Assembly: GCA_963779615.1 (NCBI GenBank)
Contig: CAVZZA010000001.1
Span: 1-64,000, forward strand
Length of the DNA stretch: 64,000 bases
Source of the DNA: an uncultured Nitrososphaeraceae archaeon
GTDB taxonomy: Archaea; Thermoproteota; Nitrososphaeria; Nitrososphaerales; Nitrososphaeraceae
Reading direction: 5' to 3'
Below, in pieces: positions 1 to 64,000 of the stretch. The notes under the pieces are model-generated. The model did not search any database. It was given only the letters and a program-made list of their open reading frames with translations, and was not told the origin of the DNA. How positions within the stretch are numbered: the first letter of the stretch is position 1; the number at the start of each line of letters is the position of its first letter. A program made the position numbers and the translations under genes.

Positions 1-383
1 TTATAACATTTGCCATATAAAAATGAGTGCGTGGATTATAGTTTGACTCTTCTATTATTTCCAAATGGTGAGATATTAGGTAAACAAAAACTATGGAAAG
101 GTTAATTGAACCTGCATGCAGCCAATTAACGTTAATTGCTTTTCCTTATAAAACTAGGGATTCATTCATTCTGTTTTCATTGATGCTATTTTTAACAATG
201 TGGATACCTGTTGCGGCATTGATTATGAATTAACGACAATACCTATCTGCATAGGAAATGTGATAGATTAAAGGCACGGGAACTATAAATTACAATGTCA
301 CTAATGAAATAGTCCGCCGCCGGACTAAATTATTCTATATCTATTTTCTATAACTTCTAATCTGCAACCGTACTATGTTTTTG

Positions 384-600
384 TTAATACTCTGCTTTTT
401 TCAGGTATTCCAGGCATGACCACTCTATCCATATCTTGGTCTTGGAGGCTATATACTGCTGAATACCCTTTAGGGTAAAGCCCTTGATTATAGCCTCCTT
501 GTAGTTAAGCCTAACCAACTCTTTCTCTGTCCTTCTCAGTTGTTTCAATGACTTTACTTTCTTTAGTATTATTATTCTGTTTCCAAAAATGTCCTCGTCT
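384..600 (-). pseudogene. gene fragment, hypothetical protein (left boundary is the stop codon; 5' boundary approximate)
   Basis: Open minus frame reads ...KSLKQLRRTEKELVRLNYKEAIIKGFTLKGIQQYIASKTKIWIEWSCLEYLKKAEY*. It is protein-like but has no good start codon. Confidence 0.3.
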
Positions 601-1745
601 GGTTCATTGGAATATCCAGAATTCTTTGAATAAAATTCCGAGATTATGTTTATAAATATGTTGCAATAGGATATAGCTTTTTTGATTATTAAAATTGTTA
701 CTTGAGATTTGGAAGGAGATTAATCACTCGTATACACGATATCACATAGATTATGTCTCCTAATTTGTTTAGAATTTGCTAATTAGTTGAAATTATAAAC
801 ATGAAATCAAATGATCTGCTTGTGAGAACTAGTTTTTTCTCCAACAGTAACTTCCGACATATTATAATGCTAGAATTTTAGACTTTCTATTCTTTTCCGT
901 TAAGGGTTTTGAACTTAATTTTTTAATTAATGTTATACTAATTGGCTGTGTTAAGTAAAATATATCAACGGATATTGTTACTGTTGTTAACAAAATTATT
1001 ATTGATTACTTCATATATTATACTACAAAAATAAATATGTAACATAACATAGCATCAAAATTGTAAATGGAATCTTAGGATTGAAATCGATTATCCATGA
1101 CAATTAAAAAAATACAAACAAAGATATGTTATTCTTGCATTTCTCACTAATGGTTAACATAACCATTGTATTTCGATTATTATACAATATGTATATGTTG
1201 ATAATTATCTATAAAATAATTTCAATTCTTGTTTTAATGGGTTAACCATTTTATAAAGTTTTTATACAAAAAGCAGGCTTTGTACGTATTTCCTTAACGA
1301 AAGACCATTGAAATATAGGTGCAAAGAAAATGTGATATGCTCGGTCTGGTTCTTTTTCTTATTTGGCATATCATTAATCATGTTCTTGGAATAAATCTAT
1401 AGATTTTTCCTTACCATTACAGAGCCTCAAGTATTGTTATATCAATATTTTCTGAAAATTAATTACTTTTATTTGTCTGCCTTTTCTTTTGCAATTGATA
1501 TTTATGTTTGGTCACACATTAGAGGATTTCTAGCAGAGAGAGATTAAAATTTAAAACTTTTACTATCAATTTTATCTTAATTCTAATATATTTCAAACAG
1601 ATAATCTAAAATATGTTAAATATCATTGTCAATCCGTCAATTAATTTAATTAGGAAAGGCGATTATTTCCATTTATCTATAGATATATTTAGAGCCTATC
1701 CCAAAATTCGATAGAATTATAGCTTATTGTCCATTTCAATAAATT

Positions 1746-2114
1746 GTGGCATCTGTCCATAATCCGCATAAACACACCATCACAAAGATTCCGGATGAAT
1801 TGTGGGATGAAATTATTACCGTTTTGCCCAAGGAAAAACCCGGAAATACTGTCGGTCGTCCAATTGTACCATTTAGGAAAGTAATGGATGGCATCATGTA
1901 TATCCTTAGAACCGGATGCCAGTGGAAAATGCTGCCCAGAGAATATGGTTCCGGTTCCACCTGCCATAGACGGTTTCAGAAATGGGTCAGGCTAGATGTT
2001 TTCAAAAACATATGGATTAGGCTGCTAAAAACATATGATGGCAAAAAAGGAATCAAGTGGAGCTGGCAATCCATTGACAGCATATCAATAAAGGCCCCAT
2101 TGGGGGGGCGATGA
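1746..2114 (+). CDS. IS5 transposase, N-terminal part (DUF4096-like)
   Basis: IPDELWDEI..., GIMYILRTGCQWKMLP, STCHRRFQKW, IDS motif. Ends just after a G7 run (2102-2108) and overlaps ORF2 at ATGA. Confidence 0.9.
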   Translation: MASVHNPHKHTITKIPDELWDEIITVLPKEKPGNTVGRPIVPFRKVMDGIMYILRTGCQWKMLPREYGSGSTCHRRFQKWVRLDVFKNIWIRLLKTYDGKKGIKWSWQSIDSISIKAPLGGR

Positions 2115-2611
2115 CAGGAAGCAATCCCCCTGACAGAAGCAAACTGGGCACAAAAAGGCACATTTTAACGGATAAAAATGGCATACCCCTGTCTGTTGTT
2201 ATATCATCAGCAAGCACTCATGATATAAAACTAGTAACAGATGTAATGGACAATATGATTATCAAGCGATCATCACCATCAACGAAATGCAACTCATCTC
2301 GAAAAAGAAAACTACAACACCTATGCCTTGACAAAGCGTACAATTCCAAGACAGTAAAACATGCTATAATCAAACGAGGCTATGTTCCCCACATACCTTA
2401 CAAGAGAAACAGGGGCCAGAAAATAGAGGCGGTATGCCAAAAGAAATATCCCTCTGCTAAAAACAAGCGATGGGTTGTAGAGAGAACAAACTCATGGCAC
2501 AACAGGTTCAGGAAACTGTACACAAGATATGAGAAGAAGGTTGGGAACTATCTTGGCTTGGTGCAGCTGTCATGCAGTATCATTATCTACAGAAAGATAA
2601 TTTTGGGATAG
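2111..2611 (+). CDS. IS5 transposase, C-terminal DDE part
   Basis: GTKRHILTD, LDKAY and RWVVERTNSW motifs; lies in the -1 frame relative to ORF1. Confidence 0.9.
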   Translation: MTGSNPPDRSKLGTKRHILTDKNGIPLSVVISSASTHDIKLVTDVMDNMIIKRSSPSTKCNSSRKRKLQHLCLDKAYNSKTVKHAIIKRGYVPHIPYKRNRGQKIEAVCQKKYPSAKNKRWVVERTNSWHNRFRKLYTRYEKKVGNYLGLVQLSCSIIIYRKIILG

Positions 2612-2903
2612 GCTCTAAGATTAATTAGATATTCTTTAAAAAACTAGATCTGCTAGAAACAAATTAAATCTGTTGATAAAGAGAGTATACAACCAAAAAG
2701 ATAATCATTTTATATTTTATGCCTTAGTTAATTTTGGAACATAAAGGTAAAAAAATTAAATTATTTAATATTGTATAACATTTAGTTGATGTTGGATGAA
2801 TTTTTAATAAAGAAAAATATTATTGGAAAAATACCGTAGTAACCGTAGTGCCGTCGTAAATATGGACAAGGCAATATGGGGATAATGTGTTTATGGTAAA
2901 AAA

Positions 2904-3945
2904 TTATTGCTTTTTGTTCATTTTGCAGTTGGGTAGGTGATTAAGAATGTGCCACCTATCGCCCCTTTCATTGCAGTTTTTACAGACCCAAATATCGCTA
3001 TTTGGATACAATCTTTGCGCTATTACAAGTATGTCTAATTCCGGTCCAGGACCGTTCTTTTGGAGTTCATAAGATAGTTCTGGTGCCGTTGCTGTTGTAA
3101 TATTTGATGTGTTTTTAACTTCGTAACTGTTGCTTGCCTGAATGGAAATGTCGCCATTAACAATTGATACTGATGTGTTTTTGGTTTCAATATGGTGGCT
3201 ATTCTTATTCCCTTTTCCCCCATTATTTGCAGGAGGCATACCGAATTTATGCAAAGTCTTGTTTTTTTCATCGTCATCAGTGAAATTATCATCATCATTG
3301 CAATTGCCAATATTGCTACTACTACGATACGACGATATCATCGGTATTTTCTGCAAATTAATTATTCTTATTAGCCTTCCTTTTCGTTTATTGTTATAAT
3401 TGTGGATTATATCTTACCTTTTTCTTTCAGTGTGGGCGCCAACTCGTTTATCTGTCTTGTTAAAGAATTGGGGGCACTTGGCCACAGTTTGTTTTTTCTA
3501 AATGATTCGACTTCCTTATTCTCCATAAAGTTTGTTAATGCGTTATAGAGCAATGTGGCCGAGCCCTCCCATTCATCCCTGTCTTCCATGAAATCCATCA
3601 AGACGTTGGCGACAATGGATGATTCCATAACCTCATCGTTTTGAATCTCAATGTTCTCAAAGTATGTTTCAATAAACTCGTTTTCCCCGTATCTAATGCA
3701 CCTTGCAATTACCTCACCATATTCGGCAAAGTCCGCCATCCTTGGGTATTCTCTTAGTTTTATTTTTTTGAGGATGCTCGCTTTTGTATCTTAATGCCTT
3801 TGCCAATGTATCCAATATCCATCCCAATAAATCCGGCAACAGCTCCCTAAACTCCGTTTTGATGTCCTCCTTCTTTCTTCGTTCTTCATTTGGGATCCTG
3901 TTTACCTCCAAAATCAGGCACCTGTCCAAAAAGTCAGGCTTGACA
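2904..3945 (-). pseudogene. 5'-truncated, twice-frameshifted primase-associated ATPase/replication protein of an integrated element
   Basis: ORFs 3714-3929, 3407-3739 and 2904-3356 join into KPDFLDRCL...PRMADFAEYGE...WPSAPNSL...CKNC..H..H..C. Frameshifts fall at the T7 run 3763-3769 and near 3410. Confidence 0.6.
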
Positions 3946-4088
3946 GATGCGATGTATGCAACACTTCTGAGTTTAGTTCTCTTGTTAATGAAACTAGGAA
4001 AGGTTTGGAAGAATTATCTATATGTTGCTATTTCTATTATTATTCAGTAAAAAAAAGAATAATTAAACAGGATTATTTATTGATAGAA

Positions 4089-5096
4089 ATGAAAAATAAA
4101 AATACTGAGTTTGCAGTATCTATGGTTCTTTTCCTATCCTTGTTTCCAACACTTTCAATCACGGCAAACAATGACCTTTTTGCACAAACGTCAACACCAC
4201 CATCAACAGCAAACCATGTGACATACAAACTTCATCAGACAATGACGATACCCAACGTGTCATTTCATGCCACTGTAACCTTGCCAGCCGACTTCTTCCA
4301 GAAGCAGGCCAACCCACAAAACTTTAAGGTGTTGACAATCAACGGAGTAAACACACTGGTTTACTTTATCAACACAAACCAATACATCATTGTTCCGTTG
4401 GGCCAGGTGCTTACCGCTAATGTTGATAGGACCAACCCACAGATTATTGAGATTATCAAAATAACAACCAAGATAAACACCACCATAAAAACCCACAGTA
4501 GTAATAGCAACAATGGCGGGCATGACGGCGGTGGGGGCCCAGTCAACAAGACAGTAACCCCAACTCCTACCCCTGTAACTCCTACCCCTGTAACTCCTAC
4601 CCCTGTAACTCCTACCCCTGTAACTCCTACTCCACCAACACCCACTCCTTCTATTGCTGTTACTACAACCCCTATTCCAACTGAGACACAAACACCCCCA
4701 ACAACAGAAGAGCCTCCAGTAATCACAGATACACCAACACCCCCAACAACAACAGCAACAGAAGAAACAGGTGGCGGGAATGAGGATGATGCCAGTGGCG
4801 ACAATAACCCAACTGATGATGGCAACGCAGTTGATCAAGTGAATGACAATCCCAATGACTCAAGTGCAAGTAATGATGATAGTGACAGTGGCGACACTGG
4901 TAGCAGCAGCAGCAGTGATAATGGCAACGCGTCGGATGAAGGCAGTGGCGATAGTGGCAATAGTGATGACAGTGGTGGCGATAGTGGCAATGATGGCGGA
5001 GGCTCTGGTGGCGATGGCGGAGGCTCTGGTGGCGATGGCGGAGGCTCTGGTGGCGATGGCGGAGGCTCTGGTGACGATGGCGGAGGCAGCGACTAA
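4089..5096 (+). CDS. secreted low-complexity Pro/Thr- and Asp/Gly/Ser-rich surface protein
   Basis: ATG at 4089 is followed by a hydrophobic signal-like segment ending LFAQ; (VTPTP)n and (GGDGGGS)n repeats follow. Confidence 0.8.
   Translation: MKNKNTEFAVSMVLFLSLFPTLSITANNDLFAQTSTPPSTANHVTYKLHQTMTIPNVSFHATVTLPADFFQKQANPQNFKVLTINGVNTLVYFINTNQYIIVPLGQVLTANVDRTNPQIIEIIKITTKINTTIKTHSSNSNNGGHDGGGGPVNKTVTPTPTPVTPTPVTPTPVTPTPVTPTPPTPTPSIAVTTTPIPTETQTPPTTEEPPVITDTPTPPTTTATEETGGGNEDDASGDNNPTDDGNAVDQVNDNPNDSSASNDDSDSGDTGSSSSSDNGNASDEGSGDSGNSDDSGGDSGNDGGGSGGDGGGSGGDGGGSGGDGGGSGDDGGGSD
4562..4630 (+). repeat. 15-bp coding tandem repeat AACTCCTACCCCTGT x4 plus a partial copy
   Basis: Read directly from the sequence. 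Confidence 0.95.
4992..5087 (+). repeat. 21-bp coding tandem repeat GATGGCGGAGGCTCTGGTGGC x4 plus a partial copy
   Basis: Read directly; the fourth copy has one substitution. Confidence 0.95.
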
Positions 5097-5120
5097 AATA
5101 ACTAGGTGAATTTCTTCAAA

Positions 5121-5144
5121 TCAACAACACTTTTTTGTTGTTGA
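5121..5144 (+). terminator. hairpin/T-tract downstream of the surface-protein gene
   Basis: TCAACAACA-CTTTTT-TGTTGTTGA: 9-bp stem, 25 nt after the stop codon. Confidence 0.45.
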
Positions 5145-5649
5145 AAAATATTTAGTAGAAAGACCCCCTTCTATTTTCTTATTATATTACAAATTCTATG
5201 ATACGCAATAACAACAAGGTTCATAATTGTTCATCAAACACCGGTATCCAAGTTCAAACTTGTATGATATACAGTATGCAGGTCCTATGTATCAAAAACA
5301 TAATTCAGGATAATTTAAAGGAGTTTAGTTTCCATTATAATATTAAGTTTCAGAATATGGTAAAATAGATGTCATAAAGTGTCTTTATAACTTGTTTAAA
5401 AGAATGATACAAGCAAGATGGAAACAATTTGCGGGTTGCTAATTATGATACAAAATAGCATAAACCATTTTTTTTTTTTTATATTTTCATGTATTAAATA
5501 AGGAAATCTAAAATGAATCATGGTGATTTGTGAACTTGAATTTTTTTATAACATAATACCATGATATATGATAATTATAAAAACTGGATTAAATTGAACT
5601 GTGTGTGGGGATGGCTTAGTAAACTCTGTTTACTAAGGTTTAGCCAAGG

Positions 5650-5973
5650 CTAACTTCCCTGTCTGTTCAGTATTGCTGTTTTTGCCTTTGATAGTGGAAT
5701 GGTTGCGTATGATAATGTTGGTTTTTGCTCCTGCTGCTGTTTCTGCTGTTTGTGTGCCATAAATTGTCCAACCAGGTTAGATGTTGCTGGTATTCCCTGT
5801 GTTGCGGGGTCCACCAAGTTGGGAGTGTTTGGTGGGGTTATTCCAAGTTCAATACAATCGGTTGGTTGTAATGTATGCAACTGCCAATATGAGGTACATA
5901 GCATTATTATAAAAAACACAAAGAAAAACACAATATCTGTTATATTATGAGAGATTATAGTAGGTAAGACCAT
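5650..5973 (-). CDS. hypothetical membrane-anchored protein
   Basis: 107-aa ORF with one hydrophobic segment and a Gln-rich tail. Confidence 0.4.
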   Translation of the reverse strand: MVLPTIISHNITDIVFFFVFFIIMLCTSYWQLHTLQPTDCIELGITPPNTPNLVDPATQGIPATSNLVGQFMAHKQQKQQQEQKPTLSYATIPLSKAKTAILNRQGS

Positions 5974-6314
5974 TAATAGTCCATAAAATTAGATATATGT
6001 AGAATTAATGATTAGTTAAATCGGAAATTACGCATGTAATATAATTCCTACAATCTTAGACGTTAGCCCTTGACGTAATTTCAAGAAACACTTTTAAAAG
6101 AAATCAAGAAATGGATTCTAATAATGTTACAATTTATGAATAATCTTAATTATACGTAGTCCTATGATGAATTCTATTGTAAGTTGGCGAAATATACACA
6201 GTTACCTCTCTATCTAGATAGACAAAAAATTCAATATGATTAGAACAACCAAAGGAATACAGCAAAAATAACATTATTCACAGCATTTGTTATCATTATT
6301 TTCTTAATTGTAAT

Positions 6315-6665
6315 ATGGCTGATAAATATGCAATTGAGTGGACAAATGCGACGTGGAATATAGTTACCGGTTGTGATAAGATATCTCCAGGATGCAGAAA
6401 TTGTTATGCTGAAAGATTTGCTCTACGATTGCAAAAAATGGGCACTAAAAAATATATCAATGGATTTAAACTTACAATCCATGATTATAAAATCGATTTT
6501 CCTTTACAAATAAAAGATCCTAGAATGATTTTTGTAAATAGTATGTCGGATTTATTTCATAAAGACATATCCTTCGAATTTATTAGAATGGTTTTTGATG
6601 TCATTAAAAAAGTATATGGCCAATCCGGCACAAAAGTAAAAAAAACAAGTGATGAATCTCTATAA
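6315..6665 (+). pseudogene. truncated DUF5131 (phage Gp37/Gp68-like) protein
   Basis: IEWTNATWNIVTGCDKISPGCRNCYAE and IFVNSMSDLFH signatures. Family similarity stops near VFDVIKK, about half the usual length. Confidence 0.8.
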
Positions 6666-6956
6666 AGATGCAGTAGGATTTGGAAGAAATAAACTTTCAT
6701 TTGATACTGCTGCAGAAAGATGTATTAGAAAAATGTCAGGGTATTCCATTAATTTAATGGGTTGCAACAGAATCAAAAAAATCTGTTTGATACTTTACTA
6801 TAATCATAAACCTCAATTGAACTTTTTAGGTAAGAAATACTGAGATGATTATATTATTGGCAGAAAAGATTATAGAATTGATACATAAACAAGGAAAAAA
6901 AGTGAATAGGTATAATCCAGAAAAAAAGGGACTACTTTTACAAGTAAATTGATAGC

Positions 6957-7592
6957 CTAACTTGTATGTAGATCCTCGCAATTGCTTGCTACCAGGTCAT
7001 GATCTGTACTTGTATTGAACCAGGCTGAGTCAAAGCCGGTGCCGCAATCAATTTTGTCTTGCTTTCCGTCTGAAAGGGTACTATGATGTTGAAAGGCACT
7101 AATATCATCATTACCAGTAGACCCTAAAAGGATATCCGCCCCTTTTGGACCTGGATTATTACCCTCTCCATTAATACAATCATTTCCAGGACCGCCATCT
7201 ATTCTATCAGTATCGTCATCTCCATCTAAACAAACATCATTTCCTATACCCCCATAAACCTTGTCGTCCCCATTCCCGGCGTGAACAACATCATCTCCGG
7301 ACCCGGCATCAACTTTGTCATCACCACTTTGAGCGCGAATGACATCCGCTCCGCCACCGCTGGCAATATTGTCAGCAGCACCGGTTGGGGCACTTCCCAA
7401 GGGCCCATCACCAAAGATGTTGTTGCCGGCACCATCACCTAGAATGTTATCGCTCCCGTGAGTTCCTATGCAATCTGCAGTACCATTACAATTTATGTTT
7501 GCGGCAAAAACCGTAGTTGATGATAAAGTTCCAATAAGCACAACAATTGAGGCCAAAATACAGACCTGTTTAAATAAAAACTTTGAATTCAT
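6957..7592 (-). CDS. secreted hemolysin-type (RTX) calcium-binding repeat protein
   Basis: Signal peptide followed by repeated GGxGxD nonapeptides (GGGADVI, AGSGDDVV, GGIGNDV, GGPGNDCI). Confidence 0.88.
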   Translation of the reverse strand: MNSKFLFKQVCILASIVVLIGTLSSTTVFAANINCNGTADCIGTHGSDNILGDGAGNNIFGDGPLGSAPTGAADNIASGGGADVIRAQSGDDKVDAGSGDDVVHAGNGDDKVYGGIGNDVCLDGDDDTDRIDGGPGNDCINGEGNNPGPKGADILLGSTGNDDISAFQHHSTLSDGKQDKIDCGTGFDSAWFNTSTDHDLVASNCEDLHTS

Positions 7593-8063
7593 TCCAATTG
7601 TACAAAACGATATTTATTTATGAGTTGAGGATTAATTCATTCTAAAAGTTGATCTTTAAAAATTTCTATAACATTAATTGCTTTTAGATGTTATAATTCC
7701 ATCGGCTTTTTTTATCCTTAATTTCATATCAAATAGAATAAAAGGCCAAAATAAGAAAATCCTGTCTAAAAATATCGTTTTATGAGATTCATCTATTTTT
7801 AATTTCTATAGGAGTTATTCATCTATATTATTTCTTTTATTCATCTATCCATAAAATGTCTTAAAGTTAAACCCATGCCACTTTTTTAGCAAATCATATT
7901 AAATTATGACTGTTTGCTCTGTGGATATAGGACTAAAACGCTAACAAAAGACGATTTACTGAATCATCCAACAAAGCAGAAAATGTATTTAATTTGTAGT
8001 ATAAAGAACAAATAATACACGAATATTTTAATTTCTTGTAATTATTTGTAGTTTTAAAATACA

Positions 8064-10709
8064 TTATAATACTTTTACTATATTTCCAAAGGTTTTGCTG
8101 GAATAAATGCAATTTTCATCGGCTTGAAAATATCGATTTAAATCACCGGATTTGTTGTATTTTTCTACAAATTGGCATATGCATGTTTCATTGTTCCCTT
8201 CATCTAATATTTTGAATTGATCTACCTGGCCAATTCCGTATTTTAACAGCCCAAAAATTTCAACATTTAACCAGTTTTTCTCTATTTTATTGTAATTATT
8301 TGATAACTTGAGCCTAAAGAATTGTAAATTATTAGCATTTCCTTCTATATTCGTGTAATTTTTGTTTTTTTGAAACTGTTCAATGTCGACTATTGGATAA
8401 TAGCCATTTCTCCTTTTGTCTATTTTGGAGTTAAACTCATCTATCAATCCATTGTTTTTTAATTCTAGTAGATATGTTTTCTTTATTGCGTCTGTGGTTA
8501 TTGCCTTTGCTTTCCTGTCTTTGTAAAAATCAGCCAATTCATTTGTATATACTGCTATTTTGTCTTCTACTATACCGTCATTTTCTTCCGGGCTATCTTT
8601 TGATAGAAACAATGGTATAAAGACCTCGATAAAAAATTCCAATTTGTATGAAGGCATACCTGTTATGTTATGCGTTAGTTTTAACACTTGTTCAAGATCG
8701 TCTAATGATGATATTGATGATGTTTCATTGCCAAAAACTAATTTACATCTGTTAAATGAATTTATTTTTGTTATCAGAGCAAGTAATGAAAAAATCCTGT
8801 TTGTTGTCCTGACATCTGTGCCCTTTTCAGAAGGCAACGAATGAGAGAGAATGCTGTTAAATGGGATCCATACGTTATTGTTGTAATTTTCCACTAGTTC
8901 TTTTTTCACTAGTAAAATGCATTCTTTCGCAAACTGTATTTCTTTGTCCGAAACAATGATTTGTTCCTGCACTACGGAAGGCAGGCCCTTTCTTTGCCCT
9001 ATAAGGACATTTGATTCATGGTATTTTTTCCTTATCATGTTGGGAGAAGTTATAAAAAACCTGCTCTGGATTTCAGGCCACATGGACCAACTTGATCCGT
9101 CTTTTGCACTGCAAAATAGGCATGCAGGCCAGCCCCTAGTGACAATATGCTTTACCTCCTGACCGCCAATCTCAGTTTTGTAGACATAGGGATGCTCAAT
9201 ATAGAGGCTATCGTGAGACAGAATAGCCTTCAATATGTTCCATGTTTCCTCATGCGGGGGTTCCAAAAAAACAAGAATCTTGTTTGTTAAATCTATCAGT
9301 ACCTTTGAATTTTGGTACAAAAGTTTCACTTGGTCTTTCAATTCTTCTCTCACATCTTCATCTTTTTCATGTTTCACCTTCTCTTTTAATTCCTGCAATT
9401 TAGGCCCTATTGGATTGTTATCGTTGTCCACCAGCATACCCCTGTCTCTTATTATGACTTTGGGGGACATGCTCCCAATTATCCACACATCTTGTTTTGG
9501 AAGAAGTTTTATTGTTTCAGAAACAGCATATGTTTTTCCCTCGCTTGTTGGCGCCAGTATTCCAAGATTCAGCGGATCCTTGGTGTAAGTGCTTAATCCC
9601 GTGTACAGTATCAATCTAATAAGGGAATCTTCTTGTTTTATTGTTTTTTGAGCAATCTGAATTACATATTCTACAAATTTTTTATCAGGAATTTTGTCAA
9701 ATAATTCAGCAGCAGCGGTAGCAGCATCATCTATTATAGATTCATTTATTGTTACTTCGGCATTATTTTGTTTATTAATAATTTCATTGTTTCCAATCTT
9801 TTTATTATCAGTTGATTTTATATTATTTATCTCAATAAACTTTTTTGCACATATCCATTGTTCTTCAAATTCTTTATCATCTAATGGAGGCCTGCAATGC
9901 TCTTGGTTCCACTCAATGGCTAATTTTTTAATTTTCTCTTCTGATAGAATTTTTCTGTTTCTAGAAAGAAAAGACTCCATTACTCTCATAAGTGCCTCAT
10001 GCCTGTTATGCCCTTCAAATATCACAAAGTCCTTTTCAAATAATTTCTCTATGGGGATTTTTTGATTATTGTCATGAATGTTTAAGTTGTATTTTTTATA
10101 TATTTCCAGTAAAAGATCTTCTACTTCTAATCCGCAGGTTTTGGGCTCCTTTGTACCTATGATTTCGTACCTTGTTCCATCTTTATGCATAGAGGGACTG
10201 CAAAACGCTATACCGTGTTCCCCTTTTCCTTTTACTTCGATTGCAGGTATTTCGTTATTTTTAATTTTACCCCCCAGTTTTGTAACATCACTACTTTTTT
10301 TCTTAAATTCATGGTTTGAATAAAAATAAAGATGGGCTTTTGACAAGTCGTCTTTGTGCTGCTCCACAATGATGTAGCGGGATAATTCCTCCAAGTCTTT
10401 TGCATCAAAGCAGTTGCAAATCTCATCAATTGCCTTTTGGTTGTCCAAGTCTATGAATATAATATTTTTGTCTTTGTTAGGTCCACGCCAAACCTTCCCA
10501 GGCATTATTGCAATTCCGTTTTTATATGCACCATTTTTTTTCTTTTGTTCAAACAAGTCACTAGGAATTGGTTTATCTTGGTATTCTGACCATTCTTCGA
10601 TAGGTGTTTTATTAGCGGTATGTGCAGGGATAACATTTATTCCTACTTGATAAAACCAGAAGTCTGGAGTTATATTGTTATTTATTATTGTCATATTAAT
10701 TACCACCAC
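8064..10709 (-). CDS. bifunctional primase-polymerase (Prim-Pol) + PriCT + ATPase-like replication protein of an integrated element; start may be ATG 10694
   Basis: GINVIP..NKTP..WSEYQ, FIDLD, HLYF, SPSMHKDGTRY (AEP Prim-Pol); EGHNRH..WNQEHCRPPL (PriCT); APTSEGKT (Walker A-like). Confidence 0.82.
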   Translation of the reverse strand: MVVINMTIINNNITPDFWFYQVGINVIPAHTANKTPIEEWSEYQDKPIPSDLFEQKKKNGAYKNGIAIMPGKVWRGPNKDKNIIFIDLDNQKAIDEICNCFDAKDLEELSRYIIVEQHKDDLSKAHLYFYSNHEFKKKSSDVTKLGGKIKNNEIPAIEVKGKGEHGIAFCSPSMHKDGTRYEIIGTKEPKTCGLEVEDLLLEIYKKYNLNIHDNNQKIPIEKLFEKDFVIFEGHNRHEALMRVMESFLSRNRKILSEEKIKKLAIEWNQEHCRPPLDDKEFEEQWICAKKFIEINNIKSTDNKKIGNNEIINKQNNAEVTINESIIDDAATAAAELFDKIPDKKFVEYVIQIAQKTIKQEDSLIRLILYTGLSTYTKDPLNLGILAPTSEGKTYAVSETIKLLPKQDVWIIGSMSPKVIIRDRGMLVDNDNNPIGPKLQELKEKVKHEKDEDVREELKDQVKLLYQNSKVLIDLTNKILVFLEPPHEETWNILKAILSHDSLYIEHPYVYKTEIGGQEVKHIVTRGWPACLFCSAKDGSSWSMWPEIQSRFFITSPNMIRKKYHESNVLIGQRKGLPSVVQEQIIVSDKEIQFAKECILLVKKELVENYNNNVWIPFNSILSHSLPSEKGTDVRTTNRIFSLLALITKINSFNRCKLVFGNETSSISSLDDLEQVLKLTHNITGMPSYKLEFFIEVFIPLFLSKDSPEENDGIVEDKIAVYTNELADFYKDRKAKAITTDAIKKTYLLELKNNGLIDEFNSKIDKRRNGYYPIVDIEQFQKNKNYTNIEGNANNLQFFRLKLSNNYNKIEKNWLNVEIFGLLKYGIGQVDQFKILDEGNNETCICQFVEKYNKSGDLNRYFQADENCIYSSKTFGNIVKVL

Positions 10710-10990
10710 TCAGACAATCTTGAGGAGACTATCTGCTGTATAACATCATAATCAATTTGTCTTTTATTTGCAACTTTTCGTATAATTGGTTTTAATATAT
10801 ATTCCTCAAATTCTATCTTTGAATTACATTTTAAAATAAGAAAATCAGATTTATCTATGGGTATTCTAAAATTTGATTCATTTGGATTATCTAAAATCAG
10901 ATCAATCAGCTCTTGATAGTTTTGGAATAAGGGTTTCTCTCCAGAATCAGGAAAATTTATACTGTAGGGTGATTTAGATGTAGGTATCGT
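10700..10990 (-). CDS. 96-aa hypothetical protein with non-canonical ACG start (absent from the ORF track)
   Basis: Open frame TIPTSKSPY...SSRLSEWW*. GGAGGT lies 8 nt before the ACG. The stop codon abuts the Prim-Pol start. Confidence 0.6.
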   Translation of the reverse strand, partial: TIPTSKSPYSINFPDSGEKPLFQNYQELIDLILDNPNESNFRIPIDKSDFLILKCNSKIEFEEYILKPIIRKVANKRQIDYDVIQQIVSSRLSEWW

Positions 10991-11018
10991 TTCCGAGGAC
11001 CTCCCTAAGTCACGATGT

Positions 11019-11070
11019 TGTGATTAAGTTTTGTTCTGGGCGACCAACCAAGAGACAAAACTTAATCACA
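11019..11070. repeat. 16-bp perfect inverted repeat with 20-nt spacer
   Basis: TGTGATTAAGTTTTGT (11019-11034) / ACAAAACTTAATCACA (11055-11070). Confidence 0.92.
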
Positions 11071-11114
11071 TTTTGGTATCTTTTGCTTTGACAAAATTTA
11101 TTCATTTTTTTAGC

Positions 11115-11333
11115 TTACACTTCCAGTTTCCTAATTAGAATGCCCTCGGATGTTCCCTCAACTACCACATGGCTTGGTTCATCAAGACCATATTGCTGAG
11201 CGAATGAGCGAGGAATTATTAGGGTGCATGAATGATTTCCGGCCAGCCATGTCTTTATGACATCTTTTTTGTTTGTATTTTCAACTGCTTTGGCATTTTC
11301 AACTACCTTAGAAAGGTTTTGCTTGTTAACCAT
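11115..11333 (-). CDS. AbrB/MazE/SpoVT-family DNA-binding protein
   Basis: AGNHSCTLIIPRSFAQQYGL...GILIRKL swapped-hairpin pattern. Confidence 0.8.
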   Translation of the reverse strand: MVNKQNLSKVVENAKAVENTNKKDVIKTWLAGNHSCTLIIPRSFAQQYGLDEPSHVVVEGTSEGILIRKLEV

Positions 11334-11514
11334 TTTATACCTGTATTATAAAATAGGTGGATGGAATATATACTTTACCTTAAACCAGTAACACCTCAGT
11401 AAAAGAGTAACGAGGTATTTTAGTAACAGTTAATTTTTTTTGAACTTGATTACATGTTTGCAAAATAACTTATATCTGAAAAAAACTATACATATAGTAT
11501 TTAGTGCTTTGGTT

Positions 11515-12000
11515 ATGTCAACAAAAACTATACAACTTAAATCCTTAAAAGAACCAACAGAAGAGTCAAATGGACTTAGAATTCTAATAGCAAGATTTAG
11601 GCCAAGATATCGCCCTAAAGAAAAAGAGAACTGGGATGAATGGTGGAAAGAACTAGCCCCAAGTAAATCGCTATGGAAAGATTATCTCAAAGATAAAAAA
11701 ATAGATTGGCCCGAATACTCAAGGCGATATAAGATGGAGATAAAAGACAATCCCCAGGGAGTAAAAGCCTTGTATAAACTATCTTCCAAAAATATCAATG
11801 GCATCGTTGAAAACAATAAGCACAATGGCAACCAACAAGAGCAACAGAAATTATGCAGCCAAAATAATTCCATGGCAAAATTCAAGGTTGCAACGCTGCT
11901 TTGTCACTGCAAAGATGAAAGATATTGTCACAGGTCAATAGTGAAGGCAATGGTGGATGAACTGTCAGAACAAGAATATCCAATGCCTAAAAATGTTTAA
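11515..12000 (+). CDS. DUF488 (YeaO-like) family protein
   Basis: GLRILIARFRPR, WDEWWKELAPS, TLLCHC..YCHR motifs; ATG 11515 preferred as start. Confidence 0.82.
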   Translation: MSTKTIQLKSLKEPTEESNGLRILIARFRPRYRPKEKENWDEWWKELAPSKSLWKDYLKDKKIDWPEYSRRYKMEIKDNPQGVKALYKLSSKNINGIVENNKHNGNQQEQQKLCSQNNSMAKFKVATLLCHCKDERYCHRSIVKAMVDELSEQEYPMPKNV

Positions 12001-12199
12001 CACTGCAAAGAAAAAATCCTTGACTTGTTAAAGTGATAGTTTGATTTCGCTCCGATCGAACAAAACACAGAGTTTGGGATCTATGGCGCGATTGTCATAT
12101 TCTTACTTCCTGTCTCTGCTCATTTGGTCAAATTGTCATTGTTTCATCTGATGATGATGTTCTAAATTGCAGCGTGTGGCATTTGGAATATTGCAATAA

Positions 12200-12576
12200 C
12201 CGTTAGAAGGCTAGGCGTGGAAACCAGAAACAATGACAAACAAGAGCATTTCCTCAAGTTTTTCAGGTAATGGAACACTCAATGATGCCATCAACATAAG
12301 TGCTGAAGGAAATGCCTCCTAGACTTTCAGAAACAATAATACATCCTATATTCAAGGAAAAGCAAAGATTGTTACTGAGAATAAAGACATAGCATTATAT
12401 AACTTTTATGCAATTGGCAACTACAATCCAGATGGCACTTTTGACGGCAGTGGAGTGGCAATTTTGATGACGGTGCTACAGGTGAACTCTCTTTTCTGAG
12501 CAATTCAGTGGCCATTTATAAGGACCAAGTCGACAAGAATGGGACCGGCACATTTCTTATGTGGCACTGGAGATAG
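12200..12576 (+). pseudogene. degraded hypothetical protein (5' boundary approximate)
   Basis: SFSGNGTLNDAINISAEGNAS*TFRNN...GSGVAI / FDDGATGELSFLSNSVAIYKDQVDKNGTGTFLMWHWR*. Internal TAG at 12320-12322 and a frameshift near 12465. Confidence 0.6.
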
Positions 12577-13226
12577 AAACTAATGAAAGAATGAATATTG
12601 GATAAACAGACAGATACATCCCACTGCTGCATGTATAGATGGTTAAAAATAAATGAGTATACAATATTAAAGCTGAAGGATATGTGAATTACAACCTATT
12701 GATTTAACATCAATTAAAGGTCAAACAAGCAAATAATTCAATAACCGTTTAGTAGTATTGCGGCTTCCATATCCAAAAGAAAGTATTTTTGATGTTTGAT
12801 GCATTTTTTATCTCTATATTTATTATAAAAATGACAAATGGAATTACTTTTAACAGGCATCGTTAATAATTATTGTAGAGTAAATAAATCTCTATAACCC
12901 AAAACAATATCAATATTCCAGTTTTTATCATTGAGGATAAATTGATTTGGCATAACAAGAATTAGGAACATGTACTGCTATTAAATTTTAACGCATATTC
13001 CTTCATTGAAAATACACTACATCATTTTAGTTAGAATAATATTTTTTTATTAAATTACCAGGTTTAAGGCAAAATTTGTCCATACCATTTATAAAACTAT
13101 CAGGTCTTCCAGAGTACCGGAAAATGATTAAAAAGGTTTAAGGATTTTGATTTTGTCAAATTTATTTATTTCGATATATTAAAAGGTGTGTTTCACGTAT
13201 TAATATATACAAGTAAAAATAAAAAA

Positions 13227-13835
13227 ATGAAAGAGGATACTTTTAGTAATAAAAATACCGACACAGAAAATAAAGATAACAACACTAAAAACCCTTCTGT
13301 CCCGTCTAGCGATTATCCGATAGAGTTAACGCAAGAACAAAAGAAGATACAAAACAACTATCGCATCAAGTTATCAAAATTAAAAGACTTTAATGAAACT
13401 TTTGAATTGGTCAAGTCTGCTGTTGATGCCAAATTTAAAATGCACAGGGCGGGATTAAGCTTGGTGCTACAAGTCTTGCCAACACAATTGGGGGCTTATC
13501 ACATATTGGGTTCAAACATGATTATAATGAATAAACGCATACTAGACATAATAAAACTAAGAAAATCTTTATTGGAATATAATGCATACTTGTTTATGGT
13601 ACTTTGTCATGAATACTTTCACAGCTTTGGCATCATAGATGAGAAGCAAGTGAGGATAATGACATATGATCTTTGCCAATCACTATTAGGAGATGACCAC
13701 CCATCTTCATTGATGGCTAGATATGAACCATGGAAAGTATTTCCAGAACTGCAATTATACCAAACAAACAAGTTTGAAAATAGGTTTGAAATAATAAAGA
13801 ACTTTGATAAAACAACACAATCATACATAAATTAG
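13227..13835 (+). CDS. conserved protein with HExxH zinc-metallopeptidase motif
   Basis: VLCHEYFHSFG motif; intact ORF; ATG 13227 preferred as start. Confidence 0.72.
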   Translation: MKEDTFSNKNTDTENKDNNTKNPSVPSSDYPIELTQEQKKIQNNYRIKLSKLKDFNETFELVKSAVDAKFKMHRAGLSLVLQVLPTQLGAYHILGSNMIIMNKRILDIIKLRKSLLEYNAYLFMVLCHEYFHSFGIIDEKQVRIMTYDLCQSLLGDDHPSSLMARYEPWKVFPELQLYQTNKFENRFEIIKNFDKTTQSYIN

Positions 13836-14149
13836 ATTTTTTATTTTGTAGACACAATCAACTCCATAGAATGAATCAACAATACTAACATCATTCAAAT
13901 CAGTAAACATTTGAGAATAAATAGCAGCATTAATCCGATTATTGACACAGTTTATCATGTTTTGTTAAGGGAACACAAGACACAGACATATGTATTTGTT
14001 GACTACACCACCACCTATTTTTCGAAAAGTTTCCAAGTCAAAATATAAAAAACAAAATAAATAATATAGCGGATAAAACATAATTGGCTTTCGCGGTTAG
14101 GCACCTGAATGCCGTACCCATACAAGCCTTTAATGAGACCTGAATTATT

Positions 14150-14560
14150 AGCATTCGATCAGGGATCCAAGGCAAACACCCGGATTCGGTTATTATTGTA
14201 TCGCCCACATACACATTGCCCGACTAAAATTTATTCCGATACCCCTCAGGTAACTAAACTTGTCATTGATAGAGCCGCAAAGTCCCCATTTAAGCTAAAT
14301 GAATAGTGTTTTTGCATATACTCGTTTAATGCATTACATCTTACTTTGTCCATTTGCATCCATACTGCCACTGCAATCTACACTAAAGTTTTGCACCAGT
14401 TTTAATTGTACAGGCGCATTAGCTGTAATTTCAGAAGCAACATTATAAGCACCAAGGTTCACGGTGACGTGGGTACCTTCCATAGAGCCAACAATAGAAC
14501 TTGAGTTTGAATTGCTATGGCTATTGTCAAAAATTCCCGTAACATGCACTCAAAAGATGA
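14150..14560 (-). pseudogene. remnant of a secreted surface protein with an NHL-like repeat (boundaries approximate)
   Basis: Fragment GSMEGTHVTVNLGAYNV..FSVDCSGSM and a frameshifted GNVYVGD.NNNRIRVF; multiple stop codons. Confidence 0.45.
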
Positions 14561-14949
14561 TGGTTGGAGGCATGCAAAGCCTTCAGGGCATTTAACACAC
14601 CGTTACCAAGAGAGTTCCTATATATGGGGTTGGAATCTAGGGTTGTGGATTTTTTTGCTCTTAGTGATTATGACGGCTGAAACAGTAGCAGTGAGGTGGG
14701 CATAGTCAAATTAATGGAGTTGCCCTAATCGTAAAATCCAGAAGCGGCAGTATAATTGCCCATTATCTGTTGGCTTTGGTTTGCATGTTTGTAACCATCA
14801 GATATATCGCAGGCATTCTTCCGGTTCATCTGCTATTTGATGTCTTGTTTTAGGTCCGAGGCGCGAAGGCTTTCAGCACATGCTGACTATTGACAAAGTT
14901 TTTTTATTTTATAGACATGAAAGGACCAACCAAACCTGAAAGAATGACC

Positions 14950-15535
14950 CTATAATGGCGACAAACCGTCAAAATTATCCACCTTTGTTCTCAATCCATC
15001 AATTTCCTTTTCAAATTGAAGTTTCTTTGAATGCAGATGCCAAATATGATCATTGAGCAAATCCACCGTTTTGCGCAAGTCCAAAAGGTGTTTTTGGGTT
15101 CCCAGGAGTTCTGTAATCCCCTGTTTACTCAATCCCTCTTTTTTTATACGCCTGTACAGATGCACCAAGAGTTCAAAGTCATCACCCTTTAACTCGTTGT
15201 ACATATTTACCAAACCCCCCCATTCTTGACAGCCGTAGATAGTCGTCAAAATAAACCAGGATGGTGTCGGCTTCAATATCCAACTCAATTGCCACGTCTG
15301 CAAGGTCTTTTTTGTCTTTGAACATCTTAAAGGCCTGGGCATAGGTGGACAAATTCTTCAGCTGCCTTTCTTTCTTCGCCTCCTCGATGGCGACGTCATC
15401 ACCGGTTACTCGGTTAATTATTTCTCCAATGGCTCTAAAAGATATGTGTACCTGTTCGGCTATTTCACGGATTGTCCTGCCCTCATTGGCAAGTTTGACA
15501 ACTTGATCTTCTTTTTCACGTTTGCTTAATAACAA
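14950..15535 (-). pseudogene. HTH/coiled-coil protein split by a frameshift in a G7 tract
   Basis: LLSKREKEDQVVKLANEGRTIREIAEQVHIS HTH. ORFs 15182-15631 and 14950-15342 join if the C run 15215-15221 is one base shorter. Confidence 0.7.
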
Positions 15536-15984
15536 TACATCTGTATATATAGCAATTAGTTTATATATAAGGCAATCTGATTCCCTTGATTCCTTGATTT
15601 TTTTGGCCCGGCTCATAACATTGCATAACACCAGAGTGTGATAGTATTCAGGCCAAAGTTATTCATATGCAAGGCTACTATCTTCAACCCTGACGATGGA
15701 CCTTTGGGATTAACGGATCGGGACGTTCCATAACCTGAGCGTTCAAGTCATTGCAAGGTTTCAAGCCTGCACCTGCAACTGTGACGCCTGGCCAGAGGAT
15801 ACATAATGTGTCAACCATATTTTCCTATCTATGAGGCATCGGGGTTTAAATACCATTCTCAAGGTGTTTCTCAATGGAAGCCCCTACTGAAAAAAGCAGT
15901 ATGCTGTAACGGTCGTCACTACGGCTTCTTGAACTTTGACACTAGGTTATGTACGCATTCAATACAAATACCTGGCATTTCATG

Positions 15985-16074
15985 ATGGCAATGGCAATGG
16001 CAATGGCAATGGCAATGGCAATGGCAATGGCAATGGCAATGGCAATGGCAATGGCAATGGCAATGGCAATGGCA
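15985..16074 (+). repeat. perfect hexanucleotide microsatellite (ATGGCA)15
   Basis: Counted directly from the sequence. Confidence 0.97.
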
Positions 16075-17435
16075 ATGCTAACAGCAGTCAACCTTTCACC
16101 CAAAGCACTAGTGCCTATACAATGCCCTTTTGGCATCATGCCAGGCATGCCATGCGGTCAGGATAACCACCTGTAATTCCCTTGGGAACAGCGGTGCTCA
16201 GGTAGAGGATGTGGTGTCGTCATTTGTAAAGGAGGAATGGGACATATCCATCTAGGCATCAAGATCTTCAATGACTATTTTTTGTCAGCAATAGCCATTG
16301 CAGGATAAAAGTGCAAGGTGATGGTGGGCCTGGATGGAATATGGTGAAAATGATTTTTCAAGCCATCACATGGATAGCGCCACAGTACACCGCCAAAAGG
16401 ACCATGAGACATCGAGAGATGGTGACGGTATGCCGGGCCATTCTTGCAAAGACCCCAAGATGAAAGGCAATAAATCCTATTCCAGAGGTCTGGCTTGCAA
16501 CCAAGATCATCGTGATTCCGCTGGATTGCCCATTTAGGGCCTCTGACCTGCCTCCAATTCCCACTTCCTGAGGAGGTCTCCATATTGCGAGGCGATGGAC
16601 TCATCCTTGATTATATACACAGCTATTTACTGCCGTCGCCCATATGCGACCTCCAACAAGTCCTTCCGCTGTCGTAAATCCCATAAACTAATTATATATT
16701 TATGGCGTCAAAGCAAATTTTCGCGCGGCATTGACAACACGGAATTAACTGCAACCATCACAAAAGTATCCCACATCCCATTTAGGGCATGAGTGGTAAA
16801 CTAACTGGACAATATTTGTCCCAGGGAAAGCCATTTGTAGCTTCAGGAATTGCCACTTGACTTCACCGCAGGAATATCAAAGGCATGTGACGAGATTACA
16901 CCGAGTTGTCCATAATCTTCAAGTCGTTTTAGTGATTTTAGTGAAAGGGAGTTTATGGGTTTGACTACAGAGGAGGTCATGTTGACAAGTCTGGCGGTTA
17001 CTTTCCATAGGCGCGGGTTATGTCACAAATGGCTGGTTTACCTGCATCAGTTATTGCGCCATTGTATCCAGCAGCAGAATATCTACTTGTTAGGGAAAAC
17101 ATTATAGCATACAAAATCAAATCAAACGATACATAGTCAAATGCGACAAACACAACAAAAGAATACCAAATGGTGAGGATTCAAGCGCAAGAATAAGGCG
17201 CAAGTGGCTCATGATATTATTCAACGGATATTGATTGCTGGTAACGCCAAAAGCCCAATAACTTTTTTGAACAGGTCCAAGTTTGGGATTTAGTTCATTG
17301 TTCTGCTTTCGATAGGCCACATTTTTAATCATTTCAAATACAACAGTAATTCATTGGCTTGTTTCCTTCAACACAAAACATCACAATCAAAATTTTATCA
17401 TACAACATATATTTACTAAACGCGTATTATAAGAA

Positions 17436-17666
17436 ATGGCAAGGTATAGAAATTACAAAAGGTCAGGTAACGGTTTTCTAGCGCGATTGCTAGGTTATGC
17501 CATAACTTCACTCATCATCCCCTTTGTTATCTACATGGTAAAAAGGAAACTAGTTCAGCAACAACGCCTTGTATGCAACAAATGTCATGGAAAACTAGAA
17601 CTGATTGAAAGGAACCAATACTATTGCAGGAATTGCAAAATTATTAGGATTGACCATGACAAATAA
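17436..17666 (+). CDS. small membrane protein with C-terminal zinc ribbon
   Basis: One TM segment followed by CNKC...CRNC. Confidence 0.72.
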   Translation: MARYRNYKRSGNGFLARLLGYAITSLIIPFVIYMVKRKLVQQQRLVCNKCHGKLELIERNQYYCRNCKIIRIDHDK

Positions 17667-17769
17667 AATAAAATAAAAAAAATTCAAGATTATACCTTAT
17701 TAGGGCTTTTTGCTAAATTTCAGAATCAAAACACTAAATTTCTGTTGCACATGACACTAAAAATTTTAT

Positions 17770-19182
17770 TCATGTCATTTTAGTTGCTTTATTTGGTTTG
17801 CCCAAAGTGTGTCTTAAAGCCGATTCCAAGTCACTGAGAACAAAATTAAATCCATTTAAAGACAATTTCCTTGGAATAGCTTTAACATCAGAGAGTATCG
17901 TATACCTTGACATCTCACCTGCTAACGTCTCGATGATTTTTGGCGGTATCTTTATATTAAAATAGGCGTTCCAAACTTTTCCCAAAATTTTCATGAATTC
18001 CGAGTACTTTACCTGTTTTGGAGAAACAGCATTTACTGGCCCCGAGATGTCATCGTTGCAAATACAAAATAAAATCACCCTCAACAAGTCATCCAAAGAT
18101 ATCCAACTTAGCCAATTATCACTGTTTATCATTACGTTAGTCTTTAGCCTATTCAAAGGCATCAACTTTTCAAGGACTCCCCCAGACGATCCCAGCACTA
18201 TTCCTGTCCTTAGGTTTACAACCCTTATTCCAGCGCTTTTTGCCATGTCGGTTGCCTCCTCCCATTTATAGCAAACATCAGAGAGAAAATCACAGTCATT
18301 TCTCTTGTATTCATCAGTATCACTAAAGGTTTGGTCATGGTCATTTCCATAGACTCCTATGGCAGAAGCAGAAACCAACACCTTTGGGGGTTTGTCCATT
18401 TGAGACAGATTTTTGCAAAGAGATTGGGTGGATTTTACTCGACTGTCAAAAATCCTTTGCCTTTTGTCTTTGGTCCATAACCCAAATATGTTATCACCAT
18501 TAAGATTAACCACTGCTTCAAATTTGCCATCCAGGTCAGGCAGCGTACCAGAAAAATCAGGGTACACTCTTTTTGCAATGTCATAATCAGATGAGGGTGT
18601 GCTTCTCAAGAGTCGCGTTACGCCATAGCCCCTTCCCCCTGTGCAAAGAAATGGTATTAGGGCAGAACCAATAAATCCGCTTGAGCCGCAAACAAGAATA
18701 TCTTTTATTTTTGGATTGTGAATTTTTTGATGGGTTTCAAGGTCCATTGCGGTGATTCTGTGCCTGTATTGGAACATGGAGGCTAAATCATTGTTAACTA
18801 GTTTTGAAAACGTCTTTCCAATTGGCCCCAATGGCAATTTATAAGATATGTTGTCCTCAAGTTCGCTTTTGTTATTCCCAATGCCCAAGAAATTATGTTG
18901 GTGAGCCCAATGAGAAAAAAATCCTTTTGTTTGAACATCCCTAAAGGTTTTATCTTTGACATAACCCTCATGTTTTACTTTCCACTTGATGCCTCTGTTT
19001 CCAATGAATGGTAGTTTTACAGTTACAGTTCCACCGTTCTCTATGGAACCTTCTTTTGAAACAATGTAAAGTGGACGCCAAGGTGGATTCAATCGTTCAA
19101 ATGCACCTACTTGCATATGCCACCCAAAAAGAGAAGACACAGGCAAATCAAATTCTGACCGGATTGCAAACTCACTCAACAA
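17770..19182 (-). CDS. TIGR01777 (YfcH-like) NAD-dependent epimerase fused to an N-terminal SRPBCC domain
   Basis: GAFERLNPPW, FRDVQ.KG.F..W.HQH (SRPBCC); GSSGFIG, SASAIGVYG, RTGIVL, NAVSP. Confidence 0.9.
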   Translation of the reverse strand: MLSEFAIRSEFDLPVSSLFGWHMQVGAFERLNPPWRPLYIVSKEGSIENGGTVTVKLPFIGNRGIKWKVKHEGYVKDKTFRDVQTKGFFSHWAHQHNFLGIGNNKSELEDNISYKLPLGPIGKTFSKLVNNDLASMFQYRHRITAMDLETHQKIHNPKIKDILVCGSSGFIGSALIPFLCTGGRGYGVTRLLRSTPSSDYDIAKRVYPDFSGTLPDLDGKFEAVVNLNGDNIFGLWTKDKRQRIFDSRVKSTQSLCKNLSQMDKPPKVLVSASAIGVYGNDHDQTFSDTDEYKRNDCDFLSDVCYKWEEATDMAKSAGIRVVNLRTGIVLGSSGGVLEKLMPLNRLKTNVMINSDNWLSWISLDDLLRVILFCICNDDISGPVNAVSPKQVKYSEFMKILGKVWNAYFNIKIPPKIIETLAGEMSRYTILSDVKAIPRKLSLNGFNFVLSDLESALRHTLGKPNKATKMT

Positions 19183-19465
19183 TCATAATTAAGAACAATA
19201 GCATAAATAAGCATACTATGGTGACTATTTTGTGGCAATAGATTGGTAGTGTTTAAAAAGACATCATTAAATCATGGCAATTCCATGGTAATGACTATAC
19301 ACCGTTTTTTTACAAATCAGTGTTTTTGACAGGGTAAAGTTAGATTAGTCACATTTATACCAAAATAGCCGATTACGGTATTTCTGCTTGGCATTGGCTT
19401 TTTTTGTAATAAAAAAGTGCTTTAGAAAATAATTAATAGTCTAGCACAAATAATCATAACCAATA

Positions 19466-19852
19466 ATGCCAACAGTTCAGTTTTTTGAAATACCTGCAGA
19501 TGATCTTGAACGAGCCAAAAAGTTTTACAACGAATTATTTGGATGGAAAATTGAAAAAGAGGAAACAAATAATGAGGGTTCTGAAGGTCAATATTTGTTC
19601 TTTAAAACAACCGATGAAAACGGAAGACCCGGAATCGGGGGAGGAATGATGAAAAGACAGCACCCTCAACAAATGATTTGCAATTTCATCACCATTTCAT
19701 CAATAGACAGTTATTCTTCCAAAATAGAGCAATTGGGAGGCAAAATATTGGTGCCCAAAACCGCAGCAAAGGGACATGGTTATTTTGTAGTTTGTTCGGA
19801 TACAGAAAATAACCACTTTGGGATTTTTGAAGAAGACATCAATGCCAAATGA
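19466..19852 (+). CDS. VOC/glyoxalase family protein
   Basis: FFEIPADDLERAKKFY, GIGGGM, DTENNHFGI. Confidence 0.9.
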   Translation: MPTVQFFEIPADDLERAKKFYNELFGWKIEKEETNNEGSEGQYLFFKTTDENGRPGIGGGMMKRQHPQQMICNFITISSIDSYSSKIEQLGGKILVPKTAAKGHGYFVVCSDTENNHFGIFEEDINAK

Positions 19853-20019
19853 TTAAAAAACACAATAATAAACAGAGTCGATTACCCCTTTATGCAATAA
19901 TAACACACATTTTTGCTTTTTTATTATATATCGCTCCATAATTGTCATTATGTTTTGGATAAATTTTTTTATGAGTTTAGTTTATCTTATCTGCATACAC
20001 AAAAGCATGTCTTGACATA

Positions 20020-20265
20020 TTACCGCAACAAATGAGGAAATATTTTATCTATTTTCTTTTTCACATCTTTTGGCATATTGGGATCATCCATAATCATGTG
20101 GAGATCTGCCCTATTAATGCAAAGACCGTTTTTATCGATTTTATAAAACCATTTTATGTCTATGGGGCTCAGTAAATCAGTTTGTTTGATACACCCTTTC
20201 ATTCCACAAGTACCAAGGTCTTCCTTACTAAAGCAGATGTGTCCTGATGGGCATTCATAAATCAT
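20020..20265 (-). CDS. small Cys/His-rich hypothetical protein
   Basis: ECPSGHIC...CGMKGC; TATA-like element upstream. Confidence 0.7.
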   Translation of the reverse strand: MIYECPSGHICFSKEDLGTCGMKGCIKQTDLLSPIDIKWFYKIDKNGLCINRADLHMIMDDPNMPKDVKKKIDKIFPHLLR

Positions 20266-20303
20266 TTACAATATTATATGTTATTAGATATAAAAATAGT
20301 AAA

Positions 20304-20495
20304 CTAGGAAAACTGTTGTTGGTTTTTTGATAGCAAAGTCAAACCTTTTTCCTCATTAGAGTTTTCAGTTGAAGATTCATCCTTTTCAGGAATTATGTCA
20401 TTCATTGAATCGTTGGAAATCTTTTTTCTGTATTTTTTAGACAAATCCTTGGGTCTGTAAACAGCACCCATATGATATGATATAGGCAAATGCAA
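20304..20495 (-). CDS. small hydrophilic hypothetical protein
   Basis: 63-aa ORF co-oriented with its neighbours; no recognisable motif. Confidence 0.3.
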   Translation of the reverse strand: MHLPISYHMGAVYRPKDLSKKYRKKISNDSMNDIIPEKDESSTENSNEEKGLTLLSKNQQQFS

Positions 20496-20803
20496 TAATA
20501 AACTTGATCCTAATAAATCTCTCTCAATAGTAAATCTTTAATTTTAAGTTAATCCGTTGTTTCGTGTTAAAGCATCATAACATGATAACAACTATCTCCA
20601 AATTTAATCTGTTATTTTGATTAGATGCACAAGATGTACAAGGAGCCAAACAAAACTATCCCTTTCTTTCTTCACCCTTTTACTCCGACCAAGCTTCTAC
20701 ATGCTACAAATAACTCAAAAATGCATAAATTCCAAATTAAGATTTCTTTCAGGCATGTTGTGGGTGGCTTGAAATCCTCAAGTCCATCCAAAGTTTGAAT
20801 AAT

Positions 20804-22297
20804 CTAAACATCATAATACCTCATGAACTGTTTTATTTTGGATTTGTCGGCACCAATCTCGGATATTTCCTCGTTTTTTAATTCCACATATGTATTGATT
20901 AAATCATTATGAAAACAGAGGTTAAGGTAACCGGAATCGCTTTTTAATTCCGACAATGATTCTTCCAGGCTACCCGGGAGTGTATTTATTCCTAAACTTT
21001 TTCGCTTTGAATCAGTCATTTTATAAATGTCTTCCAGAATAGGGTTTCCAGGATCTATCTTTTTGTTTATTCCATCTATTCCCGCTGCTACAATGGCGGA
21101 AAATGCAAGATAAGGATTCGCAGAGGGATCTGGGGCCCTAAACTCAATCCTTTTTGATTTGGCATTTCCTTTTTCATTCACGGGCACCCTTATCACAGCA
21201 GATCTGTTTCCCCTCGCCCAAGCTATATACACCGGAGCCTCAAATCCTGGAATGATTCGTTTATAGGAATTTATTAGGGGGGTCACAAGCGCAGCTAATG
21301 ATCCAGCGTGGTCAAGTATGCCGCCTACAAAATAGCGTCCAGTTTGGCTAAGCTCTGCATAATCATCATTTTCATCGTAAAACAAGTTTTCATTTTTGGA
21401 TGATGATTTTGTCCAAAGACTTATGCTCACATGCATGCCAGAACCATTGTCACTGTTTTCAGGGTTATTATCATCAAATATCGGTTTGGGCATAAAATTC
21501 GCAACCTTGTTATGCTCTTTTGCAACATTTCTGACCACATCCTTGTAGAACTGGACATTGTCTGCGGATTTTGTTAAATAGCTGTGCATAAAATTAATCT
21601 CTATCTGACCGCTACTGGCAACCTCATGATTTAGGTTTGTTACGTCTATATCAAAATACTTTTTTAAAATAGTGGCAACTTCAAATCGAAACTCTATCAA
21701 TGAATCTTGAAATGACGGTACATCATAGCCAGCCTTTTTACGAATTGGGTATTTCCCTATCCCATATTGTTCCGTAGATAATATGGTCACATCGTTATCT
21801 GGTTGTTGATTGTTGTTGTTGTTGTTTTGCAATTTATTAATGGTATTAATATTACTGCTATTGTTATCAAAAACTATTTGATCGAAGATAAAACATTCAA
21901 CTTCTGCCCCAACCTGACATGTAATTTGATTTACTGCAAGGTGATCTTCCAATACCTGCGAGACATGTCGTGGATCTTTAATGGATCTACCCTGATTATA
22001 ACCATTGTAAACATCTGCTATAACTGCGTTTATTTCAAATTCAGATAATGGTATTCTTTTCAGTGTCTCTCTGTCAGGATACAGCATCATATCAGATTCA
22101 TCTATAGTTGCAAAACCTTTTACAGAAGATCCGTCCAATCCTATGCCTGATCTAAAGATATCGTGGATGTGTCCCTTGTCGGTTTGGACATACTTTGCAA
22201 GAAACTTTCCCAAAAGGTCCGTATATCTTACCTGTATAAATTCTAAATCAGCAGCAGCATTTTTTTTAGGTTGTTGAGGATATAGTGTATCATTCAT
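20804..22297 (-). CDS. glnA: glutamine synthetase type I
   Basis: DGSS, GAEVECF, HEVA..GQIEI, FMPKP, NGSGMH, NSYKR..PGFEAP, NRSA.IRVP, RIEFRAPDPSANPYL. Confidence 0.96.
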   Translation of the reverse strand: MNDTLYPQQPKKNAAADLEFIQVRYTDLLGKFLAKYVQTDKGHIHDIFRSGIGLDGSSVKGFATIDESDMMLYPDRETLKRIPLSEFEINAVIADVYNGYNQGRSIKDPRHVSQVLEDHLAVNQITCQVGAEVECFIFDQIVFDNNSSNINTINKLQNNNNNNQQPDNDVTILSTEQYGIGKYPIRKKAGYDVPSFQDSLIEFRFEVATILKKYFDIDVTNLNHEVASSGQIEINFMHSYLTKSADNVQFYKDVVRNVAKEHNKVANFMPKPIFDDNNPENSDNGSGMHVSISLWTKSSSKNENLFYDENDDYAELSQTGRYFVGGILDHAGSLAALVTPLINSYKRIIPGFEAPVYIAWARGNRSAVIRVPVNEKGNAKSKRIEFRAPDPSANPYLAFSAIVAAGIDGINKKIDPGNPILEDIYKMTDSKRKSLGINTLPGSLEESLSELKSDSGYLNLCFHNDLINTYVELKNEEISEIGADKSKIKQFMRYYDV

Positions 22298-22987
22298 TAT
22301 TTTTCAGACTCAATTAACCATATATCAATAATAGAATAAATAACTTTTTTTGAAATTCTTTTTTTTAATACTTTTTTTTAAATAATAATAAGAATAATAA
22401 GAATAACAACAACAACAAGAGGAAGCAAAGGAGGATGAAAAGCACAACCACCACCCAATTACTTCAATTCACCATAAAAACATCACAGATTTAAAAATGC
22501 AACCTAAGGAGTAATCATGTTGTTTGGCGAGCACAATGATTTAACTTGAACCAGAAATGTATAAGTTAACCTTGGCAAAATAAAAAACGCTAGTGCAAGA
22601 ATAACCACAAACTTTGAATGCTTAAAGGCTAATAGCACAATATACCCAACTGAAACCTAAATTTGTGAATGTTTTATAGGTATGGATTTGCAGACTGGCT
22701 TAAAGGGTTTTTAATTTACAGATGATTATCAATATCTAAAGATGAGTGATGAGTCCAAATAAGTCATCAAAGAATTTTCTTTCACTTTTGGGTCTCAACT
22801 ATCAAATATCATAATAAATTTTACTCAAATATCATGATCATAACACACAGTAAAAATCTAGCAGGTAGATATAGATAAAAAATAAAATGCAATCGTGCCA
22901 AAATATGACATAGATAAGGAAAAGCGTCGAGAAAAGAAATAGATAGACCTGTTTAATGAATAAAAATACTAAGTTTATTAAAAAGAC

Positions 22988-23170
22988 CTAAGATTTTTTT
23001 ATATGTGACTTTATTTTCTGTTGCATTTCAGGTGTCAATATTTCCTCTGCTTTGAAATGATGATCTTGAACTGCATGCTGTTCTGCATTTTTCATAATTT
23101 CTTCTTCTGTTTCACCTTTGCAAACATAATCACAATCCATTCCTACTTCTCTACATGATACTGTTAACAT
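22988..23170 (-). CDS. DUF1059 small metal-binding protein
   Basis: SCREVGMDCDY.CKGETEEE....AEQHA...H. Confidence 0.88.
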   Translation of the reverse strand: MLTVSCREVGMDCDYVCKGETEEEIMKNAEQHAVQDHHFKAEEILTPEMQQKIKSHIKKS

Positions 23171-23239
23171 AAATTCTTTAGCAAACCTCTTGCTAATAAG
23201 ATTTAATATCTAAAAAAAAGAGCAGGATTAATCAACGCT

Positions 23240-23730
23240 CAAAAACCGATTTGCAAGTTGTCAAACAAATGCACAACTCCCTCATCGGTAACCTCCAAAG
23301 CAATGATCTCTTTGGTCTTTATGTTCGCGGCAACGTGGATTTTAAGATAACCCTTCTTCTAATTTTGTGTATTCCACTTTCATGCATCCACTGGCATCTG
23401 TTTGTTACCTTGATACCGATACTGTCTATTGTTTGGCAGGTTCTTCCAGTTGTTGCCTTTATGGTTCCCTCTGTTTGCCTATACGGCAGATGAAGGTAAA
23501 CTCTGATGTAGCCAATAACAAGAATAAGGGAATCAAGATACCTGTGCTTTCTGCCTTCCTTCTTCTCGTTCATCTCATCAATCTCTATGTCACACCACAA
23601 ATTCAGAAATTCATAAGCAAAGAGAATCTCCCCTCTTCTTACCGGGGACCAGTTATAGGAAAGGCCAGTCAGTCAATAACGTTGGTTTGATTTAATCCCA
23701 GCTAAATAGATTGGGTTATGCAACAAAGCA
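23240..23730 (-). mobile_element. truncated, frameshifted IS5-family (IS903-like) element (inner boundary approximate)
   Basis: Single IR TGCTTTGTTGCATAACCC (minus strand, 23730-23713). Transposase fragments SYN..VRRGEILF, LHLPYRQTEG, DS.GIKVTNR. Confidence 0.75.
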
Positions 23731-23827
23731 CTCTTTAAGTAATCCCATAAAAATTGAGCCTGTATACTCAGATTATCAAAGATTGTTAATTTGTTAATTT
23801 TTATAATGGGCTACACTTCAATATTTA

Positions 23828-24595
23828 TTGCTACATATAAACATAGGAAACAATATTGTTAATTTTGGCCTTATTGTAGTTGATATGCAAAATGGCTTTG
23901 TCAGTAAAGGTGGTTCATATGATAAATTGGGCATGAGCATAGAGGGTTATCAAAAGGCAATCCCTAAAATTCAAGAATTAATTAGTTTCTGCAGAGAGGA
24001 ATATATTCCGATATTTTATACCGAAGCAATACGAGAACCCAGCGGGATTGATTTGCTACTCAATGTACACAACATTCTTCCCAGATCAAGGGAAGAAAGA
24101 TTACAAAACAAAAAGATACCAATATGTGTTAGGGGAACATGGGACGCTCAGACAATTGACGAGATAAAACCCGCAGAAAAAGATCACATTATACTGAAAA
24201 GGCGTGATTCTGCATTTCAGGACACTGAGCTACGAGTATGGCTTCAAAGCATAAGGGTAAATACTCTTATCTTTTGCGGAATAGATACGTCCATTTGTGT
24301 TGAGTCGTCATTAAGGGATGCATTTAACTTGGGATATGATGTGATATTGGTTTCTGATGCTACCGCTTCTGGAATCAGTAAGCATTATGAAACGACAATA
24401 GAAAGGATCAGAGACTATTACGGGATAGCCATAGACTGTAGCCATCTACGAAAAATGATAAAGACATTGGAACAAATCAATGATGGAGAAACAGAATATG
24501 ATAATGAGGCTAATGGTAGAATCATGGCGTTTCTTGAGAAACACGATTTAATAGATGTACGAAAAAGAAAAAAGAACTCAAATTTAGCAGCCTAG
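23828..24595 (+). CDS. isochorismatase-family cysteine hydrolase (RutB-like)
   Basis: Catalytic triad contexts VVDMQN, ILKRRDSAF, GIDTSICV. Confidence 0.9.
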   Translation: MLHINIGNNIVNFGLIVVDMQNGFVSKGGSYDKLGMSIEGYQKAIPKIQELISFCREEYIPIFYTEAIREPSGIDLLLNVHNILPRSREERLQNKKIPICVRGTWDAQTIDEIKPAEKDHIILKRRDSAFQDTELRVWLQSIRVNTLIFCGIDTSICVESSLRDAFNLGYDVILVSDATASGISKHYETTIERIRDYYGIAIDCSHLRKMIKTLEQINDGETEYDNEANGRIMAFLEKHDLIDVRKRKKNSNLAA

Positions 24596-24899
24596 GAAAA
24601 TATGACGACTTGCAGAAAAAAATGAGTTATGTGTGTTGTCCTTATTATTACCCTTTACAATATCTGAACTTTATCTACTGTTTCTAATGATGGTGGTGAA
24701 GTCACGTAGAAAAATGATGATACAATGAGAACAGACATTCCTAATAACGGCCTTCTTAGATTGTTTTTCGTGATCGACATAATCCTTAATTTTTCTTTTG
24801 TGTATGGATAATCTGAAACAATCAATAAAAGGGGATACGCATACATGACGCCCGCAAATTTCCCTAATGACAGTTTATAAATTTTACCATCAACAGTAG

Positions 24900-25566
24900 G
24901 GCCCTGTTAACTTAAGAAAATGCTATAGATGAAAGGCGGTCATAACATGCATTGAAACATCAAAGTAGGAGAACAAAGTCAAAAGATATCGCCTATGGGC
25001 TATTCCTTTACTTACTTGGTCTCTCCTATAGAAATACTGTAAAGGCATTAAGCAGGTTTGTTCACAGAAGCCATATGTATCGGTATGGAAATGGGTACAA
25101 AAATACAAACCGAAAAGAGTTTCAAGAAAAAGAAAGAAAATAAATGAATTTATCATTGATAAAACCCTGATTAAAATTGATTGAGTTCATATGGCTTTGG
25201 GTTGCAATTGAGCCAAAAGATAAGGAAATTCTCTCAATAAACATATCCAGAGAGCACAACATGCTGTTAGCCGAACGTTTTCTGTCCAATCTTTTGGAAG
25301 AGCATGGTCAATACCCTGTTTCAACGGATGGTGGCACGTGGTACCCACAAGTCTGCAGATTCCTAAAGTTGAAACATCATCTTCATTCCTCTTTTGAGAA
25401 GAGTTTGATTAAAAGGACAATTCAATACATCAAGGACAGGATTGAGTCATTCGATGATTGTTTTCCTTGCAGGAGAAAGAACTGCAAACTAAAGCACATG
25501 AGGAAATGGTTTGATTTACTCATTGGATTTTACAATAAAGAAGTTATATGTTAAGTTAACAGAGCC
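24900..25566 (+). mobile_element. IS6-family element with frameshifted transposase
   Basis: IRs GGCCCTGTTAACTTAA / TTAAGTTAACAGAGCC; 8-bp TSD AACAGTAG (24892-24899, 25567-25574); WLWVAIEP, STDGGTWY motifs. Confidence 0.93.
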
Positions 25567-25613
25567 AACAGTAGTATTTGCTCTTATTTATATTATGTTT
25601 ACCTATCATAGAC

Positions 25614-26292
25614 ATGAATCAGGATTTTGATTGGAGTGACACTATAAAAAAGGAAGCAAGGGGAAGAAATGACGAAGATTTAGGTGAAGTACAGGAAATA
25701 TCAGACGGGAATGTGGTAGGTACAAAAGGGTTTAATAAGTAAAGAAAAATTTTACATTCCCCAAAGCCTAGCGGAAAGTTACGATGGTTCTGTTCTGAGG
25801 TTTAGCGTTTCTGAAGAGGATGTTGTAAATAAATATGCGGGGGATTCATCGCCACCTTCTATAGAAGATCAATATTCTTCCACCACCGCGATCGATAGCG
25901 GAGGTGGCAGTGGCGGTGGAATACAGGTCGAAGAAAATGAAGAAAATACAATACCGGTAACAGATGAAAAACTAGACGTAACAAAAGACATCCAAGAAAG
26001 CCAAACTACACTAACCAAAGAGCCCATCACTGAAACTAAAACAGTTGAAGTGCCAATAACTCATGAGGAGGTAACGATTGAAATAAGGCCTCCGAGCGGA
26101 CAGACCAAAGCACAAGAGCCAGTGTCATCCAAAGAGAACATAACAATACCGTTAAAAAAGGAAGAGGTAGAGGTATCAAAAATCCCTTTTGTTAAAGAAG
26201 AGGCAGTGGTAAAAAAGAATCCGATAACAGAAGCAAAGGAAATTTCAGAGGAAACAACATCTGAAAAAATCAATACACATGATGCAGAATAA
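25614..26292 (+). pseudogene. PRC-barrel-like + YsnF/AvaK (DUF2382) protein, frameshifted
   Basis: MNQDFDWSDTIKKEARG..DLGEVQE, then a frameshift near 25735 into KEKFYIP..YDG...EEVTIE..IPLKKEEVEVSK..VKEE. Confidence 0.75.
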
Positions 26293-27263
26293 CAAAAATA
26301 TAAAAGAATACTAATCCTTTTTTCCCCGTTCTTTTTTAACCTATGTGTTTTCTTTACTTTCTTTTTTTTAAATTCTTTTTTGTTATTTATCCATTGAATC
26401 AAGATAAAACAGTTTTTGAATCTAGGCTTTTACTTAATTGCCTGAAAAAAATCCGACAACAATACAAATTGTTGAAGATATGTAAATAATATCCCATTGG
26501 CCAATTTTTTAGCAACATGTGTACTTTTTTTTAAAAGATAATTAACCTGCAAATACAGGTCTATTCTGCAGAATAGCATTATAATACGATATATAAATAT
26601 ACAATAATAGATTTTGACAATATCTTCAATATCCACATGACAGATAGAAAAAAGCGACACACAAATGAAATAGTTTAAAGAATAGAATAAAATAAGGAAA
26701 TCATTTTGTCCAAGACATATTTATTTGTTTTTTAAGAAGGATTAATCAATGAAACGGTATAAACAATTTTATAGATACTAAAAACCAGAACATGTCGAAT
26801 GCAAAAATCAACAGGGTATTCAAAGAGCATGAAAACGAATTGGCCAGAACAACCCCATTAGCAAGTTTTTAAAAGTTTTGCTCTCCAAAAAATTTAAAGA
26901 TATTTGCGTCACAAATCATATAAAAAAATCAAAAGGACACACCTTGGACTAATAACAAATTTAAGGAACAAGAGGAACAAAGTGTAATAATGCTATTGGT
27001 AATCCAAGAGTGTCTTGTCATCATATTGAAATAACAGAAGCAACAATCATGTGTTATTGCTATAGTTTATTCAATATCCATATTCCATCTGATCACCACT
27101 ATTACCCTCCTGTTGGGCAAATAATGCAAGTTTATTTGTTAATTCCATTTATTGTTACATATTTTTAATTTTTTCAGTAAAACATTAAAAATTTACATAA
27201 TCAAACAACGATATAAAACAAATTTTGATATATCACCCCGTTATTTACATATTTTATAAGTGA

Positions 27264-28856
27264 ATGGAATTGAGCATACTACAAAGGCTTTCCTCCAAAA
27301 TAATGATAAAAATTGGAATATTGTCCCTAATCCAAATTGTTTTTATAATTATTATTTTTGGCATACTAACGTATGTTCAATCACAACAAACTCTCTTGGG
27401 AAACACCATCAACATAGCAGGCAAAAATCGTTTTCTTACATTAAACATTCTCTATGAAATATCAGAGTATATTACAAAATCAACAACAGAAGCAACAAAT
27501 TACAACAGAGATGGCATTTCCCAAATAAAGGCCGCAGAGGAACAGCTTGAAAATAACATAATAACATTGAAAGAAGGCGGAAAAACTTCAGGTATAGAAT
27601 TAGAACCACTTTCACCAGAATTTACAAACACATGGAATACAATCCATGAAAAATGGACAGAATTGAAAACCAAGTTAGCTGACCGAGTCTACAAGAATAT
27701 AGACGAGCAGAGACAAGAGGATGCAAATAAAAATTCTAATCAAGCAACAGCCATTACAACAACAGGCAATTCTCTAAAACAAGAACTCACTCCAATGGCT
27801 TTTGACCTTATTAACTCATCCGACATCCTAGTTACACATTTGGGACAAGTAGTTAAAAAAAATTTGAATGAGCTTATCATATTACAGGTAATTTTCGGTA
27901 TAATGAATGCATTACTAATTCTTTTCATATTGTTTTTGGTTGGACGTTTGCTTAAGCCTGTTTCTCTACTAACTAAGGCCACTTCAGAGGTAAAAAAAGG
28001 GAATCTCAAGGTATCAATCAATTACAAGGGCAGGGATGAACTCTCAGTTCTCGCCGACTCTTTCAACTCCATGGTCTCCACAATAAAAAACTATATCAAA
28101 AAACAAACAGAATTAACAGATGAACTAACTTCGTTAAACTTGCAATTAAGAGATGCAGACAAGGCAAAGGACGAATTTATCAACATAGCAGCACATGAAT
28201 TTCGCAACCCCGTTCAATCAATAGCCATTTCAGTAAGTCTACTTATAGATAAAATAAAAGATAGCGAACAAAGAACATTGCTAGATGTTGCAATTAGAAA
28301 TTCGAAGAAATTAAAAATATTAACTCAAAATCTACTAGAGATTTCGAAAATTGAAAGCAAGTCATTAAAACTAAATAAAGAAGAATTTTCTTTTAATGAA
28401 CTCGTCACAGAAATTATCAAAGATTATGAGGATAGTGTTTTTTTTAACTCTTCAAATTTAAAAATCATCTATAGCAGTTCCGATAAAGACCTTTTGGTTT
28501 ATGCAGATAAAAACAGAATATGCCAAGTTCTAACCAATTTAATTGACAACTCCATTAAATTTATTTCAAATGAAGGCGTTGTATTGATAACAGCTAAAAA
28601 GAAAGAAACGAATGGTTATGATAACGGCATTGAAGAAATGGTTGTTGTTACTGTAAAAGATTCAGGCACTGGAATAGACCCGGAGATAATGCCACGATTG
28701 TTTACCAAGTTTACTACAAAATCTTTTCAAGGCACGGGACTAGGATTGTACATCTGCAAAAACATTATCGAGGCACACGGCGGAAAGATATGGGCGGAGA
28801 ACAATAAAGATGGAAAAGGAGCCACTTTTTCATTTAGTTTGCCTGTATGCGACTAA
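27264..28856 (+). CDS. membrane HAMP-domain sensor histidine kinase
   Basis: Two TM segments, HAMP (GRDELSVLADSFN), H-box AAHEFRNP, N-box NLIDNSIKF, DSGTG, GTGLGL. Confidence 0.95.
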   Translation: MELSILQRLSSKIMIKIGILSLIQIVFIIIIFGILTYVQSQQTLLGNTINIAGKNRFLTLNILYEISEYITKSTTEATNYNRDGISQIKAAEEQLENNIITLKEGGKTSGIELEPLSPEFTNTWNTIHEKWTELKTKLADRVYKNIDEQRQEDANKNSNQATAITTTGNSLKQELTPMAFDLINSSDILVTHLGQVVKKNLNELIILQVIFGIMNALLILFILFLVGRLLKPVSLLTKATSEVKKGNLKVSINYKGRDELSVLADSFNSMVSTIKNYIKKQTELTDELTSLNLQLRDADKAKDEFINIAAHEFRNPVQSIAISVSLLIDKIKDSEQRTLLDVAIRNSKKLKILTQNLLEISKIESKSLKLNKEEFSFNELVTEIIKDYEDSVFFNSSNLKIIYSSSDKDLLVYADKNRICQVLTNLIDNSIKFISNEGVVLITAKKKETNGYDNGIEEMVVVTVKDSGTGIDPEIMPRLFTKFTTKSFQGTGLGLYICKNIIEAHGGKIWAENNKDGKGATFSFSLPVCD

Positions 28857-29242
28857 AGATAGAAATACTTTTACTAGCATGTCATAATTTAAAACACAGC
28901 CATGTCGGCAATATGTTAAAGAATTAAAACATATTTAGGTTCGGAGATAAATTAAATCCCGCAGATAAAAAGAATTATTGTTTTTTTTTTGTAATATAAT
29001 AATCCATTACAAAAACATTCAAAGCAAAAAAATAAAGGATCGAAATCTTTGGTGCGCTACCACTGGTGAAGGTAATGTGACTCTTAAAGGATCTGCACAT
29101 GTATCGAATGTCCCCATTACTAGAACCACAATTATTTTTACAATAGGGTTCTAGCACTATAAGATTAATGACAAATTTGACTATAAAATAAATTCTTGAT
29201 TGTTTTATGTTCTTTTACATTAATGATTAATGATGTTTAATC

Positions 29243-29908
29243 GGCTCTGTTCACTTAAGCGTCTTCAATTCCCTGCTTATGAAAATCTACAAATAGATTC
29301 AGCCAATTCACTACATGCTTTAGTTTGCATTTCTTTTTTCTGCATGGAAAGTAATCATCAAAACTCTCCGTTCTGTCCTTTATGTACTGCATTGTCCTTT
29401 CAATGATGCTTTTCTCATATGAGGAATGCAGATGATGGTTTAGTCTTTAAGAATCTACATGCTTGTGGATACCATGTGCCTCCGTCTGTGGAAATTGGAT
29501 GTCCATCATGATGTTTGATTAAACTCGAGATAAATCGCTCTGCAACACAGATGTTTCGTTCCCTTGATATGCTAATCCCAAGAATCCCCTTACTTCCAAC
29601 TTCAATCGCAACCCATAACCAAACGTATTCTGGACCGACCTTAAGGACTGTCTCGTCTATAACATACTCTGAAACCTTCTTTTTCTTTGATGAAATTTGA
29701 GGGTTATACTTTTGTATCCAGTTCCAGATAGATACACGGTTTCGTTTGACAAAGCATGAGGACAGTATTTGAGAGGTTCTCCCTAAAGGCAGACCTGAAA
29801 AATAAAAGTACAATCCATAGCCAACATACACTGAGGGTGTCCTGTTTCTTCGAATCACAATGGAAATAGACATTCAAACTATATCTTTATCATCAAGTGA
29901 ACAGAGCC
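29243..29908 (-). mobile_element. IS6-family element with frameshifted transposase, no TSD
   Basis: IRs GGCTCTGTTCACTT / AAGTGAACAGAGCC; IDET and STDGGTWY motifs; the two flanks differ. Confidence 0.9.
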
Positions 29909-30046
29909 TACGAGATGATGTTTAGCATTTTTTGATTTAGAAATTAACCGGTTATTTAACACTTGTTAAGTAAAACCAATGTATATTTATCAGATGTAAA
30001 CAAAAGAATACGGAAAGTTTATCTTTGTTATTGTAGTGAAATGTAA

Positions 30047-30907
30047 ATGCAGGTCGCGAAAAAAACTTTTAATAGCTCCCTCCCAGACATAACAAGTGAA
30101 TTAGAAAAGTCAAACAATTTGTCAGAGTTAAAAGATAGAGACATAATTTCCGAAGCCAAAGAGATAATGGCGATATTTCCCACAGTAAAATCTGTGCTTT
30201 CTACCTACAATTCAGCACTGATACAGCAGCTGATTTTTACAATGCGAGACAATTTCAATGACAGCGACAATAATCATGAAGGTGCAATTAACAATAATCC
30301 AAAGGTTAGGATCATAATCCCTCAGGACAAAGAAATCGACGACATCATCCAAAGATTCAGGCAAAACAAAAATACGCACATACGCAATATTTCAGAAATC
30401 AATGACATTTTTGTCGACAAGGCCATATTCATCATCATAGACAGAAAAATTTCCATAATCATTAAAATAAACGAGCAGGACGGTGATGACAATAATGACG
30501 ATACCAACAACAGTACTAGCAATAACAACAATAGCAAGAGTAATGGCTTTGCCCCAAGAAGGAAGGCGACTTTTACGTATAGCAGGTATGACAATGAGTC
30601 CGGCAACAGACCGGTTGTCTTTTCTCACATGGCAGTCTTTGAAATGCTATGGAAACTAACAGAAACCATGCAAAAGATAACAAACAGCGATAAGGTGAGG
30701 GAAGACTTTGTCAACATTTGTGCGCACGAATTAAGGAGCCCAATACAGCCAATACTCGGATTGTCAATACTTGTTAAAAATAAAATAACAGATGCAAACC
30801 AGCGTGAGATACTCGACGTCATAATCAGAAACACACAAAGACTAAAAAGGTTGGCAGATGACCTGCTTGAAGTTACAAAGATTGTCTACCCCTCACAATG
30901 GAAATAG
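30047..30907 (+). pseudogene. histidine kinase truncated after the HisKA domain
   Basis: CAHELRSPIQPI H-box. The ATPase domain is missing and the ORF runs into an IS6 end fragment. Confidence 0.82.
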
Positions 30908-30948
30908 GCATCTTCAAGCTATAGATTTATCGTTAAGTGAACAGAGCC
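30892..30948 (-). mobile_element. orphan IS6 left-end fragment (~57 bp)
   Basis: TCACAATGGAAATAGGCATCTTCAAGCTATAG...TTAAGTGAACAGAGCC matches the left ends of the IS6 copies at 29908 and 36226. Confidence 0.85.
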
Positions 30949-31102
30949 ATATTTTGTATGTTATCTAAGTATCTGGGAAAGTAAGAGTATCGTTTCTTAA
31001 TATTTCCATTCGGAATCTAGTTTTACAGGCACAACTAAAATACCGTAGTTTATCAATAAAGTCAGTTGATGAAAATAAATGTCGCCGTTTATCTATTAAT
31101 TT

Positions 31103-31490
31103 TTGCCAATTTATAACAAGGTCTCCGGGTTATGTATTTTCATACTGACAGCAATAACCATCAATAACAGTTTATCGTTATCTTCCAATGCATTGGCGCA
31201 AAACACATCCTTAGCCGATATTTCCATTTTAAATGATAAACTCAAATCAGTTGGCAATCTTGGAAAATACATTAAAGCTATAAAATACTATGACAAAATC
31301 TTGAAAATAGCCCCTATTAACATGGATGCATTGACAGGCATGGTATTATGGCATTATATTGTGTAATCTTGGTGATAACATTGGATCTGTAAATTTTTTA
31401 CAACGTGTTGACAGTAAATTCTACATCCTAACATATTTTGTTTGATAAAGATGTTTCTCTATATGGGTTGAAAGATTATGCAGGAGCAAT
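31103..31490 (+). pseudogene. degraded secreted TPR-repeat protein (3' boundary approximate)
   Basis: Signal-like N-terminus, LGKYIKAIKYYDKILKIAP TPR pattern, then frame breaks. Confidence 0.55.
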
Positions 31491-31800
31491 ATAGAGGAAA
31501 ATTAGAACATATCACCTGCAATATTGAAGTTTGCCAGCATACCAATATCCAACAAATAAAAATGAAATTCCATCATCAATATACCAAAAGATCTCATTAG
31601 ATGTCAAACTGTATAGAGGCAAACGGTTTAAATGGTAATTGATTAAGTATTGCAATACACATGGCCAAAGGTGCAGTAATTAAGGGTCAACTTGTACGAT
31701 TGGTCTTCATATACGCTTTCTGATACTTTTGAGATCCTTCAGGAAAACCTTTTCGTTTGCCCAACATATGTTATAAGATACTGAAACAAAAGGACATACA

Positions 31801-32916
31801 ATGAAATCTGACGATGAACATTCTTGGAAGATGTTTAGAGGCAATTCAATGCATACGGGAACATCACCCTCCAAAGTATCAAAAAGACCGCATCTTCAAT
31901 GGGTGATTGAGTTGGGGCCTCTTGTTGCGTCACCTGTTGTTAATAATGGTACTCTTTTCGCTGCAACCACTACAGGGAGGGTTTTTGCACTGGACATATT
32001 TCACAAAAAAATAAAATGGCATTCAAACATTGGTAGTCCTTTAGTATCCTCACCATTACTTTATGGTGATTTGCTAATAGGCGCTACCTTTGACTCATGG
32101 GTTAATGAAACAAGTTTTCTTGGAAAAAACGTGGTTTTTGCGTTAAATACAAAGTGCGGCGAGAATGTGTGGAGCTTTGAAATAGGTGGGGACATATTTT
32201 CTTCTCCATGCGTAGCAAGAAACATGATAATTATAGGTTCTTTAAATAAAAGTCTACTTGCATTAGATATTAACGGGAATTTAGTGTGGGACTTTAAAAC
32301 TCAAGGAGAAGTTTGGTCCTCTGCTTCTTTTAATGGAGATGAACAAATATTTGTGGGTTCTGACGATGGATTTCTGTACTGCCTAAACACAGATGGCACA
32401 TTACAATGGAGGACAAAATTGAATGGCAAAATTAGATCATCCTCTCCATGCATATCAGAACATAACAACCCCATGGTGTTTATAGGAACCCATAATGGTG
32501 CAATATACTGCCTAAACCTGTGTGATGGGTCAATAATCTGGAGTAAACAGACGACAAAGCCAGTGTTAAGTTCACCTGCAGTATTAAAAGAAAGAGTGTA
32601 CTTTGCAGCGTCAGATAATAATGTATACTGTTTTGATTGCAATACTGGTTTGAAAATATGGGAATTTGCAACAGACGACAGAATATGGTCATCCCCTGTT
32701 ATAGCTGAAAATGACGGAGTATTGTTTTGTGGCTCCCTTGATTCGCATATCTATGGGCTGGACATCAAAACGGGAAATCAAACATGGAGATTTCCAACCA
32801 TGAATATAATAGATTCTTCTCCTTGCCTAGCCAGCAATATGCTCTTTGTGGGAGGCAGGGATGGTTTTCTATATGCTTTTGGCCCACAGTATGCTACACC
32901 CTCCCATACAATGTAA
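31801..32916 (+). CDS. PQQ-like (BamB-type) beta-propeller repeat protein
   Basis: WKMFRGN..HTG, then repeated SSP...GS.DG.LY.L....G...W units; no signal peptide. Confidence 0.9.
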   Translation: MKSDDEHSWKMFRGNSMHTGTSPSKVSKRPHLQWVIELGPLVASPVVNNGTLFAATTTGRVFALDIFHKKIKWHSNIGSPLVSSPLLYGDLLIGATFDSWVNETSFLGKNVVFALNTKCGENVWSFEIGGDIFSSPCVARNMIIIGSLNKSLLALDINGNLVWDFKTQGEVWSSASFNGDEQIFVGSDDGFLYCLNTDGTLQWRTKLNGKIRSSSPCISEHNNPMVFIGTHNGAIYCLNLCDGSIIWSKQTTKPVLSSPAVLKERVYFAASDNNVYCFDCNTGLKIWEFATDDRIWSSPVIAENDGVLFCGSLDSHIYGLDIKTGNQTWRFPTMNIIDSSPCLASNMLFVGGRDGFLYAFGPQYATPSHTM

Positions 32917-33061
32917 AGAAGTCAAATGCATCATTAGTCTGCAGATTCATCACAATCTATATCGCTGGCATGTGCAAAACTTTTTACCTAGCAATATGTT
33001 GTTAGGCACTATGTTCAGGTTTAGACCTTATTTATATAGTTTATTACACATGTTCAATTAA

Positions 33062-33661
33062 ATGACAACAGTCATTCATGTTTTTGATGTCGTTATTCTC
33101 CTAAGAAGGGACAATAGCAATGTGGAAATTGAAAAACTGGAAAAGATAATTTCACTTGTACATATTGCCTCTAAATATGTAGACAAATGTTTTGATGTTT
33201 GCCTATCCTTAAACTTCATCACAAACCATACTGGTTGGAATGGTGAAGACGCAGTGCTTTTTATTACAAATAGCAACAGGGCACCATCACCATCGCTTGA
33301 TCACAATTCAAACGTGCATCAACAGCAAAAAGAGAATATCGTTTCTAACTTGTGTATTAAAAATAAAACTGCAAAATTTGGTCATTATCTTTATGCATTG
33401 ATATATGGAATAATGGCAGAAAAGCATAGTGCAGTCATCAGACAGGCATTGTCATGGTATTTCACAATTCAATTGACAGAAACAGCCAAGTATGTTAGGC
33501 CAAAGAGTTCCAGCATAGGCATTGATGACCGTTACTTATGCAGAATAAACAAGGTGTACAACGTAATAGGAAACGATCTTTTAAAAGAATTTGCTCTTGG
33601 CAGAGCACTCACAAATAAAAAAGAGTTACCAGGTGACATTCAAAAACACACAAATAAATAA
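33062..33661 (+). CDS. hypothetical protein
   Basis: 199-aa ORF; no recognisable motif. Confidence 0.5.
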   Translation: MTTVIHVFDVVILLRRDNSNVEIEKLEKIISLVHIASKYVDKCFDVCLSLNFITNHTGWNGEDAVLFITNSNRAPSPSLDHNSNVHQQQKENIVSNLCIKNKTAKFGHYLYALIYGIMAEKHSAVIRQALSWYFTIQLTETAKYVRPKSSSIGIDDRYLCRINKVYNVIGNDLLKEFALGRALTNKKELPGDIQKHTNK

Positions 33662-33845
33662 TATAAATTGATATTCACATTAAAAAGAAAGTTATTCCAA
33701 TAACGAAGTTTACAACGCACATTCTTGTATGTTGACAAGCTCAAAGAACAGGTATTTAGCATCAGAATCAAAAATGCAAAGTAACAATATTAAAAAATTT
33801 AAATAAAAATATTTATTGATTTACAATAGTGTTGGATACTAGTTA

Positions 33846-34064
33846 ATGGTTAAAAAGGGTAAAATAGAGGAGATATTTAGCAGGGCCCTTTATGCAGATA
33901 ACCCTTTGATGTACACAGTTACCTATAGGGATTTTGAGGACCTTAAGCAAGTTAATCTAAAAGATTTCATAGTCTTGTCTGAAAATTTTCAATTAATTCC
34001 AGTGTCAAGAATAATAAAAATACAAAAGGGAAAAACAATACTTTATCAAAAACATGTGCAATGA
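33846..34064 (+). CDS. DUF504 domain protein
   Basis: VTYRD...IPVSRIIKI..G..LY pattern. Confidence 0.72.
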   Translation: MVKKGKIEEIFSRALYADNPLMYTVTYRDFEDLKQVNLKDFIVLSENFQLIPVSRIIKIQKGKTILYQKHVQ

Positions 34065-34254
34065 TTGAAATTTTTAACAAAGAAAAACAAACAAACAGTA
34101 TCAAAAGGCAAGAATATTCGGTTGATGGCAGATAGATCAACAAAAAATATCGTTTATAGCCGATACAATTAACTCAAACAGGCACTACTTGGAAAACTTT
34201 CAGCAATCCATATTCATATTTTGGCAAATATCCAGTTCAACAATAGACAGAGGT

Positions 34255-34572
34255 TCAATTGCGTTTTAATTCAACGATCAAACCATCGACAGGTTTTGTA
34301 CTCATTAGTTTTGAGATTTCGGCAGATAGTTGAGGCTCCTTGGCTTTATCAATTATTCTTGCAGTGCCTTCAAATGCTTCATGTTTTATAGCAAACGACA
34401 CTTGTTGATCATGTTCAATATTCTGGACCCAGTGTGCACGCTCAAAGGTTTCCGACATTATATAATACCTTTCATTGTACTCGACAAACCAAATTTCTAT
34501 TTTATGCTGTTTGCCTGTCTTCCACCCAGTGGTAGTCAAGTAGAGAAACTGTGGATTAGAATGGGGCCCCAT
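34255..34572 (-). CDS. deazaflavin (F420)-dependent nitroreductase-family protein
   Basis: LYLTTTGWKTGKQHKIEIWF and HWVQNI motifs. Confidence 0.8.
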   Translation of the reverse strand: MGPHSNPQFLYLTTTGWKTGKQHKIEIWFVEYNERYYIMSETFERAHWVQNIEHDQQVSFAIKHEAFEGTARIIDKAKEPQLSAEISKLMSTKPVDGLIVELKRN

Positions 34573-34874
34573 GTTCTTGTATAGGTTTAATGGTATAAGA
34601 TATTTCCCATACTAATAGGTCAGGAAGAGAAAGAGGAATAGGAATAGGAGGGTTTGCCTGCTTATGATTAGACAAATCTTTTCCTATAGGACATAAGTAG
34701 GACCATAAGGAAAAAGTAGACAATCCCTCTGGTTGTTGTTTTTTTTTCTGATGGAAACATCAATCAAAAAGCATTTTGGTTTTCGTTTTACAGAATGTTT
34801 TGTTTTGAGGATACACACTTATGCATAGTATCTTTTGCCCACAACAAATGTTGACAAGATGATGTTTGCATAAT

Positions 34875-35723
34875 TCAAATTGCATTAGTATAAAGTTTGT
34901 AAATTTGGCCTGTCTGTGTGTTGATGTATTTCCATTTTTCAGTGCCAAAGGTAACTTCTTTAAAACTCATCCTCATTTGAGGAGATAAAACCCCATATAC
35001 ATCTTCGCCTATGGTAACTGCATTGGGATAGGTTAACGAAGTTAATTTTGCAGACTTATTCATGCAATAACCAAGGACATCTATGTGAGAGGTTTTATCA
35101 TGCCCATACTGGATAATTACACTCTCCCCCTGGTCCAGACCAATCTTGACCCTAAGTTCTGAATGATTATATTGCTCCAATATTGGACTAATTCCTTTTT
35201 GTATTACGGTTATCATGGATTTTGCGCACTGCACTGCCCCGTCACAAGCAAGTGATATATCATATAGGGACGGAAAGAAGGCTATAACTGCATCACCTAC
35301 ATACTTTAGCACAAAACCGCCATGACTGTGCACCAGACAAGACATTTCATATGAAAATCCTCTAATTATGGTAACCATTTTATCAACAGGCAAAGTCATG
35401 CTCATCTTGGTAGAACCAACCAAATCTGCGTACATTATGACAAGAGGGATTTTTGAATTTACATGATAAAGAAGAAATTCCTGAGCAGGTTTTAGGTTGG
35501 ATTCATATTGATAGCGCCTTTTCAATGCCCTCGAAAACCTTTCCTGCGTTTGAGAAACAAGTGTTTCCATATCGTTAAGCACCATAGCCCTTGGTTTTTT
35601 TTTTGGCGAATTTTCATCATCTAGGGCAATATCGGTATTTGGTTTGGTATTTTGTCCGTTTGTCTGTTTTTCCCAAGTTTTTGTATCCGGTTTCTCATTT
35701 ATAGTGGATCCTTTATCGGTCAA
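34875..35723 (-). CDS. class III adenylate/guanylate cyclase domain protein
   Basis: YADLVGST, KYVGDAV, KIGLD.G, DVLG..MN.SAKL. Confidence 0.9.
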   Translation of the reverse strand: MTDKGSTINEKPDTKTWEKQTNGQNTKPNTDIALDDENSPKKKPRAMVLNDMETLVSQTQERFSRALKRRYQYESNLKPAQEFLLYHVNSKIPLVIMYADLVGSTKMSMTLPVDKMVTIIRGFSYEMSCLVHSHGGFVLKYVGDAVIAFFPSLYDISLACDGAVQCAKSMITVIQKGISPILEQYNHSELRVKIGLDQGESVIIQYGHDKTSHIDVLGYCMNKSAKLTSLTYPNAVTIGEDVYGVLSPQMRMSFKEVTFGTEKWKYINTQTGQIYKLYTNAI

Positions 35724-36225
35724 ATGACGGCTCAGTTTTATTATTCACGGCTAAGATTTAAACATCGCCAGAAGGTTATCTTGCATATTTGTAACGATTA
35801 ATACATTAGTTAACGCAAAAGGCTCCTGAAGTGAACATTTATTTGAAATTTTGTCCAACAACTCATTTTTCCACCGCCTTGATAATGGAGTAATTGGCCT
35901 CGGTATCATCAGGTTCGCCATACCATTTGTTTAAATTTTTTTAATCAAGTTGCCAAGACAAGTAAATTAGCGGTTCCAAACAGCAGGGAAAATGAAAAAA
36001 ATGAAAAAAAATCATGTGGCTTTTAATTTGAAATATTTTATTAGTTATAATTTTGGATTGCCAATACCATAAAAAAACACAGATTGAAACAAATTATAAT
36101 CGTGTTAATGCTAATCCACTCCATGGTTAAAGCAACATTAACGCAATCTCGTGGTTTGATTCTTTGCCACATCTAAAATTACAAGAACATAAAAAACTGA
36201 TGGCGAACAGAAAATCAATTTTGGC

Positions 36226-36888
36226 GGCTCTGTTCATTTAAGGAAAGCCTATAGCTTGAAGATGTCCTATCTCCTTTGTGAATATCAGAAACAGAACACC
36301 TTCAGAGTTACATATACCATGGTTTGTACTTTTATTTTTCGGGACTGTCGTTAAGGAGTACATCTGAAAGGCTATCATACATTATAAAACGAAACCGTGT
36401 ATCTATCTGGAACTGGATACAAAAGTATAACCCTCAAATTTCATCAAAGAAAAAGAAGGTTTCAGAGTATGTCATAGACGAGACAGTCCTTAAGGTCGGC
36501 CCAGAATACATTTGGTTATGGGTAGATATTGAAGTTGGAAGTAAGGGGATTCTTGGGATTAGCATATCAAGGGAACGAAACATGTTTGTTGCAGAACGAT
36601 TTATCTCCAGTCTAATCAAGCATCATGATGGACATCCAATTTCCACAGACGGAGGCACATGGTATCCACAGGCATGTAGATTCTTAAAGCTAAACCATCA
36701 TATGCATTCCTCATATGAGAAAAGCATCATTGAAAGGACAATGCAGTACATAAAGGACAGAACGGAGAGTTTTGATGATTACTTTCCATGCAGAAAAAAG
36801 AAATGCAAACTAAAGCATGTAGTGAATTGGCTGAATCTATTGTGGATTTTCAAAGCAGGGAATTGAAGACGCTTAAGTGAACAGAGCC
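36226..36888 (+). mobile_element. IS6-family element (transposase ORF 36324-36866)
   Basis: IRs GGCTCTGTTCATTTAAG / CTTAAGTGAACAGAGCC; ATTTTGGC repeated on both flanks (36218-36225, 36890-36897). Confidence 0.92.
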
Positions 36889-36927
36889 CATTTTGGCTGT
36901 TGATCTCTATATATACAGATAGATTTT

Positions 36928-37284
36928 TCATCCATCTAATCCCCAGCTAGATTTTTTTTTTGGCACAATCTTCACATAGTCGTCTCCTCGCAATATTTCA
37001 GCAACTCCTTTGATCTCGATACCCCTGGGTGTCCAAGGATTGACTGAAACCAAATCATCCACTACCAATGCTATCTTGTTATTTTGCAGTATATTTTTGA
37101 ATTTGAGGCTGTTTTTGAGTTTCCATCCTCCAAAGTAGAAATAACTACCATCAAAATCAAAAGCTACAGGAACAACATGAGGTTGCATGGAAGACGAGAC
37201 GGTGGCCAATCTACCCAATCGCTGCTCCTTTAGAAAATGCAATTCTTTTTCACTGAATTCCACATGTTCGGTCTCTTTCGCCAT
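36928..37284 (-). CDS. PPOX-class F420-dependent oxidoreductase
   Basis: LGRLATV...PHVVPV, KFKNI, ALVVDD..PWTPRGIEIKG. Confidence 0.88.
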   Translation of the reverse strand: MAKETEHVEFSEKELHFLKEQRLGRLATVSSSMQPHVVPVAFDFDGSYFYFGGWKLKNSLKFKNILQNNKIALVVDDLVSVNPWTPRGIEIKGVAEILRGDDYVKIVPKKKSSWGLDG

Positions 37285-37714
37285 TGAAATTTCTCGTTAA
37301 TTATAAAGGTGTGGAAGTCGTACCTAAACATTTAGAATAGGTTAGACAATGACTGCACACACATAATGGATAACTTGCTCTTTTACTGGTTCCTACCAGT
37401 TTAGATTATCCTGGTTTTACATTTACGCATACCTGAGCGATTGCATGGATTCAATCAAATATCCGAAAAACTACGGATAAACCATGCTCAAAGCAAACAA
37501 GTAATAACAAAACAGTAGTCAACAATTGCAAGGCAGCATACAAAATAAGAGTATTCCACCAATGATATCTTTTATATGTTAAAACCAATACAGGATTTCC
37601 CCAAAAGACTACGACAAACACATCTATGTTGGGACATTATTCGTAAAGCAATTTACCGTTACTGTTTAACAACCATAGTGCTACATACCTTATTTTTCAT
37701 CCAGGCAATCATGT

Positions 37715-38146
37715 TCAGCCAGTCATCCTCTCCTTAAAATCCCACTCAAATACACGGGCAGGCGTAATTTCAATTGCAACTTCATTTTGAAGATGTCTTT
37801 TAGATAACAATAATTTATACAATTGTGATGTTTCTTTCCCCTTGAAATATTTTTGTAACAGGATGCGAAGAATATCTTCACCTTTATCATAGAGTATGGA
37901 TGTGTTACCATAACCCCTAATACCACGGTAGGGAAAACAATCCCCTGCAATTTCAAAGCCACATTTTGGCGAACGCTTTACATATTGGACTATTTTGGCA
38001 GTGTTTTGTGTAGCGCAATAGAATTTCCCATCCATATACACATACCACAGTGAGATAACTGTAGGCCAGTCTAAGGTAGATAAACAGGCCAGTCTGATTG
38101 GTATATTACTATCTATCAAATACTGAACCATATTTTCACTAATCAC
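37715..38146 (-). CDS. pyridoxamine 5'-phosphate oxidase family protein
   Basis: PIRLAC..WP.V.SLWY, CGFEIA..PYRGIRG, WDF. Confidence 0.85.
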   Translation of the reverse strand: MISENMVQYLIDSNIPIRLACLSTLDWPTVISLWYVYMDGKFYCATQNTAKIVQYVKRSPKCGFEIAGDCFPYRGIRGYGNTSILYDKGEDILRILLQKYFKGKETSQLYKLLLSKRHLQNEVAIEITPARVFEWDFKERMTG

Positions 38147-38394
38147 AAAAATCCATTTGTATTATAACATACTTGAATTTGAACCCATTGTCATTGTATA
38201 TTGTGCTATTATACGTATCATTCATTATGCGGGTGTTGTCCTATTGTAAAATAATTGACGTGAATAATTACCTAAACGGTCCATTGTATTGCACAGTTTT
38301 TTAAAAAAAGCAGGAAGAAGACACGTCATCAGCAGTCAATTAACAAGAAACTTTTACAGCAAGATTCTTTAATTCATGAGAGCATAGTGAAAAT

Positions 38395-38580
38395 ATGACC
38401 GAAAATCAGGAAAATAACAGTAATAACAGTAATCAAAAGGATGTAAAAAACACTCTAAAACCTCTCAAGGAAGAGGAGGAAAAGAAGAAAAACCTACTCG
38501 TAGAAGAAAAGCAACCTCAAGAGCAATTACCAGTTGGAGAAGGACATGAAACAGAAGTTGTAGAAGAAAATAGAAACTGA
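38395..38580 (+). CDS. small acidic hydrophilic protein
   Basis: 61-aa Glu/Asn/Lys-rich ORF with ATG start. Confidence 0.55.
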   Translation: MTENQENNSNNSNQKDVKNTLKPLKEEEEKKKNLLVEEKQPQEQLPVGEGHETEVVEENRN

Positions 38581-39077
38581 GAACATAAAGAATTGCTGGT
38601 TTAACAAATGTTGTAAGATTCGAATCGTATTTTATCATTGTGTCTTTTTATAAAAAAATGGATAAGTGAAATGATCTGATATACAATATCACTTAATGCA
38701 TAACATTATTTATCCCATAGCCACCCATTTAAGGCGCAGGTGTTATGTCAGGGTGCAATCACACATCAATTTGAAAAAGTAAATCCTTGCCGGTGGTAAT
38801 GAGCCAGGTTTTAAAATAAAAGATATTGATGCTCTCCCATGTTTTTGTTATATGTGCCATACCTCCGGAAACTTTGTTTCAAAAAAATGAGTATGTACAT
38901 TGCAAGACAATGCAAATAAAAAAAAAATGCAGATTGTTTTATTTTTTTGATTGTGTCCACCGACTCATATAACTAGTTTTTTATTTGATGGAACATTTCA
39001 CAGTTTTAATTGAAAGCCTTTACAAACATGACTTTTTTTAGTAAAACTAAAATAAATTATTTTTTCATATTCATAAA

Positions 39078-39617
39078 GTGAAAATTGGTATAATATCTGA
39101 CACCCATGACGACATAGAAAACGTTCAGGAAGCTATACAAATATTTAACAAAAACAAAGTAGATCATGTCATTCACGCAGGAGACTACATTTTCCCTGGC
39201 ATGATAAAAGAATTTAAGAATTCAAATGCCAAATTGATAGGGGTGTTGGGTAATAACGATGGAGAAAAAAATGGAATTTTAAAATCTTTTATTGACATAG
39301 GTGGAGAATTAAAAGGGGAACTCGGAGAAGTAGAATTTGATGGATTAAAATTTTGTGTATATCATGGAACAGATAACGAGGTAAGGGAAAACATTACCCA
39401 CAGCCAAAAATATGACATATTAATATGTGGCCATACCCATAAAAGAGAACCGCAAAGATCTGGCACGATAAAAAACAACAAGGACACATTTGTTTTAAAT
39501 CCCGGTTCGGCGCATAGAAAAAGTGTTAGCATATCAGGGCTTTTTGATGAGGTTGGGCGAATAATACTGTTCGACACCCTAACCAAAATATACGAATTTG
39601 TAGATCTTTCAAAATAG
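39078..39617 (+). CDS. YfcE/MJ0936-family metallophosphoesterase
   Basis: SDTHD, HAGD, GNND, YHG, GHTH, NPGS motifs. Confidence 0.92.
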   Translation: MKIGIISDTHDDIENVQEAIQIFNKNKVDHVIHAGDYIFPGMIKEFKNSNAKLIGVLGNNDGEKNGILKSFIDIGGELKGELGEVEFDGLKFCVYHGTDNEVRENITHSQKYDILICGHTHKREPQRSGTIKNNKDTFVLNPGSAHRKSVSISGLFDEVGRIILFDTLTKIYEFVDLSK

Positions 39618-39966
39618 ATCAAAACGCTCAAGCACTGCCTAGAGGAAAGTAAAACTAAAATCAAACATGCTCCAATAAATATAAAAGCTACAGATTTACC
39701 GTTTCCACATTATCAACATGTAACGAAGGTAAAAAGAGAACGAAGACTTGAGGATGTTTACATTTTCTCATAACATGTGCTTTAGCACACACATCAGGAA
39801 ACAACCCAAAAAAAATAACTATCAAGATTTGCAACAACAGGTTATGTTACCACCCGGGTTGAATAAAAGACACTGAAATACAATAATCCCCATTCAATCC
39901 AAGTTTTAAAAGCCCCCTTGAAACAGAAAAAAGCGAAAAGTAAATGATTTTTATTTTTTATTTGAT

Positions 39967-40808
39967 TCACAGATCATGCTTCATCATATTAAAGAAATCC
40001 ACATCAGACATATTCTTCTTTCTTTGCAACCATTGTTCGACATCACCCCCAGCAGGATACCTCAACTTGGGGTTTTTATCAACAATCGCATCAAGTACTG
40101 CCTTTGCAACAAGTTCGGGGCCAGAGCCATTCTCAAGCATTTTACCAAGTCCATATTCCATATTTTGAAAAATTTTGGAATACGGCGAATTTGAATCTAA
40201 AGATTTTTTTGCCACAACAGAGGCATTAAAGAAATTTGTTTTGATGACCCCTGGCTCTACAAGAATTATTTTTATTCCAAATGGCTCCACCTCATACGCA
40301 AGCGATTCACTCAAACCTTCTACTGCAAACTTTGTGCTAACATAAATGGATCCCGTCGGGAAACCAAATCTCCCTGCACCAGAACTTATGTTAACTATTT
40401 TGCCTGAATTTTGATTTCTCATGATAGGCAAAACAGCTTGTGTGACCCGGATTAAACCAAAAAATTAGTCTCAAATTGTAATTTTATTTCATCCATAGAT
40501 ATATCTTCAAATGCCCCTACAAGCCCATAGCCTGCATTGTTTACCAAAACATCTATTTGTTCAGACTCAGCATAAATTGATTTTATTGCTTTATTTACAG
40601 AACTTTCATCAGTAACGTCAAGTTGCAAAATTTTCAGTTGGAGATTTTCTTTTTTGGCTACAGAGTTCAAAGACAAACCCTTTTTAGTGTCTCGCATTGT
40701 TGCATAGGTTATAAAACCATTACGTGCCAGAATCAAGGCGGTTTCATACCCTATCCCACTTGAACTGCCTGTGACTACCGAAACTTTTTTGCCAATAGAC
40801 ATATACAA
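39967..40808 (-). pseudogene. SDR oxidoreductase with a single frameshift
   Basis: TGSSSGIG and NNAG in 40452-40808; YVSTK in 39967-40431. One extra base in the A run 40459-40464 restores ETNFFGLIRVTQAVLP. Confidence 0.88.
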
Positions 40809-40913
40809 CTACCTAAATAATTTGGTAATTAATCAAGTTTAGTTTATGTCGATTCCAAAATGTATTGAAGAAATACAAAGGATATTTCGATTCCCAAGTA
40901 TCGTTTTCTCACT

Positions 40914-40933
40914 ATAACGCAATATTGCGTTAT
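40914..40933. promoter_or_regulatory. perfect 20-bp palindrome, candidate operator
   Basis: ATAACGCAATATTGCGTTAT, in the divergent intergenic region ~105 bp upstream of the SDR start. Confidence 0.5.
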
Positions 40934-41435
40934 CGAAAAAACAAAACTCAAACAAGGTGTATTGACGACAGTTTTATTTTCAGCATAAACGCGGGTTTAG
41001 CAAATAATTGAATTTAAAAACCATGTTTTAATGATTTCGTTAAATATGTTAATCCAAATAAACACAATAGTCAAAGGCATTTGCAGGTATTATGGGCACA
41101 TACACCATCGGTAAAAATGCCATAATGCATAATAAAACAATTAATAAAAAACAATGTCCATGCCGGTTTTTTAACCAAACCACACGTGGTTTGCAATATT
41201 GAATTGAGTTGAACTTTCCAAAATAGCGTTATAGGCTAAAAAAATTTAGGAAAGCAAATCATAAATCAATAAATCGTGCTCCACATCCTCAAATAATTGA
41301 ATCGAAATTATGTTTTTATTTACCGAATAATTTAAAAGTCTATGCAATTTTGTGCTCTGGCAATTTCACCCCATAACAATATGTTCCCCTCAAGGATTAG
41401 TAATTCTTTTATAGAACAATAACAAACAGGACCTA

Positions 41436-42029
41436 ATGAGATCTCCTTTAAAAGGAAAATTGATCATGACAATTATATTTACTTTTTCCATGTCGTTTTT
41501 GGTACTAGTAAATAGTAATACAACATATTCACAGACTAACAACGCAACGCAGAATGATTCAGAGACGTCATTTTCAAATAAGGCTCTAACAGGCACTTCA
41601 ACTATACCGGAGGCCATATCCATTCCGGTATCAAAAGGATATGTAGATGGAAACATTTCATATTTTATCAGCACAGACGCATCTGAAAAAAATGTTGTAT
41701 CCTCTGTGTCTAATTCAACCAAATTTGAAATCAACTATGCTCCATCTTTAGCTAACACTTCTGAATCTTCCCGACAGCAGGGATATGTGTTTATAAATGG
41801 AATTAAAGGTGATGGCTCATCCGGATTCCAGCTTCCAGTTGCATCTGCAGCACCTAATGATGATGGATATAGCCCACTATTTGAAATAAATTATGTGAAA
41901 TGGAACGATGAATCTAATGCAAGGGTTTTAAAAACTGCTGATGAAGTCCTAGAATCTCAAAACAAGGGTGAACTTACAATAGCAAAGTCAAACATTGTCA
42001 TCAATAGCGCATTTGTGCAAATAAAATAA
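41436..42029 (+). CDS. secreted hypothetical protein
   Basis: Signal peptide; GYVDG..YFISTDAS, YVFINGIKG.G..GFQ, YSPL motifs. Confidence 0.75.
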   Translation: MRSPLKGKLIMTIIFTFSMSFLVLVNSNTTYSQTNNATQNDSETSFSNKALTGTSTIPEAISIPVSKGYVDGNISYFISTDASEKNVVSSVSNSTKFEINYAPSLANTSESSRQQGYVFINGIKGDGSSGFQLPVASAAPNDDGYSPLFEINYVKWNDESNARVLKTADEVLESQNKGELTIAKSNIVINSAFVQIK

Positions 42030-42253
42030 CCATTTTTTGTTTGATGTTCTTTTGTTGTAATACAAGAAAAGCATTGCTAGTGATTAATGCACCTTAAATT
42101 TGCGAATTTGCGAATATGTCATATTGTATTACAGTTTATTTTTTGCATGATGTGATGGCAACTCATAACCACATAATATCCAATTTACCAAATTTGATTT
42201 GATTTTGTGTTAACGTTCAATTTTTTTCAGAAACTTTTGAAAAACTCGAGTTG

Positions 42254-42697
42254 TCAGGCCGATCTCCTCTTTCTGACTATTTTTTTTGCTTTCTGTCCAT
42301 CTAATTCCACTTCCTCATCGGCTATTGGTTTAGATAATGGGTTTAGTTTTGCCACACGCGGTATTGCCATTACAAAGTGGATGTGAAAACAGGAAAAGGA
42401 TTCACACAGGGAACAATAAAGTCTATTGTTATTGAAATGGATGTCGGCAGTTTTGTTTTCTTTAACATCCTTTATATAGATTGTATCTCTGCTACAACCA
42501 TCTTCGGATAAAAATGGAGCATAATGTTTTAAAAATTCATCCTTTTCCAGTATATCATGAAGTAGATCGTTAACAAAACCTCCAAAGTGTTCATTAACAA
42601 ATGGAGATTTCTTTTTCTCTTCCACCCATTTTGCCTTTAATTCCTTAACTAAATCTACACGCAAGGTAATCAATTCAGAACGTTTTGATCGAGGCAT
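42254..42697 (-). CDS. putative RHH-type DNA-binding protein with C-terminal CxxC-x4-CxH zinc site
   Basis: N-terminal basic arm plus strand-helix-helix pattern (SELITLRVDLVKELK...FVNDLL); YCSLCESFSCFH. Confidence 0.6.
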   Translation of the reverse strand: MPRSKRSELITLRVDLVKELKAKWVEEKKKSPFVNEHFGGFVNDLLHDILEKDEFLKHYAPFLSEDGCSRDTIYIKDVKENKTADIHFNNNRLYCSLCESFSCFHIHFVMAIPRVAKLNPLSKPIADEEVELDGQKAKKIVRKRRSA

Positions 42698-42703
42698 GTT
42701 AAA

Positions 42704-42723
42704 TAATAACTATATAGTTATTA
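42704..42723. promoter_or_regulatory. perfect 20-bp palindrome between TATA box and start of 42254-42697
   Basis: TAATAACTATATAGTTATTA; minus-strand TTATAAAT at 42735-42728; ATG at 42697. Confidence 0.6.
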
Positions 42724-42814
42724 CCATATTTATAATTATTATATATATCTTTATACAGTGAAACATTTGTATACACTGCGTAATCCATATAAACATGTTC
42801 AATAAGTTACTCTC

Positions 42815-42916
42815 ATGGATAAAAAACAGGTTAAAAAAAGAACGATGGTTTCCCCGGATCATTATCATGACATAAAGAAAAAGATCGTAAACAGCAATTC
42901 ATTTGACACAGCCTAA
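42815..42916 (+). CDS. 33-aa leader ORF of the RadA-like/PolB2 operon
   Basis: MDKKQVKKRTMVSPDHYHDIKKKIVNSNSFDTA*. TATA-like CATATAAA at 42786-42793; the next gene has GGAG at 42920-42923. Confidence 0.45.
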   Translation: MDKKQVKKRTMVSPDHYHDIKKKIVNSNSFDTA

Positions 42917-42926
42917 AAAGGAGTAG

Positions 42927-43724
42927 ATGATATTGCATTCGCCCAATAAAAAAACAAATAAAGATGCAGCATATCTCAGCAGATTCATTAGTGCGCATGA
43001 GGAACTGGCTGACAATCGCAGAAAATTATTTGGCATACCACTTATCGATGATTTTTTTCATTTCCACGAAAAAAAAAATATAAGCATCATTAACAGATGT
43101 AAAACAACAACACATCTATCGTATCACCTTGTTGCAAAATTATGTATAGAGTTTTCAAAAAACAATGGAGAAAAAAATAAAACCATATTGATAGATGGTG
43201 GTGGCAATAATTTAGGATACCTTTATGCGAAGTTGACAAAATTGTCAGTTAAAGAGCAGTTTAACATTAATCAACTATTAGACAACATGATGATATCAAG
43301 GGCATTTACATTCTATCAATTAACAAATGTCATTATAAATGAATTGCCAATCTTGATTAAAAAACTAAATGGCAAATTGCAAATAATAGTTCTAGACACA
43401 CTCAACACATTAGTAAATCCCTCAACCAGCAAAACTAAATCAAAATCAATAAAAAATGTATCAGACATTGAAGAAGACAAAATAAAATGCTTAGATGAAA
43501 TATTACAAAATATAATCAGCCTCTCAAAATATTATTTTTCAATACTTGTATTTACCGACTTTAAAAAAACATTCAATAAAAACATTTTTTCGGGTTTTGA
43601 TCATATGCTGGAGATAGTCGGTATTTATAGCAACAAAAACAAAAAGAATGAGCCAGTCCTCCATATGAAAACAGCATCCACCGAGAAGTCGCTGAAACTT
43701 GACGATGTTTTGGAAAGCGTGTAG
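42927..43724 (+). CDS. RadA/RecA-fold protein with degenerate Walker A (PolB2-associated type)
   Basis: FGIPLIDD, ILIDGGGNN, ISRAFTFYQL, IIVLD; no intact GxxxxGKT. Confidence 0.7.
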   Translation: MILHSPNKKTNKDAAYLSRFISAHEELADNRRKLFGIPLIDDFFHFHEKKNISIINRCKTTTHLSYHLVAKLCIEFSKNNGEKNKTILIDGGGNNLGYLYAKLTKLSVKEQFNINQLLDNMMISRAFTFYQLTNVIINELPILIKKLNGKLQIIVLDTLNTLVNPSTSKTKSKSIKNVSDIEEDKIKCLDEILQNIISLSKYYFSILVFTDFKKTFNKNIFSGFDHMLEIVGIYSNKNKKNEPVLHMKTASTEKSLKLDDVLESV

Positions 43725-43736
43725 GAAGGAAATACA

Positions 43737-43920
43737 TTGGGCCGAACGGTTTCGTCCTTCAGACTATGAAATGACATTGAAGAATTAGAGTGGAAACAAT
43801 TTCGAAAACATCTTTGCAGGCAGAATAAAAAATCCTTCAACAAACTATTCCCATTCCAAAATCATATTGCCATTCTTTATCCAATTCAACAAATCCGCTA
43901 ATAATTCAACCCATTTTCAT
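43737..43920 (+). pseudogene. small PolB2-partner protein, disrupted
   Basis: MGRTVSSFRL*..EELEWKQFRKHL; TGA at 43767-43769, later frameshift and truncation. Confidence 0.65.
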
Positions 43921-44082
43921 GCCCGAATTCATATCGACATAAAGACATCTTTTGTTTACAAAGAGACAGGATTAGAGGGCCTTTCTGAAGTATCAAGAAT
44001 CTGCAGGATACCTTTACAATTGCTTCAAGGGACACTCATCAATCAATTGCTTATTCTAACAGTTTTAAGGATTTTGGCTTAA
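43921..44082 (+). pseudogene. internal fragment of a family B DNA polymerase (PolB2 type)
   Basis: RIHIDIKTSFVYKETGLEGLSEVSRICRIPLQ followed by a frameshifted ASRD, matching the remembered PolB2 RIHID...GL.GL.E.SR...PLQ..SR segment. Confidence 0.62.
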
Positions 44083-44471
44083 TTGCAAAAGATTTTTCAT
44101 AAAGAGCAAGTTATGCAGAATGACAATGATAAAAAAAAATCAAATCTAAACATAGAGCCTTTTACCTACCATCCATAGGTTACAAAATATAAAATGCGTA
44201 ATTCATTATTAAAAAAGCTTTAAATTCTTTTTACCATAGTAAGTAGAGTCTTTTTAATTGTGATCGGTGATGATCATCATTATTTTTCCCAAATTACAAC
44301 AGATTGGATAATTGAATTCATTAAGTTTACTGAAGCACAATAATAGTATCAGAGCAATGGCAAAATAAAAATCAATAAATCCCAATTTATTTTATAACGG
44401 TAATTATTTATCGCGAACAAAAATAAGAAATTTTTGTTGCATTAAGAAAAACAGCATATGGTGTCATGATT

Positions 44472-45374
44472 TTAACCACCACTAGTAGTAGTAGCAGAAA
44501 GGAATTTCCTTGCTTTTTTTAACACCGATATTTCATTTTCTGTTAATGGGTTTTTACTCAACAGTTCCTTAAATTGTAGGGCATTAACAATTGCTTTACC
44601 GCCATAATGGTTATTGAAATATACAAAAACAGAATCTGCTTGTTCTTTTATTTTTTTAATCTTATTCACCCATGGAATTAGTTCACTCTCAGAATACAAA
44701 TAATCATACCAATAATGATCTCTATTGTTGTTTCTTCCATGCAATCTTATTGCAGCATGTGTATTTGTTGCAATATTATTTTCATCAGATAAAAATCCCA
44801 GGTTTTCTTTGGATGGTGAATCGGTTAATACGGATGCGATATCATAGTGACGCAACATTTCAAATGTTCCTTCAGTATTCCAGGAAGGGTGTCTGAATTC
44901 TATTGAATAACGGTTACTTTTAATGTTCTCATCCTCTACACATAACCTATCCAAAAATTTTTCAGTTTTTTCAAACTCCTTGATTGTGAAGCTTGGCGGT
45001 AACTGAATAATGATTGTTCCTAATTTATTGGTGTGTTTAAGAGGTGATATCTTGTCCAAAAATGTTAGGAATTCAGGAATTACATTTTTATCGAGATCCA
45101 ATCTTTTCTCATGAGTAATTATCTCCGGAACTTTAACCGAAAATTTAAAATTATCAGGCGTTGCCTTGGTTAGGCCTATAAACAGCCCTTGGTTCAGGCT
45201 AAGGTAAAACTCTTTATAAAAAGTGGAATCCATTTCGACAGTGTTAAAAAACTGTGAATAGTACCTCAATTTCTTGGTTTTCTTATCAGGATAAAATACA
45301 TTTAACCATCCACCTTTATCTTGTGAATCATTATAGCTCCATCCAGAACACCCTATTAAAATGCTGGAAGTCAA
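44472..45374 (-). CDS. DUF72 (YecE-like) protein
   Basis: IGCSGWSY, NTVEMDSTFY, FSVKVP..ITH, QLPPSF, EFRH.SW, RLHGRN, YFNNH. Confidence 0.93.
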   Translation of the reverse strand: MTSSILIGCSGWSYNDSQDKGGWLNVFYPDKKTKKLRYYSQFFNTVEMDSTFYKEFYLSLNQGLFIGLTKATPDNFKFSVKVPEIITHEKRLDLDKNVIPEFLTFLDKISPLKHTNKLGTIIIQLPPSFTIKEFEKTEKFLDRLCVEDENIKSNRYSIEFRHPSWNTEGTFEMLRHYDIASVLTDSPSKENLGFLSDENNIATNTHAAIRLHGRNNNRDHYWYDYLYSESELIPWVNKIKKIKEQADSVFVYFNNHYGGKAIVNALQFKELLSKNPLTENEISVLKKARKFLSATTTSGG

Positions 45375-45425
45375 TTTAATTCACCATTAAATAATTTTAC
45401 ATATGCTATTAATCTATAATAATTA

Positions 45426-45992
45426 ATGGAACTACCATGGAATGATCCGCGATCGAACAAATTTGTAACTACTGTGGGCCTAATTACATCAGCAGGGCTT
45501 GATGGCCCTAACATAATGGCCTGCGAATGGACCCATCATATTTCATACAAGCCCGGGTTAATAGCTATTTCTTTAGGCCACACAAAGGATACGGTTAAAA
45601 ATATACGAAATACAAAGGAATTTGGCATAAATCTTTGTGCTGCAGACCAATCCATTCTCTCCAGCATTTCAGGTGGGTACAGCGGGAGCAAATATGACAA
45701 GGTTGAGGCATTAAAGGAACTGGGATTTGAATTCTACAAGGCAAGTAAAATTAAGGCATTAATGGTTAAAGGAGCCTCATTAAATGCAGAATGCCAACTA
45801 TTTCAAGAGATGTCTTTTGGAGACCATGTCATGTTTATTGGAGAAGTAATTGATGCAGTACACAATCCTGAAAAACAGCCATTAGTTTATCATGATGGAA
45901 AATACTGGTCATTGGTATCAGCAATGAAGCCTAAACCAGAGGAGAGAGAAAGGATAAGAAAAGTTGTAGAAAAGCATAAGAAAAGCAAATAA
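45426..45992 (+). CDS. flavin reductase family protein
   Basis: NIMACEW, T..NI..TKEFGIN, GDHVMFIGEV. Confidence 0.88.
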   Translation: MELPWNDPRSNKFVTTVGLITSAGLDGPNIMACEWTHHISYKPGLIAISLGHTKDTVKNIRNTKEFGINLCAADQSILSSISGGYSGSKYDKVEALKELGFEFYKASKIKALMVKGASLNAECQLFQEMSFGDHVMFIGEVIDAVHNPEKQPLVYHDGKYWSLVSAMKPKPEERERIRKVVEKHKKSK

Positions 45993-46385
45993 TATGGTAC
46001 CCATCAACAGCACAGCAGACCATAAAAATAAAACACTATAAATCATAAATCTTAAAAAATCCATTTTTATAAGCATTTAAAATAATATTGTAAGTTTAGT
46101 TTAAATAATTCACACACCATTAGTGGCAGTTACGATATAACACCCATTCATTGGTATATTAAGACATCTTTCACTATAAAAAATTATTTGCAGGATTTAG
46201 GCATTTAGTACAGGTTCCATGTGATTTTTAGTGAAAACTGTGACAAATAAAAAATGATATGTTCAACCCTTTTTTTATTTTTTTTCAAAATAGATAGGGT
46301 AAGTTCTATGTAATAAAGGGAAAAAAGTAACAGTTCAAGCTAAAAATAAACTATTGTATGGATAGTAGCACATGCAATTAACAGT

Positions 46386-46736
46386 TCATATTTTTTTTAG
46401 AGAGGTTTTTTCCCTTAAAGCCAAGAACCCCGCTATTACAAAAAGAATCAGTCCAGGAATTGCAAAAAAATGCAGTACAAGAAAAAGAGCCCCACCACAT
46501 GCCATCAACGATACGCCAGCAATTTTGGTATTTTTTATTTTAAATGCAGCTACAATCGCGCCAATATTAATTGCGATTGTTATGAAAGCGCCTATTAACG
46601 CACTACCAAGTACTAACGCCAAAAGGGGGATTCCAATAATACTATTAACAAAAAAGTATAAAAAAAGTCCAAAAACGGGAATCACACTTCCGAGAATAGC
46701 AGTCACAAGGGTTAATTTTTGATAGTTCCTCATCAA
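46386..46736 (-). CDS. small multi-pass membrane protein
   Basis: Three to four hydrophobic segments in 116 aa. Confidence 0.7.
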   Translation of the reverse strand: MMRNYQKLTLVTAILGSVIPVFGLFLYFFVNSIIGIPLLALVLGSALIGAFITIAINIGAIVAAFKIKNTKIAGVSLMACGGALFLVLHFFAIPGLILFVIAGFLALREKTSLKKI

Positions 46737-47156
46737 TAGTATAAATATAATAATAACTTAATAATGTAGACAATGATTTTTGCATTTACTATAAACATAA
46801 ACCTCATGTCAACATTTTAAACAAAGGCAATTTTATGATAAGCATGTTTATACTTTTTATCAAAACACAAAATAAAGGTAAATGATGGTTCAGCAGATGT
46901 CGGATAGAAGATACCCTATTTTACAACTATGTTAATAATCATTGATGTTATTTTGTTAATATAGGTTAAATTAGCCATTCTTTGATGATTATAAATTGAA
47001 AAGTTATTGATATAAACCCATATTTTGTTTCCCATTTTGTTAAAATAATATGATTCCCAAAATATTACTACGAATATTATAAAATTGTTGAGATATTTTT
47101 TTTCAATGGTTAGGGAATAATAGCTGTTATAAACTATTTTTTCATATATAATATGT

Positions 47157-47864
47157 ATGAGTAATTCTGATGATAACAAGGACAATTTTGATTGGAAAGA
47201 CAACAGCATTGAATGGAGTAAAATTATAAAAAAAGAGGCAAGAGGGTATGAAAAGGGGGATGACCTGGGAGAGGTTCAAGACATTGGGCAGGAATTTGTT
47301 GTTACAGAGAGGGGACGAGTATTAAAACACAAGTTTTACCTACCAAAGCACTTGGTAAAAGGATATGATGGAGACACCCTATGGTTCAATATTACAGAAG
47401 AGGATGCAGAAGATAATTTCAAAAAAGATCATCCACCAAAAGAAGGAGAATATTCAAGATATAAATCCGCCTCGGTAACCCAACAATATAATGATTCTTC
47501 ATCTACTTCAGAATCTGGCGATAATCCTAGCAAGTCTCAATCAAGTTATAGTTTAGAAGATCGCTTACCGTTGATGGAAAAACAGAATAGAGTCAATGAT
47601 ACCAGCAAAGGGGAATCATCGTCATTCAATTCGGTCATAGAAGACTGGGATTCAATCATCCATAAGGGGGTCAGAACCAAAGATATGCAATCAGTGGGCA
47701 ATGTAACCGCTGTGACTGAATCATCAATAATTATAACTTCTGAGGGCGCAAAAGAAGAATATAACGTTCCAAAAGAGGAAGTAGAAAGTTATAATGGTTC
47801 GGAGGTTACCCTTAACGCAACAAATGACAGGTTAAGTCACTTTAAGGTAAAAATTTCCAGGTGA
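47157..47864 (+). CDS. protein with two PRC-barrel-like repeats
   Basis: IEWSKIIKKEARG..DLGEVQ..FYLPK..V.GYDG and DWDSIIHKGVRT..VGNV..YNVPK..V.SYNG. Confidence 0.72.
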   Translation: MSNSDDNKDNFDWKDNSIEWSKIIKKEARGYEKGDDLGEVQDIGQEFVVTERGRVLKHKFYLPKHLVKGYDGDTLWFNITEEDAEDNFKKDHPPKEGEYSRYKSASVTQQYNDSSSTSESGDNPSKSQSSYSLEDRLPLMEKQNRVNDTSKGESSSFNSVIEDWDSIIHKGVRTKDMQSVGNVTAVTESSIIITSEGAKEEYNVPKEEVESYNGSEVTLNATNDRLSHFKVKISR

Positions 47865-48258
47865 TTTCTATCTTTTTTATTTATATAGGTTTCCTTTGAA
47901 TATTTGGACATGGGTTTTATTATTTTAATTTAATCCCATAACAAATAAAACAGCCAAAACAGTCATGACGTTTCGGTGGAAAATATGAACACCATCCAAA
48001 TACCGGGACGAGTAATTTATCACAATGAATTTTGATTATCATTTCATAAGTGATACACCATAAATAACGATATCAAAATCGTGGAAAGATCAGACATGGC
48101 CCGACTTTTCAAAAGTAAAGTCAGTAATTTCACAAAATATAAAATAATGACAAGAATAGAATATGACTATTATAAGAAATTGCACAAATGTATAATTTCA
48201 ATTTAATATAAAATTCTAATAATGTGGTATTTTAGAACAATCGTCTAAAAGAGATAAA

Positions 48259-49776
48259 GTGTACAATAGACAGATAGATACATTGAACGACAGATTTGAG
48301 AGAATCAAAGTCAATCAGTTGCAAAAGCGAGAGCTAAACTCAAACATACGCAATAACAATAAGCATAGCAACAAAAAAACTACTACTTTATCTACAAATA
48401 ATTATCAACACAATCAGCAGCAGCATCAACCCTCTTTATCCCGAACCTCTAAGATACAAATGTTTCGTAAAATAAGCCAAACAAAAATGCTGATAATGCC
48501 ACTGGCAATATTGTTACTTTCAAGCACAATTGTTATGGCAGCTTCAAATCTTGTGTTACCGTCAACGGCATACGCCATATCATTTGGAAGCACAAAGAAT
48601 TTAAGCAGTAACGATGGTGATTCACTTGACCCCCGAATAGAGGCGTCTGGCAATAATGTGTATACGGTATGGAGTGATTCAGGTGGAGTGGATGCCGATA
48701 TATTATTTAAAAGAAGCATTACCAGTGGAGACAGCTTTCAAGGTACCAAGGATTTAAGTGATGAAGATGGTGATGCGGAGGATCAAAGCATCGTAAAGGA
48801 AGGAAATAATGTGTATGTGGTATGGTCAGAGGATGGCGACGTATTCTTTAAAAGAAGCACCAATAATGGGGCAAGCTTTGGAGATACTATAAACCTAAGT
48901 GACGATAGTCATTTTTCCCACCTTCCGCAAATTGCTGTAACCGGCAACAACGTGTACATAGTGTGGGATGATGTGACAGTTGTTAATGGAGTGGATGAAT
49001 CTCAACTCCTCTTTAAAAGAAGCACCAATAATGGGGCAAGCTTTGGAGGTACAAAAATAATAACAGACATAGTTGAAACATTCAGGCCAAGGATAGCTGC
49101 TTCAGGAGACAATGTGTATATAGCTTTTACAGACGGAAGCGAAGATAATATGGAGTTAGCATTTACAAGAAGTACAAATGGAGGAAACAGCTTTAGCAAT
49201 GCCATAAGCATAAACAACAATGATGAAAATTCAGTTATTGGGGACATAGCAGCAGTAGGAAAGAATGTATACATTACATGGAAAGATGAAAGTTTGCCTA
49301 ACCAGCCATCACACGCTTTTTTTATAAGAAGTACAAACAATGGACAAAGCTTTGATAATATCAAAGATCTTGGATCTTCAAGCTCAGCACCTCAACTTGA
49401 TACAGTTTCAAGCAATGTTTATGTTGTATGGGCAAACGATGATGAAAACATAGCATTCAGGGCAAGTACAAATAATGGGGCAAGCTTTGGAAGCACAAAG
49501 ATATTAAGCAGTGATGGCAACTCATCAGATCCCCAGATATCCTCTTTGGGAAATGCGGTACGTATTGTTTGGGAAGGCGGTACCCCAAATTCTGATGTAT
49601 TCTTCAGGGCAAGCGGAAATGAGGGAAGTTCTTTTGGCAGCACAAAGAATCTAAGCAATAATGACGGCGATTCATCAAATCCTCAGATTATTTCATCGGG
49701 AGGCAAGATTTATGCAGTATGGCAGGACGATACACCTGGAAACTTTGACATATTCTTCAAGAAAGGGGTAGATTAA
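48259..49776 (+). CDS. secreted Asp-box/BNR (sialidase-like) repeat protein; start possibly ATG 48460
   Basis: Repeated NVYVVW...FKRSTNNGASFG...NLS units after a signal-like segment. Confidence 0.88.
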   Translation: MYNRQIDTLNDRFERIKVNQLQKRELNSNIRNNNKHSNKKTTTLSTNNYQHNQQQHQPSLSRTSKIQMFRKISQTKMLIMPLAILLLSSTIVMAASNLVLPSTAYAISFGSTKNLSSNDGDSLDPRIEASGNNVYTVWSDSGGVDADILFKRSITSGDSFQGTKDLSDEDGDAEDQSIVKEGNNVYVVWSEDGDVFFKRSTNNGASFGDTINLSDDSHFSHLPQIAVTGNNVYIVWDDVTVVNGVDESQLLFKRSTNNGASFGGTKIITDIVETFRPRIAASGDNVYIAFTDGSEDNMELAFTRSTNGGNSFSNAISINNNDENSVIGDIAAVGKNVYITWKDESLPNQPSHAFFIRSTNNGQSFDNIKDLGSSSSAPQLDTVSSNVYVVWANDDENIAFRASTNNGASFGSTKILSSDGNSSDPQISSLGNAVRIVWEGGTPNSDVFFRASGNEGSSFGSTKNLSNNDGDSSNPQIISSGGKIYAVWQDDTPGNFDIFFKKGVD

Positions 49777-50037
49777 AAAACTTCAAACCACACTTGCTTT
49801 TTTCAATTATTTTTTACTAAACTAATCAAAATTGTGAATTGCTATGTACATACAACATTTTTTTTATAGATTTCTAGGGTTACTAATTGTGCAGGACGCT
49901 AAACAACCTATAGATGATTCTTTTGAGATGGATTATTATGTAATTGCAGTATTTTTTTTAGCACCTATCAAATCAATTCCCTTAATGATTGTCAATTTGT
50001 GTAAAAAAAATTTAGTTGCTTACTTTGCTATATTCTT

Positions 50038-50931
50038 TTATGTTTTTGATGGGTTTTGTAGCTCCCGTGTCAGCCTCATCAGCTCAGAGTCAAGCCCCGA
50101 TGCGAACTCCTGCGGGGCGTCCGGAAGAATGGGTATGTCAACACCCTCAGGGAATCCCTCAATCACCTCCAGTGTTCCACCGTCATCAAACGGGGAGTCC
50201 CCCTTAAAGATTGTGTCAAGCAGGGACGTTTCTCCCTTGTTTGCGAATGTCCACATTTGGTTGTGCAGGTTCTTTCTCTCCAAGTCCTTTACCTCCGGCA
50301 TTTTGGACGTGTCAAGCCTTGGGACGGGCAGTGCCTTGCCCCAATTCACACCCAGTGCCTCCAGGGCCTTTGCAAAAACCTTTTCATGAACCAAATCCCT
50401 CACAATCAGGTATGATACGGTTGACCTGAATGCCTTGTCGTTGCTCATCTGGTACAGCCTGCATTTTTGCAGCCTGCCTGTGGACTCGAGCATGAGGTTG
50501 TAAAGCATGTTAAGCACAAGGTTTCCGCTGTCGTACACGTATGTGGCCGACCATGGGTTTCCGGCCGCATCCACAGGCCTGGCGCTCTGACCCGCAACCA
50601 AAAAGTGGTGTATGTTTGGCGAGTCAAGCGCAACTGACAATGGCAGCTCATCAGGCTCGGTTGAGTGTTCGGATGCGCCCTCAAGCAGCATGTTGATTGT
50701 GTTTGTGATCTGCTCGACATGCCCCATCTCCTCTGTGGCCATGCTCCTCAACAGGTCCTGGTAGGGTTTGGCGTCGCCCCTAAAGTTCATGTTCTGGAAA
50801 AAGTACTGCATCATGGTTCGCATTTCTCCAAACTGGCCGCCAAGCCCCTCCTGCAGCGCCTGGGCTGCCTTTGGGTTTGGGCTGTCTGCCGGTGGTATTG
50901 GATGCGGAAGTCTATTTACTGATATAAACAT
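50038..50931 (-). CDS. manganese catalase (KatN/YdbD-like)
   Basis: GGQFGE, ATEEMGHVE, NLMLE, RDLVHE Mn-ligand motifs. Confidence 0.94.
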   Translation of the reverse strand: MFISVNRLPHPIPPADSPNPKAAQALQEGLGGQFGEMRTMMQYFFQNMNFRGDAKPYQDLLRSMATEEMGHVEQITNTINMLLEGASEHSTEPDELPLSVALDSPNIHHFLVAGQSARPVDAAGNPWSATYVYDSGNLVLNMLYNLMLESTGRLQKCRLYQMSNDKAFRSTVSYLIVRDLVHEKVFAKALEALGVNWGKALPVPRLDTSKMPEVKDLERKNLHNQMWTFANKGETSLLDTIFKGDSPFDDGGTLEVIEGFPEGVDIPILPDAPQEFASGLDSELMRLTRELQNPSKT

Positions 50932-51556
50932 GAAATATATTATTTAACAAAGTATATGTTATAGCACATTTTTATTAATTTTTATTAATTTTTATTTATA
51001 ACAATTTCACTATTTACTGTATAATAAAACTATAATTTTATTTTAAAAGATTAATAAAACTCATAAAAACCGACATCAAATCCATAATATTTAATAATAA
51101 AAATTCTAATGAGTGGTTATTTCACAATGCTCAATTCCTTGCAATTTTATTATTGAGTTTCGTTTAATTTTCTTTCAAGTTATCTTATCCATACTAAAAA
51201 ATTTTTCATTGTGTTTTGGCTCTGCAAAGTTAAGGGTTTTGAAGATGGGAATGATTAATATTTTGGGGTTACTAAACAGTTATGAGAAATTTTCAGAATG
51301 AACTCAAATTACAACAATAAAACTATTTTTCTATTGGTTCAATAATGTACATTTACAGGGAAAGAAATCTCTTTCTTAACTTTACATGACCCATCTTGAC
51401 TTTTAATCTTTATAATTATGCTATACATTCATCAACCAATGAACCATTGTCAACACATTATCATTATCATGCAAGCTCCCGCACCTTCATTTGCAGGTAA
51501 TTTTGAAATATTCTTGCGGGTTTCTAGTCAATATCATTTAATGGTATAACGGTTCG

Positions 51557-54508
51557 TTGGAGAAAAAAATGTTGGAGAACTACAACAAGAAAAGAAATTT
51601 CAAATCAACTCCAGAGCCCTCTGGAACTAGCAGCACAAGTAAGGATTCGCCGCAGAATAACAAATCCGATTTCGGCAAGGCACGGTTTGTGATTCAAAAG
51701 CACGACGCCACTCGACTGCATTATGATTTCAGATTAGAGTCAAAAAAAAATAATGTACTGATATCATGGGCAGTACCCAAGGGGCCATCCACCAATTCAA
51801 AAGTAAAGAGACTGGCAATATTAACAGAGGACCATCCCACCAGCTACTTACTTTTTGAAGGCGTCATTCCTGAAGGGAATTACGGAGCTGGTTCTGTTAT
51901 AGTATGGGACACAGGAACATACTCATTGGAGGTAACTGATGGGAGAGATAGAGAGGAGGAAGATTTAGCAGATCAATTGGAAAGGGGAAAAATAAATTTT
52001 GCCTTATTTGGCCAAAAATTAAAGGGCAGGTTTTCAATAATTAAAACCACAAGAGAAAACCAATGGCTTTTAATTAAAGTAAATGATAAGCTGCCCTTTT
52101 CTCAAAACAGTCAACAAGAAGAAAATGAAACAGATTTGACCAAAAGCAGGCCAGAATCGGTTCTGAGTGGACTAACAAACGATGAGGTAAAAGGGTCAAG
52201 TGCATCCAGATCAAGTAGAGAACTAAATGACAATAGTAAAAACAATGCAGAATTAAAAAAGGATATTGAGACCAATACTAATAATGGAGATGCTATTAAC
52301 AATCACAGACCAACAATTGGCGGTGCAACTACTAATTCACTTTCCATGCATTCCTCTTTACATAACCAGGAGTTTTCAACCAATGTTGTTCATCCCATGC
52401 TAGCAACCTTAGTCGACAGGCCACCATTTAACAGCAAAGATTGGGTTTTTGAAATCAAATGGGACGGTGTAAGGTCTGTTTCATTTATTCACACCTTCAG
52501 AGAGGTATTTAAAATTCAATCAAGAAATGGAAAAACAATCACCCATAGATATCCGGAATTGGAGGAACCGCTAAAATCATCAATAAAGGAATATCAAAGT
52601 GTTGTTTTTGATGGAGAAATAGTCGTTTTAAATAAAAATGGCTATCCAGATTTTCAAAGTCATCAAAAAAGAATGAATGTTGATTTAAAGAGGGATGTTG
52701 AATCGCTGTCAAGGCAATTTCCAGCAACCTATTTCATTTTTGACATCCTTTATCTTGACGGATATGACCTGAAAACACTTCCCCTGATAGAAAGAAGGAA
52801 AATATTGGATAATTTAATAAGTAACAATAAAAGCAATCAGAGGATAAAAATATCAGAGTTTATCGAGGGTGAAGGTAACGATATCTTTGAAAGTATTAAA
52901 AGGATGAATCTGGAGGGAATGGTTGTCAAACACAAACTTAGCAGATACTATCTGGGTATCGAATCCAGTGAATGGCTAAAGATAAAGAACACCAAATCAC
53001 AGGATTGTGTAGTAATAGGATATACAAGAGGGGAAGGCAATAGAGAAAAATACTTTGGCTCCCTGCTTCTAGCGGCAAGGAGTAGCAATAAATCAGCTAA
53101 TTACAATAAATTCAAGTTTGTAGGTCATTGTGGAAGTGGTTTTAATTCTAAACAAGTTCCAATTATATACAACAATCTTAAAAATATCAAAACAGAAAAA
53201 TGCCCTATAGACTATGTGCCTTACACAAATAGAGAAACCACGTGGGTCAAACCTGCCCTTGTAGCAGAAATAAAATATGATGATTGGACAAGCGAGAAAA
53301 TCATGAGAGCACCAATATTTTTAAGATTTAGGGAGGACAAAAATCCACAAGACTGTGCCATAGAGGAAAACGAAAAAACAGTATTAGGTAATGTCATGGC
53401 CTCTGAAAAGAAAACTAGCGAAAATAAAAAAACCGAAATTCAACTGACTAAAATCAAAGACAAAGATGGTTCCAACTTCAAAGACAGAGTTTTTAACCAG
53501 ACAGTAAAACCACCTGCTCCCAAGACCTATTGCAGTTTCTCCAATCTGGACAAAATATATTGGGGTAAGACTAAAAACCATTCTTCAATCACGAAGGGAG
53601 ATTTGATTGAGTATTATGACCAAATCAGCTCGCTTATTCTTCCATACCTTAAAGATAGGCCGCTATCGCTAAATAGGTATCCAGATGGAATTGGCGGAAA
53701 GTCATTCTACCACAAAAACTGGCAAAACGAAAAACCAGAATATGTGCAAACCATTAAGGTGTATTCAAAATCAAAGGGCGAGGACATTAACTATCTTTTA
53801 TGCAATAACAAAGAAACTTTGTTGTGGCTTGCCAATCTTGGATGCATAGAAATGCATCCTTGGTACAGCAGAGTAAATAATCATTGTCTAAAAGACAGTA
53901 AAGACAGTTTTGATTCAGGCAATTGCGGATTAGATCATCCTGATTTTATAGTCTTTGACTTGGATCCCTACATTTATTCGGGTAATGAAAGCAAACATCA
54001 AGAACCCGAATATAATCTGATAGCATTTAAAGCAACAGTAGAGATAGCTTGTTGTTTAAAAGAGATCTTTGACAAATTAAATATAAAATCATTTGTAAAG
54101 ACCTCAGGAAAGACCGGACTCCACATATTTATTCCAATAGTCAATTTATACACATATGAGCAAACCAGATCTTTTGCTCAGGTTATAGGTAGGGTTTTAG
54201 CAAAGCGCTTGCCAGGCAAAATTACAACGGCATGGAATACTTTATATCGAAAAGGGAAAGTGTTCTTTGATTATAATCAAAACGCCCAAGGAAAAACAAT
54301 AGCTTCCATCTTCTCTCCAAGGCCTGTTGAGTCAGCCACTGTGTCCATGCCGCTAGAGTGGAATGATTTGTCACAGATAATCCCTACAGATTTTACTATC
54401 GCCAACGTAGTAGATATCTCTAAAAAAACAAAAGATCCATGGAAAAATGCTCTCACTGAAAAACAAGACCTTGTTAAAATCCTTGACAACATATCACAAA
54501 TCCCATAA
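51557..54508 (+). CDS. ligD: three-domain NHEJ DNA ligase D (3'-phosphoesterase - ATP-dependent ligase - primase/polymerase)
   Basis: PE: QKHDATRLHYDFRLE, SWAVPKGP. LIG: EIKWDG, DGEI, FDIL, EGMVVK, WLKIK. POL: RYPDGI, FDLDP, KTSGKTGLH, FDYNQN. Confidence 0.96.
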   Translation: MEKKMLENYNKKRNFKSTPEPSGTSSTSKDSPQNNKSDFGKARFVIQKHDATRLHYDFRLESKKNNVLISWAVPKGPSTNSKVKRLAILTEDHPTSYLLFEGVIPEGNYGAGSVIVWDTGTYSLEVTDGRDREEEDLADQLERGKINFALFGQKLKGRFSIIKTTRENQWLLIKVNDKLPFSQNSQQEENETDLTKSRPESVLSGLTNDEVKGSSASRSSRELNDNSKNNAELKKDIETNTNNGDAINNHRPTIGGATTNSLSMHSSLHNQEFSTNVVHPMLATLVDRPPFNSKDWVFEIKWDGVRSVSFIHTFREVFKIQSRNGKTITHRYPELEEPLKSSIKEYQSVVFDGEIVVLNKNGYPDFQSHQKRMNVDLKRDVESLSRQFPATYFIFDILYLDGYDLKTLPLIERRKILDNLISNNKSNQRIKISEFIEGEGNDIFESIKRMNLEGMVVKHKLSRYYLGIESSEWLKIKNTKSQDCVVIGYTRGEGNREKYFGSLLLAARSSNKSANYNKFKFVGHCGSGFNSKQVPIIYNNLKNIKTEKCPIDYVPYTNRETTWVKPALVAEIKYDDWTSEKIMRAPIFLRFREDKNPQDCAIEENEKTVLGNVMASEKKTSENKKTEIQLTKIKDKDGSNFKDRVFNQTVKPPAPKTYCSFSNLDKIYWGKTKNHSSITKGDLIEYYDQISSLILPYLKDRPLSLNRYPDGIGGKSFYHKNWQNEKPEYVQTIKVYSKSKGEDINYLLCNNKETLLWLANLGCIEMHPWYSRVNNHCLKDSKDSFDSGNCGLDHPDFIVFDLDPYIYSGNESKHQEPEYNLIAFKATVEIACCLKEIFDKLNIKSFVKTSGKTGLHIFIPIVNLYTYEQTRSFAQVIGRVLAKRLPGKITTAWNTLYRKGKVFFDYNQNAQGKTIASIFSPRPVESATVSMPLEWNDLSQIIPTDFTIANVVDISKKTKDPWKNALTEKQDLVKILDNISQIP

Positions 54509-54576
54509 AATAAAACTTTAACATACAAAGTCAAATTATTGCAAATCAAAAGAATCTCCACGCTATAAAAAATATT

Positions 54577-55443
54577 TTATTTTATGTTATTGGCAGTTTT
54601 ACTTTTAGAAACGCTCGCCCTCAAAGCTTCAAGAAGGTTGTCCCCTAAACCAGCCTCTTCCTCCTTTTCGTCAGAAGTGTATGTTTTTCCTTGCGACTTT
54701 GCAGATATTAGATCACCTAATTGTTTTGCATAATCATCAGAATACTGACTCGCATCAAATTCTTTGTTTGTCAAATTGTCAACCAAAGTTTTACCAAGCT
54801 CAATCTCCCTCTTATCCACTGGGGGAGAGGGAATCGAATTTTCGGTGCCTGGCATTCCCTCAATCTCGTCTATGGGTTTTATTTCTTCCTGATACATTAA
54901 TTGATGCATGATCAGGCCTTTCTGATATGATCGCAATGCAACAAGGTGTTCCTTATCTTTTAACACAACCTTGCCTATTGCTATCTTGTCCGTATCTTTA
55001 AGAGTGTTTACAAACAAGTTATATGCCTTGGTTGAAGTAGAATTGTTACTTCTTTTTTTACCCTTGCTATTTCTATGACTGTCGTTACCGACATCGGGTG
55101 CAACGTAATAGCTTTTTTCCACCAAGATGGGGTCAAACTCTTTTGCTTCAATAAATTCTTTGATGTCTATTGTTTTTGTGGTTTTTACCTTGATTTTTTC
55201 CAAATCCTCTTTTTCAATTAAAACATATGTGTCTTCGGATATTTCATAACCCTTTTTAATTTCAGAAAAAGGTATTTCCCTCTCTTCAACAGGACACCAT
55301 TTCTTATATTGAATTTTATGTCCTTCCCTATCTAATTGGTTGAATGAAAATTCATTATTATAGTCCGTTGTGGTATACAACTTAATAGGAATATTCACCA
55401 GCCCAAAGGATATACTCCCTTTCCATATACTTCTGCCACTCAT
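54577..55443 (-). CDS. ku: Ku DNA end-binding protein
   Basis: RSIWKGSISFGLVNIPIKLY, IKKGYE, YYVAP, DNLLEALRASV; ATG 55443 preferred as start. Confidence 0.96.
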   Translation of the reverse strand: MSGRSIWKGSISFGLVNIPIKLYTTTDYNNEFSFNQLDREGHKIQYKKWCPVEEREIPFSEIKKGYEISEDTYVLIEKEDLEKIKVKTTKTIDIKEFIEAKEFDPILVEKSYYVAPDVGNDSHRNSKGKKRSNNSTSTKAYNLFVNTLKDTDKIAIGKVVLKDKEHLVALRSYQKGLIMHQLMYQEEIKPIDEIEGMPGTENSIPSPPVDKREIELGKTLVDNLTNKEFDASQYSDDYAKQLGDLISAKSQGKTYTSDEKEEEAGLGDNLLEALRASVSKSKTANNIK

Positions 55444-56524
55444 ATGAACATAAACCCACAATTTTGTTAAAAAAAAAATATATGTATACCACATGTAAAA
55501 AAAAATTACTATTTACTTTAAATAATTTATAGTGAACATCAAGTCCAAATTCACCATTCAATACATTATTAAAATATTGAGAATCCGATTAGCCCAATAA
55601 AGGGGCTTTTAGTTATTCGGATTCTATTCAACCACACAAAAGAACAAATCGTCAAAACAAAAATATTTTATGCAAAAATCTAAAATCACCATTTTTACAA
55701 TTCAATAACTTGTCAAGCTCAGCAAATTGAATAGAGTAGAATTAAAAAATGCATCAAAGGTTGTAAACTTTATACCCCACATTCAACTATCCAGAAAATT
55801 TACCTTGTAAAAGGGAAATGGATAAACTATCAATCTTAATCAAAACAATAATTTCTTAGACAACAACTTAATTCTAAAGTTAAAAAAACAACGAGGTTTT
55901 TGTAATGTTCCATCAAAATCAAACTATGTTTGGCATGTTCACTGGAGGCTCTATCAAGGCATAGGTTTAAAGCTTTTGGGGTTATTGACTCTTCATCGCG
56001 ATTTATCATAAACTGGGAAAGAAATTATAAATATTGAGACATATTTGTATCATAATGACAAATTTTTCAGATTAAGTTTAAAAAGTTTTCCCACGAATTG
56101 TCACTAGATGGGAGACTTGGCCAATTCTGATAACCTATCCAACATTCCCATTTTCTTTATATTATTGTTAAACACCATATCGACAAATGGTTTTTTAAAT
56201 GGCGTTTCAATTGCATACAGGATGGAATTTGGTACTACAAGAGTACTAACCAAAGAGGAAGCAAATATCAATCAATTACCTTAATCTTGTTGCTAAGATG
56301 AGTAAAAAACCTATTACTATAAATATAATCAAGAAGTAAAAGGAATATCGTCATGAACATTTTCTTTATTAAAGTCAATGAATATAACTTCTTTACACAT
56401 TATTTGCAAAAAAATGCTTTTCTGCAAGGCCTACAATTAAGGATTACTAAAAAATAGAAGCAACAAGGTAGTGAATAAAATAATCTATTATAATACCCAC
56501 AGTAAGAAGAGTTGACCTTAGACA

Positions 56525-56833
56525 ATGCTATCCCATCCTAAATCCAATTCAATGTCATATCAAAATAAAGTTTGTAAAAATCTTTGCAAGATTCAAAATA
56601 CATACGAAACACTCAAAATTCGCAAATGGAGAGACGAATACCATAGATGGTGCCAGGAATGCGAAATCCTGTTTATTAATTGTGATAATTCCATTTGTAT
56701 TTGTTGTGGCAAGAGGTTAAAGTATAAGATAGGTACTGCTTTAGAAATTCAAAAAGAAAAAACTAAAAGGAATTATACAAAACAAAAGGAGTGGAGAAAT
56801 AAAAATAATAACGCTCAAGCAGATTCCAAATAG
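56525..56833 (+). CDS. small Cys-rich zinc-ribbon protein
   Basis: CKNLC, WCQECE, CICCGKRL. Confidence 0.65.
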   Translation: MLSHPKSNSMSYQNKVCKNLCKIQNTYETLKIRKWRDEYHRWCQECEILFINCDNSICICCGKRLKYKIGTALEIQKEKTKRNYTKQKEWRNKNNNAQADSK

Positions 56834-57577
56834 AAGCAGATTAGCAACAGAAAATAAAAAATAAAACCTATAAAATATAATACTTGCATTCTTTTGAGGG
56901 AAAACGAGTTCCTCGCATAAAGATTAATATAAAAGGTAGATTGAAACTACAACAATAAAAATATCTCAAAAAAATTAAAAGAAACTTTTTAAACATATCA
57001 AGCCTATATCAAGTTAAAGGCAATTTAAAAATATAATTAAACTTTTACAAATGGACTCTAGCACAAGAAATTTAAATGTTATACATGCTATGTTTTTTAA
57101 CAACAATATCAAGCATGTCCACAATAAAGAAAAGACATTATATTCAAACCATATCAAAGATATAAAAAGATTTGAGGTTTAAAGAACAACTACTACTATT
57201 TCCTCAATAGATTCACGGTAAAGTAACAAAAATTTAGCATTGGAAAAATAAAGTGGTTAGCAAGGTTATGAATTACCGGATTATTGTCATTATTATCGGA
57301 AAAGAGGATCCACTGGGTTTAAGAAGACTATTGATACTCAAATAAAGCAAATATTAATTCGGCTTCAAGTAATGATACACACCATTATCTAAATTCACGT
57401 TTGCAATACAATGATATGAATATACAAATCATATCAGACTATCGCAAATAACAAGTTTTGGGGTCAAATTTTAAATATTTATATGATTATACAATTAATT
57501 ATAATAATATCATTGTTTCTTTTATAAAACAATATAATTGTTATGCTTAAATAGTTGATTAATTAAAATTTGGTAAG

Positions 57578-57718
57578 ATGAGTAACAAGAAAAATGACAA
57601 AACTGTCAAAAATGACAAAAGGGGATTAGCCTCAGCAAATGAGGAAACTAAAAAAAGAGTTGCTAGCGAAGGCGGGAAGGCATCACATAAGAATGACAAT
57701 AAAGGCAAGAAAAAATAA
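57578..57718 (+). CDS. 46-aa KGG-motif stress protein (YciG/Con-10-like; absent from the ORF track)
   Basis: MSNKKNDKTVKNDKRGLASANEETKKRVASEGGKASHKNDNKGKKK*. TATA-like element upstream and T-tracts directly downstream. Confidence 0.85.
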   Translation: MSNKKNDKTVKNDKRGLASANEETKKRVASEGGKASHKNDNKGKKK

Positions 57719-57905
57719 ACAATAATCTTTTTTTCATTTTTTCATTTTTTTATTTACCATGTTTTTAAGTAAGGCTCTACTAATGTTAATAACCTTTGTG
57801 AAAGGTTATGAATAGATTACAAACAAACCCATATTTTTAATTATTAATATGATTAAGACCGAATATGAGATCATATTAATAGCTTTTGTTCAGTAGTTAT
57901 TTTCA

Positions 57906-58057
57906 ATGAGCAATTCCTCTCAGGAAAAGAATAAGAAAAATTACGATTTAGAACAATCACAAAACAATCCAATGAAGTAGGTAATGCAGAAAATAATCCT
58001 GAAACGGAAGGTCCATCAGAAAGTCTCAGAGAAGAGGCACTTGAAAACAACAAATAA
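57906..58057 (+). pseudogene. frameshifted small acidic protein
   Basis: MSNSSQEKNKKNYDLEQS, then a second frame KQSNEVGNAENNPETEGPSESLREEALENNK*. Confidence 0.4.
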
Positions 58058-58579
58058 TGAAAGTGACCAGAAAGAACCAGCATAAATCCCTTATTTTTGT
58101 TTTTATTTTATTATATAAATTAGATTTATTGAATTGTATAGAGACCTAATACGGTGTTCATCCGATAGGGAATTAAACTCAAAAATGAATATGGTAACTA
58201 TTTCACAACCACAACATTGATGATTATCTTTGCATGTTTACCATTATTAAATAACTAAATTCTTTCATACAACAAACACAACTCCAAAACATTATAGAGA
58301 TTTTATATGAAACTATTGGTGGTATACAGTATTTTCATAAAATCTAATTTTGTAGAGACCTGTTGTTTTCTGTTAGGCACAAATTATACACAAATGGTGA
58401 ATAAATAATAGTTAACAACATAACAAAAATATAAAAAAGCCAAAATTGCTCTTCTGCACTATCAACCATTTTTGGAAGCCAGATAACTCACACTGCTGCT
58501 TATTTTCCTAATTGCAAAATCTCATCATCTCATTTTACTATAGTCATTTTATTTAAATCATGTTAAACAAAACAAACAG

Positions 58580-59095
58580 ATGTCAAAGTCATCATCAAAA
58601 CCGTCTAAAGAAGACCAAAAGAATTTGGGGAAAAAACTGGGGGAGGTTTTAGGCCTTGAGAGAGCAGCCCAAAAAGCAGTAGAGGAATTAAACTCTATGA
58701 AATTATTGGATTCAGGTGCAAAAAAACAAATATTAGGTATGAAAGAAGAAGCAGGTACTCATGAAGAAAAGATTGAGCAATTGATTTTGGACATTTCTGA
58801 AGAAAATGAAGATTTGAAAATAGACCAAGACAGTATAGAAGAGACTGCGAAAGAAACAGAAAAGAAAGCGGTCAAAATGATGAAAACATACTTGGGAGAG
58901 GATCCCGACTCATCAGAAGCAATAGAATTTCTAGCTCTAGCTGAGGGCGGAGAAGTGATTCATTATGAAGTTTTACATGCCATAAGCAAAAACTTCAAAG
59001 GTAAAGAATTAACAAATACAATAAATTCCATTTTAAAAGAAGAACAAAAACATTTACAGCTTTGTATAGATTTAGCAAAAGAAAGCGTTTCTTAA
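58580..59095 (+). CDS. ferritin-like (YciE/YciF, DUF892-type) protein
   Basis: LE..., EAGTH, AE..E..HY, EEQKH four-helix di-metal ligand pattern. Confidence 0.75.
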   Translation: MSKSSSKPSKEDQKNLGKKLGEVLGLERAAQKAVEELNSMKLLDSGAKKQILGMKEEAGTHEEKIEQLILDISEENEDLKIDQDSIEETAKETEKKAVKMMKTYLGEDPDSSEAIEFLALAEGGEVIHYEVLHAISKNFKGKELTNTINSILKEEQKHLQLCIDLAKESVS

Positions 59096-59836
59096 CCCCC
59101 TAACTCTTTTATTTTAATAGAGGATGAAAACGATATTGGCTTTAAAGAACAAATCCCATTTTTAAGTTACAGATGTAGTTGCCAGGTTTGATTAATTTTC
59201 ATCTTTAAATCAATTTGTGCGAGATAAACAGAAAAAACAATATGTTAACTTTCAATGCTTGAATAATAAAATAAACTACTAATTCCATTAAATTTAAAAA
59301 CATTAGGTAAATGAATCTAGCGACACAAAAATACCTCAATATATAGAAATGCATGCAGGGGCATTTGTAATAGGATACCGAGAATTTACTGGCGAATCTT
59401 TAAGTTTTTGTTTGGTAGTAGGAAATTAAGAAAAAAAGAATGAAAATCGAATTTTCAAATGTATATGTATATTGACGAATCGATTGATTTAAATTATGCA
59501 TTTGTTGGCATACAGTCTCGACAAAATGTTTGCCTATTTGATACAAATGAAATTCAGCCACATGTTTAATTAAAAAAAACAGTTAAAACAAACTTGTAGT
59601 TAAGGAAAAGCATAGTCTTCGTTACAATGCATCAAGATTGAGATTTCATTCCACCTTTACCAAAATAAGCTCTTAAGTAACCAACATTAATTAAGATTAC
59701 TGATAGTGATATTAAATCAAATGAGAATCCTTATAAAATAAATAGAAAAGCCGGGATTTTAATATGTATGTTACCAAATAAATGACTTTTCTTAAATAAG
59801 GACTTTATATATAATTGTTGATATATTATTACAAAT

Positions 59837-61552
59837 GTGAATAATGATACATTTTGTGGTCGGGACTACCATGAAAAAACAAAGCATTCAGAAATCAGTG
59901 TAATGACCTCAGGACATTATTTGGATTGGAATAACCGGCCAAGCCCCTTTAAAATATATACAGAATTACCAACAATACCTCTTCCACTAGATTTTTCCAT
60001 GCCATCTATGAATTCAATATTGGCAATTAGCAGGTTATACCCCCAACTCGAACAATCTGAAGACTATGATAATAATGTTGACACTAATGTACAGATCTCT
60101 AAAGATATTGACTATACCAATACCAATACCAATACCTTATCTTTACAAGATCTATCCACTATTCTATTCTTTTCAGGGGGTATTACTCGGGAGATAAAAC
60201 ACGATGGTGTTACCTTTTATATGCGAGCTGCATCCGCTACAGGAGCGCTCTATCCAATTGAAATGTATATAGTTTGCAAAGATATTTCTCCAAATTTAAA
60301 AGCAGGAATATATCACTTTAATCCAGCTGAATTCAGCCTCACAAATATTCGCAAAGGCGACCACAGATCATTATTGGCATCAATGGCTGGAGATAATCAA
60401 CACATACTAAAATCCCCTGTTACAATAATATTCACATCATACGCATGGAGAAATGCGTGGAAATATCAAGAGCGTTCTTTTAGGCATTGGTTTTGGGATT
60501 CGGGAGTCATAGCATCCAATCTTCTTGCAACAACAATATCAATGGATATCCATACAAAGATAATTATGGGTTTTATTGATGACAAGGTTAACCATCTTTT
60601 AGCTTTAGAAAAAGAGAAAGAAGCATCAATAGCAATGGCAGCTTTAGATATTGAATCAAGCCAGAACTTTTCTGCAAATGAAAATAACGATACAGAAAAA
60701 GAGCAGATTCCATCTTTATCTTTGAAAATTGATCCCCTGTCAAGAAAGGAAATACAATATCCAGAAATATGGAAAACATATAATTGCTCAAAACTCCATA
60801 GTGGGGACGAAGTAAAAGAATGGGTAAATTCCGGGATATCCCAGACATCGGGTTTTATTTCGTTCAAGGAAGATTTAGCACCATCCAAAGAAAAAATATT
60901 GAGAAGACGCGACTTATCAAATGACTATAGACTTTTTGATATTCCAAGTATCGGAGAAACAATATTAAGACGGGGTTCGACCCGCAGATTTTCTAAATCC
61001 TCGATTTCATTTTCGACTCTTTCAAGTATAATATACAATTCAACCAGAGGAATACCAACAGATTTCAACAAAGATACAGAAACATTGATAGACATTTATT
61101 TGATCGCTAATGATGTCGAAGGGTTAGATAAAGGTGGATATTTCTATAACCATGTTCATAATTCACTAGACCACATAAAAGACAAAGTATCAAGGGATTT
61201 ATCGGGTTATTTATGTCTAAATCAATCTCTTTTCAGCGATGCAAGTGTGGTTATATTCATAATGACTAATCTGAACAAAATTTTCAAAACTTTAGGCAAT
61301 AGAGGATACAGAGCAGCTCAATTTGAAGCAGGAATTATTGCAGGAAAAATATACCTTTCATCTTATGCTCACGGTATGGGTGCATCTGGCTCTACATTTT
61401 ATGATGATGCGGTAACAGAATTCTTTTTACCCCATTCAAAGGACAAAGATACAATGATAGCAATAGGTATAGGGATTCCGGCATATAAAGCACGCCCTGG
61501 AAAAATACCGTTAGGAAGAATCACAAGAGAACAGTTGATGAGAGACAAATAA
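59837..61552 (+). CDS. SagB/ThcOx-family tandem nitroreductase-fold protein
   Basis: YHEKTKH, RAASATGALYPIE, WKYQERSFRH..WDSG, RRGSTRRF, GYRAAQFEAG. Confidence 0.9.
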   Translation: MNNDTFCGRDYHEKTKHSEISVMTSGHYLDWNNRPSPFKIYTELPTIPLPLDFSMPSMNSILAISRLYPQLEQSEDYDNNVDTNVQISKDIDYTNTNTNTLSLQDLSTILFFSGGITREIKHDGVTFYMRAASATGALYPIEMYIVCKDISPNLKAGIYHFNPAEFSLTNIRKGDHRSLLASMAGDNQHILKSPVTIIFTSYAWRNAWKYQERSFRHWFWDSGVIASNLLATTISMDIHTKIIMGFIDDKVNHLLALEKEKEASIAMAALDIESSQNFSANENNDTEKEQIPSLSLKIDPLSRKEIQYPEIWKTYNCSKLHSGDEVKEWVNSGISQTSGFISFKEDLAPSKEKILRRRDLSNDYRLFDIPSIGETILRRGSTRRFSKSSISFSTLSSIIYNSTRGIPTDFNKDTETLIDIYLIANDVEGLDKGGYFYNHVHNSLDHIKDKVSRDLSGYLCLNQSLFSDASVVIFIMTNLNKIFKTLGNRGYRAAQFEAGIIAGKIYLSSYAHGMGASGSTFYDDAVTEFFLPHSKDKDTMIAIGIGIPAYKARPGKIPLGRITREQLMRDK

Positions 61553-62342
61553 CACAGCATAATAGTTAATTGATTAGTTTTTAGGTAACCATAATTTCAT
61601 AATATTTATCACAGGCATACTACCGAATAACAATCTGAATGTTAAAAAATATAAAAAATACGTTAGATTTTATCGATTTTTCTTTTTGCCTTCTATTTAA
61701 TACTTGTTATTGTATCAGAAGGTAAAAATTTTAAAATGAATTTACACATCAACGCCAAAAAATGTTATTACCACACATGCAACAACAATTTGAATTTTTC
61801 CTCGTATTAGCAATTTCGTCTTTTTTACCACAGAATTTCCTAATCGCTGTATTTTTGTGTCTGTTGCAGGTATAATGGTAATTTTTTGCCACTGCATGTT
61901 TTTTAATTTACATAATATAACTGAAGATGCAATAAAATTTGGCAAAACATGGTTCTATCAGTTATTGATTCCACTGTTTGAAACAAAGAACCCCATTGCA
62001 TCCAAAATAGCGAAAAGGAATACCACAGTGACAACTAGTTTCGGAAATATCAGCAGAAATAACGACGACAACAACCACATCGATTAAGAAAAATTTTATG
62101 GCGCTAGATGCAAATTGTTATGTAATGAATCATATTTCATAAATAGAGTAACACATATAAAAACCACAAAATTTTTTGAACACTGTTGGAATAGTAATTC
62201 AAATTCATCAAATTTTAAAAATTCAATAATACACAGTTATTACAATGACTGAATGAGATATACACGCCATTAAGGCAATAAAGAATTTCCCACATATTAT
62301 AAGTTACCATAAATTTAAATATTTTTGATACAAGAAAAAATT

Positions 62343-62537
62343 ATGGTAAGACTAGTAAGAAAAGAAGATAAGGGCCCATTGGAAGTAAAAGTAGGAAATG
62401 TTAGTAAATGGATATGCATGTGTGGACTGAGCAAAAACCCACCTTTCTGTGATGGAAGTCATAAAAAAACAGCTGATGAAGAAGAAGGAAAAGTATATCA
62501 ATACAATCCCGATGGAACCAGAACAGAATTGCAATAA
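62343..62537 (+). CDS. CDGSH iron-sulfur domain protein
   Basis: ICMCGLSKNPPFCDGSH. Confidence 0.93.
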   Translation: MVRLVRKEDKGPLEVKVGNVSKWICMCGLSKNPPFCDGSHKKTADEEEGKVYQYNPDGTRTELQ

Positions 62538-62738
62538 GCGAATATCCATAACTTCTGCAAATATCCCAAACCTCATTTATCAAAATTGGAAAATTTTATT
62601 GCATATTATTAAGAGTGATTTGTAGGCATGATGACAAGAAATGAATTTATCGGATTCTAACATTATTTAGTTTTCACAATCAAATCAGATTTTCTATTAC
62701 TTTAGTTTAAGCTATTTAAATTAAAAATTACAACTGTT

Positions 62739-64000
62739 GGCTCTGTTAACAGTTATGTAAACAATATGTTATAATTTCATGTAAACTAATAGTGCTCGAT
62801 CAGACACCATAACACCTTTAGCTAACTCTTTCTTCTAAATTGTCATTATGAGGGATACTTTCCTCAGAATGCTTACCGATGATGAAAAGAACACACTTCA
62901 TCTGTTGCTTGAAGACAAAGAATCCGGGTATAGGGCAAAGATAATCCTGCTCAAAGATGAAGGGTATTCAGTTCCTGAAATAAGAAGAGCAACTAACCAT
63001 CATGATAGTAACATAAGAAAATGGATACACAGATTCAATGAAAATGGCATAGATGGAATAATATCAAAAATACACAATCATAAACCAATCAAGATATCTA
63101 TTGACGTGGAGAACAAGATTGTGGGTATAGTAACCAAAAACCCAAGAAAAGATTATGGATTATCCTTTTCCACATGGTCATTACGTGTACTGGCTGGATA
63201 TATCTCCAAGGAGATAAATCTTATAGACGCCATAAGCCATACTGGGATTAGAAATATCCTTTTAAAACATCATGTCAAATGGAGACAGTCAAAGATAACC
63301 TTGGGAAACAGTCTGGACCCCGAATACCATTTGAAAAAAAGAGAATCGAGGATCTAAGATACAGTTTACCACCTCACTCAATACTGCTCTACGAAGACGA
63401 GAAAGGACCCATTGTTGCAAAAACATATGGTGGTACGTCTTGGTCCTCCACACAGTCCAGGGTATCAAAGGCTCAAAAGACAAAGGGAATTCTAAACGTG
63501 TTTGGTGTCTATGATCACACCAATAATCAAATGTGGACACATGGATACAAAAAGAAAACAGGAAAACAGTTTTTAGATTTTATCAAACGAGTAGACCAAA
63601 AGTATGACGACAGTACCAAGCAGGTATTTCTGGTACTTGACAACATATCGATACACAAATCAAATAAGGTAAAACAAACCTTGGCCAGATACCATCCAAG
63701 GATACAATTTGTATTTCTTCCGACCAGATCACCCGAGCTCAATCTGATAGAGGTAAGATGGCTATGGATGCATAGACAAGCTATTAACAACTCCACCTTT
63801 CAAAATGAACGCGATATAGGTAAAGCAGTATCTGATTGGGCATGCGATTACAATAAAAAACATCCAGGCAAAACGAGTATAAACAGTTTACATGAAGAGA
63901 GCATCTACATGTTTACATAACTGTTAACTTAACATATCATTTCTTTATCGTAAGATCCAATGAATAAATTAAACATTTTCTTTATGTGCTTTAATTTGCA
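62739..64000 (-). mobile_element. IS6 right end interrupted by IS630; the element continues beyond the window
   Basis: Removing IS630 and one TA gives GGCTCTGTTAACTTAACATATCATTTCTTTATCG..., which matches the reverse complement of the IS6 right end at 25566. Confidence 0.88.
62749..63924 (+). mobile_element. IS630-family element (ORFs 62848-63357 and 63279-63920 joined by a -1 frameshift)
   Basis: 15-bp IRs ACAGTTATGTAAACA / TGTTTACATAACTGT; TA duplication (62747-62748, 63925-63926); A7G at 63334-63341; YEDE, LDNISIH, SPELNLIE motifs. Confidence 0.94.

Follow-up and report, generated by a model that had tools for sequence, protein, structure and literature searches.

The locus examined here, in the window (the whole 64,000-nucleotide stretch of DNA that was analysed), comes from a Nitrosocosmicus-like ammonia oxidiser and represents a second, now decayed, copy of the archaeal PolB2 'mutasome' operon. 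Its promoter carries a palindromic box shared with other PolB2-system promoters of the genus, and the gene facing it encodes a 147-residue protein, reg147. The best explanation of the locus, in our judgement falling just short of an even chance, is that of a decayed PolB2 operon with a shared box promoter and the divergent reg147 as candidate switch. All the features that the initial annotation had listed were found in the sequence where it had placed them; their interpretation has changed in part, as set out below.

The decayed PolB2 operon

The plus-strand genes are almost certainly the remnant of a PolB2 operon. They run from a 33-residue first ORF through iRadA and a PPB2 pseudogene to a PolB2 fragment; a DUF72 gene stands at the end. 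The lysine-rich first ORF (42815-42916, plus strand) has its ATG exactly 31 nt after the proximal promoter box described below, so the cassette transcript is probably leaderless; short lysine-rich ORFs of 28-47 residues stand at an offset of 31-32 from the box at 14 of 26 distinct box sites. The intact iRadA ORF (42927-43724, plus strand; 265 residues) was recognised in profile searches as RadA/Rad51-like with a degenerate Walker A motif. At the Walker A position it reads IDGGGNNLG, without GK[ST], in agreement with the RecA-fold protein lacking an intact Walker A that had been described. Against the PDB, DMC1, Rad51 and RadA make up 18 of the 20 profile matches (best E = 0.0019), and the RadB model matches with E = 3.7e-4, under its curated cut-off. 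It is the only iRadA found in the window's genome.

The PPB2 pseudogene (43737-43905, plus strand) has a TTG-GRT start at 43737 and a truncated 3' end. Its N-terminus, (TTG)M-G-R-T-V-S-S-F-R, contains the MGRT motif and keeps Arg3 and Arg9. The reading frame is interrupted by a nonsense codon (TGA, 43767-43769) and by a 1-nt deletion near 43850, while an environmental relative has TTA at the stop-codon position and an extra T after 43850. The PolB2 fragment (43906-44052, plus strand) is 49 residues long and corresponds to residues 307-355 of a relative's intact 782-residue PolB (63% identity, E = 9.9e-15); the match takes in the region 43921-44030 in which an alignment to PolB2 was expected. 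The window copy is not a working operon with all its genes open and full-length, PPB2 being broken and PolB2 reduced to 49 residues.

Intact iRadA-PPB2-PolB2 operons are found at the orthologous place in four relatives (G005, G016, G010 and G045), and the window remnants have the same order, the three genes being adjacent on one strand in both cases. The relatives' PolB proteins of 782-809 residues match the Pfam DNA_pol_B model (3.2e-31) and contain DFVSLYPN; their motif C is HGIVDS in place of the DTD motif, so that the first Asp of DxD is lost. This change is seen in the relatives, as the window fragment, covering residues 307-355, stops short of motif C. The intact relatives, the PolB match and the PPB2 MGRT motif bear out the earlier assignment of a RadA-like/PolB2 cassette, in the form of a remnant.

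Convergent on the cassette is a gene for a DUF72 TIM-barrel protein (44472-45374, minus strand; Pfam E = 3.5e-57), which follows the cassette in all 10 close relatives with the flank fetched or assembled. In genomes G017 and G007 the DUF72 gene instead lies directly after reg147, on the same strand, with gaps of 17-34 bp. Across the genus the PolB2 system is dispersed over several loci co-marked by the box; iRadA-PPB2 loci and a PPB2-PolB2 'core' locus exist apart from each other. Extra copies of the system decay repeatedly, with the sole iRadA gene retained.

Soil metatranscriptome contigs cover reg147, iRadA and the PPB2 remnant in part, and none was found over 42739-42815. As these are contigs only, from RNA libraries, they show neither transcription nor transcript ends.

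The PolB2 box

The conserved signal in the cassette promoter is a 13-bp palindromic box, with genus consensus TTAC(A/G)C-T-GCGTAA. Besides the window promoter, 24 cassette or PolB2 promoters of relatives contain it. The promoter alignment and a position weight matrix place the proximal box, ATACACTGCGTAA, at 42771-42783, and the alignment of the 25 promoters reveals a degenerate distal copy, TATACAGTGAAAC, at 42752-42764, 18 bp upstream. Such a weaker copy occurs 18-20 bp upstream in the tandem arrangement generally, and the two boxes are 20 bp apart in core PolB2 promoters. The repeat that had been reported, TATACAGTG (42752-42760) and TATACACTG (42770-42778), forms part of this conserved element and represents the left halves of both boxes. 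Further conserved columns of the alignment correspond to ATATAAAC and a AACATGTT element (42787-42799, plus strand); judging by its position, about 24 nt before the ATG, ATATAAAC is the likely TATA box. The proximal box ends 3 nt before it, its right half overlapping the expected BRE position.

Throughout the genus, this box is characteristic of PolB2, iRadA and PPB2 promoters. A matrix built only from 17 sites outside the window's own genome was used to scan all positions of that genome on both strands; the core PolB2 promoter ranked first (23.5 bits) and the window site second (21.8 bits), and just four positions exceeded 14 bits. Five large genomes contain 11 distinct zero-mismatch box sites. 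Four are at cassettes or remnants, and the seven newly inspected ones comprise four before iRadA or PPB2 genes and three upstream of a short leader ORF that stands alone, not followed by any PolB2-system gene. A strict 14-mer was found in 8 of 12 other genomes of the genus (16 hits, against none for a control pattern), these genomes being related and not independent samples. In 13 other genera it is not above background (3 of 78 genomes versus 6 for the control), and none of 18 PolB2 loci of other genera has a box with up to two mismatches at the promoter position. The box is very probably a functional cis-element specific to the PolB2 system; abutting the TATA box, it could equally be an activator site. 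In our literature search, no publication describing a PolB2 regulator or PolB2 promoter motif in Thaumarchaeota came up.

Structure and family of reg147

The reg147 gene (42254-42697, minus strand) encodes a predicted ribbon-helix-helix (RHH) region at about residues 3-60, a beta-rich domain and a Lys/Arg-rich tail. The full structure model (pLDDT 72) has an N-terminal strand segment followed by helices at residues 14-30 and 38-59. Among the 50 best matches in the structure comparison, about 40 are RHH domains, aligned to residues ~3-60 with Z 4-6.2 and rmsd 1.4-2.6; a Z of 4-6 is middling according to the comparison tool itself. The values are Z 6.2 for TraM and Z 5.8 for NikR, the latter with an rmsd of 1.4 over 46 residues. 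The N-terminus therefore models as an RHH DNA-binding domain. Searched against Pfam with E up to 1, reg147 gave chance-level matches and no RHH model; 78 family members likewise gave no RHH match and no Pfam family shared by more than one of them. The family profile found no meaningful match among PDB sequences (best E 0.11). The family is large, with 1022 representative clusters, and has no Pfam model.

The small beta-rich domain carries a predicted Cys/Asp/His-Cys-His metal site, C95-x2-C98-x4-C103-x-H105 in reg147. In the family pattern, C-x2-[C/D/H]-x4-C-x-H, C95, C103 and H105 are invariant and position 98 is Cys, Asp or His. The RHH fold of the model and the conservation of this site uphold the RHH-like N-terminus and CxxC-x4-CxH site of the initial annotation. 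Modelled alone, the C-terminal domain reaches a pLDDT of 84.8. Foldseek returned nothing from the PDB at E <=0.001 for the full model or this domain, and a wide comparison of the domain with VIA-align reached Z 4.2 at best, with no match at 5 or above; a new fold is not claimed. Overall, reg147 is a putative, and probable, sequence-specific DNA-binding factor.

Other identities were considered and rejected. LexA does not fit, there being no S24 peptidase match in Pfam or NCBIfam and reg147 consisting of RHH and Cys/His domains. The signature of the SWIM zinc finger is C-x-C-x(n)-C-x-H, which differs from the reg147 pattern, and no Pfam SWIM match was obtained for reg147 (E up to 1) or for the 78 members (E up to 0.01). 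A type II RHH antitoxin would be expected next to a toxin gene, but downstream of reg147 a 224-bp gap is followed by a DUF7482 gene on the other strand; in G017 and G007 the downstream gene encodes a DUF72 protein of 296-299 residues, not a small toxin.

Genomic linkage of reg147

In 11 A-type genomes reg147 and iRadA are arranged divergently. G018 has an H-type copy next to PPB2-PolB2, and in G017 and G007 divergent paralogues belong to arrays of the form DUF72-reg147|iRadA-PPB2. In other genera, a family member is divergent to iRadA-PPB2-PolB2 at one of 18 loci, the remaining 17 not adjoining polB2. In all, neighbours of PolB2-system promoters include reg147 relatives from at least four paralogue lineages and from one other genus. 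Lineages were delimited from the pairwise identity matrix in place of a poorly resolved maximum likelihood tree of 24 family members, in which 4 of 20 inner branches are well supported and the outgroup branches are long. The H-type copy lies between genes for an HtrA-like protease and an SDR protein in all seven genomes with context fetched, about 246-248 kb from polB2 in the complete genomes G012 and G015. The proposed synteny with polB2 is thus supported as repeated linkage, and not supported as strict synteny. Box promoters also occur without a nearby reg147 (L051, L055, L078, L079 and the core loci), and G003, 97% complete, has boxes and no reg147 match.

Upstream of unlinked reg147 copies, TTACRC or a full box with one mismatch is found at -82 to -88 in G012, G020, G024 and G004. 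Four of the eight unlinked copies examined have such a site, versus 7.4% of AT-rich 150-bp windows, and G041 likewise has a box-like site upstream of reg147. Read on the reg147 strand, the window box falls at -86; in the A-type arrangement this 'own-promoter' box is not independent evidence, because it is the same box as that of the cassette.

Opposite G007p, the most divergent of the paralogues (42-46% identity), the box position holds another palindrome, AGTATACT. The core PolB2 of the same genome keeps the canonical box; this is a single, anecdotal case of apparent covariation.

Alternative explanations

That reg147 binds the box is a plausible proposal, to which we attach a little less than even weight. 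A different factor might read the box instead: a TFB paralogue with an extended BRE, an Orc1/Cdc6 paralogue, as in Sulfolobales, or another repressor. In that case reg147 would be an unrelated local or autoregulatory transcription factor, beside which cassettes were inserted repeatedly in a variable region. Thaumarchaeota have many TFB paralogues, and the right half of the box overlaps the expected BRE; a palindromic and tandem element would, however, be unusual for a BRE. Orc1/Cdc6 genes are reported as enriched near archaeal polB2 (PMC11791011), but no regulator gene other than reg147 recurs beside the cassettes, an Lrp-like gene being present at one iRadA-PPB2 locus only (L055). The size of the reg147 family and its mostly unlinked members, the seven genomes in which the copy is flanked by HtrA and SDR genes and lies far from polB2, and the box promoters without an adjacent reg147 all speak for another reader. 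Against it stand the adjacency recurring in four paralogue lineages and another genus, and the box-like sites ~85 bp upstream of unlinked copies. We regard another reader of the box as rather unlikely.

The initial annotation had placed the operator elsewhere, in the perfect 20-bp palindrome TAATAACTATATAGTTATTA (42704-42723) between the reg147 TATA box and ATG, through which reg147 would control both itself and the cassette. Such a palindrome is unusual, because only 18 perfect ones with arms of at least 10 occur in the 3.17-Mb genome and first-order Markov simulations of the window yield ~0.2 per 64 kb. At this position, 6 of 10 close relatives have a shorter AT-rich palindrome, for example TGTATATACA, and G017p has a box-like ACGC-TT-GCGTAA there. 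The 20-mer itself is not conserved, being found in only 1 of 11 close relatives; its arms vary despite a conserved RHH strand, SELITLRV, and it is 92 bp away from the cassette start codon, with the boxes in between. A second 20-bp palindrome, at 40914-40933, was not found in any of the relatives' fetched loci (up to three mismatches). Of the two motifs proposed, then, the repeat is conserved, as two tandem boxes, and the palindrome is not, making its role as the operator improbable. A still fainter prospect is that reg147 is no transcription factor at all and assists the DUF72 enzyme or the PolB2 complex by binding DNA, for instance by targeting damaged DNA. RHH domains are nearly always sequence-specific regulators. 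The DUF72 family has been described as a relative of UV-damage endonuclease and as enriched near polB2 (PMC11791011), and in G017 and G007 the two genes are adjacent on one strand as noted above; in the window clade, by contrast, the cassette separates DUF72 from reg147 and DUF72 has its own promoter, and H-type copies lack a DUF72 gene beside them in the seven genomes with context fetched.

Proposed mechanism and significance

With reg147 as the preferred binder of the box, we infer a repressor mechanism. The protein would bind the tandem boxes as a dimer or tetramer, would repress its own gene and the promoters of the PolB2 system by blocking TFB/TBP, and might leave the DNA when its metal/thiol domain senses stress. 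That the signal is DNA damage or oxidation is doubtful at present. A wider formulation makes reg147 part of an unannotated, Nitrososphaeria-wide family (more than 1000 clusters at 50% identity) of transcription factors combining an RHH with a metal/thiol sensor. Its Nitrosocosmicus subfamily would be a LexA-like master repressor of a small regulon devoted to the PolB2 mutasome, acting on tandem TTACRC-T-GCGTAA boxes over the BRE and released by oxidation of the Cys/His site or metal loss. We consider this formulation possible, though on the unlikely side; if true, ammonia-oxidising archaea would have their first defined switch responding to DNA damage or stress.

Archaea other than Sulfolobales and haloarchaea have no LexA, and to our knowledge no switch for their error-prone DNA synthesis is known. 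In a major group of soil nitrifiers, the PolB2 system is accompanied by a clearly delimited, operator-like box found almost exclusively at PolB2, iRadA and PPB2 promoters. There is a single named candidate binder, reg147, from an unannotated family, and it is the best candidate for the switch. The control of PolB2 in soil nitrifiers becomes an experimentally tractable question.

Comparison with known systems

The archaeal PolB2 mutasome operon has been described as iRadA-PPB2-PolB2 (Makarova, Krupovic & Koonin 2014, PMC4104785; Timinskas, Timinskas & Venclovas 2025, PMC11791011), with an MGRT motif at the PPB2 N-terminus and arginines at positions 3 and 9 (PMC11791011). The present locus resembles it in gene order, the lost first DxD aspartate, the degenerate iRadA P-loop, the PPB2 MGRT arm and the DUF72 neighbour. 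It differs in that the window copy is a remnant, in that the genus also has separate core and iRadA-PPB2 loci, and in a PPB2 of ~195-202 residues in this genus. A shared promoter box, a short first ORF and an RHH neighbour were not found described in the passages of PMC4104785 and PMC11791011 that were consulted.

Bacterial LexA/SOS systems (PolB2 operons with lexA, and imuA-imuB-dnaE2) share with the locus a palindromic site at the promoter of an error-prone polymerase and a regulator gene, here a candidate, beside its target, with the site also in its own upstream region. Unlike LexA, reg147 has no S24 peptidase domain, and no mechanism of RecA-stimulated cleavage is apparent. NikR-type regulators likewise combine an N-terminal RHH and a C-terminal metal-ligand cluster, predicted in reg147, with a palindromic DNA site, whereas the C-terminal domain of reg147 has no PDB match (VIA-align Z >=5 or Foldseek E <=0.001) and its ligand pattern is C-x2-[C/D/H]-x4-C-x-H. 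The damage regulon of Sulfolobales (Orc1-2, TFB3) uses another promoter motif, ANTTTC, and other protein classes; what the two would have in common, as proposed here, is a LexA-free archaeal control of Dpo2/PolB2 through a short promoter motif.

Gene layout and identity of the cassette

The locus described in the initial annotation is confirmed, and each feature listed there is present in the sequence of the window (G+C content 34.6%). The gene for the 147-residue protein (reg147) occupies 42254-42697 on the minus strand and encodes the motif Cys95-x2-Cys98-x4-Cys103-x-His105; source names of its close homologues include 'Candidatus Nitrosocosmicus sp.'. On the plus strand lie a short first ORF of 33 aa (42815-42916), a RadA-like ORF of 265 aa (42927-43724), directly after it a PPB2 stub with a TTG start (MGRTVSSFRL, then a stop), and a stretch matching family-B polymerases. 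A DUF72 gene (44472-45374, Pfam E = 3.5e-57) is convergent on the cassette. The 20-bp palindrome (42704-42723) and the TATACAGTG/TATACACTG repeat (42752-42760, 42770-42778) are also in place.

In four close relatives (G005, G016, G010 and G045), an intact array is found in the same place, between the 147-residue protein gene and DUF72: a RadA-like gene, a small 'MGR(T/S)IPSFR...' gene and a family-B polymerase of 782-783 aa. The polymerase matches Pfam DNA_pol_B at 3.2e-31 and keeps motif A as DFVSLYPN, with HGIVDS in place of the DTD of active enzymes; replacement of the first DxD aspartate is usual in PolB2 according to section 3.1 of Timinskas et al. 2025 (PMC11791011). The small gene opens with MGRT and carries arginines at positions 3 and 9, features described for PPB2 in section 3.3.1 of that paper. 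The 265-residue protein alone is weakly RadA-like (Rad51 E = 0.02, RadB E = 3.7e-4, both below curated cut-offs), with IDGGGNNLG at the Walker A position; a profile of 22 homologues finds DMC1, Rad51 or RadA in 18 of 20 PDB matches (best E = 0.0019). The intact orthologous arrays, the MGRT start and this profile bear out the proposed RadA-like/PolB2 cassette. Judging by sequence, the plus-strand genes are a decayed PolB2 mutasome operon (iRadA, an inactive RadA-like gene, PPB2 and PolB2), an operon kind already described.

Decay of the cassette

The window PPB2 is interrupted by a stop codon (43767-43769) and, near 43850, by a frame shift. A soil contig with about 94% identity has TTA (Leu) in place of the stop and one extra T after 43850, so both lesions truly set the window apart from an intact relative. 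Of PolB2, a match to residues 307-355 is left (E = 9.9e-15), so that the PolB2-like fragment noted earlier withstands alignment. Decay is recurrent in the clade of the window: PolB2 fragments are left in G021, G019 and G018, G049 has a split PolB2 and G023 a frame-shifted iRadA, and the locus of G009 and that of G023 yielded no PolB2 remnant. The window iRadA is the sole copy found in its genome (G000), which may be why it has stayed open.

A PolB2 of about 800 aa occurs in all 34 genomes of the genus (Nitrosocosmicus-like ammonia oxidisers) and in 81 of 91 sampled family genomes, from 14 of 14 genera; G077, a genome not yet published, is counted in that tally. A 'core' PPB2-PolB2 locus is kept in many genomes of the genus, alongside separate iRadA-PPB2 loci. 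In G000 the core PolB2 (contig C5) is split into 738 and 109 aa, by a true frame shift or an assembly error; with the window copy fragmentary, both PolB2 copies look damaged unless the split is such an error.

A conserved promoter box

Perfect palindromes with arms of at least 10 are rare in the genome (18 per 3.17 Mb), but the 20-bp palindrome put forward as an operator fails as a conserved signal: the 20-mer is present in one of 11 close relatives, that one being the window genome, and the others have shorter AT-rich palindromes, or none, at its position. The conserved element is ATACACTGCGTAA (42771-42783), a box with genus consensus TTAC(A/G)C-T-GCGTAA and, in G018, G020, G015 and G041, perfect palindromic symmetry. 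After it come 3 nt, a TATA box and AACATGTT, with the first start codon 31 nt after the box. A weaker copy lies 18-20 bp upstream of the main box; the repeat noted earlier does mark a conserved element, but corresponds to the left halves of two tandem boxes. As the ATG after the box begins iRadA or PPB2 itself in some loci (L053, L120), transcripts from box promoters are probably leaderless.

Of the 26 distinct box sites listed, 14 are followed after 31-32 nt by a short, Lys-rich first ORF of 28-47 aa (window 42815-42916; L041-L111), starting MNKKQIKEKK..., MNKPKKLIEL... or MKKIKKIIEL...; some of these ORFs have a box but lack a cassette (G015, G041, G011, G048). Their product may be a leader peptide or a small basic protein.

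Another perfect palindrome of 20 bp, ATAACGCAATATTGCGTTAT (40914-40933), has a half-site, TAACGC, resembling the box half-site TTACGC, and was not found in the fetched loci of relatives with up to three mismatches allowed. About 106 bp downstream, a short-chain dehydrogenase gene (39967-40808, minus strand) is split into ORFs of 154 and 118 aa; its G010 orthologue is a single 279-aa ORF (L046 4787-5626), making the split gene either a pseudogene or an assembly indel.

A weight matrix built from 17 sites, all from other genomes, was used to scan both strands of G000. The core PolB2 promoter ranked first (23.5 bits) and the window site second (21.8 bits), with just two further positions above 14 bits. 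Five large genomes contain 11 distinct zero-mismatch sites: four at cassettes or cassette remnants and seven newly inspected, four of which precede iRadA or PPB2 genes and three a short leader ORF that stands alone, without a gene of the PolB2 system after it. Of 12 further genomes searched within the genus, 8 contain the strict 14-mer (control hits 0); of 78 genomes from other genera, 3 contain it and 6 contain the reversed control pattern. The box is degenerate in the core promoters of G012, G015 and G017, which share the same TATA-AACATGTT architecture. On these scans the box is nearly confined to the PolB2 system.

The only other promoter-like hit in G000 (contig C4 303614-303891, minus strand) is a box-like site, ATACACTGCGTAA (14.3 bits), then TTTATAAT, about 25 nt before a 72-aa acidic ORF. 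The other PolB2 locus of G000 (C5 395710-398560, L075) has a box promoter, a short leader ORF and a 39-aa PPB2-like ORF. Genus PPB2 proteins are about double the family's reported length of ~90 aa; G041 has two solo paralogues of 195-199 aa (L120 886-1485, L121 1547-2134), each driven directly by a zero-mismatch box. A conserved protein of ~100 aa and no known family lies 200-400 bp from a solo box and leader unit in G041, G015 and G012 (L116 807-1109, L108 1696-2028, L123 1054-1356). In another genus, ACATGT-rich repeats, TTACATGTATGAACATGTTATAACATAC, upstream of a cassette (G124, L090 ~2800-2955) resemble the AACATGTTNTAACAT element after the TATA box in Nitrosocosmicus promoters.

The 147-residue protein and its possible association with the box

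Neither Pfam nor NCBIfam has a family that the protein matches. Built from 25 relatives, a profile retrieves 1022 representative clusters at E ≤ 0.001, mostly of 115-135 aa; among 78 clusters checked against Pfam no family was matched by more than one member, and the family has no PDB sequence match. Cys95, Cys103 and His105 are invariant among relatives and position 98 is Cys, Asp or His, upholding the Cys/His site of the initial annotation; Asp77 and Pro61 are likewise conserved. The AlphaFold model (pLDDT 72) has an N-terminal strand segment, helices 14-30 and 38-59, then four strands and a short helix bearing the ligands. In a wide structure comparison, about 40 of the top 50 matches are ribbon-helix-helix (RHH) domains (TraM, NikR, TacA, CopA, PutA, AmrZ, Arc, omega, SvtR), aligned to residues ~3-60 with Z of 4-6.2. 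The scores are middling and the agreement is striking, and model and matches favour the suggested RHH-like N-terminus. Modelled alone, the C-terminal domain is confident (pLDDT 84.8), with no clear relative in structure comparisons.

By identity, the reg147 subfamily of the genus sorts into four groups: A-type (the window clade and G011, mutual identity 91-99%), H-type (82-93%) and the divergent paralogues G017p (67-75% to the others) and G007p (42-46%). The suggested linkage to the PolB2 system holds in part. In 11 genomes the A-type gene and iRadA are divergently arranged, G017p and G007p sit in DUF72-reg147/iRadA-PPB2 arrays, the H-type gene of G018 is divergent to PPB2-PolB2, and a single family member from another genus faces away from iRadA-PPB2-PolB2 in the same divergent way (1 of 18 loci); in seven fetched genomes, however, the H-type gene lies between an HtrA-like protease and a short-chain dehydrogenase gene.

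A-type genes without a cassette still have a box and leader ORF 1.1 kb away in G011 (L050 9159) and 5.6 kb away in G048 (L111), units that look like lost-cassette remnants. In G057, of another genus, a family member adjoining a PolB2 cassette (L100 9519-9817) is itself preceded by three direct TTAACCTAA repeats; these may be an operator of another type, used by another subfamily.

Four of eight unlinked H-type copies examined (G012, G020, G024, G004) have, 82-88 bp ahead of the ATG, either TTACRC or a full box with one mismatch, against a background of 7.4% of AT-rich windows, a pattern also seen in G041; the window box is at -86 on the reg147 strand. G007p, a single case, faces a different palindrome at the box position, in a genome whose core PolB2 promoter has the canonical box. 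Against a link between protein and box, the relatives are non-independent samples, A-type promoters on both sides share one box, G003 has boxes and no detected homologue, and most family members elsewhere are unlinked to polB2. On balance we consider the 147-residue protein a candidate box binder, at slightly less than an even chance. Its binding to box promoters is a candidate property, regulation of them may be of either sign, and their induction by damage is a tentative proposal.

Comparison with described PolB2 operons

The published polB2 neighbours are DUF72, Orc1/Cdc6, LexA and SRAP (PMC11791011); sections 3.1 and 3.3.1 of its main text do not mention the 147-residue protein. The cassette represents a known kind of operon, here in decay. 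New are the tandem box with its conservation and, from a family that lacks annotation, a well-motivated regulator candidate.

Follow-up and report, generated by a model that had tools for sequence, protein, structure and literature searches.

A probably layered neighbourhood of stress-related genes around Ku and LigD in a Nitrosocosmicus archaeon

The 64,000 nucleotides analysed here (the window) belong to a genome of Candidatus Nitrosocosmicus, a soil ammonia-oxidising archaeon, and carry within about 12 kb (47157..59095) genes for Ku, LigD, a Mn catalase and several small proteins whose bacterial counterparts are associated with general stress. Does this cluster behave as one unit, or have its parts come together separately? 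A preliminary description of the locus saw a co-regulated dormancy or desiccation island, the archaeal match of the bacterial sigma-S and sigma-B stress clusters, under a dedicated archaeal regulator. On the evidence of open reading frames, profiles and structures, every gene that it listed for the 12-kb span is present at the place given.

Genes of the locus

LigD (51557..54508, forward strand) is a protein of 983 aa with the order phosphoesterase, ATP ligase, primase/polymerase. Four Pfam domains (LigD_N, DNA_ligase_A_M, DNA_ligase_A_C and LigD_Prim-Pol) extend over aa 47-962, three domain models each score above cut-off, and the DNA ligase D model TIGR02776 reaches 481.3 bits (cut-off 373.2). 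The neighbouring Ku (54577..55494, reverse strand) is of the bacterial type, matching PF02735 with 149.5 bits (cut-off 25) and TIGR02772 with 242.8 bits (cut-off 150) over the Ku core. Because relatives align from residue 16-18 and the ATG is conserved, the true start of Ku is probably M18, at 55443. By analogy with bacteria, the two proteins would seal double-strand breaks in cells that are not growing, with no need of a template; B. subtilis and M. smegmatis strains with Ku or ligase mutations are described as radiation-sensitive in stationary phase and as spores (PMC11936186). As in the bacterial NHEJ systems of Mycobacterium, Pseudomonas and Bacillus, a single-domain Ku and a multi-domain LigD lie side by side, both at NCBIfam equivalog cut-offs. 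In contrast to those systems, this putative end-joining pair belongs to an archaeon, and its two genes converge rather than being co-oriented.

A tandem PRC-barrel-like (DUF2171) protein of 235 aa is encoded at 47157..47864 on the forward strand. Its C-terminal domain (aa 169-225) matches DUF2171 (PF09939) with 25.8 bits against a cut-off of 25, and a linker at about aa 96-159 is disordered. The N-terminal domain is assigned by internal homology and a shared fold pattern: one paralog region aligns with both halves of the protein, and both the alignment and the strand/helix order of the AF2 model recur between them (pLDDT 81-90 for the C-domain, 49-68 for the N-domain). Among the best 12 structural matches of the C-domain are the RimM C-domain (Z 8.1), the reaction-centre H subunit (Z 7.7), CdpB/PRC and CdvA, with Z from 8.1 to 5.7.

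A Cys-rich, lineage-specific protein of 102 aa (orf102; 56525-56833, forward strand) forms a conserved block, 56284..56833, with about 240 nt upstream that are equally conserved. The protein is 87-92% identical in four relatives and the upstream block 78-82% identical in nucleotides. Only nine clusters among 5.8 billion proteins contain it, with 62-100% of the query aligned and an identity of 73% or more in every alignment, and no match was found in Pfam, NCBIfam or PHROG.

The ORF of a hydrophilic micro-protein of 46 aa (57578..57718, forward strand) is conserved in four relatives, as is a TATA-like block upstream of it. The protein carries one KGG/LEA-like repeat and is the one-repeat form of a family with two repeats and 58-66 aa. 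Pfam does not confirm its earlier naming as a KGG protein: the KGG model (PF10685, a 22-residue repeat, cut-off 20.4 bits) gives no match to this protein at E up to 10, and none anywhere in the genome. Weak KGG matches occur in 15 of 30 family members (best E 0.0018), and hhalign of the family profile against E. coli YciG found nothing. At E up to 0.001 the profile retrieved 477 representatives. When 148 of the best 150 were scanned, 26 reached the KGG cut-off, three reached that of LEA_5 and four were DUF2795 fusions, counts to be read with the tendency of low-complexity repeats to attract each other; 104 of the 148 had no Pfam family at E up to 0.01, and two of the other 44 had a sub-cut-off LacI match only.

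A small acidic ORF follows at about 57906..58057 (forward strand). Earlier described as a remnant, it is split in this assembly: tblastx places its two pieces in different frames here and in a single frame in relatives, with an intact form of 55 aa in locus L020, and the split is either a pseudogene or an assembly indel. Another broken ORF, of about 96 aa, is found at about 59250-59570. Four features, namely this ORF, orf102, a repeat protein and the foreign composition of the catalase, are absent from the preliminary description.

The last gene of the span (58580..59095, forward strand) encodes a ferritin-like protein of 171 aa with a YciF-type fold, modelled by AF2 as five helices with a pLDDT of 91. 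YciF-type chains hold ranks 1-4 in VIA-align (Z 18.0-17.7; among the top rows 7tmv Z 18.0, 2gs4 Z 17.9 and 4eru Z 17.7, with 152-153 residues aligned). This lead is small, because bacterioferritin and Dps score close behind at Z 15.7-17.2 with 133-152 residues aligned, and Foldseek E-values reach only 3.5e-3 to 3e-2. Invariant residues include E27, E57, H61, E92, E122, E125, H128, E155 and H158. The claimed YciF-like ferritin thus stands as a helical bundle by structure; by sequence it falls short, since DUF892 (PF05974) gives 12.5 bits (E 0.15, profile positions 5-154 of 159) under a cut-off of 23.7. A true DUF892 protein (42-43 bits) is encoded elsewhere in the genome, at C5:398849-399304. 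Outside the 12-kb span, the YsnF-like gene reported at 25.6 kb is present but frameshifted (25578..26292, forward strand): its DUF2382 domain scores 58 bits at 25954-26271, its PRC-like N-terminal pieces lie in two frames, and it sits directly downstream of an IS copy whose end is at 25550-25566.

Gene order in relatives and the catalase insertion

Ku is present in 19 of the 24 other genus genomes sampled, and ten Ku loci were fetched for comparison: nine from congeners and L017 from another family, which has Ku and a ligase-domain match. The order PRC-LigD-Ku-orf102-KGG is found in four of the ten (L018-L021, where the PRC ortholog adjoins LigD), at protein identities of 65-92%; three of these four also have the YciF-like gene. 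The other five genus loci retain only Ku-LigD, and the two genes stand tail-to-tail in L013-L016 and L018-L022. In two more distant congeners the pair is flanked by unrelated genes. A comparison of neighbourhoods had been named in advance as a check, with scattering in relatives as one half of what would count against an island; the genes are indeed scattered in the more distant congeners, which keep only Ku and LigD adjacent and have the remaining genes tens of kb to Mb away, although many relatives are fragmented assemblies in which missing linkage often cannot be judged. Genus-wide conservation is not what these loci display.

The Mn catalase of the window (copy 1; 50038..50931, reverse strand) is a full-length member of its family by PF05067 (224.4 bits, profile positions 1-265 of 284), and scores 194 bits with the bacterial equivalog model NF052557, under the cut-off of 350. 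Together with a forward-strand gene for a 505-aa repeat protein (48259..49776), it occupies a spacer between the PRC gene and LigD that measures 3693 bp here and about 330-400 bp in relatives. Both genes are missing from this position in all four close relatives, and from all ten Ku loci altogether. Because both are absent there from all nine congener loci, this piece of about 3.3 kb is an insertion found in this genome only, and the 12-kb span is not the unit that it had been taken for. The repeat protein has an N-terminal hydrophobic segment and no Pfam or NCBIfam match. It is specific to this genome: among 33 other genus genomes no close ortholog turned up (best match 41% identical), and its closest relative, a paralog with 43-46% identity, is encoded on C5 of this same genome. 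The right edge of the insertion carries a possible MITE remnant (51218..51391), whose 17-mer at 51218-51234 is similar to the end of an IS of about 665 bp that is abundant in the genome, in its terminal repeat, and has a weaker inverted partner about 140 bp off. Its identity is uncertain, because no target duplication was seen.

The composition of the catalase gene sets it apart. Copy 1 has a GC content of 0.53 and a GC3 of 0.64 in a genome of GC 0.33, while the native copy 2 (C1:155328-156215), whose protein is 89% identical, has 0.41 and 0.33; the flanks of both copies are at 0.35. In the tree, copy 1 groups in a clade of six high-GC copies (support 98/91, GC3 0.58-0.64) nested inside the Nitrosocosmicus catalases, and nucleotide similarity among these copies ends at the gene boundaries. 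The window catalase is a high-GC xenolog or paralog. It belongs to the same family as the MnKat of N. oleophilus MY3 and its relatives (76-90% identical). Unlike them, this genome has two copies, one of them in the high-GC clade, and an IS element 16 nt upstream of the native copy that separates the gene from its likely promoter; the accessible portion of the literature on Nitrosocosmicus MnKat makes no mention of a high-GC second copy or of an IS at the native copy. That literature does record catalase activity in N. oleophilus and soil expression of Nitrosocosmicus MnKat (PMC11656794). The ancestor of Nitrososphaerales is proposed to have gained a Mn catalase and a complete NHEJ complex (PMC7554672). 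The presence of Mn catalase and NHEJ in this clade is not new and is already in print.

A block transfer of the whole locus from bacteria would suit the mainly bacterial families represented (Ku, LigD, Mn catalase, KGG, YciF and DUF2382) and the published bacterial origin of the catalase and NHEJ (PMC7554672). This reading is highly improbable. Composition deviates in the catalase only, the rest of the locus having ordinary GC, and the nearest relatives of that catalase are archaeal (76-90% identical), the sole bacterial matches being 34% identical. Synteny with relatives extends to the flanking DUF72, flavin reductase and SagB-like genes, the span has no tRNA and no integrase, and its parts differ in phyletic depth. 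The locus does not have the marks of a horizontally acquired genomic island; only the 3.3-kb catalase piece is insertion-like.

Could the genes simply have drifted together in a plastic, IS-rich part of the chromosome, their adjacency being without functional meaning? The window does hold several transposase fragments and three IS copies of about 665 bp, the genome has more than 100 IS-end-like sequences, and at least four window genes have what look like broken reading frames (an SDR divided at 39967-40808 as well as the YsnF-like gene, the acidic ORF and the 96-aa ORF); the genome-specific insertion fits this picture as well. Against accident stand the gene order kept in four relatives and the recurrence of catalase, YciF-like and PRC-like adjacency at 26-29% of loci, across different genera of this family, and we regard this explanation as quite unlikely.

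We favour instead, with a probability of roughly 0.6, a layered composite neighbourhood that was neither acquired nor is regulated as a single island. The first layer would be the bacterial-type, tail-to-tail pair of Ku and three-domain LigD, held together genus-wide. To this, one Nitrosocosmicus subclade would have added the tandem PRC-barrel protein on one flank and, on the other, the Cys-rich lineage-specific protein, the KGG/LEA-like micro-protein, the small acidic protein and the YciF-fold protein. In this genome alone, the piece of about 3.3 kb with the repeat protein and a second Mn catalase of foreign composition would then have come to separate the PRC gene from LigD. A TATA-like promoter block of its own precedes each gene. 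For the PRC, KGG-like, acidic, orf102 and YciF-like proteins, function is predicted from family resemblance, and it is plausible that the genes all help the cell to outlast periods in soil that are oxidative, dry or without growth.

Regulation and comparison with bacterial stress-gene systems

The layout of the locus does not resemble an operon: its genes are spread over both strands with spacers of 0.2-1 kb, and they have separate TATA-like blocks that are conserved. A search of upstream regions for a shared promoter motif, also proposed beforehand, enriched AT-rich words only, in a k-mer test whose 22 upstream regions were themselves AT-rich and relied on crudely called starts. Neither a TFB nor another recognisable regulator is encoded inside the span, and the regulator implied earlier finds no support here; one study reports MnKat transcripts in soil as possibly constitutive (PMC11656794).

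Three ingredients of the locus, a small protein with KGG repeats, DUF892/YciF-type ferritin-like proteins and a Mn catalase, recall the enterobacterial yciGFE-katN genes. In E. coli K-12, yciG, yciF and yciE are adjacent and annotated as such, and a link of katN to these genes has been reported in enterobacteria. That system is one operon of contiguous same-strand genes transcribed together, in contrast to the arrangement described above. Furthermore, the KGG-like and YciF-like proteins of the archaeon score below the Pfam cut-offs, its catalase is a late insertion, and its PRC-barrel, Ku-LigD and orf102 genes have no counterpart in yciGFE-katN. In B. subtilis, the sigma-B general stress genes gsiB, ydbD and ysnF encode a KGG/LEA-like repeat protein, a Mn catalase and a PRC-like/DUF2382 protein, the same family types as here, except that the YsnF-like gene of the window is frameshifted. 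We know of no sigma factor in Archaea, and membership of the sigma-B regulon is not transferable to them.

Recurrent linkage in Nitrososphaeraceae

Beyond this genome, linkage of some of these families exceeds chance. In 19 of 72 archaeal loci the Mn catalase has a YciF-like gene within 5 kb, against a rough chance expectation of about 1-2%, and in 21 of the 72 it has a PRC/DUF2171-like gene at that range, against about 4%; these expectations derive from gene copy numbers, and the 72 loci are not independent. PRC orthologs adjoin the catalase in L051, L056, L059, L060 and L065. In 8 of 34 genus genomes, KGG-like and YciF-like genes are separated by no more than 5 kb. KGG was seen beside the catalase in only one of the 72 loci, and that pairing is not supported. 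The proximity of catalase, YciF-like and PRC-like genes across the family argues for functional coupling of those three. They re-associate in at least three different arrangements, and in this genome a catalase has landed again beside the PRC gene, which fits selection for proximity better than pure accident.

In 7 of the 72 loci, from at least two lineages (L059, L060, L065 and L074; L066, L069 and L072), the catalase has a TFB paralog within 5 kb, and in L017 such a paralog is about 2 kb away from Ku. Ammonia-oxidising archaea carry 4-11 TFB copies, proposed as a source of regulatory flexibility (PMC7554672). In addition, contigs from soil RNA libraries (four runs from four studies, mostly 95-99% identical) overlap parts of the PRC gene, the repeat protein, the catalase (50176-50910, at 95-99% identity), LigD, Ku, orf102 and the YciF-like gene. 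Together with the recurrent linkage, these observations speak for a co-regulated island of the kind first proposed. No ortholog of the catalase-linked TFB was found in this genome, the best match being 46% identical, and the scattering in distant congeners, the genome-specific catalase, the AT-rich promoter words and the possibly constitutive transcripts all weigh on the other side. We consider such an island unlikely. What stands of the preliminary description is its choice of gene families, broadly, and part of the linkage; the unit, the operon and the shared motif are not supported.

A bolder proposal for the family as a whole is unlikely on present evidence: Mn catalase, YciF-fold and PRC-barrel genes would form a persistent, shuffling stress neighbourhood in Nitrososphaeraceae, to which Ku-LigD and KGG/LEA-like genes were added in one Nitrosocosmicus clade. 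It would be an archaeal counterpart of the bacterial general-stress clusters in which the role of the sigma factor falls to a dedicated TFB paralog, of the sort found beside the module in several lineages. If this is true, the catalase inserted anew next to the PRC gene would reflect selection to keep the stress module together.

Gene content and protein identities at the Ku-LigD locus

The genome (G000) belongs to Nitrosocosmicus and comprises five contigs with a total of 3.17 Mb; the window covers the initial 64 kb of contig C1. Its ORF listing, coupled with profile scans, gave the following gene order: a DUF72 protein (44472-45374, minus strand), a flavin reductase (45426-45992, plus), a small membrane protein (46386-46736, minus), a 235 aa DUF2171 protein (47157-47864, plus), a 505 aa repeat protein without a family match (48259-49776, plus), a Mn catalase (50038-50931, minus), a LigD with phosphoesterase, ligase and polymerase parts (51557-54508, plus), Ku (54577-55494, minus), the Cys-rich orf102 (56525-56833, plus), a hydrophilic ORF of 46 aa (57578-57718, plus), a helical protein of 171 aa (58580-59095, plus) and a SagB-type nitroreductase-domain protein (59837-61552, plus). 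These scans confirmed the gene list of the preliminary description. Rfam searches at the gathering threshold and tRNA scans gave no match across the window, and PHROGs none for orf102 or the PRC, KGG-like and YciF-like proteins.

The DUF2171 protein had been described as a tandem PRC-barrel-like protein, and it is a true tandem. Specifically, both halves are matched by a single paralog region (C3:362766-363041), the motif order occurs twice in an alignment of eight orthologs, and the AF2 model repeats its strand/helix pattern, the C-terminal domain alone being confident (pLDDT 81-90). Structurally, this domain comes closest to PRC barrels, with Z scores of 8.1 for the RimM C-domain, 7.7 for the reaction-centre H subunit, 7.6 for A. 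fulgidus PRC1/2 and 5.8 for CdvA.

For the 171 aa protein, the proposed identity as a YciF-like ferritin holds at the level of structure. The AF2 model has five helices (pLDDT 91), and the top VIA-align ranks are YciF-type chains with 152-153 residues aligned in each (7tmv, Z 18.0; E. coli YciF 2gs4, 17.9; Salmonella YciF 4eru, 17.7), with bacterioferritin and Dps only 1-2 Z units away. However, the Pfam DUF892 score of 12.5 bits falls under the cut-off of 23.7, and Foldseek gave weak E-values, none below 3.5e-3. When the YciF-like profile was searched against PDB sequences, it returned only spurious hexokinase/glucokinase motif matches and a designed di-iron protein, and no YciF. A proper DUF892 protein is encoded elsewhere in G000, where its gene is grouped with two Usp genes (C5:393.5-399.4 kb; L128). 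This group and a row of four YsnF-like (DUF2382) genes beside a dodecin gene (C3:746-751 kb; L126:6353-11296) are further small stress-type gene clusters of this genome.

The 46 aa ORF, previously called a KGG micro-protein, is the one-repeat version of a two-repeat family of 58-66 aa that is common in Nitrososphaeraceae. The Pfam KGG model does not match it, and a search of the whole G000 genome, with 18 candidates scored, found no KGG protein; among 30 members of the two-repeat family, 15 match the model weakly. A profile search with this family recovered 477 representatives at E up to 0.001. We scanned 148 of the best 150, the two left out being already known, and found 26 that reach the KGG cut-off, three that reach the LEA_5 cut-off and four DUF2795 fusions. 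An hhalign comparison of this family with E. coli YciG gave no alignment. Because the Pfam model misses the ORF, yet the family profile retrieves KGG and LEA_5 members, its sequence may be called KGG/LEA-like in a loose sense, below Pfam-level membership.

Several reading frames in the window appear broken. The small acidic protein remnant noted previously is real: the ORF at ~57906-58057 is split over two frames, and an intact 55 aa version is present in the relative L020. The YsnF-like gene at 25.6 kb does contain a DUF2382 domain; it occupies two reading frames and starts directly past an IS end. An ORF of ~96 aa (~59250-59570), intact in three close relatives (L018, L019 and L020), is broken in the window by a stop and a frame change within an A-rich run. 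Together with a split SDR gene (39967-40808), these cases suggest either many pseudogenes or homopolymer assembly errors.

Synteny of the locus among relatives

The preliminary description treated these genes as a single 12 kb stress/dormancy island comparable to bacterial yciG-yciF-katN plus Ku-LigD. In E. coli K-12, yciG, yciF and yciE are annotated as adjacent genes, and a yciGFE(katN) locus is reportedly linked to sigma-S; in Bacillus, ysnF, gsiB and ydbD belong to the sigma-B regulon. Using the window proteins as queries, we searched 20 kb around Ku in ten genomes, nine of them congeners and the tenth from another family.

Four close relatives (L018-L021) share the order DUF72, flavin reductase, membrane protein, PRC, LigD, Ku, orf102 and KGG. 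The YciF-like gene is also present in three of the four, and the SagB-type gene is reached within the fetched stretch in two. Neither the repeat protein nor the catalase occurs in any of these four loci, and their spacer between PRC and LigD measures ~330-400 bp, versus 3693 bp in the window. The remaining five congener loci keep Ku and LigD alone; in two of them the neighbours are unrelated (a methyltransferase, a FAD/Rieske oxidoreductase, an endonuclease/phosphatase-family protein and histidine kinases). Whole-genome search coordinates agree with this synteny. The single contig of G015 spreads these genes over positions 171 kb (Ku), 189 kb (a YciF-like gene), 2056 kb (catalase) and 2844 kb (KGG-like genes), and in G020 and G024 catalase and Ku are on separate contigs. 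Furthermore, a close ortholog of the repeat protein is missing from the 33 other genus genomes (best match 41% identical), the protein's nearest relative being a 43-46% identical paralog within G000.

These comparisons refute a single island, and transfer of such a block from bacteria was considered and rejected. The observation that prompted the island idea was correct, but the interpretation overreached. The locus is instead probably a layered patchwork comprising a conserved Ku-LigD pair, small stress-type neighbours specific to a subclade, and a second catalase inserted in this genome specifically.

Individual genes of the block show features of their own. In L021 (G018:C18:495500-515499), Ku contains internal stops and LigD aligns in two pieces, so that the end-joining pair appears to be decaying; the YciF-like ortholog of that genome lies 64 kb from its Ku locus. 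The 102 aa product of orf102 occurs in only nine protein clusters, whose aligned parts share 73% identity or more with it. Its identity among relatives (87-92%) is above that of Ku and LigD, and its nearest entries in a protein atlas, unnamed viral clusters at 0.90-0.91, are too weak a match to use. The SagB-type protein (571 aa) lies within the conserved synteny block. A nitroreductase-domain protein, possibly its counterpart, is described as upregulated in all tested AOA strains of a biofilm study (PMC12448741).

Catalase copies and insertion sequences

Mn catalase is encoded in 27 of 34 genus genomes, and G000 carries two full copies that are 89% identical in protein. The window copy has a GC content of 0.53 (GC3 0.64) and the native copy (C1:155328-156215) one of 0.41 (GC3 0.33), whereas the flanks of both are at 0.35. 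We built a tree of 47 rows: the two G000 copies plus 45 of the 74 related loci, namely those that gave one full-length match without stops. Six high-GC catalases (GC3 0.58-0.64, flanks 0.35-0.40) form one clade with support of 98/91, sister to a low-GC clade containing the native G000 catalase. This high-GC clade consists of the window gene and the copies in L047, L050, L052, L068 and L079; broken copies in L102 and L109 also belong to it. The high-GC genes stand in differing contexts in host genomes of ~0.35 GC. They are 80-84% alike in nucleotides (76% for one broken copy), and the similarity ends at the gene borders. Among the relatives' catalase loci, YciF-like or PRC-like neighbours are absent beside high-GC copies. 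A donor lineage or a mobile carrier could account for the composition of this clade, as could selection.

Both catalase genes lie near IS or IS-like sequence. In the interval from the window catalase to LigD, a 17-mer resembles an IS end and has a weak inverted partner. A 669 bp IS (C1:156232-156900; L122:10233-10901), with 17 nt terminal inverted repeats and an 8 bp direct target duplication, is inserted 16 nt upstream of the native start codon. Because the IS parts the native gene from a TATA-like sequence, expression of this copy may be impaired, and the additional high-GC catalase may compensate for it. The locus represents live turnover of a catalase gene, in which an IS has separated the native copy from its likely promoter and a second copy of foreign composition has been acquired.

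Elements of this kind are abundant. An IS of ~665 bp encoding a DDE_Tnp_IS240-type transposase fragment occupies window positions 24900-25566, 29243-29908 and 36226-36888 and more than 100 sites genome-wide, and plus- and minus-strand pairs of its terminal repeat lie ~650 bp apart throughout G000. A 17 nt match between the upstream regions of a PRC paralog and of the native catalase (copy 2) is this terminal repeat and no regulatory site. Further transposase fragments are located at 1746-2611 and 62848-63920. At the contig start, transposase and DUF5131 fragments neighbour the gene of an 881 aa protein with an N-terminal Prim-Pol domain (8064-10709), and this protein may belong to the remains of a mobile element or virus.

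Recurrent neighbours and a candidate regulator

To place the catalase neighbours in a wider context, we surveyed 72 archaeal catalase loci, 33 of which have at least 3 kb on both sides. A YciF-like gene accompanies the catalase at a distance of up to 5 kb in 19 of the 72 (6 of the 33), a PRC/DUF2171-like gene in 21 (16 of the 33), and one or the other in 33 (18 of the 33). A KGG-like gene within 10 kb was found once among the 72 and in none of the 33. With two YciF-like and ~11 PRC-like loci in the 3.17 Mb of G000, chance adjacency would be roughly 1% and 4%, respectively, although the linkage counts are no formal test because the loci are related by descent. YciF-like genes are found in at least three arrangements (divergent from, downstream of and upstream of the catalase) across lineages whose catalases are only 72-82% identical, and in L051, L056, L059, L060 and L065 the catalase has a full-length ortholog of the window PRC gene at a distance of 1.6-2.7 kb. 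By comparing coordinates from both genome-wide searches, we also found KGG-like and YciF-like genes at most 5 kb apart in 8 of 34 genus genomes (G000, G009, G010, G011, G016, G019, G023 and G048).

A paralog of TFB (TFIIB family) is located within 5 kb of the catalase in seven of the 72 loci (one group of L059, L060, where it spans 5994-6947, L065 and L074, and another of L066, L069 and L072), and another lies ~2 kb from Ku in the locus from another family (L017, 12481-13323). This enrichment is only suggestive because AOA genomes carry 4-11 TFB copies (PMC7554672). The catalase-linked TFB has no ortholog in G000 (best match 46% identical), and the window has none. Judged by gene neighbourhood, the paralog is a suggestive candidate for a regulator of the catalase/YciF-like/PRC module.

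Within the window, the gene arrangement and upstream sequences point to separate transcription starts. The genes lie on both strands, with Ku and LigD convergent, and spacers of 0.7-1 kb follow Ku, orf102 and the KGG gene. In an alignment with four relatives, a separate conserved TATA-like block precedes the PRC, KGG-like and YciF-like starts by 20-35 nt, and that of Ku is further upstream than in the other genes. The ~240 nt before orf102 (from 56284) are conserved like the gene itself and match no Rfam family. The shared promoter motif expected under a common regulator did not emerge: when k-mers of 6-8 nt from 22 upstream regions were compared, at low power, with 2034 background regions, AT-rich words alone stood out (best ATATAT, p 4e-5 before correction). 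Four soil RNA libraries, each from a different study, yielded contigs that are mostly 95-99% identical to the locus and partly cover the PRC gene, the repeat protein, the high-GC catalase, LigD, Ku, orf102 and the YciF-like gene. This result shows that locus sequences are present in RNA libraries, which is presence and not co-expression. Each run contains at most 0.07 of the sampled words and consists of contigs, and the runs are therefore unfit to rank expression; that the KGG-like gene and the large spacers lie outside these contigs carries no weight.

In rhizospheres and on air-exposed surfaces, the dominant ammonia oxidiser is described as being Nitrosocosmicus, which carries catalase (PMC11656794, PMC11561398); its Mn catalase is active in strain MY3, and transcripts of this gene in soil are apparently constitutive (PMC11656794). 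For the Nitrososphaerales ancestor, a published analysis describes the gain of Mn catalase, with Terrabacteria as the donors, and of a complete NHEJ complex of bacterial origin (PMC7554672). In the main texts of the literature searched, we found no link between catalase or end-joining genes and YciF-like, KGG-like or PRC-barrel neighbours, nor Nitrososphaera together with YciF. Among the matches listed for end-joining, KGG and DUF892, the sole Nitrosocosmicus paper is a Ku phylogeny that includes its Ku proteins (PMC11936186), and the main text of the biofilm transcriptome paper does not mention catalase, DNA repair or ferritin.

Catalase and end-joining were thus already known for this clade; the recurrent, uncharacterised YciF-like, PRC-barrel and KGG/LEA-like neighbours are new. 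Across the family, catalase, YciF-like and PRC-barrel genes tend to remain neighbours, sometimes with a TFB paralog; this signal is real and, as far as we found, unreported. In light of this linkage, a regulated archaeal stress module can be proposed for testing, although we regard it as a minority hypothesis. The recurrent genes are concrete candidates for stress-survival functions, and the recurring TFB paralog suggests, in testable form, one way in which a general stress response might be organised in an archaeon. What enables Nitrosocosmicus to persist in rhizospheres and on air-exposed surfaces matters in practice for nitrogen loss from soil.
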